The notes under the pieces: generated by a model
The model's input: the letters and a program-made list of their open reading frames with translations, nothing else
The model's database searches: none
Told to the model about the DNA's origin: nothing
Source: a virus
Taxonomy: Duplodnaviria; Heunggongvirae; Uroviricota; Caudoviricetes
Length of the DNA stretch: 19,419 bases
IMG/VR virus record: IMGVR_UViG_2645727562_000003
Location: 1-19,419 of that record
Strand: one strand, 5' to 3'
Program-made: the position numbers and the translations under genes
In this document: positions 1-19,419 of the stretch, one piece after another
Layout: each line of letters begins with the position of its first letter
How positions within the stretch are numbered: the stretch's first letter is position 1

Positions 1-969
1 CCCAACTTCTGAGGCGGCCTGAGATTCCATACGAATATGTGCAGAAATATGCTCTCCAATATCTATTGGTGCGAACAGGCCTGTTGTACGGTCAATAGTT
101 AAGGGGAAGATAGCTGCGCTATCTGAGGATATGGTGACTTCACCTTCACAGAAGAACGTGTCACCATTTATGGAATAAACTTTACAATCTGACCATTCCA
201 CTCGCTTCATGCGAATAGGGTTTCGGTTGAGGATGGCCTGCTTAGCCAGATAATCCACTTCTCCACCGGTTGCTTTAAAGTTCAGGTGCGTAAATTCAAA
301 CGTACCCTCCCCCTCGTACTGCAACGATTTAAACAGTGAGTACAGATCACTGTCGAATCTCAGGGTGACATTTTTATCAATGATTACTTTACTGTTCGCA
401 AGGAAAGAAGCGTTAGCAGCTGTAGACGGTACGGTGTACACCATCTGATTTTTTGAATGATTAGAGAAGTAAACATACCCGTAGGTCGCAACACTATCGC
501 GCCACGCCTGGACTACGTTAGAATTATCATAACTTGGAATTTTTGTGATCGACTGCAAAACAAGATCTTCCTGTGAGATAGCTCCGTTTACCAGATTAAC
601 ACCTCCTTGAGATGCAAGATCTTGCCTGAGTTGGTCAGGGTCATACTTCAGCACATTCGAAAAATAGAACTGCTGAGCACCGTACGCATCATAAACAGCC
701 ATAGAATGCCCTTGTACAGTAACGAACTTAGCAATCTGTCCGTTATATACAGGGTAGCCAGCAGCGTTAATGATGATTGGTTGCGAAACAGGAACGTGAG
801 AGCCATCTTCGTTCTCCACATAAACCTGAATCTGGTTTTCAGGATTTACCGGGTCAGTGTCAATTTTACCGATATAAATTTTACCATTGGCTACGGCTTT
901 AAAAGAACGAGCCATAGTGAAGAGTTGCGAAGGCATGCTTACCACAACATTTGCGGTGATATCTGTCAT
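1..969 (-). CDS. Tailspike protein, partial (N-terminal 323 codons; gene continues past the left edge of the window)
   Basis: Minus-strand ATG at 967-969 with GGAG 8 nt upstream. N-terminus [43 protein letters not shown] matches the P22 gp9 head-binding domain from memory. I checked every in-frame triplet from 1 to 969 and found no stop. After YDPDQ the sequence diverges from the P22/Sf6/HK620 tailspikes as I remember them. Not in the ORF track because it has no in-window stop. Confidence 0.85.
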
Positions 970-1027
970 TTAATTTGCTCCAGATACAAGGAATCGCCGC
1001 AGCATGGCTACGGTGAATTTTGGGCAT

Positions 1028-1051
1028 AAAAAAACCCAGCCGAAGCTGGGT
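1028..1051 (-). terminator. Rho-independent terminator downstream of the KilA-N antirepressor gene, upstream of the tailspike gene
   Basis: Plus strand aaaaaaa-cccagc-cgaa-gctggg; on the minus strand this is a GC-rich 6-7 bp stem with tetraloop followed by a 7-U tract. Confidence 0.6.
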
Positions 1052-1069
1052 CGTTGCGTTGGTTATCTG

Positions 1070-1960
1070 TCAGTAGTTATGTACTGAAGGAGGTAATTCT
1101 TTATTCTTAAGTCTCATCCATGCGGAAAGATTCGTTGGTCCGTCTGGCTCATTAATATCAACATCTCGTGTATGGTTGATTAAAACATCTCTCGCCATAT
1201 CGATAATACGGGAGAACTCATAACCGCAGTCATGACATCTGCCGGAATAGTTCGATTGAATTTGTTTTAGCGCCGGATACAGTTCGCGGAATAACGCCTG
1301 TGAGCGGTTGGCATAATCCCATAACCATACAAGGCTGTTTGCTTCTTTTGCAGAAAGCTCGTTGGTTTTCTTCTCTTGTTTGCCGATGAATTCACCTTCA
1401 AGCACTACCCTGTGGATGTACTCTACGGCCAGCGGGATTTGTTCAATTGAAAGTTCATCAATGCTGTCAATACCAAAACGCTGATGAACCATATTGTATG
1501 CATCGTCATAGCGAAGTCCTTTCTTTCCTACCAGCATGTTTACTGCATCTCGTAGCGGCGTGCGTTCAGCTACTGAAGTTTTACCGCCAATAGCCTTCCT
1601 CTCTTGTGTGGCAGTAACCATTGCGTCATATGCGCGGATAACCTTCAGCGCAAATGCTGCGCTAATCCACATGGCGTAGGAGTAAACAAGCTCCTTGCAC
1701 ACGTATGTTCCACCATATCTACCTTTCTTAGAAATGACGGGATTCTTATTCTGCATATCCGCAGAATTAAAAATTTCATTAATCAATTCAATAGTTTCAT
1801 TTCTACGCATGAAGAAAGCTGGCTGATGTTTTTCCTCCTTTCCAGACGCTACATGAAGGTCATTAAGCGAGTAACGACCCTCTGAATCCATATGAATCTT
1901 GACGTCAGAAATGATGATGCTATTAGTGCAATTTACAGTTGACTTTGCTAAGCTTGACAT
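1070..1960 (-). CDS. KilA-N domain antirepressor-like protein (occupies the position of P22 ant)
   Basis: Motif [13 protein letters not shown] and surrounding region fit the KilA-N domain. Start chosen at ATG 1958-1960 (MSSLAKSTV...) with GAGG about 10 nt upstream; the track start at 2026 is TTG with a poor SD. Same strand and operon as the arc-like gene. Confidence 0.6.
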
Positions 1961-2022
1961 ATCAATAATACCTCGTAAGTTTTGTTGATACCGAAGCCCT
2001 GACTGTTCCCGCAGTTGGGGCT

Positions 2023-2226
2023 TCAACTTTCTGCTCTATCAGTTATATCTTTCCCTTCGTATACTTCACCTATATTGCTAATGCTGGCAGAACATCCAAG
2101 ATGCTTGTATCTTATGATGTCCAACACGCAGTCACTACACAGCATCCGACCTGTTTCTTTAGAGTAAATGTATGTTTGATCAGCGTCTGATTCGCTAATG
2201 CCGCAGAAACAACATTCTTTACTCAT
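2023..2226 (-). CDS. Cys-rich small protein (67 aa), possible zinc-ribbon; unknown function
   Basis: ATG start overlaps the arc-like stop as ATGA (translational coupling). Cys pattern CCxC ... CxxC (C5, C6, C8, C30, C33). Confidence 0.45.
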
Positions 2227-2363
2227 ACCATCACCCCCTCTCTCTTCAAGCTGTCCAGCACCCGTTTAATTACTTCTGCGCTAAACGATCGACACTCTTC
2301 CTTTGCTTTCTCTTCAAGGATTTTTTCTAACTTCTCTGGCATACGCAGTGTTTTTACCTTCAT
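2223..2363 (-). CDS. arc: Arc-like ribbon-helix-helix repressor (46 aa)
   Basis: [46 protein letters not shown] resembles P22 Arc in length and in the SxEV/I..RV..S.K.EG region. ATG 2361-2363 preceded by GGAGG at 5-nt spacing. The track start at 2429 is GTG and less likely. Confidence 0.65.
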   Translation of the reverse strand: MKVKTLRMPEKLEKILEEKAKEECRSFSAEVIKRVLDSLKREGVMV

Positions 2364-2375
2364 TGCATCCTCCGC

Positions 2376-2412
2376 TGTATGTGGTACGCATACATAGTAT
2401 TTAGGTACGCAT
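2376..2412. promoter_or_regulatory. Candidate operator repeats in the divergent promoter region
   Basis: Direct repeat GGTACGCAT at 2383-2391 and 2404-2412, 21 bp centre to centre. Imperfect inverted repeat TGTATG (2376-2381) / CATACA (2389-2394). The repeats overlap the start site, -10 and spacer of the minus-strand promoter. Confidence 0.4.
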
Positions 2413-2422
2413 TGATAGTCAA
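2394..2422 (-). promoter_or_regulatory. Candidate sigma70 promoter for the arc-like / Cys-rich / KilA-N operon (Pant-like)
   Basis: Minus strand reads TTGACT (plus 2417-2422), 17-nt spacer, TACTAT (plus 2394-2399). Predicted transcription start about 24 nt upstream of the arc-like ATG, so the GGAGG SD is included. Confidence 0.5.
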
Positions 2423-2440
2423 TAGACACCTACATATCCT
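2412..2440 (+). promoter_or_regulatory. Candidate divergent sigma70 promoter for the Mnt-paralogue / mnt operon (Pmnt-like)
   Basis: TTGATA (2412-2417), 17-nt spacer, TATCCT (2435-2440). Its -35 abuts the -35 of the minus-strand promoter, sharing 1 bp. Confidence 0.4.
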
Positions 2441-2468
2441 GTGGTAAAAAATTATTCAGGGTGTGCCG

Positions 2469-2726
2469 ATGTCTGATCGTAAGTACAAAAACCCTCAAGT
2501 GAATCTGAGGCTTCCTGTAGAGATAAAGGAACGTCTTATTGAACTGGCTGAGGCTAATTCTCGTTCATTAAATGCTGAGATGGTCGCTGCACTTGAAGCA
2601 TGGACCGAAAAAAATAAACACATTCAAGCACTAGACCTTGCAACTATAGCATCACGATTGATAGATCTTGAACATGATGTTGAGAAGTTGAAATGCATGT
2701 ATGGCAACAATAAAGACGAAAGTTAG
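2469..2726 (+). CDS. Ribbon-helix-helix DNA-binding protein with C-terminal coiled-coil-like tail (Mnt paralogue, 85 aa)
   Basis: N-terminus NPQVNLRLPVEIKERLIELAEANSRSLNAEMVAALEAW parallels the RHH region of Mnt (NFRMPLEVREKLKLRAEANGRLMNSELLQIV). ATG at 2469; the track start at 2463 is GTG. Confidence 0.55.
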   Translation: MSDRKYKNPQVNLRLPVEIKERLIELAEANSRSLNAEMVAALEAWTEKNKHIQALDLATIASRLIDLEHDVEKLKCMYGNNKDES

Positions 2727-2749
2727 AGATACTAACTTGGAGTGATGGC

Positions 2750-3001
2750 ATGGCTAGAGATGATCCGCACTTTAACTTCCGTATGCCTTTGGAAGTAAGA
2801 GAAAAATTGAAATTAAGAGCCGAGGCTAACGGAAGGTTAATGAACTCTGAGTTATTACAAATCGTTCAGGATGCGCTATCAAAACCATCACCGATTGCAG
2901 GTTACCGTGACGAAGCAGAACGCATGGCTGATCAGCAAGCAGAAATTGTTAAGAAGATGGTGTTTGAAACGCTGAAGGATTTGTACAAAAAACCCACCTG
3001 A
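2750..3001 (+). CDS. mnt: Mnt repressor (83 aa)
   Basis: MARDDPHFNFRMPLEVREKLKLRAEANGRLMNSELLQIVQDALSKPSP... is near-identical to P22 Mnt as I remember it. GGAG SD about 8 nt upstream of ATG 2750. Confidence 0.85.
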   Translation: MARDDPHFNFRMPLEVREKLKLRAEANGRLMNSELLQIVQDALSKPSPIAGYRDEAERMADQQAEIVKKMVFETLKDLYKKPT

Positions 3002-3017
3002 AGGTGGGTTAATTTTT
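2991..3017 (+). terminator. Rho-independent terminator after mnt
   Basis: Stem aacccacc (2991-2998), loop tgaa, stem ggtgggtt (3003-3010), then aattttt. The mnt stop codon sits in the loop. Confidence 0.6.
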
Positions 3018-3066
3018 GCATTTACCTGGGCCATATTGACTACTTATAAAATGAGATCAATATTTA
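3016..3066 (+). promoter_or_regulatory. Candidate promoter for the YjzC-like moron gene
   Basis: TTGACT at 3036-3041 is a good -35. Possible -10 elements (AATATT 3059-3064, TATAAA 3045-3050) are imperfect or badly spaced, so the exact promoter is unresolved. Confidence 0.3.
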
Positions 3067-3100
3067 ATCGCCCAATAACGGGTGTATGTTGAGGTATATC

Positions 3101-3280
3101 ATGGCGAAAAAACCAGGTGAAAACACAGGAAAAAACGGCGGAATATACCAAGAAGTTGGCCCACGCGGCGGTAAGAAAGACAATTTTGCAACCGTCAAGG
3201 ACAACGAAAGGCTTCCACCAACAACAAAGCCAGGTCATGGCTGGGTATTGGATAAGCGAACTCCAGACAGCAAAAAGTAA
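3101..3280 (+). CDS. YjzC-like small protein (59 aa)
   Basis: MAKKPGENTGKNGGIYQEVGPRGGKKDNFATVKDNERLPPTTKPGHGWVLDKRTPDSKK; the pattern KPG..NGG.Y.EVG ... P.T ... W resembles the YjzC-like family from memory. ATG 3101 preceded by GAGG at 6-nt spacing; the track start at 3086 is TTG. Followed by its own terminator. Confidence 0.6.
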   Translation: MAKKPGENTGKNGGIYQEVGPRGGKKDNFATVKDNERLPPTTKPGHGWVLDKRTPDSKK

Positions 3281-3286
3281 TAATCA

Positions 3287-3308
3287 AGCCGGGTCACTCC
3301 GGCTTTTT
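3287..3308 (+). terminator. Rho-independent terminator after the YjzC-like gene
   Basis: agccgg(g)-tcac-ccggct followed by tttt at 3305-3308. The hairpin overlaps the stop codon of the convergent minus-strand gene. Confidence 0.55.
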
Positions 3309-3659
3309 GATATGTCGCTCGCAGAACTCAACAAGCCTGCTCATTAAGTAGCAGTAAGTCTCGTTGGCTCTTCCTGGTTCAACATCAACACCTACCCTTG
3401 AGCAGATATCGAATGCCATGTGAGCGCACTCATGGGCAATAGTAGATAGTTTGCCATTGAACACGCCTATCACATGCAAAACACCATTCTCGCTACTCAC
3501 TGTATGAGACGCTCCGTTGGCGTCCGAGTCATGCACGTCAACGCCAAGTTTTTGATGCAGGCGTTGCCATTCTGGAAAGTCTCTACAAAACACAATTATA
3601 CCGCTCTCAAAGAGCGGAACGAGCATCTTTGGTACGTTTCCAATGTTAACTTTTTTCAT
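3294..3659 (-). CDS. Small HExxH-motif protein (121 aa), putative minimal ImmA/IrrE-like zinc metallopeptidase
   Basis: Motif TIAHECAHM followed 13 residues later by E-PGR-ANETYCYLM, resembling the ImmA/IrrE HExxH ... ExxANxFxxxLL signature. ATG 3657-3659 with AGGA at 4-nt spacing; the track start at 3698 is TTG with no SD. Overlaps an antisense plus-strand reading frame (3474-3689), so the assignment is tentative. Confidence 0.45.
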   Translation of the reverse strand: MKKVNIGNVPKMLVPLFESGIIVFCRDFPEWQRLHQKLGVDVHDSDANGASHTVSSENGVLHVIGVFNGKLSTIAHECAHMAFDICSRVGVDVEPGRANETYCYLMSRLVEFCERHIKKPE

Positions 3660-3689
3660 GGTATCCTGAGCAAAACTAAGGAGGTTGGT

Positions 3690-4079
3690 GTGAAGCAATT
3701 TCTTACTGCTATGTTCTTATTCATATCTTTTGGGGCTACAGCAGAGTGCTGGGTCGTTGGAGATATGCGCGGAATAAGCTATTCAGAACGAAATAATTTC
3801 CATCCGGAAGAAGATGGTTTTAGTGGAACATTCATCATTAAGACAAACGGTGAAGATGCCAGCATCACATATTCTGGGACAGATGCGGGCGGCATGGCTT
3901 ACAAAGCATTGTCTAAAAACTCCATCATAGGAATCGGCGCGAATGGCGAAACTCAACGCGTTATCGACTCATGGGTAATACATCCTACTGGAACAGTTTT
4001 AATGTCAAAAACCATTTCCGGTTATGGAAATATGGATTCAACCAAAGCTTTTGTTGGAAAAGTAAAAAGAAAATGTTAG
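3690..4079 (+). CDS. Secreted/periplasmic protein (129 aa precursor, predicted signal peptidase I signal peptide), unknown function
   Basis: AAGGAGG (3678-3684) 5 nt upstream of GTG 3690. N-terminus MKQFLTAMFLFISFGATA followed by ECWVVG is a canonical signal peptide (basic n-region, hydrophobic core, A-x-A site). Mature protein is Gly/Ser/Thr-rich with Cys at both ends. The track's 201-aa version from ATG 3474 lacks an SD and runs antisense through the HExxH gene. Confidence 0.55.
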   Translation: MKQFLTAMFLFISFGATAECWVVGDMRGISYSERNNFHPEEDGFSGTFIIKTNGEDASITYSGTDAGGMAYKALSKNSIIGIGANGETQRVIDSWVIHPTGTVLMSKTISGYGNMDSTKAFVGKVKRKC

Positions 4080-4103
4080 CGATTGAATCCAATTTCCCAT
4101 ACG

Positions 4104-6014
4104 TTACTGCTGTGTTGCCTCAGTGGCAAGCAGCGGCCTGATGGCATTCGCAGCGTTATTCAGCGTTCTTTCATAGGCTGGCGTTCCTGCTTTGGTGTTT
4201 GCCAGACGTAAGAGAGCATTCCTTGCTGCTTTGGACTCATACAAGCGCATGATTGCACCGAAACCAGATTCAAGCGCCAGTGTTGCCCCAAGAGTCGCAG
4301 TTGCGCCAATCGTCCTTATCCTGTTGGCTTGCGATTGCCCTGTCTGAGTTACAACATTTGCGATGTCTGACCTTGCTGTTTGCTGTAGAACTTCATGAAG
4401 AGCATCAAGCTCTTTCATGTGTCTCCCACTGAATATCGTGTTATAGATCTGACCGTCAGATTGCGACTTCAACTTATTTAACTCGGTAAGAAATTTTGTT
4501 GGCGAGTCTCCTGCCTTTTCTGCAATCTTGCTAATATAAGCAGCACGCATAGCGTTCTTTCCATCTTCACTAAGAGCAGGCCATATCCTCTTAATATCTG
4601 ATGGTTTTCTGCTGAATACAACGCTGTTTATTAGCTCTGGAGTAAACTCTTTTTTAGCTTTGTTGAGATTGTTCGCAATCCTTTTATTGAGAACCTTATT
4701 GAATACGTTGGAGTAGTCAGAGTTTGCTTTGACGTATCTGGCAGCCTCTCCAGCCCCCAAATACCGTGCTGCGTTATTCCTCAAATCTGAACCCATTGCC
4801 CTCTCCACGGCATCAGTTGCGGCTTTCGCGCTATTAGGAAAAACCATGGCATCTCCCTGAATACTTTCCCTTAATGCTGACCGCAACTCTCTCAATAGTC
4901 CAAAATCTACATCTGGTTTAGCAAGTTCTTCTCGCAAATCGGATAGCCCGCGAATCAAATCCTTATTTGCCACTTTCCCAAGCCTGTTAGCCCTGGTAAG
5001 CACGTTGTCGATAACCTTAATGGATTTTGATGTGTCAACAGGTGTATCTCCCATTTTAGTTGTAATGTCTTCAATAACGCTTCCGGCTGAATCCTTCCTT
5101 GACTTCAGAGAACCATACAGATCGTCAACAACAACTGATGGGCTATATTCACCATATTTCTCAAGCTGTTTTTTAACTAGCTGACTTCTTTTTGCATACT
5201 GCTCAGCTCGCTTTGAGCCTGTTCCCAGCAAAGCCCCCTCAGCATCCTGAGTAAGACCACGAGTGAAAGCATTTTTCGGCGGGATTACATCAGATGTCAT
5301 TGGTGTCACGCCCATCGATTCTGATGTGGCAATTTTCTTCGCCACTTCTGGTGCAATATCACCTTTAAAGGCAGTTATTCCACGCTCAAGCCCTTTTGCA
5401 ACAGTATTAACAGCACCACCTGTTAGCATGCCAACACCTATATCTGTTGCCAGTTTTCCCGCATCATTTTTCTCACTGTTTGCGGCGAGCGATCCGACTG
5501 CGTTTTCTGCCAGAAGACGGGTTGCGCCTTGAGTAATTCGACCAGCAAGTGTTGGCGCCTGAGTTGAAGCGCCGCCAACGCCAACAGTAGCCAGGTAAGG
5601 CAATGCCTCCGCAAACACCCTACCTTCTGTCGTTTGTGGAGTCAGAGCACCTTGCTGAAGTCCAAACGCCTGCTCTAATCCCTGAGTTGTTACTCGTGGC
5701 GCTGGTTGATATGTTCCATCGCCAATACCGAGTTTACCGCCAGCCCATGCCGCCGCGCTTGTTACAGCATCGGCAACTGATGCTGGTATATTTGCCACAT
5801 TTACACCAGCCTGCACCAGTCCGCGACCAGTTTCTTTTACTGCTTCGCCGAGGTCAGACATAAATCCATCTTGCTGTTCTACAGGCTGCTTTTGGTTTTG
5901 AGTTGGTTGATTACTGGAGGACAGAATCTGAGCAATGCGACGCGCTCCTTCTGTATCGCCTGCCGCATCAGCGTTCCTTAATGCTGTCATCAACTGTTCA
6001 CGACTATAGGCCAT
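4104..6014 (-). CDS. Ejection (DNA-transfer) protein, P22 gp16 homologue
   Basis: 636 aa, Ala/Gly-rich, last of the three ejection genes in conserved order. GGAGGG SD; start overlaps the gp20 stop as TAATG. Confidence 0.8.
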   Translation of the reverse strand: MAYSREQLMTALRNADAAGDTEGARRIAQILSSSNQPTQNQKQPVEQQDGFMSDLGEAVKETGRGLVQAGVNVANIPASVADAVTSAAAWAGGKLGIGDGTYQPAPRVTTQGLEQAFGLQQGALTPQTTEGRVFAEALPYLATVGVGGASTQAPTLAGRITQGATRLLAENAVGSLAANSEKNDAGKLATDIGVGMLTGGAVNTVAKGLERGITAFKGDIAPEVAKKIATSESMGVTPMTSDVIPPKNAFTRGLTQDAEGALLGTGSKRAEQYAKRSQLVKKQLEKYGEYSPSVVVDDLYGSLKSRKDSAGSVIEDITTKMGDTPVDTSKSIKVIDNVLTRANRLGKVANKDLIRGLSDLREELAKPDVDFGLLRELRSALRESIQGDAMVFPNSAKAATDAVERAMGSDLRNNAARYLGAGEAARYVKANSDYSNVFNKVLNKRIANNLNKAKKEFTPELINSVVFSRKPSDIKRIWPALSEDGKNAMRAAYISKIAEKAGDSPTKFLTELNKLKSQSDGQIYNTIFSGRHMKELDALHEVLQQTARSDIANVVTQTGQSQANRIRTIGATATLGATLALESGFGAIMRLYESKAARNALLRLANTKAGTPAYERTLNNAANAIRPLLATEATQQ

Positions 6015-7399
6015 TACTGCCCTCCGAGATATTTGCTAATTAATTCGTCATCGGACAATTGCTGTTGAGGTTGGCTATCGCCATAACTTGAGGAAAGAAA
6101 GCGTTTTGCCGCAGAGTTCAATGATTCACCCTTCTTAACATCCATCCCCATGATGTTTCGGTTGCGATCAGATTGTCCTGGGCTGCCATTTGCACTCATC
6201 CACTCTGACCTAAACTCGTTGAACTTCGCGTTATTACTTTCCATTTTTGCCATACCCCTTAACCATCGAGCCATGACCATTGGATTATCCGTTTCGCTTG
6301 GAATGCCTTTCCTTGCAAACTCAATATCCTTATCTGATGCAGGGCCGGGAGGGAGAAGCTTGGTTGCCTGCGCATTGGCTAGTTGGTTGAATCTAATCCG
6401 CATATCTCGGAGGTAGTTATCTTGCCCCGTAAGCTTAGTGAACATATTTTCAGCGTTACCGAACAAACCAGGAGTTGGCTTCTCCTTCTCAAGCGTGTCA
6501 GCAAGCGTTGTCATTGAATCGGCAGCATTACGACTAGCTGCCGCATCACCTGCTGATTTTTCTATAGCCTTTTCCATGTTCACTGATAATTTTGGCGCAG
6601 CATTAATAAGTTCCTCGGCCTTCTTTTGTGCCTGTTGTACTTCAAAACCGAATTTCTGCTTATCAAGTGCCAGTCTTTCTGCTGCAAGTCCGTGTCCGGT
6701 CATTGCAGACTGATAGGAAAGGTTTTGCCCCCTAATAGCCCTCGCATTCGTCATGTCATTATTGCGAATGGTTTCGTTAATTCTTTGCTGCTCCTGCTGG
6801 CGACCAACCATCTTATCCTGAACAGCAAACGCCTTTTCTGGTCCAAGCGCACCGAGAGACATAGTAGTCAGCATGTGTGATAGCTGCTCTGGATTCTGGA
6901 TACCTGTCTGAATCATCCAGTCAGCATTAGCACCAACGCGATTTAACCTGTCCTTGTTGTCAGTAATGAATTTACTGTAGGCTTCCGGTCCCTGAGAAAG
7001 AGCGACGTTAGCCCTCATGGCTAAATCGCCCATATCGTTGCGTTGCTGCTCATTAAGACCTGAAAACGCCTGTTGTGCCTGTGCAACAAACGCTGGATTT
7101 TCCTGGGCAAACTTAAATAGTCCCGATGGATCACCAGAAGCCCATGCATCAGCGTGAACCTTATTGAACGCACTAATAGCTTTCTGTTGCTGTTCCTGAT
7201 TGTAAATATCAGCAACTCCAGCCAGACCACGTAACGCGGTCAGGCCAACGTTATTTGCACCTGAGCGAGCCAGTTCATTGTTTTCGCGGATCAGACCAAG
7301 CGTTGCGTTAATGTCGCTTGCCTTTGGCGCATTCTCATTTTGCGCACCGATGCCAGCAAGAAATCCACCAGAATTAATACCCTGTTGCCACGTAGCCAT
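6014..7399 (-). CDS. Ejection (DNA-transfer) protein, P22 gp20 homologue
   Basis: 461 aa; N-terminus [20 protein letters not shown]... matches P22 gp20 from memory; position between gp7 and gp16 homologues. Confidence 0.8.
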
Positions 7400-7409
7400 T
7401 GATTACCCC

Positions 7410-8102
7410 TTAAAACAACGAGCCAAGCAGACCAAGACCAGCACCGATACCAGCACCCCACGGAGTTGATAGCTCGAGAGCACTGGCTATGCCACCACCC
7501 AAAAGTGCACCGGATGCAGCACCACTAACCCCCTGCTGCAATGCTGACGGTCGGTTGGCGTTTGCCGCAGCCAGCGCCGCGCTTTGCTGTGAAATCTGAC
7601 TCATGTTGTTGGCATATGTTTGCCCGGCGTTTGCCTGTCCCTGAAGAGCGCCAAGACCGATATTTGCCAGGTTGTTGTAATTGTTCATTTGTCCAGATAG
7701 CCATTGCTGACCAAGCGTTGGTGCGATTGTTGCTAACTGATTACTGGTTGCGGTGGAACCCAATCCACCTGTTGCTTCCGCTGCAGCCAGACTCTGATAG
7801 CGAGCCTGACCAGCAAGATCTTTATACTGCTGAGAGTTGTAATACTGGTTAAGTGCCTGACCTTGCCCTTCCAGAGACGATAAGTTCTCAAGGCTGCCGA
7901 CATACTTCCCAGCCAGAGGAGTAAACGGCTTCAGGTTGTTCATGATGGTATTGAACTGCTGATTTTGCAGGTCTGCGGCATACTTCTGAGCTTCTGCGGC
8001 ATACTTTGCGCTTTTATCAGAACTGCCACCTTTCCCGCCTTTTTCATGGCAATAAGGTTCCTCGCCGCGCAGTTTTCTGCCCAGCTTAAATGCATATAAC
8101 AT
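7410..8102 (-). CDS. Ejection (DNA-transfer) protein, P22 gp7 homologue
   Basis: 230 aa; MLYAFKLGRKLRGEEP...KGGKGGSSDKSAKYAAEAQKYAADLQNQQFNTIMNNLKPF matches P22 gp7 from memory. GGGAG SD. Confidence 0.8.
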   Translation of the reverse strand: MLYAFKLGRKLRGEEPYCHEKGGKGGSSDKSAKYAAEAQKYAADLQNQQFNTIMNNLKPFTPLAGKYVGSLENLSSLEGQGQALNQYYNSQQYKDLAGQARYQSLAAAEATGGLGSTATSNQLATIAPTLGQQWLSGQMNNYNNLANIGLGALQGQANAGQTYANNMSQISQQSAALAAANANRPSALQQGVSGAASGALLGGGIASALELSTPWGAGIGAGLGLLGSLF

Positions 8103-8104
8103 GG

Positions 8105-8563
8105 CTATCTCCCGTGATTCAGGAAGTCGATTAGTTCTTCGCGTGTGGCGCTGTAAAATGTCACGTCATCCACGCCTTTGAAGTATTTCTTGATGGTTCC
8201 TACTCGCTTAAGGCCAATCATTGCGCAGTACATCTGCCCGTGGCGGAATTTGCGTGCAGCGAACGATGTGACGCAATGAACGGTGGTGTTAGTCAGAATG
8301 TATCGCCAGAACGCCAGACCGATTTCCTTGCTGAAGCCGCGAATCTCTGGCAGGTACATGGCGTGGCAATCAAAGGTTAGCGGCTGAATCTCCTGATAGT
8401 AAACAATGCCGCCGAACTGTCCGTGCACGTTCACCTCAAAGTAACGGCAATCAGGTTTGTAGTCGTATCCATCACCGTTGTTGCTCCCGGCAATAATGTC
8501 AGGGTGATTTCCGACTGCTTCGATCAGGTCGATGTTTCGCGTTGGTTTGAACTGAATCATCAC
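8105..8563 (-). CDS. Head/tail assembly protein, P22 gp14-like (assigned by synteny)
   Basis: 152-aa ORF between the tail needle and gp7 homologues; ATGA overlap with the needle gene stop. Homology was not recognised directly; the call rests on conserved gene order. Confidence 0.55.
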
Positions 8564-9408
8564 TGCTCCGCGATTATCTTGATGGTTGTGGCAGTAAACG
8601 CCGCACCATTTGACTGGATGGTTAACGTACTGCCATTTGTGGCAAGAAAGCCGTCTTTATCAACGCTAAAGAACGTAGCTAACAGGATGTTGTCGGTTGT
8701 TGTCGCCGAGTTGCGACTGCTTACCAGTGTGTCAGGAACAGAGCCGGAAAAAGTTAGCTGCATTGACCTGTTGGCGGTTCCGCTGGGCCACGTCCCGACA
8801 ATCGACAGCTTGAAGAACAGGGTTTTGTTCTCGTTGAACACAACCATCTTGTTGTTAACGGTGTCGAAGAATGGTGCCAACGTGCCGGATGACGGCGTGA
8901 GCGTTTTCAGCAGGCTAACAAGGTTGGTCGGCGCTGTCGGGATAGTTACAGATACGCCAGAGTAAACAACCTCTGATTTCTTGCGAGTAGTGGCATACTT
9001 AAGAGCATCGATGCGCGTCTCATGGTCTGAAAGCGTGTTTTGAATGGCGACAACTTCATCCGTCAGATAATCAATATCGTTTTCTGCTGTCGTTAATCGC
9101 GAATCAAGGCCGACTATCGCCGCTTCTGCGTTAGTGATCCTTGTTTCGTGGTCCTGTATCTTCGCTTCAGCCGATGCCAGTCGAATTTCGTGATCAACCA
9201 GAATCACATCCTGCTCATCGTTCCTGACCTGTGCATCAAAAGCGCCTTGTCCGGCCTCGTTGGCCTTGTTCGCCACATTACCAACATCAGCACCCTGTGC
9301 AATAACGTAAAGCAGATACGACTGCGAGAAGATATTGCGTGGAAGGATTGATGTATCGAGCCGCGTCGCCCGAACAATAACAGGTGTATTGAGATTCGAA
9401 TCCGCCAT
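8560..9408 (-). CDS. Tail needle protein (P22 gp26 family) with extended C-terminal knob, Sf6 gp9-like
   Basis: 282 aa; N-terminus [39 protein letters not shown] matches the gp26 N-terminal tip. The coiled-coil region is followed by about 130 extra residues, as in the Sf6-type needle, whereas P22 gp26 is 233 aa. Confidence 0.8.
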
Positions 9409-10826
9409 TACTCAATCCTTATCTGAGCACCAGACAGAGTGACAGGTGACTTCGTGATAACGCGCAATTTGAAGCCAATGTTTTTCCTGATGCGCCCTAC
9501 TCGCTTCCACAAAACACGTTTGTCGTAAACGAACGGTTCATTCTGCTCAATCATCTGCTCACGCCCGTAATTGATGCCGTCAGTGGTTGCAGAGAGAAAA
9601 AGGCGGTCAGCATACTGCGCAACGCCAGTTGACGACTCAACCTCAAGGTCGAACACTCTGGCGTTATCCGCTTTGAACAACGGAGTAAACAGCAGGTGTT
9701 CCTGTTGAAGACCATACTGACTGCTGATATCGAACTGCAATTTCCCGGTCACGGACTCCAGCTTATCGCCGCACGTTATCTGATTGCCTTCGTAAATGAA
9801 GTCGATAGCGCGGTACACATCGTCATACAAGCCAGTTTTCAACACACACCATTGCGGGCCATTGGCGCTTGAAGATGCGTCGTACACGAGGACATGACGC
9901 GGAAGGTGGATAATCAGCAACTCATGAGCATCAAATCGCAGAGACTCCATCACGCCATCAGCCAGTTCATCAGCAGTGTAGGAGCGGAGGATTTTCTCAA
10001 TGCTCGCGCTGGCGATTGGTGATACCTGACCGGAGCCGATGATGTATACAGACGGCGCACCTGTTGCCGGATTGCTGATGAACGCATACGAGTCAGCAAA
10101 CGGCGTTTTGCAGTAGGTCCCGGCAATGCCTTTCTGCACCATCAGCGATGGCTGGGCGACATACAAAGCAGCACCAACGGTGGTTGCACCAGTCAGGGAG
10201 AAATATTCAATCGTCGATGAACCAAAGCAGACGATGAAGTCTCGCCATGTCCCGATACCGATGATGCCGTCCGGCTGAGACTCGGCACGATATTGTGCGC
10301 TGTAACGGTCAGGATGCGATTCGTCTTCAAGATCAGTGATAAACCATGAATCAGTACCGTCTTTTGACCACGCATAACGCCCGCGTAAGCGCGTAATGTC
10401 ACGAACAGAACCTAACTCATACTGCGTGAATCCGCTGTCTGTAGGCCAGTTTGAGACGGTTTTAACCGTGCCATCATAGCGATACTCGACCAGTTGACCA
10501 TTAACGCCTACCGCCTGTGATGTCCGACCATGCGCCATTGATACACGACCACTTCCGGCGACATCACCAACCTCGCTTTCTCCTTTGTACAGTTTGCCAC
10601 CACACACGCGATAAACAGCACTCTGCGCCATGTTGTACTCGACGCCGCGCGATACACCGTTCACATCAGAACGTTTGGCAATGCCCGGGAATGAGCGAAG
10701 ATATCCGCTGCTGTTGAGGATTTCTTTGGGTGTAGCCAGCATATTAACTGGCAGATAGTCGATATAGTCGGCGTTTCGAAAGTCTTTGCCGACACCTTTC
10801 ATAAGCGGAAGTTGCTGAATCGGCAT
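9408..10826 (-). CDS. Tail hub / packaged-DNA stabilisation protein, P22 gp10 homologue
   Basis: 472 aa, the same length as P22 gp10; position between the gp4 and gp26 homologues; TAATG overlap with the needle gene. Confidence 0.75.
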
Positions 10827-10835
10827 TTATTCACC

Positions 10836-11297
10836 TCACGTACTCGGATCATCTTTCTCGATGTAAAACCGATTCCACGTAAACGCGCTTTTGTTACCAC
10901 TACCGCGAGGCATGTCATTTCGCCGCTCAAGTGGTGGTATTTTGGTTAAAGCGATGCAGATTGTCTGATATGCGCTGTCAGCAGCGGTAAGGAGAGCATC
11001 TGACGGCTGAATGACGTTATCCATGCACACTTGCACAGCGAGTTTCAAAGCGACGCCATCATTTGCCCATGCAGGGATACCTGAATCATCGTCAGGTAAC
11101 GGCATGATGCCGTTTTCTGTATCAGCAAACTGATATCCAAGCTCGATACCTTTCGCCTGCCATGCTGCCATCATGTCTTCGAGGTCATTAATGGCATCTT
11201 CTATTGCCTGAGGGTCGGCATCTGTCAACGTGGCATTGGAATACAGCCCGGCTTTTCGTAAAGCCTTAAGAACGAGATCACCCTTCGTTTTCGCCAT
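10836..11297 (-). CDS. Head-to-tail adaptor / tail accessory factor, P22 gp4 homologue
   Basis: 153 aa; N-terminus MAKTKGDLVLKALRKAGLYSNATLTDADPQAIEDAINDLEDMMAAW resembles P22 gp4. Confidence 0.75.
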   Translation of the reverse strand: MAKTKGDLVLKALRKAGLYSNATLTDADPQAIEDAINDLEDMMAAWQAKGIELGYQFADTENGIMPLPDDDSGIPAWANDGVALKLAVQVCMDNVIQPSDALLTAADSAYQTICIALTKIPPLERRNDMPRGSGNKSAFTWNRFYIEKDDPST

Positions 11298-11466
11298 CTT
11301 CTTCCGCCTTAGCCACTTTTTGCTTCATTGCGGTTTCTTCAGGAGTTTTTACCCAGCCTTTTTTCAGGTGAGATTTAACTTCTTCGTCATCAACAATGAC
11401 GTAATCGACAGCAAACTGACCACAGGTGATCATGTTGCCAGGCTTATAGAGCATTGTTCGTGCCAT
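11278..11466 (-). CDS. Small hypothetical protein (62 aa) between coat and gp4-like genes, in the position of Sf6 gp6
   Basis: ATG 11464-11466 preceded by GGGAGAAG, immediately downstream of the coat terminator. The track start (11505) is an upstream extension into the terminator. Confidence 0.45.
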   Translation of the reverse strand: MARTMLYKPGNMITCGQFAVDYVIVDDEEVKSHLKKGWVKTPEETAMKQKVAKAEEDGENEG

Positions 11467-11477
11467 TGTCTTCTCCC

Positions 11478-11500
11478 AATAAAAATGGGGCCGAAGCCCC
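11478..11500 (-). terminator. Intrinsic terminator (probably partial) immediately after the coat gene
   Basis: Minus-strand RNA GGGGC-UUCG-GCCCC (UUCG tetraloop) followed by AUUUUUAUU; lies 7 nt after the coat stop and before the next gene's SD. Confidence 0.6.
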
Positions 11501-11507
11501 ACCAAAA

Positions 11508-12761
11508 TTACTGCCCGGCAATAACGATGCCCGTATATTCAGGAACCAGTACAGAGCAACCGTACAGAGTGGTGAAACGCGCAGTGGTTACACCTTTGAT
11601 GTGGTCGAAGGCGTAAGACATGATCAGCGTAGCGCCCTGCTCGGTGGTTGCTGTCATTACCTGTGGACCCTGACCAGTCGGGAACGCCAGTTTGCCGTAC
11701 ATCAGCTCAACAGAACCATCAGCCCAGAACAGGTTAGCAGGTGCTGCGTTCTTGTTGAGAATGGTGATTGCTGCTGATGCTGCCGGCTTGGCATCGACGT
11801 TTGCATATGGACGACTCGCAACATCGGCATTTTCAACAGGGAGAATCTTTGGAGAGATTGTTACGGTAGTTCCGCTAACAGCCAGAACACGGAATACCTG
11901 CGGTTGCCCGGTGGTATCTTTTGTGATCTGGTGTACGGAATTCACACCGGCAATGGTGAACGCATCACCAACCTGCAAGCCAGATGCAGATACCGTAATA
12001 GTCCCCTGTCGGTTATCAACTGGCATACCATTTAAATCTTTCGCTTCAACCTTGTGTTCAGGTTGGCCTGATACTGTCAAGGATTCAGTGCTTCCTTTCG
12101 GTAATCGACCAAAAATATCGGTCTTGTAGCTATCAAAGGAAGCAACCGGAGGGATCTGCGCTTTTTCGTATGCTGTCAGGGTTGCGCCCTGAGCATAGGC
12201 ACGGTGACCAAGCTCGCCTGCAAGATCTTTGTAGTTGAAGGGGTTCCAGAAAGAGCGACGGTTGATGCCCTGAGGTACACCAATCGCCGTCATGGTGGCA
12301 TCAATGCCTGCCGCACAGTTCCACAAATCACGGCCCTGTGTACCTGTGGTTGAGTCAGCCATCGTGATCACGTTAGTAGCACGCTGCGTGACCATGGAAA
12401 TCAGGTCAGAGTCAATCTGTGCAGCAAGGCGCATACCTGCGGCGCGACCAGCTTCAGTTTTATGTTCCGGGTCACGCATTTCACGCGCATCCAGAGTGTA
12501 CAGAATGTTTTTCGGCTCCTTGAACACAGAAGGAACAAGGCGCTGAACCAGTGCTGTAGGCGTTTTTCCGCTGAGGTCGAGGCCTTCCTCAATGTTCATG
12601 TGGTAATGCTGCGGACGATACAGAACATCACCTGCTCGCTGCATTGCTGTATCACCGGGACGGAATTTTTTAGCGTTACGGGAAACTACGCAGGCGGCCT
12701 CAAAGCCTTCAACGTAGTTTTCGAACATGATTTCAAGGTCTTTTGCTAATTGGTTAGCCAT
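11508..12761 (-). CDS. Major capsid (coat) protein
   Basis: 417 aa; follows the scaffold gene in the conserved order; length fits P22/Sf6 coat proteins (about 420-430 aa). Confidence 0.85.
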   Translation of the reverse strand: MANQLAKDLEIMFENYVEGFEAACVVSRNAKKFRPGDTAMQRAGDVLYRPQHYHMNIEEGLDLSGKTPTALVQRLVPSVFKEPKNILYTLDAREMRDPEHKTEAGRAAGMRLAAQIDSDLISMVTQRATNVITMADSTTGTQGRDLWNCAAGIDATMTAIGVPQGINRRSFWNPFNYKDLAGELGHRAYAQGATLTAYEKAQIPPVASFDSYKTDIFGRLPKGSTESLTVSGQPEHKVEAKDLNGMPVDNRQGTITVSASGLQVGDAFTIAGVNSVHQITKDTTGQPQVFRVLAVSGTTVTISPKILPVENADVASRPYANVDAKPAASAAITILNKNAAPANLFWADGSVELMYGKLAFPTGQGPQVMTATTEQGATLIMSYAFDHIKGVTTARFTTLYGCSVLVPEYTGIVIAGQ

Positions 12762-12779
12762 GCTTAATGCTCCGATAGG

Positions 12780-13673
12780 TTATTTTTTTGCCTTTTTAGC
12801 GGCGAAATACGGCGTCCAGTCACCAGTTTCCAGCGCCTTGGCTTTCAGTTTGTCGAGGTTGTTGATTACTGCGCCGTTGCTCCCCTTAACTGTCGGGGTT
12901 GTGGCTGCCGTGGTTTTTGCTTTTGGCATGATTCTGGCCTTCGATTCGATACGTTCCAGCAGACGACCAATTGCTACGGGGTTGGTAGCTTCTGCCAGTT
13001 GCTTGCGCAGTTCAGCGTTGCGACCAAGCGCCAGAACAACGATTTCCGGCTTCTCTGACTCAAACAGGATCGCGTTTTGTGTCTCGATGGGGATTTCCTC
13101 GAGTACGGCCTGTTCTGCTTCCTGATAGCCAGGAACCTTGAGAGCCTTAACACGTTGCTGATATTTGGATAATCGCTCTTGATAAGCAGCCTGAAGCTCC
13201 TGCTCCTTCTGCTTGCGAGCCATCTCCTGTTGCTGGTACTTTCCGTTATCATCTGCCCACTTAGCCATGCGTTGCTGATAGATTTCTTCATCGAAACCGA
13301 TGTCCTCATCATCCAGTTTTGGCATTCGCGGTGGTTGAGTGATTACCGGCTGCTGCTCGACGGTTTTCTGAGACTGACGCATCAGCTCTTTCAGCTCGCG
13401 GTCTTTCTCTTTAATCGTCTTGCGCAGGTGTTTTACCAGTCCATGCTCTGCGCTATCTTCGCTGGTTGGCGAATCCAGCTTTTCGTCACCAAAGTAGAAT
13501 TCCTGTTCTGATTCGTCGTCATCAGTTTCAGTAGCTTCCTCTGCATCATTGCCAGAGGACTCACTGCCATCTTCTGTTTCGACTTCTTCAGCCAGTTCGA
13601 CATCATCAGGAATCTGCTCTGACGCGTCGGTTTCGATTTCAACTTCTGGTGTGTTTTCTGCCATCTGGTCCAT
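12780..13673 (-). CDS. Scaffolding protein
   Basis: 297 aa, strongly acidic N-terminal region, charged coiled-coil-like middle (QQEMARKQKEQELQAAYQERLSKYQQR), basic C-terminus. Position between portal and coat. Confidence 0.8.
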   Translation of the reverse strand: MDQMAENTPEVEIETDASEQIPDDVELAEEVETEDGSESSGNDAEEATETDDDESEQEFYFGDEKLDSPTSEDSAEHGLVKHLRKTIKEKDRELKELMRQSQKTVEQQPVITQPPRMPKLDDEDIGFDEEIYQQRMAKWADDNGKYQQQEMARKQKEQELQAAYQERLSKYQQRVKALKVPGYQEAEQAVLEEIPIETQNAILFESEKPEIVVLALGRNAELRKQLAEATNPVAIGRLLERIESKARIMPKAKTTAATTPTVKGSNGAVINNLDKLKAKALETGDWTPYFAAKKAKK

Positions 13674-13763
13674 TTGTTACCCCTGTTTACTCGATGTTCA
13701 GCCCATCGGAAGGCAATAGGGTGCCAGGCCTCATAAAGACAGCCATTGCACGTTATGGGTTAA

Positions 13764-15962
13764 TTACTGCTGTGGTTGTTGCTGAGTTGATTTTTGCAGG
13801 ATGCTGCTGATGTCCATGCGCTGCGCATGACCCTGTGCCTGACTTTTCAGGACAAGCTCTGCATCAGCACGGGCATTGTCTCCTTGCTGTTGCTGGAACT
13901 GTCCGAGCAGTTTCAGAGCCTCGCGGATATCAGATTTCTGCTGACTATCGGCAGATGCGAGTATTTTCACAACATTTGCCGCTGCAACCTGAGCATCAGT
14001 CTGTGCCTGGAATGCTTTAACCTGAATGGCTGCCTGTTCGTTCTGCGCTTTCTGCAATTCAGCCTGACCAGCAAGAAGCTGACCTTGCGCAGCAACCATA
14101 GCCGGATCTGGCTGACTGGCCTGTTGTTGTTTCGCCTGCTCAACCATCTTCTGTTCTTCTGGTGTTCTCGGCTTGATAACTCCAGACAGAAGCAACTGAT
14201 TGCGGTTGTATTCTTTAAGGTCGTCCATCCCTTCGCCGTCCATATTGTCGAGAATCATCGACGATACAAGGTCGTGCTTCGGCGTTCCTGGTGGGATAAG
14301 TGCCAGCATGGAAAGTAACGACTTAACCGTTGCATCACGGCGAGTAGCGAACGACTGACCGACATCGACAGTCACTTCATAGTTGCCCTGCGAAAGGTCA
14401 TTAAGCGCGATAACCTGCCCTGTCTGACGGTCAACCACTTCACCAGTCATCAGCGCCACGTCATCGCTGCCGTCCTCATTAACGATACGCATCGGCGTAT
14501 CACTGCCATAGACCTCACGCGCCATAGAAAGCCACACAACGCCAGCGCGACGCATGGATTTAGCCATGTTGTCCATGTAGATATAGGACTGCGTATCCAT
14601 CCGGTTAAAGATGCTATCAACGGTATCGGTGGCGACGTTGCTCGGCATGTTCTCAAGCTGCGACGCACCTGTAATTTGCTGAATAGCCGTTCCGGTGTAC
14701 TGCAATAGCCCGGCAAGAGCTGGAGGCATTTGTGTCGGAGGCGTATAACTGCTGACCTGAGCCTGCGCAGTAATATCTCCGTTTTTGTTTTTCAGACTGA
14801 CCATCGGCAGGAACGCCGGGCGCTTTTTGTTGCGCTCCGCCCAATGAGTGGCGAGAGGACCAGGAATCATGTCAACATCAACTACAGGAATGCCATCACC
14901 GCCAGCCTGAGTAGCGTTATCTGCAATCATGGAAACCATCAGGTTCTCAAGACGCTGTGCATCCATCGCTTTTGCTGCGTGGCCTTCGATTCGCTCCTGA
15001 TTATCAACAAATGAACGACGCCCATATACCGGGATGAGAGGAATATGTTCGCCCGGAATGCGCTTCGGTTCTTCCAGCCATTCAGCGCCAGACAGAAGAC
15101 CGCAATAAACGCGGCGTTTCTTCACCGTTCTCTCACCGATCAGTTCGAATGCACCATCGGTTAGCTCGTCGACAATATCTTTGATTTGCTCTTCATCATA
15201 GATTGCCGTTTCTCCGCTAACAGGGTTGCGCCACGCCGTGAGCTTCACCTTCTCTATGCGGACTTCATAGTAGCGACCAACATAGATAGCATCAGGAGTT
15301 GACCAGTCATATTGAGTGCCAGTGTCATCACGAGAAAGACTTGCCGCGATGGAATCAGGGTATTCAGCCTCGAACGCTTTAGGCGTCATGGAGAACATTT
15401 CCATAGCCCACATAGCATCAGAGCGGTCATATTGCTTGCTGTCCTGATCGAAGAAGACGCATGTCGCTGGGTCGTAAACAGGAAGAAGGCTGATGCGTCG
15501 CTGCTCGTTACTCGGATCCATTTCATCTTCGTAATCGGCACACATGCGGAAACAACCGAATCCGCCCGTTACAGCATCATCAAATGCGTTATCACACGCT
15601 TCGCCACCTGATGTTTCCTGATAGTCAGCGCGGAATTTGCCGTTCATTTTTTCGGCTAACGCTTCCGATGCCTTGTCATCCTTCGGCCTGAATTTAACGC
15701 TGATGCGATTCTGTCGATACTCGCCAATGATGCGATCACATTCACGGGCAATCTTATTTAGTTCAAAGCGCGGGTAATGCTCAAACCTGCCTTCATCAAA
15801 TGAGTAACCAGCGTTTGTGCTGCCTTCCCACTGTGCACCGGACACCCTGACGAAACGTTGAGCCTCAATAATCTGCTCACGCATATCCTGCGTTGCTGAC
15901 CAGGCATTATCAAAGTTGCACAGCACCTTGCGATGCCAGTCAGTCATCTTTTTTTCTGCCAT
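13764..15962 (-). CDS. Portal protein (P22 gp1 family)
   Basis: 732 aa. Internal region KRRRVY...GEHIPLIPVYG and the Gln-rich C-terminal tail (...QAQGHAQRMDISSILQKSTQQQPQQ) resemble the P22 portal and its C-terminal barrel. Immediately downstream of the large terminase gene. Confidence 0.85.
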   Translation of the reverse strand: MAEKKMTDWHRKVLCNFDNAWSATQDMREQIIEAQRFVRVSGAQWEGSTNAGYSFDEGRFEHYPRFELNKIARECDRIIGEYRQNRISVKFRPKDDKASEALAEKMNGKFRADYQETSGGEACDNAFDDAVTGGFGCFRMCADYEDEMDPSNEQRRISLLPVYDPATCVFFDQDSKQYDRSDAMWAMEMFSMTPKAFEAEYPDSIAASLSRDDTGTQYDWSTPDAIYVGRYYEVRIEKVKLTAWRNPVSGETAIYDEEQIKDIVDELTDGAFELIGERTVKKRRVYCGLLSGAEWLEEPKRIPGEHIPLIPVYGRRSFVDNQERIEGHAAKAMDAQRLENLMVSMIADNATQAGGDGIPVVDVDMIPGPLATHWAERNKKRPAFLPMVSLKNKNGDITAQAQVSSYTPPTQMPPALAGLLQYTGTAIQQITGASQLENMPSNVATDTVDSIFNRMDTQSYIYMDNMAKSMRRAGVVWLSMAREVYGSDTPMRIVNEDGSDDVALMTGEVVDRQTGQVIALNDLSQGNYEVTVDVGQSFATRRDATVKSLLSMLALIPPGTPKHDLVSSMILDNMDGEGMDDLKEYNRNQLLLSGVIKPRTPEEQKMVEQAKQQQASQPDPAMVAAQGQLLAGQAELQKAQNEQAAIQVKAFQAQTDAQVAAANVVKILASADSQQKSDIREALKLLGQFQQQQGDNARADAELVLKSQAQGHAQRMDISSILQKSTQQQPQQ

Positions 15963-15963
15963 A

Positions 15964-17379
15964 TCAACCTACACCACAAGGAATTGAGTAACTGGAATAG
16001 TCTGGTTGCGCAACCGACTCCGGGCAATGCATACACATCATCAACGCATCAGCCAGGTTAGGAGATGGAATACCGAGCTTCTGCTTCATTTCGACCTTAG
16101 TCATAAGCTCCAGCTTCCCGTTGTTATTGAATTTGCGCTGAATCTGCGTCAGTTCTGCAAACAGCTTCTCCAGCATCTTCTCGCCTATCGCTTCTTTGTC
16201 GAAGCTCAGCATGTCGTCGGGGTCTGCATACTCACCGTGGACAACCGCCCGATATGTCAGATACAACCTGTCAGCCAGCGCGTAATAGAATTGCGCTCGC
16301 TTATTGCGGAACACATCGCCAATAGTGCGAACGTTGTCGCCCTGCACGACTTCATCAGCCCATGCTCCGGCCTGATACGGTGCATCTTCATCGAACGGCG
16401 ATTCGCTGCCCTTGAACATCGTGGCGGTGATTTTCTTGCCGGAGAACGCTTCCGTTGTCTGTCTGCGTAGCCCCGCACCAACACCATCACCATCCCACAG
16501 GTAATGGTCAGCGCCGTCTTCAATTGCCAGCGAAGTAGCCCAGTCAGCACCATCGTTGATATCCATCAGCAGACCTTCGGCAATGCGCTTAACTACCGAA
16601 CCGTGACGCGATGCATAACCTTTAGCATCTGGCCCTGTATCTGATGGGTCATGCGCAGAGACAACAGCGCCTTTCGCTTTCCATCCGAGTTTCTTGTGCG
16701 CATCGGTTGCGGCTTCAAGCCATTCACGTTTGATGATTGCCATATCACTTGCGCTTACTGGCTCACCAAGCCAGATGTGACGATACAGTGTCGGGTTTCT
16801 GCGTTTGCACTCTTCCATCTCCAGACGGAGAACTTCAGGAAAGTGCGGGTTGTCGGTGTAGTTCACCGTCAGCAGGCAAATATCATCGGGAGGATTTACA
16901 ACGAATCGCTGATAGGTATCGTCGAGTATGTTCTTCGGGTTAAAGCTCACCCATATTTCGGAAAACGGCTTGCGGATGGTTGGTATCAGGATATCCCACG
17001 ATTCCTTTGTTACCGCTTCCGCTTCTTCCACCCAGCAGATATCAATGCCTTCGAGCGATTTAATCTTCGTCGGGTTGTTTTTGATGCCGTAGAACATGAA
17101 CTCAGCATTCGTTCCGAGATGACGAATCATGGAACGCTGAATTTCAAACTCAGCCGAATACCCTTCCCGCTCTATGGTGTCTTCAAGCAACCGGATTACC
17201 GAATCGCTGATACTGTTTTGCAGTTCACGAGCGCAGAGAATACGCACAGGCTGCCGACGCGCCGCTTCAACAAGCAGCCTCGCAATTGCCCATGACTTAC
17301 CGCTACCTCGACCGCCTTTGGCGACTTTGTAGCGATGCGCCTCAATGAACGGTTCAAAGATAGGATTAATCGAGGTCAT
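15964..17379 (-). CDS. Terminase large subunit
   Basis: 471 aa; Walker A motif KGGRGSGKS near the N-terminus; ATGA overlap with the small terminase stop. Confidence 0.9.
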   Translation of the reverse strand: MTSINPIFEPFIEAHRYKVAKGGRGSGKSWAIARLLVEAARRQPVRILCARELQNSISDSVIRLLEDTIEREGYSAEFEIQRSMIRHLGTNAEFMFYGIKNNPTKIKSLEGIDICWVEEAEAVTKESWDILIPTIRKPFSEIWVSFNPKNILDDTYQRFVVNPPDDICLLTVNYTDNPHFPEVLRLEMEECKRRNPTLYRHIWLGEPVSASDMAIIKREWLEAATDAHKKLGWKAKGAVVSAHDPSDTGPDAKGYASRHGSVVKRIAEGLLMDINDGADWATSLAIEDGADHYLWDGDGVGAGLRRQTTEAFSGKKITATMFKGSESPFDEDAPYQAGAWADEVVQGDNVRTIGDVFRNKRAQFYYALADRLYLTYRAVVHGEYADPDDMLSFDKEAIGEKMLEKLFAELTQIQRKFNNNGKLELMTKVEMKQKLGIPSPNLADALMMCMHCPESVAQPDYSSYSIPCGVG

Positions 17380-17801
17380 TTTCCGAATAGAGTGCTCATC
17401 GGTGATGTTTCAATCTGGATTGCGCCGCCGTCTTTGCCGACAAGCTCATTAGTTACCTTGTCGCCATACTTACGGGGATTCATTCTGGCCAGCGCCCATT
17501 TGCGGGTATCAACGCGAAGTCTTGCCTTTGCCACCTCGGCGGCATCAGGGATTACGTCGTCAGCAATTTCGAATATCTCTTCGAAAATAGAGTCGGCCCG
17601 AGTCTCTGTTGCCTTCGCGTACTGGTCACGAAACTCCTGATGTTCAGCCAGCCAGCGAAAAACTGATGTTTTGCTCGGCATTCCTGGGCGTTCGCAAACT
17701 TTGCGCAGACTCTCACCGGAGGAAAGCAATGCGCAAATGTCATTAGCCACCTCCGGCATATAATCAGAGGGGCGACCACCTTTCTTTTTCTCAGTCGCCA
17801 T
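17376..17801 (-). CDS. Terminase small subunit (Sf6 gp1-like)
   Basis: 141 aa; MATEKKKGGRPSDYMPEVANDICALLSSGESLRKVCERPGMP... closely resembles the Sf6 small terminase as I remember it; translationally coupled to the large subunit. Confidence 0.8.
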   Translation of the reverse strand: MATEKKKGGRPSDYMPEVANDICALLSSGESLRKVCERPGMPSKTSVFRWLAEHQEFRDQYAKATETRADSIFEEIFEIADDVIPDAAEVAKARLRVDTRKWALARMNPRKYGDKVTNELVGKDGGAIQIETSPMSTLFGK

Positions 17802-17880
17802 ATTGATTATTTCCCTTCTGCTTGCTTATCCCATTCATCGCGGAATTTGGATGGGTTGTCGAAACCTTGAGTTGCCATGT

Positions 17881-18123
17881 TTATGCTCCGGTAGTGAACA
17901 GGTCTAACGCTTCCTTCGATTTACGCACCGCTTCGATAGTGCGGGTCGTGATATCTGAATTAGCGCCGCCTGACTGGAAGTGAATTTTGAATAGCTCAAG
18001 CTTCAACTCGTCAGTGCCAATGAACTGAAATGCTTCTTCTGCGGCTGCGTTCTGGTTCATGACCAGTTTGTAAATCTCTAACTGGAATTTCTGTTCTTCA
18101 GTCATGGGAATAATCTCTGCCAT
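17881..18123 (-). CDS. Hypothetical protein (80 aa)
   Basis: ATG 18121-18123 with GGAG SD at 6-nt spacing. No recognisable motif. Confidence 0.5.
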   Translation of the reverse strand: MAEIIPMTEEQKFQLEIYKLVMNQNAAAEEAFQFIGTDELKLELFKIHFQSGGANSDITTRTIEAVRKSKEALDLFTTGA

Positions 18124-18227
18124 TGTTGGCTCCGTTTATCCGTTAAAAGGGATATCAGTTAAGTTATCCCGTGTAGGGTATAAGCCATTATCAAGCCCAC
18201 CCGTAGATAGGCTTTGTAATGACATCT

Positions 18228-18752
18228 TCAATTAATCAGCAGTTCAGGCTGTGTCACCTGCAAAATGTATTCATGCTCGACAGCCAGGACACGCTTCTCT
18301 CTCTTCCGTTCGTTCATTAACCGACTGCCGATCGTACCTTTCAGCTTTGAGCGTGTTTCTTTGATGGCGTAGCGGTGCTGCATTTCTTCGCCAATTGCCA
18401 TGCGGCGGCTCAGTTGCTCTGCCATCCAGTTGAATGCTGCGATATAGCTCTCCTTGATTGCCGCAGCAGCTTTCCCGGTGAACCCCATCACAACCATGAT
18501 CCAGCCATCTTTCGTCAGGCTGTACATCGGGCGAACCTTGCCCTGCTCATCGATATAATCAGCCGACGCAAAATTGCGTTGGCTAAACTCACGCGAGCAA
18601 TCAGCCTTAACCTGCTCGATTTTCCTGAGAACATCACCGTGTCGCTTGCCGAAGTACTTGGCAATTTTTCTGGATGTGGTAACGACCTCTCCGTTTTTGG
18701 CTTGCACCATTTCTCGGAAGTCGAAGGCTGGAATAACTGAATGATTATTCAT
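18228..18752 (-). CDS. rha: Rha-family phage regulatory protein
   Basis: Region TSRKIAKYFGKRHGDVLRKIEQ...YIDEQGKVRPMYSLTKDGWIMVVMGF fits the Rha domain. Start chosen at ATG 18750-18752 (MNNHSVIP...) with AAAGG upstream; the track start at 18788 is GTG without an SD. Confidence 0.7.
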   Translation of the reverse strand: MNNHSVIPAFDFREMVQAKNGEVVTTSRKIAKYFGKRHGDVLRKIEQVKADCSREFSQRNFASADYIDEQGKVRPMYSLTKDGWIMVVMGFTGKAAAAIKESYIAAFNWMAEQLSRRMAIGEEMQHRYAIKETRSKLKGTIGSRLMNERKREKRVLAVEHEYILQVTQPELLIN

Positions 18753-18894
18753 AGCGTCTTTACCTTTTAGAAAGTGAGCCTGTCTCACAGAAAAGCCGCC
18801 CGAGAGAGGTCGCCACCTATAACGGCATTTCTCAGGCTCGCTTACTGAAAGGCTCTCGTTAATATGCGCGTGAGATGCGCGTTTACTGCGGACA

Positions 18895-18919
18895 TAAAAA
18901 AGCCCCGCATCGCGAGGCT
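18895..18919 (-). terminator. Putative Rho-independent terminator after Rz/Rz1
   Basis: Minus-strand RNA AGCCUCGCGAUGCGGGGCU forms an imperfect hairpin and is followed by UUUUUUAU. Confidence 0.45.
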
Positions 18920-18951
18920 CATTAAATTGACTTTGTGATTTGCAAAAAAAT

Positions 18952-19419
18952 TTATTTCAGGCATTGCGTCCTGATGTACTCCTGAAGCGTTCTCAGTGCT
19001 GTTTGGTCACGGATAATTCCGTCCCGGATACCGAGAACGTTTCGTCCAGCAACTGAAGAGAGTTCGACGGTGGCCTCATTGCCCATGCCGGAGGAGCTGG
19101 AGGTTTTGGCTGAGGCTGGCACAGGGCATTTTCCTTTGACGAGCACCCGACCACCATTATCAAGCTTACGCCGAAGAGCATCATTTTCAGCTTTCGCATT
19201 GGCTAACTCCTTCGTGTATTTAGCATCGAGTACATCAGCAGCACGCTGGCGCTGCTGCATGTCAGTAATGGTGGCGGTCGCCTGCTTCAGCTCTCTGGCG
19301 TTTTTGTCGCGCTGCTCTTTGTAGGCGATGGCGTTATCACGGTAATGATTAACAGCCCATGACAGGCAGACGATGATGCAGATAATCAGAGCGGAGATAA
19401 TCGCGGTTACTCTGCTCAT
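18952..19419 (-). CDS. Rz: Rz i-spanin (inner-membrane spanin subunit)
   Basis: [31 protein letters not shown]... is near-identical to lambda Rz at the N-terminus; single N-terminal transmembrane segment and charged periplasmic domain. The ATG is the last three bases of the window. Confidence 0.9.
18993..19199 (-). CDS. Rz1: Rz1 o-spanin (outer-membrane lipoprotein), embedded in the +1 frame of Rz
   Basis: [21 protein letters not shown]... has a lipobox (VVGC) and the proline-rich stretch [11 protein letters not shown], like lambda Rz1; lies wholly inside Rz. Confidence 0.8.

Follow-up and report, generated by a model that had tools for sequence, protein, structure and literature searches.

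How should one annotate, and read the function of, a gene that occupies the place of the antirepressor gene ant of phage P22 and whose product begins with a KilA-N domain? The gene lies in a 19,419-nt stretch of viral DNA (Caudoviricetes; IMG/VR record IMGVR_UViG_2645727562_000003), which is referred to throughout as the window.

Position of the gene and its neighbors

The coding sequence (CDS) and the features that flank it directly are as follows:

1070..1960, minus strand: ant CDS, 296 aa plus stop codon, start ATG 1960 (ORF listing)
1033..1052, minus strand: intrinsic terminator between ant and the tailspike gene, an 8-bp GC-rich stem and then TTTTTAT
1..969, minus strand: 5' part of the tailspike gene, the downstream neighbor of ant, running off the window (Pfam Head_binding, E=1.5e-67, residues 1-113)
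2023..2226, minus strand: Cys-rich (CxxC...CxxC) small ORF of 67 aa between arc and ant, its stop codon overlapping the sar terminator (ORF listing)
2223..2363, minus strand: arc-like gene opening the ant operon, for a ribbon-helix-helix repressor of 46 aa (Pfam Arc, E=7.5e-8)

The ORF listing gives an intact frame with its stop codon at 1070-1072 and the ATG at 1960-1958, open upstream as far as TTG 2026. A preliminary description of this DNA had placed the gene at the position of P22 ant, and the surroundings bear this out, with an arc-like gene and sar upstream and the terminator and tailspike gene downstream. P22, epsilon34, and Emek show the same succession of mnt, arc, sar, ant, terminator, and tailspike, and in each of them the terminator is annotated at the same site. 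The window as a whole can be aligned with the P22-like phage CUS-3 (Lederbergvirus) at 96.7% identity over 63% of its length. The ant region of P22 was named the hypervariable 'ant moron' by Villafane et al. (PMC2629481).

A small ORF is interposed between the arc-like gene and ant at this locus and is co-transcribed with ant. It matches phrog_7150 (E=3e-50) and has no Pfam or NCBIfam match. Other loci have unrelated small ORFs in this slot between arc and ant, and none is present there in P22, Kapi1, or the P0040 loci (P0040 being a protein of Salmonella prophages encoded in the same slot as ant). A tie between the Cys-rich ORF and the KilA-N allele was considered and rejected, since at least three unrelated ORFs occupy the slot and it is empty in the P0040 loci, which are themselves of the KilA-N type.

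Domain architecture of the product

The product can be divided into three modules:

1583..1960, minus strand: module 1, KilA-N domain and linker, residues 1-126, the swapped part (Pfam PF04383)
1376..1582, minus strand: module 2, conserved three-helix middle module, residues 127-195 (alignment A2 and AlphaFold2 [AF2] model)
1073..1375, minus strand: module 3, P22_AR_C domain and tail, residues 196-296 (Pfam PF10548)

The KilA-N domain that had been recognized from the letters alone was confirmed by profile search: PF04383 matches residues 19-114 (E=1.1e-19; 70.7 bits against a cut-off of 23.8) and covers positions 7-104 of the 107 in the profile. In a tblastn comparison, the N-terminus is 38.7% identical to that of the KilA proteins of P1 and P7 over residues 1-111. 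Module 1 has no similarity to the N-termini of the Ant proteins of P22, epsilon34, or CUS-3; by Pfam, all three consist of P22_AR_N and P22_AR_C, and the window protein has no match to P22_AR_N (PF10547).

The C-terminal 170 or so residues, on the other hand, had been described as unrecognized, which is incorrect. P22_AR_C (PF10548) matches residues 196-268 over its full profile, positions 1-73 (E=2.6e-28; 98.3 bits against a cut-off of 22.4), and in BLASTP residues 127-296 form a gapless 170-aa alignment, 84% identical, with residues 131-300 of P22 Ant (E=3e-108). The identity of the same residues to epsilon34 Ant is 86%. Thus, 57% of P22 Ant is kept in the window protein, at 84% identity. 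The earlier suggestion of a module swap, therefore, holds for the KilA-N head, which was exchanged over residues 1-126 only, and fails for the gene as a whole, as ant was not replaced and residues 127-296 are those of P22 Ant. Judged by its sequence, the gene is an N-terminal domain swap within ant, a recombinant allele of the immI region of a P22-like phage or prophage (Lederbergvirus). It also matches two PHROG anti-repressor families, phrog_245 (E=1.8e-56) and phrog_377 (E=2.3e-33), and no NCBIfam family.

The middle module, residues 127-195, is the best-conserved block in an alignment of 37 homologues (alignment A2), in which 19 of the 23 invariant columns fall within residues 127-190; its conserved pattern ends in Y..AY...H..F...SI.EL...Q...A.EY.H. 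No Pfam model reaches its threshold here, and ORF6C (PF10552) is unmatched in the window protein at E<=0.1. Sub-threshold ORF6C matches were found in 37 of the 121 scanned proteins that carry a middle module (best E=0.0015) and in CUS-3 Ant (E=0.006), and the module may be ORF6C-like.

The AF2 model (mean pLDDT 72) has folded regions at residues 13-117, 127-189, and 201-293, joined by low-confidence linkers at 118-126 and 190-200. The middle module consists of helices at 130-147, 151-162, and 174-187, and module 3 of a long helical hairpin (204-263) followed by a helix at 278-286. A sequence search of the PDB with the full protein returned nothing meaningful (best E=0.5), and a Foldseek search of the PDB with the AF2 model gave no match at E<0.3, a search that the low pTM (0.36) of this multi-domain model may have hampered.

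Start codon and the sar antisense RNA

Two features on the opposite strand bear on the 5' end of ant:

1962..2028, plus strand: sar antisense RNA (Rfam RF00262), complementary to the ant ribosome-binding region, with TTG 2026 in its terminator hairpin
1926..1954, plus strand: candidate Psar promoter inside ant codons 3-12, GTGCAA-17 nt-TAAGCT, by alignment (A1) with P22 Psar, GTGTTA-17-TATACT

The start had been left open between ATG 1960 and TTG 2026, and the raw sequence does indeed offer both. The choice falls on ATG 1960 by reason of sar, the Shine-Dalgarno spacing, and gene calls. The sar RNA matches the RF00262 model over its full length (E=1.4e-13; score 69.7 bits, gathering score 43) and adjoins ATG 1960; the annotated sar of P22 likewise starts at the base adjoining the ATG of ant and is complementary to the ribosome-binding region of that gene, so that the geometry is the same. 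A GAGG lies 10 nt upstream of ATG 1960, at a spacing equal to that of the P22 GGAG, while TTG 2026 is inside the sar terminator stem. ATG 1960 is also the start used in the Emek annotation and in gene calls on at least 22 contigs, and its first codons follow the pattern M-x-S/T-I/L-A common to all ant alleles. The frame upstream is open only because the loop of the sar terminator reads GGGAAC here versus GGTAAC in P22, where the TAA is in frame. The predicted start of ant is, then, ATG 1960, fixed by sar.

The same reasoning can be extended to other records. The Kapi1 CDS is annotated from the equivalent TTG inside sar, and several Enterobacter entries have unrelated N-terminal extensions. Database ant entries begun at the upstream TTG or at other in-frame codons (e.g., Kapi1) are probably over-extended, with sar read as coding sequence.

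For the window sar, folding gives the two-hairpin structure of P22 sar, with a free energy of -27.9 kcal/mol (z=-6.8). RNAalifold run on eight sar sequences returned hairpin 2 only, hairpin 1 having been set out of register by MAFFT, and individual folds were used. Hairpin 2, the terminator, is nearly invariant among alleles. The stem of hairpin 1 occurs in three allele groups (AUCAAUAA/UUGUUGAU, GUUGGU/ACUGAC, and GUCUU/GAGAC), with full complementarity in each. Five further loci, whose Ant heads are KilA-N or Bro-N, also have a sar abutting the ant ATG (L009, L013, L015 with two sar copies, and L017). This retention of sar in Bro-N and KilA-N alleles, with compensatory stems, was counted in favor of reading the gene as ant.

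The first ant codons of P22 overlap the -10 element of the annotated Psar, TATACT; the hexamer aligned with it here, TAAGCT, is a weaker match. The candidate Psar as a whole matches weakly (6/12), is absent from the promoter-scan output, and has its position inferred from the alignment only.

The mnt and arc control region

Upstream of the arc-like gene, the following were identified:

2394..2422, minus strand: candidate Pant promoter, TTGACT-17-TACTAT (promoter scan), overlapping plus-strand candidates for the divergent promoter of the mnt-like gene
2463..2726, plus strand: mnt-like gene 1, for a ribbon-helix-helix protein of 87 aa, oriented divergently to the ant operon (Pfam Arc, E=3.4e-10; 42% identity to the N-terminus of P22 Mnt)
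2750..3001, plus strand: P22-type mnt gene, 83 aa (Pfam Arc and Repressor_Mnt; 84% identity to P22 Mnt)

The divergent promoter region between the arc-like and mnt-like genes is about 100 bp long. Two exact GGTACGCAT repeats, at 2383 and 2404, adjoin the candidate Pant and are candidate operators. The arc-like product is 36% identical to P22 Arc, and a 46-aa product is also called in three other loci (L007, L009, and L011). The window has no copy of the P22 mnt operator; regulation may, therefore, differ from that of P22.

Recombination joints and domain shuffling

DNA identity profiles allow the exchanged segment to be delimited. Over module 1, identity to P22 and Kapi1 is at background level. 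Reading downward in coordinates, that is, toward the end of the gene, identity to Kapi1, which has a Bro-N head, is about 100% from ~1565; near-identity to P22 and epsilon34 begins at ~1440, with 93-100% in most 30-nt windows, and to CUS-3 at ~1405. Module 3 DNA is near-identical in P22, epsilon34, CUS-3, and Kapi1. On the other side of module 1, the sar terminator DNA (2000-2030) is 93-100% identical in the same four phages. The recombination joints thus delimited coincide with module borders or low-confidence linkers.

The middle module was also used on its own as a query. A word-index homologue search returned 13 short fragments only, and an exhaustive HMMER search was used in its place; this yielded 358 representative clusters, in which the module nearly always occupies residues ~110-200 of proteins of 260-310 aa. 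The Pfam scan set comprised the window protein and 120 of the 358 representatives, 121 in total, and every one of them bears one of six N-terminal heads:

Bro-N head: 35 of the 121 scanned proteins
KilA-N head: 31 of 121, window protein counted
P22_AR_N head: 25 of 121
Phage_pRha head: 15 of 121
ORF6N head: 10 of 121
AntA head: 5 of 121
P22_AR_C as C-terminal domain: 19 of 121, window protein included

The Bro network is described in PMC10111431 (citing Iyer, Koonin and Aravind 2002) as one of domain-swapping phage regulators, and the published lists quoted there include KilA-N, P22_AR_N, and P22_AR_C. A DNA-binding role is generally ascribed to KilA-N, Bro-N, Rha, and ORF6N, and some network members are DNA-binding repressors (PMC10111431). 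As judged from the domain matches, the heads and tails found with the middle module are the pattern of this network.

Shuffling is not limited to the head. In the P0040 protein, 99% identity over the KilA-N and middle modules is followed by an unrelated C-terminus of about 100 aa. Because this protein sits in the same slot, P22_AR_C would be dispensable for whatever the slot selects. The Ant protein of the Stx phage phi24B has no middle module, and no single module is universal across these proteins. One could also suppose that the middle module is the functional core of a large Ant-like family and that heads and tails are cassettes setting the repressor or DNA target, an idea that we consider rather improbable. 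If this is true, the KilA-N head would give a P22-type antirepressor another partner, and phages would have in the exchange of heads a general means of re-aiming cross-induction between prophages.

Comparison with named systems

The closest named relative is the ant product of Salmonella phage vB_SemP_Emek (YP_006560573.1, NC_018275), the same three-module protein of 296 aa with 97.6% amino acid identity. Its gene occupies the same slot, begins at the ATG, and is likewise separated from arc by a small ORF, with DNA identity of ~91% across the locus. The Emek protein differs by a 6-residue patch in P22_AR_C within residues 243-255, where the Emek sequence is YDYGHEFSYVIGM, and its small ORF upstream of ant is unrelated to that of the window.

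With P22, the window shares residues 127-296 of Ant (84%), the slot, the terminator, a sar at the ATG, the Shine-Dalgarno spacing, and the first codons. It differs in having KilA-N in place of the P22_AR_N head over the N-terminal 126 aa, an arc allele only 36% identical, an extra small ORF, an extra mnt-like gene, and no P22 mnt operator.

Kapi1 and many Salmonella and Escherichia coli prophages (P0050, 'phage repressor protein/antirepressor Ant') possess the same middle and C-terminal modules, slot, and sar, whereas Kapi1 Ant has a Bro-N head (PF02498) and no small ORF lies between its arc and ant. The phi24B Ant (AntA and P22_AR_C, 225 aa) has P22_AR_C in common with the window protein (82% over the last 104 aa) but another N-domain, and its gene belongs to the nin region of a lambdoid Stx phage and lacks arc, mnt, and sar control. 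P1 KilA, the founding KilA-N protein, has a homologous N-domain joined to another C-terminal part and lies outside any immI-type circuit. The Bro network, finally, provides the general pattern, as its shuffling of KilA-N, Bro-N, P22_AR_N, Rha, ORF6N, and AntA heads matches what is seen in the window protein.

Proposed function

The Ant protein of P22 binds the C2 repressor and inactivates it, acts likewise on those of L, lambda, and 21 (PMC3121763), and is held silent by Mnt, Arc, and sar (PMC3121763, PMC2629481). When ant is deleted from phi24B, the late promoter is on induction ~27-31% as active as in the wild type, and most of the activity returns on complementation (PMC3064807). The only module common to phi24B Ant, P22 Ant, and the window protein is P22_AR_C; the module present here at 82-84% identity is thus one shared by two experimentally supported antirepressors. 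By analogy with them, we consider it likely that the window ORF is a functional ant allele whose product acts as a P22-type antirepressor, and P22_AR_C, possibly together with the middle module, would carry the anti-repressor activity. The KilA-N head may serve as a DNA-binding module or as one that selects the target or partner.

On the P22 model, the Pant-like promoter would transcribe an operon of the arc-like gene, the small ORF, and ant, with ant last. In a lysogen, Mnt- and Arc-type ribbon-helix-helix repressors would keep ant silent, and sar would pair with the ant ribosome-binding region and block translation. Ant, once made, would bind CI/C2-type immunity repressors non-covalently and inactivate them, as P22 Ant does, and resident lambdoid prophages would be derepressed or their immunity overridden. 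The immC region is not part of the window.

A different assignment of roles must be weighed, in which the KilA-N head is dominant, the protein regulates through DNA binding or kills the host as P1 KilA does, and the modules derived from Ant serve for oligomerization or as a scaffold and bind no repressor. The head is a true KilA-N domain with 38.7% identity to the N-terminus of P1 KilA, and its class, with Bro-N, Rha, and ORF6N, is seen as DNA-binding in a network that includes DNA-binding repressors (PMC10111431). The middle module, moreover, occurs with six types of N-domain and mostly with C-termini other than P22_AR_C, and KilA-N plus the middle module is found with an unrelated C-terminus in the very same slot (P0040). 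Against these points, the full P22-type control circuit of Mnt, Arc, and sar, which serves to silence Ant, is retained around the gene, and the protein keeps, at 82-84% identity, the one module common to P22 Ant and phi24B Ant. We regard a protein dominated by its KilA-N head as unlikely, and P22-type antirepressor activity as the preferred reading.

The observations entered against an antirepressor were the weak -10 element of Psar (TAAGCT), the missing P22 mnt operator, a '(Defective?)' flag in the Emek record, and the P0040 C-terminus.

Our literature search found no mapping of the Ant module that contacts the repressor. The head- and tail-swapped alleles that occupy one genomic slot constitute a natural series with which the repressor-binding module could be mapped.

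Selection and distribution of the allele

It should also be asked whether the gene is intact in function, or a defective or decaying ant left by a recombination accident. In the Emek record, the CDS is labeled 'similar to C-terminus of Ant (Defective?)', and degraded ant genes are found in HK620 and Scho1 (PMC2629481). The present frame, in contrast, is intact over 296 aa, and dN/dS relative to Emek ant is 0.09 overall (0.065, 0, and 0.107 for modules 1, 2, and 3, respectively), the middle module being without a non-synonymous change. This value indicates purifying selection, argues that the gene is functional, and contradicts the Emek note. Homologues from Enterobacter, Klebsiella, and Salmonella keep the architecture at identities as low as 55%; the identical protein is spread among prophages that differ in their tailspikes and moron genes; and all three modules fold in the AF2 model. 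A decaying gene is, on this evidence, highly improbable.

The remaining alternative, wholesale replacement of ant by an unrelated KilA-N gene with a novel C-terminal half, has the KilA-N match in its favor and nothing further, and is refuted by the 84% and 86% identity of residues 127-296 to the Ant proteins of P22 and epsilon34, the P22_AR_C match, the DNA downstream of ~1440 (93-100% identical to P22 and epsilon34 in most 30-nt windows), and the first codons (M-x-S-[IL]-A) and sar common to all other ant alleles.

The allele is already known. It has RefSeq and GenBank entries, it is the annotated ant of phage Emek and occurs in many E. coli and Salmonella prophages, and KilA-N with P22_AR_C is a recognized combination. 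Hypervariability of the ant moron has also been described before (PMC2629481), and the finding as it stands matters little; what is useful is the set of three corrections, namely that the C-terminal half is that of P22 Ant, that the gene starts at ATG 1960, and that database entries with an ant start at the upstream TTG or another in-frame codon are probably over-extended.

The exact 296-aa protein is present on at least 22 public contigs, always in the order arc, small ORF, ant, tailspike and in P22-like prophages. Its 90%-identity cluster has 429 member sequences under the PGAP name 'P22AR C-terminal domain-containing protein', and P0001 is 99% identical. Some part of the region 1000-2450 is matched in 1,059 of 5,426 complete E. 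coli genomes, and the KilA-N-coding DNA in 34 of the 5,426 (19 with full coverage); the KilA-N ant allele is a minority allele.

Exchange and variation in the C-terminal part of Ant

Some proteins encoded in the ant slot retain the window-type KilA-N head and middle module, which are 99% identical and make up 67% of the protein, and end in unrelated tails of about 100 aa that do not contain P22_AR_C. They comprise P0040, a Salmonella prophage protein found at three of the comparison loci (L019-L021), and, with it, P0051, P0052, P0054, and P0074 in A2, our alignment of 37 Ant homologues. Since the head and middle are kept with unrelated ends, Ant exchanges its tail as well as its head.

P22_AR_C itself carries a local divergent patch at ant residues 243-255 (window 1190-1250). 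One 13-residue version is common to the window and the homologues P0001, P0005, and P0050; the patch is YDYGHEFSYVIGM in P22-type proteins, in Salmonella phage vB_SemP_Emek, and in most others. DNA identity falls to 67-83% here within a stretch that is otherwise 93-100% identical, which points to a short tract of gene conversion or to a surface that is diversifying.

The sar RNA and the ant start codon

Between ant and the small ORF is a full-length antisense RNA:

1962-2028, plus strand: sar antisense RNA (Rfam RF00262, 69.7 bits)

The stop codon of that ORF overlaps the terminator hairpin of sar, which also includes the TTG that the preliminary description had weighed as an alternative ant start. 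Several database entries place the ant start at this TTG within sar or at another in-frame codon upstream; these include Kapi1 (L005, ant annotated at 3495-4439) and A2 rows P0023, P0028, P0037, and P0059, among others. The resulting N-terminal extensions are not conserved, and the upstream starts are, therefore, probably mis-annotated.

Locus L015, a Salmonella siphovirus-type prophage with a tape-measure gene close by, encodes a 55% identical KilA-N plus P22_AR_C Ant that is accompanied by sar. About 3 kb from this sar, an additional copy adjoins another Arc-family gene; the two copies are at 2432-2500 (minus strand) and 5419-5487 (plus strand).

Small genes and regulators upstream of ant

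Inside the ant operon, the interval between arc and sar holds one ORF:

2023-2226, minus strand: 67-aa Cys-rich (CxxC...CxxC) ORF (phrog_7150)

PGAP names a relative "ClpX C4-type zinc finger protein." The same slot contains an unrelated 73-aa ORF in Emek and L007, an unrelated 89-aa ORF in L009 (an E. coli prophage), and a distant (27%) Cys-rich relative in L014, and it is empty in P22, Kapi1, and the P0040 loci. The interval is a mini-moron site.

Further upstream lie a second mnt gene and three small moron genes of unknown function (3086-4079):

2750-3001, plus strand: second mnt gene, 84% identical to P22 Mnt
within 3086-4079: 64-aa moron gene (phrog_3202; weak YjzC-like match)
within 3086-4079, minus strand: 134-aa moron gene (phrog_1365)
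3474-4079, plus strand: 201-aa moron ORF (phrog_2651)

The N-terminal DNA-reading strand of P22 Mnt is identical in the second mnt product. Yet the P22 mnt operator core, GGTCCACCGTGGACC, was not found anywhere in the window with up to three mismatches allowed. The divergent promoter region (2364-2462) contains GGTACGCAT twice, as exact repeats 21 bp apart.

The 201-aa ORF overlaps the minus-strand 134-aa gene. Because its PHROG match is confined to the last 116 residues, translation of the ORF probably begins near 3729.

Downstream of ant

Kapi1 (L005 2884-3384) and the E. coli prophage (L009 11002-11511) carry an HNH endonuclease gene between ant and the tailspike gene, whereas the window does not.

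1-969, minus strand: tailspike gene with a conserved head-binding domain

DNA similarity of this gene to most phages ends near position 632, and the only match to the receptor-binding part is phrog_17606, a family of unknown function; its host-receptor specificity is, therefore, predicted to be of an uncommon type.

Follow-up and report, generated by a model that had tools for sequence, protein, structure and literature searches.

Arc and Mnt of phage P22 are textbook models of DNA reading by a beta-sheet, and immI is the classic example of a second immunity region. The P22 antirepressor Ant inactivates P22's own repressor and those of phages L, lambda and 21 (PMC3121763, citing Susskind and Botstein 1975), yet what Ant does for the phage is still said not to be understood (PMC3121763). 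The region is known as a hot spot of recombination in P22-like phages: sixteen genomes held ten types of it (PMC2629481). Phage L has kept a mnt-like gene without ant, which the authors of that work regarded as possibly a remnant (PMC8022706), and mnt expression was not detectable in lysogens of the related phage Kapi1 (PMC12922286). A 2008 comparison held that phage CUS-3 apparently has no arc and must control ant differently (PMC2629481). In the 2007 record of CUS-3 (E. coli K1 RS218; CP000711) the 'ant moron' contains two 'mnt' genes, and the stretch that we assign below to arc2, orf67 and the operator is labelled only 'bsq2 boundary sequence'.

We analysed a 19,419-nt stretch of caudovirus DNA (the window; positions 1 to 19,419 of IMGVR_UViG_2645727562_000003), in which a first-pass annotation had seen an immI-like module with divergent promoters. 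This identification held: Pfam and Rfam matches to Arc, Arc/Mnt, Ant and sar follow the gene order of P22, and the module lies in the slot of immI, between a gp16 homologue (4104-6014; Pfam Phage_P22_gp16) and a head-binding tailspike fragment (1-969), in synteny with P22 and CUS-3. Gene orientation is likewise that of P22, and so is the overlap of the two divergent promoters. Also shared are the small Arc-type RHH gene that heads the ant operon, a divergent Mnt-type RHH gene of about 83 aa, and a nearly identical sar antisense RNA with its terminator. The locus had also been interpreted as a rewired P22 circuit; here the kind of module had been recognized correctly, but the module belongs to what appears to be a second specificity type, and it is the P22-type mnt that has been added to it. 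We call this type 2, our name for the immI type also present in CUS-3 and SEN22. In our preferred reading, which we hold with moderate confidence, the region is a complete type-2 immI module plus an operator-less P22-type mnt that would act in trans on superinfecting phages.

The leftward operon begins with arc2 (2223-2363, minus strand), which encodes a 46-aa Arc-like RHH protein (MKVKTLRMPE...; Pfam Arc 3e-8) that aligns with P22 Arc and its homologues but differs from P22 Arc at the N-terminus. The gene has the RBS GGAGG 5 nt before its ATG, and in E. coli genomes it carries the PGAP label 'Arc family DNA-binding protein'. Between arc2 and sar/ant lies an open reading frame that is extra relative to P22, orf67 (2023-2226, minus strand), whose start and stop overlap the neighbouring genes. 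Its product, a small Cys-rich protein (CCFC...CSDC), matches phrog_7150 over its full length (3e-50), a family of unknown function in PHROG, and has no Pfam match; orf67 is identical in E. coli STEC346, and unrelated small ORFs occupy its slot in other loci. The ant gene (1070-1960, minus strand; ATG at 1960), taken from the gene call of the source assembly, encodes a 296-aa antirepressor with a C-terminal P22_AR_C domain (3e-28) and, as a further difference from P22, an N-terminal KilA-N domain (1e-19). arc2 and ant lie on the same strand within a run of overlapping or adjacent genes, consistent with a single operon. On the plus strand, sar (1962-2028) matches Rfam RF00262 over the full length of the model (positions 1-68), scoring 69.7 bits where the gathering score is 43 (E 6e-13). 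It spans the ant translation start, is complementary both to the RBS region of ant and to orf67 at its 3' end, and finishes in a P22-like terminator hairpin.

The two divergent promoters were found at the positions that had been proposed for them. The leftward, Pant-equivalent promoter (2394-2422, minus strand) has a -35 element TTGACT (2422-2417), a 17-bp spacer and a -10 element TACTAT (2399-2394), and the rightward, Pmnt-equivalent promoter (2412-2440, plus strand) has TTGATA (2412-2417), a 17-bp spacer and TATCCT (2435-2440). Their -35 elements do not simply abut, as first described, but overlap by one base, 2417. This arrangement differs from that of P22: here the -35 elements share a single base and some 60 bp separate the predicted starts, whereas in P22 the -35 element of each promoter overlaps the -10 element of the other and the starts are about 38 bp apart. 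In a promoter scan each of the two promoters matched the sigma70 consensus at 9 of 12 positions, a result that by itself was not significant (4 sites in 1.5 kb versus 3.2 +/- 1.5 in shuffles). An alignment of 13 loci from 8 genera showed that both promoters are retained and that substitutions spare the -10 consensus positions on both strands. The plus-strand -10 element varies among TATCCT, TATTCT, TAATCT and TACTAT at a fixed distance, with TA...T preserved across loci and viral contigs; on the minus strand TACTAT alternates with TAATAT, and the leftward hexamers and their spacing are conserved across genera. An alternative plus-strand promoter, TAGACA-18-AAAAAT, was dropped since it is not conserved in other genera.

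The 9-bp direct repeat reported for this interval, GGTACGCAT, was recovered exactly at 2383-2391 and 2404-2412, 21 bp apart, with no further exact copy in the 19.4-kb window. As described, copy 1 coincides with roughly +1 of the minus promoter and copy 2 falls within its spacer, and copy 1 is flanked by the inverted repeat TGTATG (2376-2381) / CATACA (2389-2394). An exact 9-mer repeat arose in 104 of 5000 dinucleotide shuffles of 2364-2468, and the longer 16-nt form of the repeat, with 14 of 16 matches, in 2 of 2000 shuffles of the same interval. Box O1 (2376-2394) thus comprises copy 1 inside a 19-bp dyad, TGTATG-N7-CATACA, over the predicted leftward start, and O2 (2404-2412) is copy 2, in the leftward-promoter spacer and abutting the rightward -35 element. 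A third copy, missed by the first-pass annotation, is the degenerate box O3 (2425-2432, GACACCTA), located exactly 21 bp past O2 in the spacer of the rightward promoter. The position of O3 holds a perfect GGTACGCA / GGTATGTA in Photorhabdus and Chimaeribacter, and among viral contigs it ranges from degenerate to perfect GGTACGCA. The operator core consists, in several genera, of three GGTAYGYA boxes in a 21-bp phase. Box O1 varies little or not at all, both across the 13 aligned loci (8 genera) and among the 39 distinct variants that 80 viral contigs represent, and the 64-bp non-coding promoter/operator core is 78-95% identical across genera, with lower nucleotide identity in the flanking genes (arc2 56-63%, mnt2 57-80%). 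The repeats are very probably operator elements. The TGTATG...CATACA hairpin was also called as terminator-like, but a DNA dyad covering the start site is the better reading.

Which predicted protein reads which box can be suggested from position, conservation and analogy with P22; covariation carried no information on this assignment, as the recognition strand of Mnt2 (the product of the 85-aa gene described below) and the boxes are both invariant. Separately, the N-terminus of Arc2 falls into two groups, KVKTLRMP and SSVRFP/VSVRMP, which co-vary with ATAGTAT versus ATATTA at 2394-2400. We treat this as a lead only, since it amounts to roughly a single evolutionary event and the bases double as the -10 hexamer.

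The three RHH genes of the locus lie at the coordinates originally given for them (2223-2363 on the minus strand, 2469-2726 and 2750-3001 on the plus strand), and all three products score above the Pfam Arc (PF03869) cut-off. The ...RS.N.E motif of the Arc family, which opens helix B, aligns in the RHH proteins, with L in place of S in the window's P22-type Mnt. The middle gene, mnt2 (2469-2726, plus strand; 85 aa, Pfam Arc 3e-10), is, as had been supposed, a real and conserved Mnt-like gene, with homologues in 141 protein clusters across Enterobacterales and dN/dS of 0.02-0.17. Its residues R4, Y6, K7, P9, Q10, N12, L13, R14, L15 and P16 are invariant in 39 homologues. The recognition strand is Arc-like (KNPQVNLRLP; PQVNLR versus PHFNFR in P22 Mnt), and the best solved relatives are Arc and Arc-FV10. 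An AlphaFold2 model (pLDDT 77) predicts helices at 17-29, 34-48 and 57-79, that is, two RHH helices followed by a long C-terminal helix. Mnt2 shares PHROG 795 with P22 Mnt over its full length; with an Arc-type strand and no PF11423 match, it has an Mnt-like role and architecture and stands outside the strict Mnt family. An Mnt-type RHH protein with a C-terminal helix, encoded divergently across a conserved, overlapping promoter pair, is what an immI module would be expected to contain.

The names of PHROG 795/2685 and the SEN22 annotation, 'partition protein ATPase', together with weak Pfam matches to FitA-like, TraY and RHH_5, all under their cut-offs, could suggest that the 85-aa protein, the 46-aa protein or both are antitoxins or partition-type proteins and not immunity repressors. 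We find this scarcely credible: there is no ATPase domain and no toxin alongside, the genes occupy a fixed slot between gene 16 and tailspike beside ant and sar, and the best solved relatives are Arc and Mnt. The 'partition protein ATPase' label is an annotation error, because P22 Mnt falls in the same PHROG. The structure PDB 9PIO ('Arc family DNA-binding protein'), a ClpXP substrate complex, was set aside as irrelevant.

The arrangement with three RHH genes is not unique to the window. It is 99.7% identical in CUS-3 over window positions 2000-2976 and occurs in about 45 complete E. coli genomes, where PGAP annotates three 'Arc family DNA-binding protein' genes. CUS-3 and the prophages of UTI89, IHE3034 and APEC O18 have the same three RHH genes, junction, orf67 and operator. 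The window and CUS-3 are distinguished by the last 8 mnt codons, by Ser30Leu (see below) and by everything downstream of 2976. CUS-3 does in fact carry the 46-aa Arc-like gene, which corrects the published view that arc is missing there.

The combination of arc2, operator and mnt2 without a P22-type mnt was found in an E. coli O104:H4 prophage, Salmonella phage SEN22 and E. coli Z1323, in Salmonella, Klebsiella, Phlomobacter, Xenorhabdus, Photorhabdus and Chimaeribacter, and also in Arsenophonus, which has a different extra Mnt-like gene. The two-RHH modules of SEN22, O104:H4 and the Photorhabdus, Xenorhabdus and Arsenophonus prophages share arc2, operator, mnt2, promoters and boxes with the window; they mostly have no second Mnt-type gene, and the slot is empty or holds unrelated genes. 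A third RHH gene is absent from 61 of 72 viral contigs with a type-2 operator, and in other phages mnt2 is followed by Rap1a, a lipoprotein, ORFs of no assigned function or a terminator alone. P22-type and type-2 immI both circulate in E. coli. Because the same type exists without a P22-type mnt in many phages, we conclude from these comparisons that the 85-aa protein is the module's own Mnt equivalent, the maintenance repressor that belongs to an immI of another specificity type, and not, as the first-pass annotation had it, an extra repressor inserted into a P22 circuit.

The third RHH gene (2750-3001, plus strand; 83 aa) is 88.9% identical to P22 mnt at the nucleotide level and belongs to the Mnt family in the strict sense, with matches to Pfam Arc (9e-26) and Repressor_Mnt (PF11423, 8e-17) and 13 N-terminal residues equal to those of P22. 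Its DNA-reading N-terminus (MARDDPHFNFRMP), including the recognition-strand positions R2, H6, N8 and R10 that we used to define the family, is identical to that of P22 Mnt. It has neither a promoter nor an operator of its own. Homology to P22 starts at about +1 of the P22 mnt transcript, so that the 23-nt gap behind mnt2 contains the junction and the P22-derived mnt leader with its RBS (CTAACTTGGAGTGATGGC, 2732-2749, plus strand; aligned with P22 and E. coli P22-type loci), without terminator or promoter. The P22-type mnt is thus the add-on, a cassette without a promoter that was fused to the module at this point of the P22 transcript. Upstream of the junction and overlapping the end of mnt2, the first seven codons of a third kind of mnt survive as a fossil (2710-2731, plus strand; IKTKVRD versus MKTKVRD, with ATG changed to ATA). 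In E. coli LI60C3 an intact mnt3 overlaps mnt2, and six consecutive differences between the window and LI60C3 (2709-2730) all fall at third codon positions of the mnt3 frame. The rightward mnt2-mnt transcript would be closed by a bidirectional, intrinsic-terminator-like hairpin (2991-3010), which also follows mnt in P22.

Comparison with the P22 operators had been proposed as a check. In E. coli P22-type loci, AGGTCCAC(C/G)GTGGACCT and Oarc are unchanged from P22, whereas in the window Pmnt, Oarc and Omnt have been lost. Omnt (AGGTCCACSGTGGACCT) had no match in the window at up to 3 mismatches to the 15-mer, and its 17-mer had none at up to 4 mismatches in the window, the whole of CUS-3, STEC346 or the Salmonella loci; at 5 mismatches, the window and CUS-3 gave only chance-level matches inside distant genes. 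A hidden cis operator for the P22-type Mnt was rejected on these searches of the window and CUS-3. The palindromic 17-bp Omnt and 21-bp Oarc of P22 are unrelated to the three direct GGTAYGYA boxes and one dyad found here. With the P22 operators absent and the other hallmarks of immI present, the module is therefore of the same kind and of a different specificity, and there is nothing P22-like left for the P22-type Mnt to bind locally.

These results also bear on the idea that all three RHH proteins act on the local control region (2364-2468), for instance with the P22-type Mnt on a GGTAYGYA box or in mixed oligomers with Mnt2. Three genes do flank one control region with three boxes for three proteins, box O1 has the GTGG of the Omnt half-site GTGGACC within it, and Mnt2 and P22 Mnt fall in one PHROG over their full length. 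However, the identical control region accompanies only two RHH genes in most carriers, four different kinds of Mnt stand in the third position with the operator unchanged, and the third protein has the N-terminus of P22 Mnt, whose 17-bp palindromic operator is absent. We therefore consider such a three-protein circuit improbable.

Two junctions were found for the P22-type mnt, AGATAC joined to TAACTTGG in the window and CUS-3, and TAA joined to TGTCAATACAC in the Salmonella locus L023; at each, the P22 RBS was kept and the promoter and operators were removed precisely. The slot after mnt2 also receives other foreign kinds, namely Mnt3 (LI60C3 and two viral contigs), an Mnt3-like protein (Arsenophonus) and a fourth kind (locus L072). 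Phages 611R6 and phiv205-1 have a third immI type, in which Mnt3 serves as the primary repressor. The intergenic region of this third type was sought in LI60C3, in the window and in CUS-3, with only isolated 11-mers in coding regions as a result, and Mnt3 in LI60C3 is therefore also an orphan. Foreign Mnt-type genes were inserted after mnt2 on several independent occasions. The orphan P22-type copies were intact in 8 of 8 cases and unchanged at the DNA-reading residues in 7 of 8, with Met12Ile in one; their dN/dS of 0.03-0.24, with dS up to more than 1, is supportive only, given that these are mosaic alleles (the window copy has a C-terminus unlike that of CUS-3) and not a clean test of selection on the orphan state. 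The orphan P22-type mnt appears to be selected and not accidental, although the low dN/dS could also have accrued in operator-bearing phages before import by recombination.

The most serious competitor to our preferred reading accepts the type-2 module and regards the P22-type mnt as a functionless passenger of illegitimate or mosaic recombination, slowly decaying and transcribed only through its position behind mnt2. Neither the window nor CUS-3 contains the cognate operator, and unrelated cargo occupies the slot after mnt2 in other phages. Moreover, codon 30 of the window copy (2837-2839) encodes Leu at a near-invariant RHH position that is Ser in the other RHH sequences compared, apart from Thr in one Photorhabdus Arc-like homologue; Ser30Leu is unique to the window, and the window's protein may be poor at DNA binding. 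Very high genetic flux is known for the region (PMC2629481), and the orphan mnt-like genes of phages L and ST64T have been read as possible remnants (PMC8022706). Against a passenger, there are at least two independent P22-type junctions, three further types of foreign Mnt-like gene occupy that slot, all eight sampled copies are intact with the low dN/dS values given above despite dS above 1 and with Met12Ile a conservative change, and the RBS has been kept at each junction while promoter and operators are precisely gone. On balance we regard a passenger as unlikely, though well short of negligible. Phages L, ST64T and ST104 resemble the present case in having an Mnt-type gene without a cognate arc-ant of the same specificity (PMC2629481, PMC8022706). 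Unlike it, they have no ant, and their mnt-like gene, which stands alone, has been called rather poorly conserved; the orphan of the window stands behind the repressor of a complete, different immI and has kept the DNA-reading residues of P22.

Under our preferred reading, a complete type-2 module with an added mnt acting in trans, the leftward promoter would transcribe arc2, orf67 and ant, with sar as a predicted antisense RNA over the ant RBS, and the overlapping divergent promoter would transcribe mnt2 together with the P22-type mnt across the gap between them. In a lysogen, Mnt2, probably a tetramer assembled through its C-terminal helix, would occupy the 21-bp-phased GGTAYGYA boxes. Bound to O1 at the start site and O2 in the ant-promoter spacer, it would keep arc2-ant off, and the weak O3 in the spacer of its own promoter could provide negative autoregulation. 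After infection, Arc2 would turn the region off, as Arc does in P22. The layout invites an analogy of operation only with OR of lambda, where three unequal sites likewise lie between and over divergent promoters (PR and PRM), the weakest over the repressor's own promoter. Lambda, however, uses a helix-turn-helix protein, whose fold is unrelated to that of RHH, whereas the present boxes are direct repeats with 21-bp spacing for RHH proteins, and activation or cooperativity has no support here. The P22-type Mnt, in turn, would act in trans on Omnt of superinfecting phages with a P22-type immI. The incoming broad-spectrum antirepressor would be kept off, the resident repression would not be lifted, and the prophage would stay uninduced and its host alive. 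Such a prophage would carry immI immunity of two specificities. The rationale for such immunity in trans lies in the range of repressors that P22 Ant inactivates and in the circulation of both immI types in E. coli; the recombination hot spot, the possible remnant in phage L and the lack of detectable mnt expression in Kapi1 lysogens count against it.

The layout with three RHH genes has been in GenBank since 2007 (CUS-3) and is hence already known as sequence; our literature searches found no description of the type-2 operator or of stacked mnt genes. The locus represents a natural and widespread alternative immI specificity, with an operator core conserved from E. coli to Photorhabdus, and Mnt2, with an Mnt architecture and an Arc-type recognition strand, offers a ready comparative system for RHH specificity. 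Should the orphan copies prove inert, the finding would come down to a mosaic junction of the ordinary kind in a hypervariable part of the phage genome. More tentatively, and in our view less likely than not, P22-like prophages may gather promoterless, operator-less mnt genes of foreign specificity that block induction by the broad-spectrum Ant of superinfecting phages, and the type-2 operator may represent a new mode of RHH operator organisation. If so, three direct, 21-bp-phased boxes would be read by an Mnt-like tetramer with an Arc-type strand, and foreign mnt genes behind a phage's own repressor gene would form a small 'anti-antirepressor immunity array', which would hint at inter-phage warfare as the natural role of Ant and immI. 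The repeated addition of foreign Mnt genes without promoter or operator leads to a testable idea, that they may defend the prophage against induction by heterologous antirepressors.

The window comprises the entire 19,419-bp NCBI contig JHRZ01000044.1 (assembly GCA_001265735.1). It belongs to a P22-like (Lederbergvirus) prophage, whose late region it represents in reversed orientation relative to the P22 map; the nearest phages are CUS-3, phiv205-1 and Kapi1. Between the tailspike fragment (1-969, minus strand) and the gene 16 homologue (4104-6014, minus) lies the variable region named the "ant moron" by Villafane et al. (PMC2629481). In P22 this slot is immI; here it holds, as the first-pass annotation had noted, three ribbon-helix-helix (RHH) genes: the Arc-like arc2 (46 aa; 2223-2363, minus), mnt2 (85 aa; 2469-2726, plus) and a P22-type mnt (83 aa; 2750-3001, plus), the last also matching Pfam Repressor_Mnt. 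3' of mnt, the window follows P22 with an ORF59a homologue (3101-3280, plus; weak YjzC-like match), and then carries, in the place of P22 sieA, a 201-aa ORF without family match (3474-4079, plus), a cargo unlike that of CUS-3.

The RHH genes belong to two divergent operons around one common, conserved control region. A consensus scan located a rightward promoter, TTGATA-17-TATCCT (2412-2440, plus), and a leftward one, TTGACT-17-TACTAT (2422-2394, minus), so that two sigma70-like promoters do face away from each other; their -35 elements, described earlier as abutting, in fact overlap by one base, 2417. Since the number of promoter-like sites in a 1.5-kb scan was not above the shuffled expectation, the consensus scan by itself proves nothing. 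The 9-bp direct repeat was likewise recovered: exact copies of GGTACGCAT occur at 2383 and 2404, 21 bp apart, and nowhere else in the window, and the inverted repeat TGTATG (2376-2381)/CATACA (2389-2394), previously placed beside the direct repeat, encloses its first copy. The repeat extends to 16 nt with 14/16 matching. When the 105-bp region was dinucleotide-shuffled, an exact 9-mer repeat arose in 2% of cases and a 14/16 16-mer in 0.1%.

Across 13 loci from 8 genera, a 64-bp core (window 2377-2440) was 78-95% identical to the window; in the same comparisons, nucleotide identity was 56-63% for arc2 and 57-80% for mnt2. In both promoters the hexamers stay in place and the spacers remain 17 bp long, the -10 varying only among TA...T forms, and conservation extended beyond the hexamers to a dyad at ~2376-2394 and to the motif GGTAYGYA at 2383, at 2404 and, as a third copy, at 2425. 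Photorhabdus, Chimaeribacter and some of the viral contigs have this third box in perfect form (GGTACGCA or GGTATGTA), and E. coli has it in degenerate form (mostly GATACCTA; GACACCTA in the window). The repeats first noticed thus belong to an array of three boxes set exactly 21 bp, or two turns, apart: O1 (2383) lies on the ant promoter's start site, O2 (2404) within the ant promoter spacer and against the -35 of the mnt2 promoter, and O3 (2425) within the mnt2 promoter spacer. We infer that O1-O3 belong to Mnt2, since boxes and Mnt2 strand stand out as the invariant pair and since the boxes contain TAG(G/A) as in Arc half-sites, fitting the common Gln/Asn/Arg strand. The N-terminus of Arc2 differs between genera, and the sole DNA co-varying with it is 2394-2400, a covariation that amounts to a single event and is confounded with the -10 hexamer.

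Mnt2 had been read as an additional repressor within a P22 circuit. That reading did not hold: an arc2-intergenic-mnt2 unit with no P22-type mnt is present in an E. coli O104:H4 prophage, Salmonella phage SEN22, E. coli Z1323 and further Salmonella and Klebsiella prophages. The unit was also found, with 48-59% Mnt2 identity, in Arsenophonus, Phlomobacter, Xenorhabdus, Photorhabdus and Chimaeribacter. The Mnt2 family forms 141 clusters (90% identity) across Enterobacterales. Its N-terminal strand, R-x-Y-K-x-P-Q-V-N-L-R-L-P, shows virtually no variation, and mnt2 dN/dS is 0.02-0.17, in keeping with a conserved 85-aa ORF. An AF2 model shows the two RHH helices and a long third helix (57-79); among solved structures, Arc and Arc-FV10 come closest in sequence and fold, with a strand, KMPQVNLRWP, almost the same as KNPQVNLRLP of Mnt2, and one PHROG holds both Mnt2 and P22 Mnt at full length. 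Thus, rather than being an insertion into a P22 circuit, the 85-aa protein serves a separate immI specificity, here called type 2, as its cognate Mnt-equivalent. The arc2-operator-mnt2 module moves between phage types: in Klebsiella pneumoniae contigs L031 and L032 it adjoins tail-terminator and Big_2 genes of a non-P22-like phage, and L031 has no called ant gene in the vicinity. In contig IMGVR_UViG_2534682161_000023, a frameshift in an A-run leaves mnt2 with a 56-aa product ahead of an intact P22-type mnt, the frameshift being perhaps a homopolymer sequencing error, perhaps true loss of the primary repressor.

The P22-type mnt is an orphan, lacking its own promoter and operator. Homology to P22 sets in at ~2732, around +1 of the P22 mnt transcript, and spans leader, ribosome-binding site, gene and terminator. 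Comparison with P22 Omnt revealed no match to this 17-bp operator within 4 mismatches in the window, in STEC346, in the Salmonella loci or anywhere in the CUS-3 genome; E. coli prophages with P22-type immI have Omnt and Oarc unchanged from P22. The gene arrangement indicates that mnt2 and P22-type mnt would be co-transcribed to a terminator at 2991-3010.

Stacking of a further RHH gene behind mnt2 is recurrent, occurring in 11 of the 72 IMG/VR contigs that have the type-2 operator core and enough downstream sequence. In Salmonella loci L023-L026, P22-type mnt follows mnt2 through a junction unlike that of the window (mnt2 stop TAA, then TGTCAATACAC...), and a search for Omnt there found none. 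In E. coli LI60C3 and two viral contigs, the mnt2 stop is overlapped by the gene for Mnt3 (MKTKVRDIAPYSVRMP). Phages 611R6 and phiv205-1 have a third type of immI, with Mnt3 as its primary repressor and with an unrelated intergenic region; Arsenophonus carries an Mnt3-like gene 100 bp 3' of mnt2, and contig L072 a fourth kind of Mnt (MSREEPQINIRVS). The window itself retains an mnt3 fossil (2710-2731, plus), whose +1 frame reads IKTKVRD against MKTKVRD of Mnt3 (ATG to ATA); the six consecutive differences from LI60C3 here all fall at third positions, synonymous in the Mnt3 frame. Together these features suggest that an earlier mnt3 was replaced by the P22-type cassette.

The P22-type mnt may plausibly be a passenger or remnant, a reading already put forward for phage L and its mnt-like gene (PMC8022706), and RNA-seq of Kapi1 lysogens did not detect mnt (PMC12922286). 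All eight P22-type orphan copies are nevertheless intact, MARDDPHFNFRMP being kept in 7/8 (Met12Ile in 1/8), and with dS up to >1 their dN/dS is 0.03-0.24, a history that, the alleles being mosaic, may partly come from operator-bearing phages. In the window's P22-type mnt, codon 30 (2837-2839) is TTA (Leu). This residue, part of the GRS motif that opens helix B, is Ser in P22, CUS-3, STEC346 and the other Mnt/Arc-family sequences compared and Thr in one Photorhabdus Arc-like homologue, and Leu30 was absent from every other contig of the collection; the window's copy may be impaired, or the base a sequencing error. A mosaic breakpoint relative to CUS-3 lies within mnt (window ~2976-3001; CUS-3 locus L006 7510-7534), the last eight codons being P22-like in the window (KDLYKKPT) and KKMYETR in CUS-3; orphan alleles in viral contigs have at least four kinds of C-terminal tail.

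In the leftward operon, ant (1070-1960, minus) encodes an antirepressor with a KilA-N N-terminal domain and a P22_AR_C domain, whereas in P22 ant, and at many loci sharing the window's control region, P22_AR_N takes the place of KilA-N; exchange of this N-terminal domain is thus independent of the control module. The antisense RNA sar lies over the ant start (1962-2028, plus; full-length match to Rfam RF00262, 69.7 bits). The sar terminator hairpin (~1993-2024) hardly differs from that of P22 while the flanking arc and ant do, and looks like a conserved mosaic boundary. Between arc2 and sar/ant is wedged orf67 (2023-2226, minus; PHROG 7150, function unknown), whose start and stop overlap its neighbours and whose 67-aa Cys-rich product (CCFC...CSDC) is possibly zinc-binding. 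P22 has no gene in this slot, other phages have unrelated small ORFs of 57, 73 or 89 aa, and in STEC346 PGAP left orf67 unannotated.

This layout already stands in public records. CUS-3 (E. coli K1 RS218) is 99.7% identical to window 2000-2976, and its record has carried two "mnt" genes since 2007, the arc-like/orf67/operator stretch being named only "bsq2 boundary sequence". About 45 complete E. coli genomes, including UTI89, IHE3034, NU14 and APEC O18, share the three-RHH layout, where PGAP calls three Arc-family genes. A 2008 comparison held that CUS-3 apparently lacks arc and hence controls ant differently from P22 (PMC2629481); the presence of the 46-aa Arc-like gene, complete with GGAGG as ribosome-binding site, reveals this supposed absence as an annotation gap. 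Altogether, the initial observation is confirmed and its interpretation partly supported: the locus is an immI of type 2 whose tripartite operator is distinct and deeply conserved and in which an orphan Mnt has been stacked, present in existing records though uncharacterised.

By analogy with P22, Mnt2 would hold the ant operon off in the lysogen and Arc2 would restrain it after infection, and O3 may serve mnt2 autoregulation. Two P22-type mnt copies were found in only 6 of the 299 E. coli genomes having this gene, so a co-resident P22-type immI is not the usual target of the orphan. Its orphan state and recurrence, together with known biology, point to a P22-type Mnt that would act on phages entering with a P22-type immI by repressing their ant promoter. 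Heterologous repressors, namely those of L, lambda and 21, are inactivated by P22 Ant (PMC3121763), which leaves a prophage of one immI type exposed to the Ant of a superinfecting phage of another; the borrowed Mnt would close this gap.

Follow-up and report, generated by a model that had tools for sequence, protein, structure and literature searches.

In P22, arc is followed directly by sar and ant (BK000583 annotation). At the locus considered here, a further small reading frame stands between arc and the sar terminator, which raises the question of whether that frame is a gene, why it should sit at this point of a regulatory operon, and what its product might do. The window (the whole stretch of DNA analyzed, 19,419 nt) carries the immI region ("ant moron") of a P22-like prophage of E. 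coli that is close to CUS-3 (Lederbergvirus). A reading made from the sequence alone had described a Cys-rich 67-aa ORF that is inserted, relative to P22, between the arc-like and antirepressor genes, and the description holds. The ORF lies at 2226..2023 on the minus strand, its CCFC (C5, C6, C8) and CSDC (C30, C33) motifs are present, together with a further cysteine, C45, and its ATG (2226-2224) and the TGA (2225-2223) of the Arc-family gene upstream overlap as ATGA, just as had been noted (the overlap falls in GGTATGAGT). The features of the locus are as follows.

2469-2726 and 2750-3001, plus strand: tandem Mnt/Arc-family repressor genes, divergent from Pant (Pfam: Arc 3.3e-10 for one; Arc 9.3e-26 plus Repressor_Mnt 8.2e-17 for the other).
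2412-2440, plus strand: Pmnt-like promoter, divergent from and overlapping the Pant-like promoter (consensus scan).
2394..2422, minus strand: Pant-like sigma-70 promoter (TTGACT, 17-nt spacer, TACTAT; consensus scan).
2223..2363, minus strand: arc-like gene, 46 aa, ribbon-helix-helix (Pfam Arc, E 3e-8).
2223..2256, minus strand: left linker, comprising the last arc codons (..DSLKREGxxV*; alignments and locus sequences).
2226..2023, minus strand: the 67-aa ORF, or cargo gene (phrog_7150 match, coding signature, synteny).
Residues 1-40 of the ORF: putative Cys4 ClpX-ZBD-like zinc finger (hhalign, PDB profile search, AF2 models).
Residues 41-67 of the ORF: variable acidic tail, predicted to be disordered.
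1993..2024, no strand given: sar terminator hairpin (GAAGCCC..GGGGCTTC), the right linker (from the sequence; the identical element is found in P22).
1962..2028, plus strand: sar antisense RNA (Rfam RF00262, 69.7 bits against a gathering score of 43, E 3.6e-14, full length 1-68/68).
1070..1963, minus strand: ant antirepressor gene, 297 aa (Pfam KilA-N 1.1e-19 and P22AR_C 2.6e-28; phrog_2812, phrog_245).

From this arrangement we infer that the Pant-like promoter at 2422-2394(-), the position of which agrees with the P22 Pant/Pmnt annotation, drives arc, the cargo ORF, and ant. RefSeq calls the identical 46-aa gene an "Arc family DNA-binding protein." The left linker holds a Shine-Dalgarno-like GAGAGGGG run and the overlapping ATGA, and ant has its own Shine-Dalgarno sequence (GAGG) 60 nt past the cargo stop, beyond a spacer that includes a GC-rich hairpin. 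It had also been pointed out that this interval is where sar acts in P22. The ORF is indeed part of a sar-regulated immI operon, but sar has not been displaced by it: because sar is retained at 1962-2028(+), where it complements the ribosome-binding site of ant and shares 6 nt with the 3' end of the ORF, the ORF sits between arc and the sar terminator. The stem of the terminator hairpin begins with the G and A of the cargo stop codon, and the U-tail of the sar terminator is complementary to the A-rich final cargo codons. P22 has its arc stop 6 nt ahead of the same hairpin (TAAAGTTGAAGCCCC; the counterpart in the window is GAAAGTTGAAGCCCC), and the junction AAA..G/TTGAAGCCCC is conserved in 80 loci (see below).

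The first question is whether the frame is a gene, and comparative evidence makes it highly probable that the 67 codons are genuinely protein coding. An open frame of this length is not easily had by chance, given that, in 20,000 mononucleotide shuffles of its body, the frame remained free of stops in only 116 cases (0.6%). The protein matches phrog_7150 (function unknown) over its full length (E 3.4e-50, residues 1-67 on profile positions 1-67), and GenBank holds a "hypothetical protein" entry for it on at least 1000 contigs. It is unannotated in the E. coli RefSeq records inspected, and in the CUS-3 record it falls inside a misc_feature labeled "bsq2; boundary sequence." A 2008 comparison described CUS-3 as apparently without arc (PMC2629481). 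In fact, bsq2 contains a short arc plus the 67-codon ORF.

The sequence-only reading had suggested that conservation and substitution patterns in related prophages be checked, and had named disruption of the frame, or loss of the cysteines, in close relatives as what would speak against a gene. Three subtypes, 25-37% identical, share a common slot in E. coli and Salmonella P22-like prophages. The Salmonella subtype (68 aa; P0014, P0019; 25-30% identical) came from an exhaustive phmmer and profile search, and the third (locus L119; 63 aa, 37% identical over 41 residues, pairwise E 4e-11) from the census of loci described below. Each of the three has its place between arc and the sar hairpin, begins at an ATGA or GTGA that overlaps the arc stop, and terminates with the TGA in TGAAGCCCC. 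Homologs that are only ~35% identical agree in frame, in both boundaries, and in four cysteines. Between the E. coli and Salmonella subtypes (codons 10-67), nucleotide identity is 0.37/0.53/0.25 at codon positions 1/2/3, a protein-type pattern; the BLOSUM62 score is 46-48 in the ORF frame and 18 or less in the other five, and the ORF frame is the only one that is stop-free in both. The residues C6, C8, C30, C33, F7, G9, S22, K23, T25, and I37 are invariant (for the cysteines, in 19 sequences from three subtypes). The expectation that the cysteines would be conserved therefore stands for these four; C45 is not among the conserved residues, and two rare alleles have Tyr in place of C5. Amino-acid variants within the type cluster in the tail, with 8 in its 27 residues versus 4 in the other 40, and when the Salmonella subtype is compared with phrog_7150, it is the N-terminal 42 positions that match (5e-8).

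Otherwise the searches for relatives added little. The exhaustive phmmer search, of 1.84 billion representatives, gave, except for P0014, only spurious matches to eukaryotic Ig-repeat proteins; an exact 8-mer peptide pattern scan of genome contigs found no relative; and tblastn against deposited phages matched CUS-3 alone.

Within E. coli the ORF is near-invariant (8 variable sites in 201 nt, mean pairwise difference 0.0096, versus 0.146 in the adjoining arc 3' end and 0.37 in the ant leader), and its substitutions (three synonymous, five nonsynonymous) carry no purifying signal, although the numbers are very small. For Salmonella alleles, dN is 0.091 and dS 0.076 (0.12 and 0.69 for arc), again from tiny numbers and in a mosaic pattern. 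Because the substitutions are few and the pattern is mosaic, within-type dN/dS is uninformative by itself. Disruption of the frame, the other sign named against a gene, does occur in the O157:H7 Sp6 lineage, and these signs are therefore seen in part. Approximately 300 of the 373 carrier E. coli genomes are involved, almost all of them O157:H7 with the copy in the lambda-like prophage Sp6, in which one extra T in a T-run (a +1 frameshift) truncates the ORF at codon 10. In IMG/VR haplotypes related to this copy, arc is damaged as well, and we therefore regard the frameshift as one clonal event in a decaying module.

Some of these observations could be turned against the gene. The low diversity next to a variable arc 3' end, the "boundary sequence" label of CUS-3, the missing annotation in the RefSeq records inspected, the lack of a within-type purifying signal, and the O157:H7 frameshift would all suit a nonfunctional stretch, 204 nt conserved merely as a place for recombination, in which the open frame is incidental. 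We consider this extremely unlikely. Divergent subtypes keep the frame, the start/stop geometry, the four cysteines, and the protein-type codon-position pattern; there is recognizable homology to a protein domain family (see below); and the frameshift is a single event in the decayed module of a defective prophage. Moreover, the true linkers are the short flanks, and the body of the ORF is wholly replaced in other cargo types.

This replacement bears on the second question, why a gene should be found here. We searched IMG/VR for the sar terminator hairpin and obtained 80 loci, 79 of them informative. In 48 of the 79 the slot is empty, with an Arc/RHH gene that ends at the hairpin, as in the P22 layout. 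In the remaining 31 it is occupied by one of eight small ORF families, and the Salmonella subtype constitutes a ninth. The occupants in the census are as follows.

E. coli-type Cys4 ORF, 67 aa: 8 loci intact, 3 frameshifted.
Subtype of locus L119, 63 aa: 1 locus; third subtype of the 67-aa ORF family.
60-aa protein of locus L141: 2 loci; passes Pfam zf-C4_ClpX (43 bits, E 4e-11).
74-aa Cys4 protein: 2 loci; zf-C4_ClpX at 18.9 bits.
57-aa phrog_17642 protein: 4 loci, plus 2 in which it is deleted; also in O104:H4.
73-aa protein: 4 loci.
89-aa protein: 4 loci; transmembrane-looking.
80-aa protein: 1 locus.

Proteins free of cysteine are also among the occupants, and the presence of such unrelated cargo in the same slot means that location does not dictate a ClpX-related function.

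Every cargo ORF examined is start/stop-coupled to arc and ends in the hairpin, and the linker geometry is identical in the seven loci inspected in detail. Before a cargo gene, the 3' end of arc reads ..GACAGCCTGAAGAGAGAGGGGnTnnnGGTrTGA, encoding DSLKREGxxV*, with the Shine-Dalgarno-like run inside it, and these nucleotides are kept upstream of every cargo type. The start of each cargo ORF examined is the A/GTG of the arc overlap, and its end is ..AAAnnGTGAAGCCCC, which means that the K, E, Q, S, or R codons there complement the sar terminator U-tail. Cargo-less Arc proteins of the P22 type end differently (..KKEGRIGA). The linker geometry shared by the different cargo types, taken with the different Arc end where cargo is lacking, points to the arc-sar interval as a cassette site, and on these alignments we judge it very probable that the interval is a cargo slot. 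A cassette site would explain the sharp mosaic boundaries seen in E. coli alignments, the CUS-3 label "boundary sequence," the fact that ORF type is independent of the types of arc and ant, and, plausibly, how very little diversity each cargo allele shows. Each allele would then be a young, horizontally circulating unit.

The independence from ant matters because the sequence-only reading had offered the ORF as an accessory factor for the antirepressor. The idea of a dedicated subunit or regulator of Ant, one that modulates its action on the prophage repressor, has some appeal: the ORF is immediately upstream of ant on the same transcript, the position is kept in E. coli and Salmonella, and a P22AR_C domain is common to all of the associated Ant proteins inspected. 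Against it, no fewer than four unrelated ant leaders and N-termini (KilA-N, P22_AR_N, CUS-3 type) are found downstream of the 67-aa ORF type, and the converse also holds; the Salmonella subtype is found ahead of two. The same Ant types occur without cargo (P22 has no such ORF) or with unrelated cargo, the slot holding at least eight other small genes, some of them transmembrane or Cys-free. In addition, the ORF is coupled to arc rather than to ant, whose Shine-Dalgarno sequence is separate, 60 nt downstream. We therefore consider an Ant cofactor unlikely and drop that part of the earlier proposal: with other small genes in its slot and none in P22, the ORF behaves as exchangeable cargo and not as a fixed partner of Ant.

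The stop codon within a hairpin complementary to the sar terminator suggests another kind of role, at the RNA level. Either the product could be a Com-like zinc-finger regulator of translation that binds the structured sar-target region, or translation itself, with ribosomes stopping in the hairpin, could tune sar-ant pairing. Mu Com, a small Cys4 protein whose gene directly precedes the one that it activates, is a precedent for the former, and the P22 arc stop is at nearly the same position. Translation alone, however, leaves unexplained the conserved four cysteines, F7, G9, and SKxT across subtypes that are ~35% identical, and any cargo ORF, or arc, gives the same termination geometry. As for a Com-like protein, Pfam shows no similarity (with three family members as queries and E up to 10, none matched the Mu Com family). 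Nor is there significant structure in the ORF RNA (z -1.4 in the sense direction, with the sar hairpin; +0.25 antisense). Taken together, these points make a role at the RNA level very unlikely. A related candidate, an RNA element in place of the gene, was rejected on the same z values and on an Rfam search of the window locus, which found sar and no other RNA.

The third question is what the cargo gene encodes. The sequence-only reading had suggested that its product could be a zinc ribbon. The conserved Cys4 arrangement, of a type that would bind a single zinc, agrees with that suggestion, but hhalign and the PDB profile search indicate that a ClpX-type zinc-binding domain (ZBD), a treble clef, describes the fold better. 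By remote homology, the N-terminal part of ~40 residues is predicted to be a single-zinc Cys4 finger, a stand-alone relative of the ClpX ZBD. The ORF Cys pattern, C5(C6)xxC8-x21-C30xxC33, supplies four ligands in a CxxC-(~18)-CxxC arrangement. With hhalign, the ORF family aligns to ClpX ZBDs (taken from PDB alignments) at 76% probability, rising to 85% (score 30.4-31.1) when phage stand-alone ZBDs are added, and C5, C8, C30, and C33 are paired with the four ClpX ligands at the cost of one 3-residue gap. None of 200 column permutations in which the cysteines were held fixed reaches the real score of 30.4 (mean 13.1, SD 3.0, maximum 25.2), and the likeness to ClpX thus exceeds what the Cys pattern provides.

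Profile searches point the same way. An HMM of the three subtypes run against 177,635 PDB sequences had a sole match, the N-terminus of Neisseria ClpX (residues 5-45, E 0.012). For every family member tried, zf-C4_ClpX or ClpX was the only or top weak match (Pfam E 0.09-0.75); NCBIfam gave a single weak match, also of ClpX type (E 0.17), and otherwise nothing useful; and UniRef labels the Salmonella homolog a "ClpX-type ZB domain-containing protein." It should be noted that the zf-C4_ClpX scores of the three subtypes are below the Pfam gathering threshold of 27 bits (11.9 for residues 1-42 of the window protein, 10-13 for the Salmonella subtype, and 12 for the L119 subtype), that the full-length window protein has no Pfam match at E up to 1, and that single-sequence phmmer against the PDB gave only weak matches to the RNF4 RING and nothing significant. 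AF2 predicts a hairpin, a second hairpin, and a helix, and the invariant F7 corresponds to F16 of the ClpX docking patch. On this evidence the product probably has a ClpX-type ZBD fold or ancestry, as a diverged relative and not a demonstrated member of the family. Among the slot families, five of nine are ClpX-ZBD-like, one of them a bona fide Pfam member.

One further association was tried and rejected. A ClpP-like gene beside mnt in Salmonella loci looked as if it might be tied to the ORF, but it is present in six E. coli phages that lack the ORF, and the ORF occurs without it.

Putting the parts together, we think it reasonably likely that the ORF is a genuine translated gene, an exchangeable cargo allele of the Pant operon, with a ClpX-ZBD-like product. 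The left boundary of the cassette would be the conserved 3' end of arc, with its Shine-Dalgarno sequence and xTGA stop/start, and the right boundary the sar terminator hairpin that contains the cargo stop. Homologous recombination in these two linkers could swap the cargo while leaving Arc autoregulation and sar control of ant undisturbed. If P22 biology is a guide, Mnt would repress Pant, and hence the cargo gene, in the lysogen, and Pant would fire briefly after infection or derepression, until Arc shut the promoter. The cargo protein would then be made as an early pulse, coupled to Arc and in proportion to it.

What the protein does in that pulse is a more tentative matter. The ClpX ZBD is needed for degradation of lambda-O and docks SspB and RssB, and a hydrophobic patch around ClpX F16 is part of the docking site (PMC7804408). 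The cargo protein might therefore be a mimic of the ClpX N-domain that works by protein-protein contacts, competing for, or pairing with, ZBD partners such as adaptors or lambda-O-type ZBD-dependent substrates, with the outcome that a phage or host protein would be shielded transiently from ClpXP. We regard such a decoy mechanism as possible, and put it forward as a suggestion. The broader proposal that the arc-sar slot preferentially carries ClpX N-domain decoys, which would reprogram the substrate or adaptor choice of ClpXP in the first minutes of infection, is a doubtful one, and we offer it as speculation.

A zinc finger whose target is unrelated to ClpX is a tenable alternative, if hardly a probable one. 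In such a case the product would be an early factor for counter-defense, superinfection, or host takeover, and the Pant-arc arrangement would be acr-aca-like. The slot has conserved linkers on both sides and takes at least nine small ORFs, unrelated or distantly related to each other, as is typical of conflict-driven accessory loci; within-type dN/dS is ~1 and the C-terminal tails vary; the structural neighbors of the product are generic treble-clef protein-binding fingers; and the autorepressor logic of arc is established in P22 (annotation). The enrichment of the slot for ClpX-ZBD-like families is hard to explain on these terms, however. PADLOC gave no match either, although anti-defense genes are outside its coverage.

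The ORF itself is not new, the family being already in the databases as a hypothetical protein (phrog_7150). What appears to be undescribed is the arc-sar cassette architecture, the enrichment of the slot for ClpX-ZBD-like proteins, and the assignment of the ORF to the ClpX-ZBD-like class; in the literature searched we found nothing relevant on the ORF, on its slot, or on ZBD proteins that stand alone in phages. The immI circuit of P22 is a textbook example of regulation, and the extra cistron has been missed in the E. coli RefSeq records inspected and in the CUS-3 record. A coupled, recombination-swappable slot in the Pant operon would alter the annotation of immI regions and provide a defined place in which to seek early-expressed phage effectors. 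The five ClpX-N-like families of nine, along with similar stand-alone ZBD genes in other temperate phages, make for a testable link between phage early expression and ClpXP substrate choice. In the literature searched there was no phage-encoded modulator of the ClpX-N-mimic kind. Should the slot indeed carry ClpX N-domain decoys, they would represent a class of phage factor against proteolysis (for host takeover) that has not been described before, and an operon of the acr-aca kind, with a burst and then shut-off, would deliver it.

It remains to place the locus among known systems. The ORF product resembles the ClpX ZBD (PF06689 zf-C4_ClpX; PDB 1OVX, 2DS5-8) in the Cys4 CxxC..CxxC arrangement, in the F inside the first Cys pair and the G after it, in the hydrophobic residue before the third Cys and the V/I after the fourth, and in the predicted hairpin, hairpin, helix topology. 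It differs from ClpX in standing alone, with no AAA+ module, and from ClpX ZBDs in having an inter-knuckle hairpin that is 3 residues longer (21 versus 18), no fifth conserved Cys, and a unique acidic tail, and in scoring below the Pfam threshold. Phage stand-alone ZBD ORFs include D6 orf93, P88 AIZ95127, Pseudomonas PP9W2 ULG00183, and an unannotated ORF in Pantoea PdC23. Like the 60-aa protein of L141, these are small, consist of a ZBD with or without a short extension, and lie in early or accessory regions; no described function for them was found in the literature searched. The L141 protein occupies exactly the same arc-sar slot as the window ORF, with the same coupling. All five are 45%-77% identical to the ClpX ZBD and recognizable by BLAST or Pfam, whereas the window protein is far more diverged.

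In their regulation, acr-aca operons offer an analogy. They have a strong early promoter, shut-off by a small self-encoded repressor, and hypervariable cargo between conserved flanks. The likeness is an analogy only, Arc being an immI ribbon-helix-helix protein in an operon that also carries ant and sar. The immI region of P1 (c4, icd, ant) also has a small ORF upstream of an antisense-controlled antirepressor gene, and its product acts on the host and not on Ant. The translational coupling of P1 icd is with ant, which it overlaps, and c4 targets icd directly, whereas the window ORF has its coupling with arc and precedes the antisense target. This parallel is functional only.

The closest comparison is with P22 immI itself. 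The two share divergent promoters, a Pant that is followed first by a gene for an Arc-family autorepressor, divergent repressor(s) of the Mnt family, sar with a near-identical terminator hairpin lying over the ant ribosome-binding site, and an ant that encodes P22AR_C. In the window, the Arc protein is short (46 aa, ending SLKREGxxV), there are two mnt-like genes, and the N-domain of Ant is KilA-N. Above all, arc does not abut the sar terminator as it does in P22: an extra cistron of 204 nt intervenes between them.

The slot between the 3′ end of arc and the sar terminator hairpin holds different small ORFs, with identical coupling, in L095 and in the IMG/VR loci L098, L120, L133, L134, L141 and L152 (all numbered loci of the comparison set). 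Their products are a 57-aa phrog_17642 protein, proteins of 73 and 80 aa, a 74-aa Cys4 protein, a 60-aa bona fide ClpX zinc finger and an 89-aa protein that looks transmembrane. RefSeq does not annotate the O104:H4 copy:

L095 1715-1888, arc-sar slot ORF of E. coli O104:H4 HUSEC2011

Every gene that runs up to the sar hairpin finishes in A-rich codons (AAAnnG TGA), as seen at window 2023-2034 and at the corresponding junction of 80 loci. The U-tail of the sar terminator, encoded on the other strand, therefore constrains the C-terminal residues of every slot ("cargo") protein, and likewise the spacer past the P22 arc stop.

Within the cargo gene, the initial 26 nt of P0014, a Salmonella-subtype allele of the family to which the window's 67-aa Cys4 ORF (the Cys ORF) belongs, match the E. 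coli subtype without a difference (L050 3001-3027 versus window 2226-2200), after which the allele changes to Salmonella-type sequence. This switch suggests a recombination junction inside the gene. Protein P0001, from a Logan assembly, is a 112-aa Arc-ORF fusion created by loss of one G from a GGGGG run just 5′ of the ATGA overlap; the missing G probably reflects either an error in sequencing or a rare mutant.

In CUS-3, a misc_feature ("bsq2; boundary sequence", CP000711.1 6505-6986, equal to L001 2777-3258) conceals two genes, the arc-like one of 46 aa and the 67-aa ORF. According to a published comparison, arc is missing from CUS-3 (PMC2629481). The module also occurs among the tail genes of a lambda-like prophage:

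L090 1491-3146, mnt-(arc)-ORF-ant module of E. coli O157:H7 Sakai prophage Sp6

Here an extra T puts the 67-aa ORF out of frame (+1) and arc is not annotated, a state common to ~300 O157-lineage genomes. Three further ORFs are the following:

L093 ~1480-1640, ORF of ~52 aa in Pantoea phage PdC23, with a clear ClpX-ZBD (ClpX zinc-binding domain) motif, MFCDFCGK...ICNECVEICNKII
Window 3294-3698, minus strand, 134-aa ORF downstream of the orf59a-like gene
Window 3474-4079, plus strand, 201-aa ORF downstream of the same gene

The first is unannotated; on one side of it is a LexA-like gene neighbourhood and on the other rusA. The second and third overlap on opposite strands as alternative candidates for a real gene, and neither has a Pfam match.

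Some Salmonella prophages encode a ClpP-like protein:

L045-L048 and L050, ~1967-2503, minus strand, 178-aa ClpP-like protein (PF00574, 1e-11; NCBIfam ClpP-related head-maturation protease, 2.5e-13)

Because its gene lies immediately 3′ of mnt on the same strand, it could possibly be expressed in the lysogen. It appears to be a moron independent of the Cys ORF, given that it is also found in six E. coli phages without that ORF.

Two genes follow the Pmnt-like promoter in the window:

2469-2726, plus strand, Arc/Mnt-family ribbon-helix-helix gene downstream of the Pmnt-like promoter
2750-3001, plus strand, second such gene, in tandem with the first (Repressor_Mnt, 8.2e-17)

Only the second has the Mnt C-terminal tetramerisation motif. 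Whereas P22 has one mnt, the window has two Arc/Mnt-family genes in tandem after a Pmnt-like promoter.

What the first reader, a model, noticed from the sequence alone, without database searches (positions are those of the whole stretch)
3294..3659. Minimal HExxH (ImmA/IrrE-like) metallopeptidase candidate next to the immI-like repressor module
A 121-aa protein carries HECAH followed by an E...ANE..Y..LM segment, which looks like the zinc-binding signature of ImmA/IrrE (M78) peptidases that inactivate phage and ICE repressors by cleavage. It sits where P22 carries sieA, close to three ribbon-helix-helix repressors. P22 immI is only known to use a binding antirepressor, so a protease here could be a second derepression route or an anti-defence factor. 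It is far shorter than typical ImmA proteins, so it may be a new minimal family.
Basis: partly seen in the sequence, partly recalled or inferred. Interest (0 to 1): 0.7.

Follow-up and report, generated by a model that had tools for sequence, protein, structure and literature searches.

The report
Small zinc-protease-like phage gene hkcC
The 121-residue ORF is a real, conserved phage gene (hkcC of HK620, also present but unannotated in several classical P22 records) that almost certainly encodes a minimal zinc metallopeptidase. It belongs to an uncharacterised family, not the ImmA/IrrE family, and it travels with a small convergent partner gene (59a), not with the repressors next to it.

Summary
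The ORF (3294-3659, minus strand, 121 aa) is real and under purifying selection. The motif is H76-E77-C-A-H80 ...

In 120 homologues at 23-78% identity, the only invariant columns are H76, E77, H80 and E100. The spacing matches thermolysin. An AlphaFold2 model (pLDDT 89) has a zincin-like order of elements: beta-sheet, backing helix, HExxH helix, Glu helix.

No Pfam, NCBIfam or PADLOC model matches the protein. No family member matches Peptidase_M78. Eighteen of 120 give sub-threshold SprT-like hits. No solved structure matches significantly.

The gene is already named: hkcC ("unknown") in HK620, and listed as a P22 gene of unknown function. P22 carries it beside sieA, not in place of it.

It persists in HK620, which has lost mnt/arc/ant, and in siphovirus tail-gene clusters with no Arc/Mnt gene in the 6-kb flanks. 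So a role in cleaving the RHH repressors is not supported.

Its conserved neighbour is the 59-aa YjzC-family gene 59a. That gene is convergent, shares a bidirectional terminator and has its own conserved promoter. hkcC has no promoter of its own.

Best reading: a lytic-phase minimal gluzincin-like peptidase with an unknown substrate, possibly 59a. Interest is moderate.

The parts
3294..3659 (-). hkcC coding sequence, 121 aa, predicted minimal gluzincin-like metallopeptidase
   Evidence: ORF. PHROG 1365 at E 2e-38. 97.5% identical to HK620 hkcC and to the unannotated P22 ORF. Among 37 DNA alleles in 80 loci there are only 4 proteins, with polymorphic sites 2/2/26 by codon position.
3420..3434 (-). 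Codons for H76-E77-C78-A79-H80 (HExxH), on predicted helix 71-88
   Evidence: Read. H, E and H are invariant in 120 homologues. Helix assignment.
3348..3368 (-). Codons for A98-N99-E100-T-Y102-C-Y104. E100 is the putative third zinc ligand at the start of helix 100-116; Y104 is 95% conserved
   Evidence: E100 is invariant. There are 17-22 (mode 19) residues between H80 and E100. It aligns with the thermolysin/neutral-protease NE(166) segment in a weak phmmer hit.
3664..3667 (-). AGGA ribosome-binding site 4 nt upstream of the ATG
   Evidence: Read. Homologues begin at the same Met.
3286..3305 (.). Bidirectional hairpin terminator shared by hkcC and 59a. It overlaps the last hkcC codons and has a strong T-tail only in the 59a direction
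   Evidence: Annotated as 't mnt' in P22 and as 'bidirectional terminator tORF59A' in HK620. The stem is conserved in divergent loci.
3101..3280 (+). Gene 59a (orf59a/HkcD), 59 aa, basic, YjzC family, predicted three-stranded beta protein. It is the convergent partner of hkcC
   Evidence: It lies adjacent and convergent in every full-length hkcC-subfamily locus checked.
3036..3064 (+). Sigma-70-like promoter of 59a (TTGACT-17-AATATT)
   Evidence: The same hexamers occur upstream of 59a in L083, near-identical ones in L084, and they align across loci.
3069..3084 (+). Stem-loop (CGCCC-AATAAC-GGGTG) at the start of the 59a leader, with stems that covary between loci
3708..4079 (+). Context only: a small gene in the slot where P22 has sieA (PHROG 2651). 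Its N-terminus looks to me like a signal peptide. It diverges from hkcC
   Evidence: match to residues 86-201 of the long ORF. Not similar to HK620 hkcB. The signal peptide is my reading of the sequence.

Best explanation
hkcC encodes a soluble, cytoplasmic, single-domain zinc metallopeptidase of about 120 aa. It belongs to a distinct, uncharacterised phage family that is gluzincin-like.

Inferred chemistry: H76 and H80 on the active-site helix and E100 at the start of the next helix hold the zinc. E77 activates the water. Y104 may help stabilise the transition state. The substrate would bind along the strand that precedes the HExxH helix (residues 59-66).

Inferred expression: the gene has no promoter of its own. 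It is read as part of long antiterminated phage transcripts. In P22-like phages that is the late transcript running from genes 20 and 16 through the 'ant moron' to the tailspike gene. So the protein would be made during lytic growth, not in the lysogen.

It forms a mobile two-gene cassette with 59a. That gene is convergent, has its own conserved promoter, and in P22 lies upstream of the annotated mnt terminator, so it is inferred to be expressed from the prophage.

The substrate is unknown. The candidate I favour is the 59a protein itself, which would let hkcC erase a prophage-state factor once lytic growth is under way. That step is speculative, at roughly 0.25-0.3 probability. hkcC is not an ImmA/IrrE-type repressor protease.
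For: Catalytic signature:
- The profile search found 554 cluster representatives at E <= 0.001, nearly all 105-140 aa.
- 141 of 145 carry HExxH.
- In 120 aligned members the only invariant columns are H76, E77, H80 and E100. Y104 is 95% conserved, and the His-to-Glu spacing has a mode of 19 residues.
- That spacing and the 'NE' context are those of thermolysin/neutral protease in the weak phmmer alignment.
- Profile hits to PDB are all zinc peptidases (myroilysin, BMP1/tolloid), at E 0.1-0.4.

Fold:
- AlphaFold2 gives pLDDT 89 and pTM 0.84, with the element order beta, beta, helix, beta, beta, helix (HExxH), helix (E100).
- 25 predicted viral structures match at E < 1e-3 with TM up to 0.82. 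A few are annotated SprT-like or Metalloprotease.
- 18 of 120 members give weak SprT-like Pfam hits.

Real gene:
- All 80 near-identical loci are intact, with polymorphism 2/2/26 by codon position.
- Antisense frames carry stops in nearly all divergent homologues.
- There is no hydrophobic segment: the maximum 19-residue Kyte-Doolittle mean is 1.34.

Expression:
- No promoter-like site lies upstream of hkcC in the window, L083, L084 or L089.
- Intrinsic terminators lie about 25 nt upstream of its ATG in L084 and L089.
- Elsewhere it abuts co-oriented upstream ORFs.
- It is co-oriented with tail, late or replication genes in every locus.
- P-late polymerases are reported to transcribe through the P22 ant moron into gene 9 (PMC2629481).

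Cassette:
- 59a is adjacent and convergent in the window, P22, HK620, Morganella, Rosenbergiella, Klebsiella, Xenorhabdus, Proteus, Pasteurellaceae and metagenomic loci. These span 43-98% HkcC identity and at least three genomic contexts.
- The 59a promoter is conserved.
Against: - No curated family model reaches threshold.
- I could not inspect model coordinates, so the metal-site geometry is inferred from sequence and secondary structure only.
- Expression timing is inferred from gene layout. [quoted passage not shown]
- The 59a link could reflect only tight physical linkage (a gap of roughly 5-30 bp and a shared terminator).
- 59a homologues occur without hkcC. More distant hkcC relatives, such as epsilon34 gp70 and members in lytic phages, occur without 59a.
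- The codon-position statistic comes from loci ranked by protein identity, which inflates the synonymous bias.
Confidence: 0.55

Rival explanations
1. One reading: an ImmA/IrrE-like protease that derepresses the phage by cleaving Arc, Mnt, the Mnt paralogue or the main repressor.
Against: - No PF06114 match for the protein or for any of 120 relatives.
- IrrE-annotated viral models match poorly, at E > 0.04 and TM <= 0.41.
- HK620 keeps hkcC and 59a but has only remnants of mnt and ant.
- Siphovirus loci L083, L087 and L089 have no Arc-family gene within 6 kb.
- Distant members occur in strictly lytic phages.
- A gene that appears to be expressed only by late read-through cannot initiate derepression.
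Confidence: 0.07
2. A SprT/Wss1-like DNA-associated protease that removes tightly or covalently bound proteins from phage DNA during replication or before packaging. On this view 59a is only a neighbouring moron.
For: - SprT-like is the only Pfam family that recurs among relatives (18 of 120, best E 1e-4), and some structural neighbours carry that name.
- Distant members sit between helicase, ligase, DNA polymerase and RNA polymerase genes in Autographiviridae.
- L101 places hkcC directly after a lambda-P-type replication gene.
- Longer family members carry Lys-rich C-terminal tails that could bind nucleic acid.
Against: - All SprT-like hits are below threshold.
- No conserved third His is present. 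From memory, SprT/Wss1/Spartan use His as the third ligand; here the invariant residue is Glu.
- The window protein has no basic tail or zinc ribbon.
Confidence: 0.15
3. A host-directed protease for takeover or counter-defence that cleaves a bacterial protein during lytic growth.
For: The family is widespread across temperate and lytic phages of many hosts. The gene sits in hypervariable accessory ('moron') positions next to defence or exclusion genes, for example sieA in P22 and GmrSD/HEPN in L086.
Against: There is no PADLOC hit or other known anti-defence match. Counter-defence genes are usually early genes, whereas this subfamily sits in late or tail operons. Nothing identifies a target.
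Confidence: 0.15
4. A toxin/antidote-like pair: HkcC is a potentially harmful protease, and 59a holds it in check. That could work through the 59a protein as an inhibitor, or through convergent transcription and antisense RNA.
For: - The dependence is asymmetric: the hkcC subfamily has 59a in every full-length locus, but 59a occurs alone.
- The layout is convergent with a terminator that is strong only for 59a.
- There are precedents: the sar antisense RNA in the same region and a phage-derived metzincin/TIMP-like inhibitor pair (PMC8235301).
Against: Classical toxin-antitoxin pairs are co-transcribed, not convergent. The epsilon34-type paralogues live without 59a. There is no evidence of toxicity.
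Confidence: 0.1
5. The ORF is not functional: a fortuitous or decaying reading frame antisense to the sieA-type promoter region.
For: It is unannotated in the classical P22 records. It overlaps the annotated P-sieA promoter in P22.
Against: 554 cluster representatives match, with invariant catalytic residues. All 80 loci are intact, with third-position polymorphism. The original P22 sequence shows only 71% identity over this ORF in the tblastn match, consistent with sequencing errors, which may explain why the ORF was missed.
Confidence: 0.02

Closest known systems
HkcC of coliphage HK620 and the unnamed or 'hkcC' ORF of P22 (PHROG 1365)
   Same: It is the same gene: 97.5% amino-acid identity, the same position next to 59a, and the same bidirectional terminator.
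   Different: Nothing differs apart from the neighbours: here there is a PHROG-2651 gene instead of sieA or hkcB. The literature lists it only as 'unknown' (PMC2629481, PMC4837284). I found no published link to a metallopeptidase.
Thermolysin-type gluzincins (clan MA(E); M4 neutral proteases, M3, M9)
SprT-like / Wss1 / Spartan zincins (Pfam PF10263)
   Same: These are small zincin domains common in phages. 18 of 120 relatives give weak PF10263 hits, and SprT-like-annotated viral models match at E 6.5e-5 to 4.6e-4 with TM 0.56-0.71.
   Different: The window protein itself has no hit. The invariant third residue is Glu, not the His of that family (from memory). There is no zinc ribbon or DNA-binding tail.
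ImmA/IrrE (MEROPS M78, Pfam PF06114, COG2856)
   Same: An HExxH...E zincin encoded by mobile elements, here lying near repressor genes.
   Different: No profile match and poor structural match. The conserved partner is a YjzC-family 59-aa protein, not an Xre/HTH repressor. It is much shorter.
Minigluzincins (proabylysin and projannalysin, about 105-110 aa; recalled from memory, Lopez-Pelegrin et al. 2013)
   Same: Comparable size, and the same idea of a stand-alone minimal HExxH+Glu catalytic scaffold.
PF18894 'Putative phage metallopeptidase'
   Same: A phage HExxH family. It is encoded 4 bp after an hkcC-like gene in L102 and about 200 bp beyond the hkcC-59a pair in L090.
   Different: About 210 aa. 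None of the 120 family members matches it. It is a separate family.

Membership tests
HkcC family (HK620 hkcC, PHROG 1365) | Full-length sequence similarity to HK620 HkcC and to the PHROG 1365 profile | tested here: met
   97.5% identity over 121 of 121 residues. PHROG 1365 at E 2.3e-38, covering residues 1-121.
HkcC family (HK620 hkcC, PHROG 1365) | Convergent 59a/HkcD gene immediately downstream, sharing a hairpin terminator | tested here: met
   Window 3101-3280 (+) and hairpin 3286-3305. The layout is the same in HK620 and P22.
Gluzincin-type zincin metallopeptidase | HExxH conserved across the family | tested here: met
   H76, E77 and H80 are invariant in 120 sequences at 23-78% identity. 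141 of 145 representatives carry the motif.
Gluzincin-type zincin metallopeptidase | Conserved Glu on a helix downstream of the HExxH helix, serving as the third metal ligand | tested here: met
   E100 is invariant. There are 17-22 residues (mode 19) after H80, and E100 lies at the first residue of predicted helix 100-116. Its role as a ligand is inferred; the geometry was not inspected.
Gluzincin-type zincin metallopeptidase | Significant structural similarity to a solved zincin catalytic domain | tested here: not met
Gluzincin-type zincin metallopeptidase | Zinc binding and peptide-bond hydrolysis | not testable with these tools
   This needs purified protein, metal analysis and an E77A control.
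ImmA/IrrE (M78, PF06114) | Match to the Peptidase_M78 profile | tested here: not met
   No PF06114 hit for the protein at E <= 1, nor for any of 120 family members at E <= 0.1.
ImmA/IrrE (M78, PF06114) | Structural similarity to IrrE/ImmA-type proteins | tested here: not met
ImmA/IrrE (M78, PF06114) | Conserved genomic pairing with its repressor substrate gene | tested here: not met
   The conserved neighbour is 59a. Arc/Mnt genes are absent or only remnants in HK620, L083, L087 and L089.
ImmA/IrrE (M78, PF06114) | Site-specific cleavage of a repressor | not testable with these tools
   This needs co-expression or in vitro cleavage assays.
SprT-like (PF10263) | Match to the SprT-like profile above the gathering threshold | tested here: not met
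   No hit for the window protein. 18 of 120 relatives give only sub-threshold hits, with a best E of 1e-4.
SprT-like (PF10263) | Third zinc ligand is a His shortly after HExxH (feature recalled from memory) | tested here: not met
   No other column reaches 70% His. The invariant residue is E100.
Metzincin | Extended HExxHxxGxxH/D motif | tested here: not met
   The sequence reads HECAHMAFDIC: Phe and Cys occupy the Gly and His positions.

The most novel reading that the evidence does not exclude
hkcC and 59a form a two-state module. In the lysogen, the prophage expresses the small basic YjzC-type beta-protein 59a from its own promoter. Once antiterminated lytic transcription runs through the cassette, it silences 59a by convergent transcription. 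The same transcription produces a minimal gluzincin that degrades the remaining 59a protein. This would be a protease-based 'reset' of a prophage-state factor, and a previously unrecognised layer of lysogenic/lytic control in P22-like and lambda-like phages.
Probability: 0.2. Interest if true: 0.7.

Novelty: new variant of a known kind. Interest (0 to 1): 0.48.

Why it matters
P22 and HK620 are reference phages, and their immI / 'ant moron' region has been dissected for decades. Even so, hkcC and 59a remain 'genes of unknown function', and hkcC is not annotated in several classical P22 GenBank records (AF527608, AB362338, BK000583).

Recognising hkcC as a probable zinc peptidase gives a concrete biochemical hypothesis. 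The family has hundreds of clusters at the 50%-identity level and occurs in both temperate and lytic phages.

The conserved cassette with 59a is laid out so that one gene is insulated by terminators and the other has its own promoter. That suggests a simple experiment on how prophage-state proteins are removed at the switch to lytic growth.

The work also corrects a tempting mis-assignment (ImmA-like repressor protease) that would otherwise spread into annotation.

Tried and rejected
- Pfam, NCBIfam and PADLOC scans of the protein gave only noise: lantibiotic hits at E 0.02-0.1.
- phmmer and profile searches against PDB gave only insignificant zinc-peptidase hits.
- The viral-contig scan returned 80 loci that were all 98% identical. 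It was useless for context diversity but useful for allele statistics.
- I asked whether Gram-positive phage YjzC genes have an hkcC-like neighbour. They do not: the phiCT9441A neighbours lack HExxH.
- I asked whether phage L or ST64T, which carry the hkcC paralogue, also carry 59a elsewhere. There was no hit.
- I asked whether longer family members carry informative fused domains. They have none, only Lys-rich tails.
- I asked whether the plus-strand gene at 3708-4079 is HK620 hkcB. It shows no similarity.
- Literature searches for hkcC, YjzC, P22 RNA-seq, and phage SprT-like or anti-defence metalloproteases found no functional data.
- I rejected the 201-aa plus-strand ORF 3474-4079 as the product, and also the TTG-3698 start (134 aa), because homologues align from the ATG at 3659.

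Full report
**1. What is at the coordinates**

The minus strand carries an ATG (3659) to TGA (3294) ORF of 121 aa. An AGGA sits 4 nt upstream of the ATG.

The sequence contains H76-E77-C-A-H80 (codons 3420-3434) and A98-N99-E100-T-Y-C-Y104 (3348-3368).

The window is the 'ant moron' / immI region of a P22-like phage. On the minus strand lie the late genes (gp20 at 6014-7399, gp16 at 4104-6014) and then the target ORF. Further along that strand come an Arc-like gene (2223-2429), a 67-aa gene and ant (1070-2026). On the plus strand lie a small gene at about 3708-4079, the 59-aa gene at 3101-3280, mnt (2750-3001) and a second RHH gene (2463-2726). Rfam finds sar RNA at 1962-2028.

**2. It is a real gene, and already has a name**

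DNA from 2731 to 3692 is 94% identical to P22. P22 has the same ORF, at 97.5% protein identity, between orf59a/t-mnt and P-sieA/sieA. It is unannotated in AF527608, AB362338 and BK000583, but annotated 'hypothetical' in newer records.

The original P22 sequence AF217253 matches at only 71% identity over this ORF. That is consistent with sequencing errors and may explain why the ORF was missed.

HK620 annotates it as hkcC, 'unknown'. [quoted passage not shown] The UAB_Phi20 paper lists hkcC as 121 aa, unknown (PMC4837284). So the premise that the gene sits where P22 has sieA is wrong. P22 has both genes, and in this window the sieA slot holds a PHROG-2651 gene unrelated to HK620 hkcB.

Coding evidence:
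- Among 80 near-identical viral-contig loci there are 37 DNA alleles but only 4 proteins.
- All 80 are intact, with polymorphic sites 2/2/26 by codon position. These loci were ranked by protein identity, which inflates the bias.
- Across divergent homologues the sense frame is open, while the antisense frames carry 2-8 stops in all but one frame of one locus.
- The 201-aa plus-strand ORF at 3474-4079 matches its PHROG only from residue 86.

**3. The family and its invariant residues**

The word-indexed search found 33 clusters at 43-98% identity. A profile search of 1.84 billion representatives found 554 at E <= 0.001 and 151 at E <= 1e-10. Nearly all are 105-140 aa.

Of 145 new representatives, 141 carry HExxH. 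The exceptions are three frameshifted or truncated sequences and one HKAAH variant.

In an alignment of 120 members at 23-78% identity, the only invariant columns are H76, E77, H80 and E100. Y104 is 95% conserved and N99 is 75% conserved. The number of residues between H80 and E100 is 17-22, with a mode of 19.

That is the gluzincin signature with thermolysin spacing. The weak phmmer hit to neutral protease and thermolysin (E 0.1) aligns HExxH with HExxH, and 'ANE' with the 'LNE' segment of the protease.

The extended metzincin motif is absent: the sequence reads HECAHMAFDIC. There is no hydrophobic segment, so the protein should be soluble and cytoplasmic.

**4. Fold**

AlphaFold2 with the 20-sequence alignment gives pLDDT 89.4 and pTM 0.84. 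The elements are strands 11-13 and 21-25, helix 28-37, strands 49-56 and 59-66, helix 71-88 (HExxH) and helix 100-116 (E100 at its first residue). This order is sheet, backing helix, active-site helix, then glutamate helix. From my own knowledge, that is the canonical minimal zincin layout.

Against predicted viral structures there are 25 hits at E < 1e-3 with TM up to 0.82. Almost all are uncharacterised phage proteins of 100-215 aa. A few are labelled SprT-like or Metalloprotease. Entries labelled IrrE appear only at E 0.04-0.08 with TM 0.28-0.41.

I could not read the model coordinates, so the convergence of H76, H80 and E100 on one site is inferred.

**5. Family assignment**

Pfam, NCBIfam and PADLOC give nothing meaningful. 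PHROG 1365, of unknown function, matches at 2e-38.

I scanned all 120 aligned members against Pfam at E <= 0.1. Eighteen touch SprT-like (best E 1e-4). Single members touch other metallopeptidase families (DUF5700, DUF4344, DA1-like, M48, Reprolysin_2). None touches Peptidase_M78. The profile search against PDB hits only zinc peptidases, insignificantly.

I therefore treat the family as a distinct minimal zincin family. It is gluzincin-like in its ligands, remotely SprT-like in sequence space, and not ImmA/IrrE.

**6. Context: the conserved partner is 59a, not the repressors**

In every full-length locus of the hkcC subfamily that I examined, a 59-aa gene lies immediately downstream. It is convergent, separated from hkcC by roughly 5-30 bp, and a hairpin terminator overlaps the last hkcC codons. 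The loci are:
- this window, P22 and HK620;
- Morganella P22-like prophages;
- Rosenbergiella, Klebsiella and three metagenomic siphovirus-type prophages, where the pair sits between the tail-tube/YdaY genes and the tape-measure gene;
- a further phage contig next to antirepressor-like and defence genes;
- short metagenomic contigs at 43% identity;
- Xenorhabdus and Proteus tail modules, and a Pasteurellaceae prophage where the pair follows a lambda-P-type replication gene.

Two partial copies, in Arsenophonus and Moraxella, lack 59a.

HK620 has only remnants of mnt and ant. L083, L087 and L089 have no Arc-family gene in their 6-kb flanks. This argues against Arc or Mnt as the conserved substrate.

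The linkage is asymmetric:
- 59a belongs to the YjzC family (weak Pfam hit; UniRef names).
- It is more widespread, with 108 clusters.
- It occurs without hkcC in S. bongori-type prophages, in non-phage contexts and in Gram-positive phages.
- The 38-42% identical paralogue subfamily lacks 59a. This includes epsilon34 gp70, ST64T orf-129, ST104 ORF47 and phage L. In epsilon34 the paralogue lies between the lysis genes and dec. In Kluyvera L102 it is followed by a PF18894 gene.
- Still more distant members sit in DNA-metabolism clusters of lytic Autographiviridae, and at the head of a cluster of small hypothetical genes divergent from the terminase genes in a Schitovirus.

59a is predicted to be a folded three-stranded beta protein, with pLDDT 86. 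It is strongly basic.

**7. Transcription logic (inferred)**

59a has a sigma-70-like promoter, TTGACT-17-AATATT, at 3036-3064. The hexamers are conserved in Rosenbergiella, Xenorhabdus, Proteus, Morganella and other loci.

A leader hairpin follows at 3069-3084. Its stem covaries between loci while the CAAT loop stays constant.

The shared hairpin at 3286-3305 has a good T-tail for 59a transcripts but a poor one in the hkcC direction.

hkcC shows no promoter-like site upstream in the window, L083, L084 or L089. In L084 and L089 an intrinsic terminator lies about 25 nt before its ATG. Elsewhere it abuts co-oriented upstream ORFs. It is always co-oriented with the surrounding long operon.

P-late polymerases are reported to read through the P22 ant moron into gene 9 (PMC2629481). 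[quoted passage not shown]

My reading is that hkcC is made only from antiterminated lytic transcripts, while 59a is a classical prophage-expressed moron. Late transcription through the cassette should then also interfere with 59a expression.

**8. Mechanism and rivals**

I am fairly confident (about 0.75) that HkcC is a zinc-dependent hydrolase, most likely a peptidase. I am moderately confident that it is expressed in the lytic phase.

The substrate is open. I favour 59a (0.25-0.3) because of the conserved cassette and the opposite expression logic. Alternatives are:
- a SprT-like role on DNA-bound proteins, supported by replication-module contexts, Lys-rich tails in longer members and weak SprT hits;
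- a host-directed protease;
- a toxin/antidote-like arrangement;

**9. Novelty and score**

The gene itself is known (hkcC), and its family exists as a PHROG of unknown function. In the searched library I found nothing describing these points:
- recognition of hkcC as a minimal gluzincin-like peptidase family;
- the exclusion of ImmA/IrrE membership;
- the conserved hkcC-59a cassette and its transcriptional layout.

I class this as a new variant of a known kind (zincin metallopeptidases). Interest is moderate: it gives a testable hypothesis in a model phage, but there is no functional evidence and no surprising chemistry yet.

Noticed in passing
window 3036-3100 (+); also L083 6557-6631 (-), L099, L100, L111, L114, L090, L101: Upstream of 59a there is a conserved TTGACT-17-AATATT promoter. 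It is followed by a short hairpin (window 3069-3084, CGCCC-AATAAC-GGGTG). The stem sequence changes between loci (GCTC/GAGC, TCGC/GCGA, GCCAC/GTGGC, CTGC/GCAG) while the CAAT loop stays constant. That pattern suggests a 5'-leader RNA structure rather than a protein operator. It also occurs with 59a homologues that lack hkcC.
   Followed up: partly
P22 records AF217253, BK000583, AF527608 and AB362338 (L001 3064-3429): hkcC is intact in P22 but unannotated in the classical records. The original sequence AF217253 matches at only 71% identity over this ORF, consistent with sequencing errors and possibly why it was missed. Some records instead extend sieA to 236 aa so that it overlaps hkcC (UAB_Phi20 table in PMC4837284; ORF L001 3244-3954).
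   Followed up: partly
window 3708-4079 (+): The slot that holds sieA in P22 and hkcB in HK620 here holds a PHROG-2651 gene of about 116-123 aa. Its N-terminus looks like a signal peptide (MKQFLTAMFLFISFGATA if the GTG at 3708 is the start). It is not similar to HK620 hkcB. It may be another exclusion-type moron.
   Followed up: partly
window 2023-2226 (-) and 2463-2726 (+): Compared with P22, the immI module has two extra genes. One is a 67-aa Cys-rich ORF (CxxC...CxxC, PHROG 7150) between the arc-like gene and ant. The other is a second Mnt/Arc-type RHH gene upstream of mnt.
   Followed up: no
L090 1330-1968; L091 1229-1867; L102 5376-6014: A PF18894 'putative phage metallopeptidase' gene (212 aa) lies close to hkcC-like genes in unrelated loci. 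It starts 4 bp after the hkcC-like gene in L102, and about 200 bp beyond the hkcC-59a pair in L090 and L091. That puts two different HExxH-type families close together.
   Followed up: no
P0131, P0149, P0116, P0072, P0066 (family members of 173-189 aa): Longer relatives consist of the same zincin core plus a coiled-coil or Lys/Arg-rich C-terminal tail. The tail could bind nucleic acid, reminiscent of DNA-dependent SprT/Spartan proteases.
   Followed up: no
L084 10241-11854; L086 2090-3958; L114 4878-6180: Defence-type genes (SNIPE/T5orf172, GmrSD_N plus HEPN_MAE) sit within a few kb of the hkcC-59a cassette, or of a lone 59a gene, in several prophages. This is consistent with these positions being accessory-gene hotspots.
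   Followed up: no
KR296686.1 33260-33415 (hit H100): In Salmonella phage 22 the 59a region is annotated as a 'tubulin/FtsZ family GTPase domain protein', which looks like a mis-annotation.
   Followed up: no

Follow-up and report, generated by a model that had tools for sequence, protein, structure and literature searches.

Tail-to-tail junction of gene 16 and a secreted-protein gene in a P22-like virus: a probable left boundary of the ant moron within the late operon

The 24-nt spacer that separates the convergent stop codons of a gene 16 homologue and of a gene for a secreted protein (the moron gene) most probably forms the left boundary of the ant moron and lies inside the late operon instead of ending it. 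For the stretch of viral DNA analysed (the window, 19.4 kb), the analysis showed the gene order, the homologies and the geometry of the junction, and it showed that a terminator is missing at the junction and that terminators occur elsewhere along the route of late transcription (Table 1). All long ORFs of the window lie on the minus strand, in the order and with the sizes of the late region of P22-like phages (Lederbergvirus), and the gene order from terminase to gene 16 matches that of P22 and Emek. The gene 16 product matches phrog_770, "DNA transfer protein" (E 2e-209), its relatives carry the Pfam domain Phage_P22_gp16, and the gene 16 stretch has 94.8% DNA identity to Salmonella phage Emek, in which the product is annotated as "injection protein". 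An earlier note on this DNA had placed the end of the late operon after gene 16. This placement is contradicted by the tailspike gene, which starts at 969 in the same orientation as gene 16 (6014-4104), with the accessory region between the two, and whose translation from 969 opens with a P22-type head-binding domain (Pfam Head_binding in relatives). Since the late operon runs on to the tailspike gene, a missing terminator at the junction is expected.

Layout of the late region and the ant moron

In P22, the region between gene 16 and the tailspike gene has been named the "ant moron", containing immI (Villafane et al., 2008; PMC2629481). The corresponding region of the window likewise lies between genes 16 and 9 and carries mnt-, arc- and ant-type genes together with sar; its genes are partly opposed to late transcription, and its content varies among otherwise syntenic phages. 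The arc-orf67-ant block has 92.5% DNA identity to P22 immI, and orf67 (a 67-aa ORF of phrog_7150) lies between arc and ant, its 3' end overlapping sar. The features held in common with P22 comprise the promoter region, ribosome-binding site and GTG of the gene adjoining gene 16 (the slot gene), hkcC, orf59a and its terminator, mnt, arc, sar, ant, t_ant and the tailspike gene. Compared with P22, the window has a second mnt-like gene, as does CUS-3 with its two mnt genes, and one ORF more between arc and ant. We infer independent expression of the accessory genes from the PsieA region that is shared with P22.

Table 1. Features of the window, listed from its left end (positions as counted in the window; sequences in the remarks are given for the strand named)
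Feature	Position	Strand	Remarks
Tailspike gene, 5' part (gene 9 homologue)	1-969	minus	Runs past the left end of the window
t_ant-type intrinsic terminator	1033-1052	minus	Just upstream of the tailspike gene; GACCCAGCTTCGGCTGGGTT then TTTTTATGCC
Pant-arc-orf67-ant block	1070-2429	minus	Late orientation
ant	~1960-1070	minus	
sar antisense RNA	1962-2028	+	Rfam RF00262, 69.7 bits
orf67	2226-2023	minus	
arc-like ORF	2429-2223	minus	
Pant-like promoter site	2422-2394	minus	From the promoter scan
Two tandem mnt-like (Arc/Mnt family) repressor genes	2463-2726, 2750-3001	+	phrog_795, phrog_3178
Bidirectional hairpin terminator	2991-3010		After the second mnt-like gene; late strand AACCCACCTTCAGGTGGGTT then TTTTGTACAA; symmetric
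orf59a homologue	3101-3280	+	Alignment to P22; phrog_3202; PGAP CDS in E. coli prophages
Hairpin terminator	3286-3305		Good in the + direction, ends the orf59a unit; poor tail in the late direction (GATTATTACT)
hkcC homologue (HExxH gene), 121 aa	3294-3659	minus	First sense ORF after gene 16 on the late strand
PsieA-like promoter region for the moron gene	3629-3659	+	Inside the first codons of hkcC, opposite strand
Moron gene, 129 aa, signal peptide	3690-4079	+	GTG start at 3690, TAG at 4077-4079; MKQFLTAMFLFISFGATA/EC...
Imperfect inverted repeat	4023-4101		Arms 4023-4041 and 4083-4101, 41 nt between; brackets the moron stop codon
Spacer between the convergent stops	4080-4103	none	24 nt, CGATTGAATCCAATTTCCCATACG; without U-tract, without self-contained hairpin
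Gene 16 homologue, DNA ejection/transfer protein, 636 aa	4104-6014	minus	Last virion gene before the accessory region
Ejection-protein genes 7, 20, 16	8102-4104	minus	
Strong intrinsic terminator	11484-11503	minus	Directly after the coat gene; equals HK620 tGP5
Coat gene	12761-11508	minus	Head-completion genes next
Scaffold gene		minus	Between portal and coat in the gene order
Portal gene	15962-13764	minus	
Small and large terminase genes	17801-15964	minus	
Strong canonical intrinsic terminator	18920-18900	minus	Before the terminase region; equals the Emek terminator after Rz

The convergent stops and the inverted repeat

The positions of the two stops that had been noted earlier were confirmed (moron TAG at 4077-4079; gene 16 TAA on the minus strand at 4106-4104), as was the gap of 24 nt between them. 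The accompanying statement that no hairpin lies between the stops is correct for a hairpin contained within the spacer and incorrect in that 19 of the 24 spacer bases form the right arm of an inverted repeat. Folded alone, the spacer reaches -0.2 kcal/mol in the late-sense direction and -1.4 kcal/mol on the + strand, neither of which is better than shuffled sequences. A consensus terminator scan detected nothing terminator-like near the junction on either strand. Furthermore, a permissive scan over 3900-4300, which accepted every hairpin of -6 kcal/mol or lower with 4 or more U in 8, gave zero sites on the late-sense strand between 4215 and 3900 and, on the + strand, just large-loop structures with poor tails, while the Rfam search found nothing at the junction, its sole match being sar at 1962-2028. 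The junction has neither a G+C-rich short-loop hairpin nor an adjoining 3' U-tract and does not qualify as an intrinsic terminator. The spacer is identical in Emek and in three E. coli prophages (L016-L018), and in the haplotype represented by prophages L004-L008 it differs at two bases (4080 and 4095). The Emek junction as a whole is identical, and the authors of the Emek genome, who searched for terminators by MFOLD, annotated none at the junction and two nearby.

The arms of the inverted repeat are complementary at 16 of 19 positions, the left arm sitting in the last codons of the moron gene, and the repeat is the best non-palindromic one in the window for arms up to 80 nt apart. Within the late-sense RNA, its arms pair as a helix of 8+11 bp with a 37-nt loop (-23.2 kcal/mol, z = -3.4; other strand z = -1.9) that begins 3 nt past the gene 16 stop. 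The stem is A+U-rich and the loop spans 37-41 nt. Since no U-run follows the helix on either strand (on the late strand the first U5 run lies 11 nt past the stem), it is not a canonical intrinsic terminator.

It is conceivable, although unlikely, that the repeat has a function in the late transcript as an RNA element, be it a 3' protective stem, a site for RNase III or a partial brake, which would bound a stable virion-gene mRNA or tune the transcription that reaches the tailspike gene. Its rank among the repeats of the window, its start just behind the gene 16 stop and the lower z-score on the late-sense strand agree with such a role, as does the report that the ant moron influences how often late polymerases reach the tailspike gene (PMC2629481). 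Both known haplotypes also keep all 19 pairs on the late-sense strand, where the two stem substitutions are wobble-compatible. Nevertheless, the known variation amounts to just two distinct sequences, which display no two-sided covariation for the stem and are separated by no shuffle control, and one arm is under coding constraint. The two haplotype differences were also considered as a single compensatory A:T to G:C change, which was rejected, because the predicted fold aligns them as two separate changes, each one-sided and compatible with wobble pairing. By GC-adjusted energy, the helix ranks just 22nd of 3222 sliding windows, which is unusual and not extreme. A functional element is further disfavoured by its distribution: a repeat scan found none spanning the junctions of HK620, CUS-3 or epsilon34, and folds of HK620 (an hkcB-type junction), of L013 (in which a 62%-identical moron is convergent with gene 16) and of L015 gave no junction-spanning stem. 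The repeat is thus not general to the junctions of the P22-like phages compared.

Two observations were made on related junctions. The sieA/gene 16 junction of P22 (L002, 5669-5767) contains an unrelated long-range stem (-31.4 kcal/mol, z = -3.1), present on the sieA-sense strand only and formed between the 3' coding end of sieA and the 3' end of gene 16; the ungapped repeat finder missed it. An E. coli prophage remnant (L020, 3001-3405), belonging to a protein cluster of 642 member sequences (P0012), has retained the row tailspike-mnt-orf59a-hkcC together with most of the moron gene. Similarity to the window breaks off at 4024|4025, where the left arm of the repeat has run for two bases, and gives way to host genes (GntP permease). 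The inverted repeat may have been a deletion hotspot in this remnant, or the position of the breakpoint may be a coincidence.

The slot gene, hkcC and their relatives

The moron protein belongs to phrog_2651 and gave no Pfam match above the cut-off. Its structural model is a confident small all-beta barrel (pLDDT 86), for which the structural neighbours are generic barrels only, and tblastn matched the protein in Emek and ST-35 only. Cys20 (the second residue past the predicted signal-peptide cleavage) and the C-terminal Cys129 are invariant in the alignment of 7 full-length homologues, which suggests a periplasmic disulfide closing the barrel. Two identities were considered for the protein and rejected, namely SieA (BLASTP E 0.99 against P22 SieA; the model is an all-beta barrel behind a signal peptide) and a homologue of HkcB (the proteins are unrelated). 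In the PGAP annotation the moron gene begins 21 nt later, at ATG 3711, so that the signal peptide loses its charged start.

Upstream of its coding sequence, the moron gene is equipped like P22 sieA. GTG 3690 is preceded by a strong AAGGAGG site, common to P22 sieA, and 3629-3659 is identical to the sieA promoter feature annotated in P22 (BK000583); full function of sieA in P22 needs no more than 85 bp of upstream sequence (PMC10461980). The window and P22 are near-identical from orf59a through hkcC up to the shared CTAAGGAGGTTGGTGTG and diverge directly after that GTG. Therefore, the PsieA region and ribosome-binding site of P22 are here fused to a different coding sequence, and the three-helix inner-membrane SieA of the P22 slot is replaced by an unrelated secreted beta-barrel protein.

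The occupant of the slot next to gene 16 differs among P22, HK620, CUS-3, epsilon34 and prophages L004-L008, and in BTP1 the slot holds no gene. In P22, the prophage-expressed sieA converges with gene 16 at a distance of 22 bp, compared with 24 bp here, and no terminator is annotated between them. HK620, CUS-3 and epsilon34 carry hkcB (unrelated to the moron gene of the window) against gene 16 with a gap of 0 bp, and in HK620 the junction is followed, as in the window, by hkcC in late orientation and by the "bidirectional terminator tORF59A". The same moron gene, 24-bp spacer and gene 16 end (95-98% identity) occur in Emek, in ST-35 and in 19 of the 5426 complete E. coli genomes; in Emek, other ORFs replace hkcC beyond the moron start. 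The five prophages L004-L008 have an 87%-identical moron with the same 24-bp gap, while the 62%-identical moron of L013 faces gene 16 across 17 bp. From these comparisons, the tail-to-tail arrangement is the rule in the P22-like group. The junction is the already described gene 16/sieA arrangement of P22 with a different slot gene, and the cassette has already been deposited.

The neighbourhood of the moron homologues is variable. In L004-L008, the secreted protein has a different signal peptide and is encoded by the third gene of a row of mnt, a Rap1a-family gene (PF18602, a type VI immunity protein family) and the secreted-protein gene, and hkcC is absent there. Among more distant homologues, that of L003 adjoins a resolvase gene, and a real terminator is present there, while that of L015 faces an ssb gene. 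Therefore, the gene moves as an independent cassette.

The HExxH gene was assigned to the HkcC family, as its product is 97.5% identical over 121 aa to HK620 HkcC and matches phrog_1365 (E 2e-38). It is also 97.5% identical to an ORF of P22, which P22 records annotate inconsistently, and hkcC is named among the P22 ant-moron genes by Villafane et al. (PMC2629481). Identification with the P22 ORFan pid was rejected, since pid lies elsewhere in the late region (40357-40998 of NC_002371). H76, E77, H80 and E100 are invariant among 18 homologues (H76-E77-x-x-H80 motif), and in the confident HkcC model (pLDDT 89) the HExxH residues and E100 are located on two helices; Pfam gave no match above the cut-off for HkcC. 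HkcC may be a metallopeptidase of the zincin/gluzincin type, in which the zincin fold presents HExxH on one helix and a Glu, the third zinc ligand, on a later one. Paralogues that are 38-40% identical occur in phages L, ST64T, ST104, epsilon34 and g341c; their location differs from that of hkcC here, being close to the right end of the genome map, directly ahead of the terminase genes, on the late strand. More distant relatives occur in lambdoid mEp phages and in a Pseudomonas phage. The hkcC ATG is preceded at 4 nt by AGGA, a consensus scan found no promoter-like site on the hkcC strand between 4100 and 3660, and just 30 bp upstream of hkcC are conserved, the cassette beyond being sieA, hkcB or the secreted-protein gene. 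Expression of hkcC from the late transcript is plausible, because late orientation, the AGGA site, the lack of a detected upstream promoter, the 30-bp conservation and the late-strand paralogues all point in this direction; sense orientation alone does not prove useful late translation.

The slot may also be viewed from the lysogen, in which the moron transcript could run antisense into the 3' end of gene 16 and act against incoming related phages, as STnc6030 of BTP1 does. BTP1 has no moron, and its tailspike gene follows 155 bp after gene 16. There, this transcript of the 16-9 interval is expressed by the prophage and overlaps the gene 16 homologue at its 3' end in antisense; it excludes superinfecting BTP1, and the mutations that escape it lie in the overlap (PMC7067206). 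The two other + strand units of the window, mnt and orf59a, end in canonical terminators (2991-3010 and 3286-3305), and of the three only the moron unit lacks one; terminators are therefore tolerated on the late path. The slot, moreover, classically holds the exclusion gene sieA. However, STnc6030 is non-coding and starts inside the tailspike gene, and BTP1 has no ant moron; the likeness to the window is one of position only. In addition, Rho should act on an antisense RNA that is not translated and halt it shortly past the stop codon, and the exclusion exerted by P22 SieA is fully explained by the protein (PMC10461980). An antisense function of the moron transcript is therefore quite unlikely. 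An extended form, in which the conserved 19-bp repeat that uses the spacer and a deliberate lack of a terminator together make the junction a two-way RNA device (antisense RNA of the lysogen against gene 16 of superinfecting phages, combined with a lytic stem marking or protecting the gene 16 message at its 3' end), is also quite improbable.

Transcription across the junction

The view of the junction as an internal point of the late operon leaves the question of how polymerases travel beyond it. The earlier note had derived read-through from the missing hairpin, which is a weak argument, as the late transcript must cross the terminators at 18920-18900, 11503-11484, 3010-2991 and 1052-1033. 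The hairpin at 3286-3305 corresponds to the "mnt terminator" of P22 and to the bidirectional tORF59A of HK620, and that at 1033-1052 to the annotated ant terminators of P22 and Emek. With canonical terminators inside the late path, read-through therefore rests on Q-type antitermination and not on a missing hairpin. The Q gene and late promoter of the phage from which the window derives lie outside the window; Emek, the closest complete relative with this junction, encodes a Q of the lambda type together with a qut site that departs from the P22 site by one base. That late transcripts, antiterminated by Q/gp23, cross the region to express the tailspike gene is taken from the P22 literature, in which PLate transcription is described as crossing immI to the tailspike gene (PMC2629481; 10.1101/2020.10.05.325894; PMC12111858). 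The direction of read-through proposed in the earlier note, antisense over the moron gene (4079-3690) and sense into the HExxH gene (3659-3294), agrees with the architecture and with this literature, even though the reason given for it does not hold.

On this basis, a late transcript from a Q-antiterminated promoter outside the window would follow the minus strand, first over the packaging, head and ejection genes as far as gene 16 and then for another ~3.1 kb up to the tailspike start at 969. Along this path it would contain the moron gene in antisense, hkcC in sense, orf59a and the two mnt genes in antisense, and arc, orf67 and ant in sense. The hairpins at 3305-3286, 3010-2991 and 1052-1033 would be passed by the late polymerase, because Q-modified polymerase ignores terminators. 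The cassette abutting gene 16 would be expressed in the prophage from the P22 PsieA promoter region and with its ribosome-binding site, and hkcC would be translated from the late transcript. Late transcription would hinder the moron gene by occluding its promoter at 3629-3659, by collisions of polymerases and by formation of double-stranded RNA; this arrangement makes the antisense silencing of the moron gene that the earlier note had predicted plausible.

A true end of the late operon after gene 16, whether Rho-dependent or hairpin-assisted, with the tailspike gene and hkcC served by their own promoters or by Pant, is very improbable. The gene 16 stop is followed on the late strand by 444 nt without translation, which include a stretch with C in excess of G (C/G about 2) at 3823-3706; such an untranslated stretch could attract Rho on unmodified polymerases, while C/G composition proved uninformative for Rho-utilisation-like stretches. 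In lambda, Q-modified polymerase is also resistant to Rho-dependent terminators, which weighs against a Rho-dependent end of the late transcript. The stable helix directly past the gene 16 stop might lower read-through, but it lacks a U-tract, and much better terminators inside the operon must be read through. Separate expression of the tailspike gene could draw on the Pant-like promoter upstream of it at 2422-2394, and BTP1 has several mapped transcription start sites around its tailspike gene (PMC7067206); nevertheless, the consensus scan found no promoter-like site between t_ant (1033) and the tailspike start (969), and the P22 literature has PLate polymerases reaching the tailspike gene across this region. 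For unmodified polymerases, termination after gene 16 (by Rho or with the help of the stem) is possible.

With the junction read as the left edge of the ant moron, annotation of P22-like prophages should not close the late operon at gene 16 and should treat the accessory genes of the 16-9 interval as a nested, oppositely regulated cassette. The junction itself would be new for the biology of phage transcription only if the inverted repeat or the antisense read-through were functional. The beta-barrel protein and the late-oriented HkcC are reasonable candidates for functional study, the practical value being small. For the P22-like group, the slot adjoining gene 16 is a swap site for prophage-expressed envelope proteins, which include SieA, HkcB and, in the present case, a periplasmic beta-barrel.
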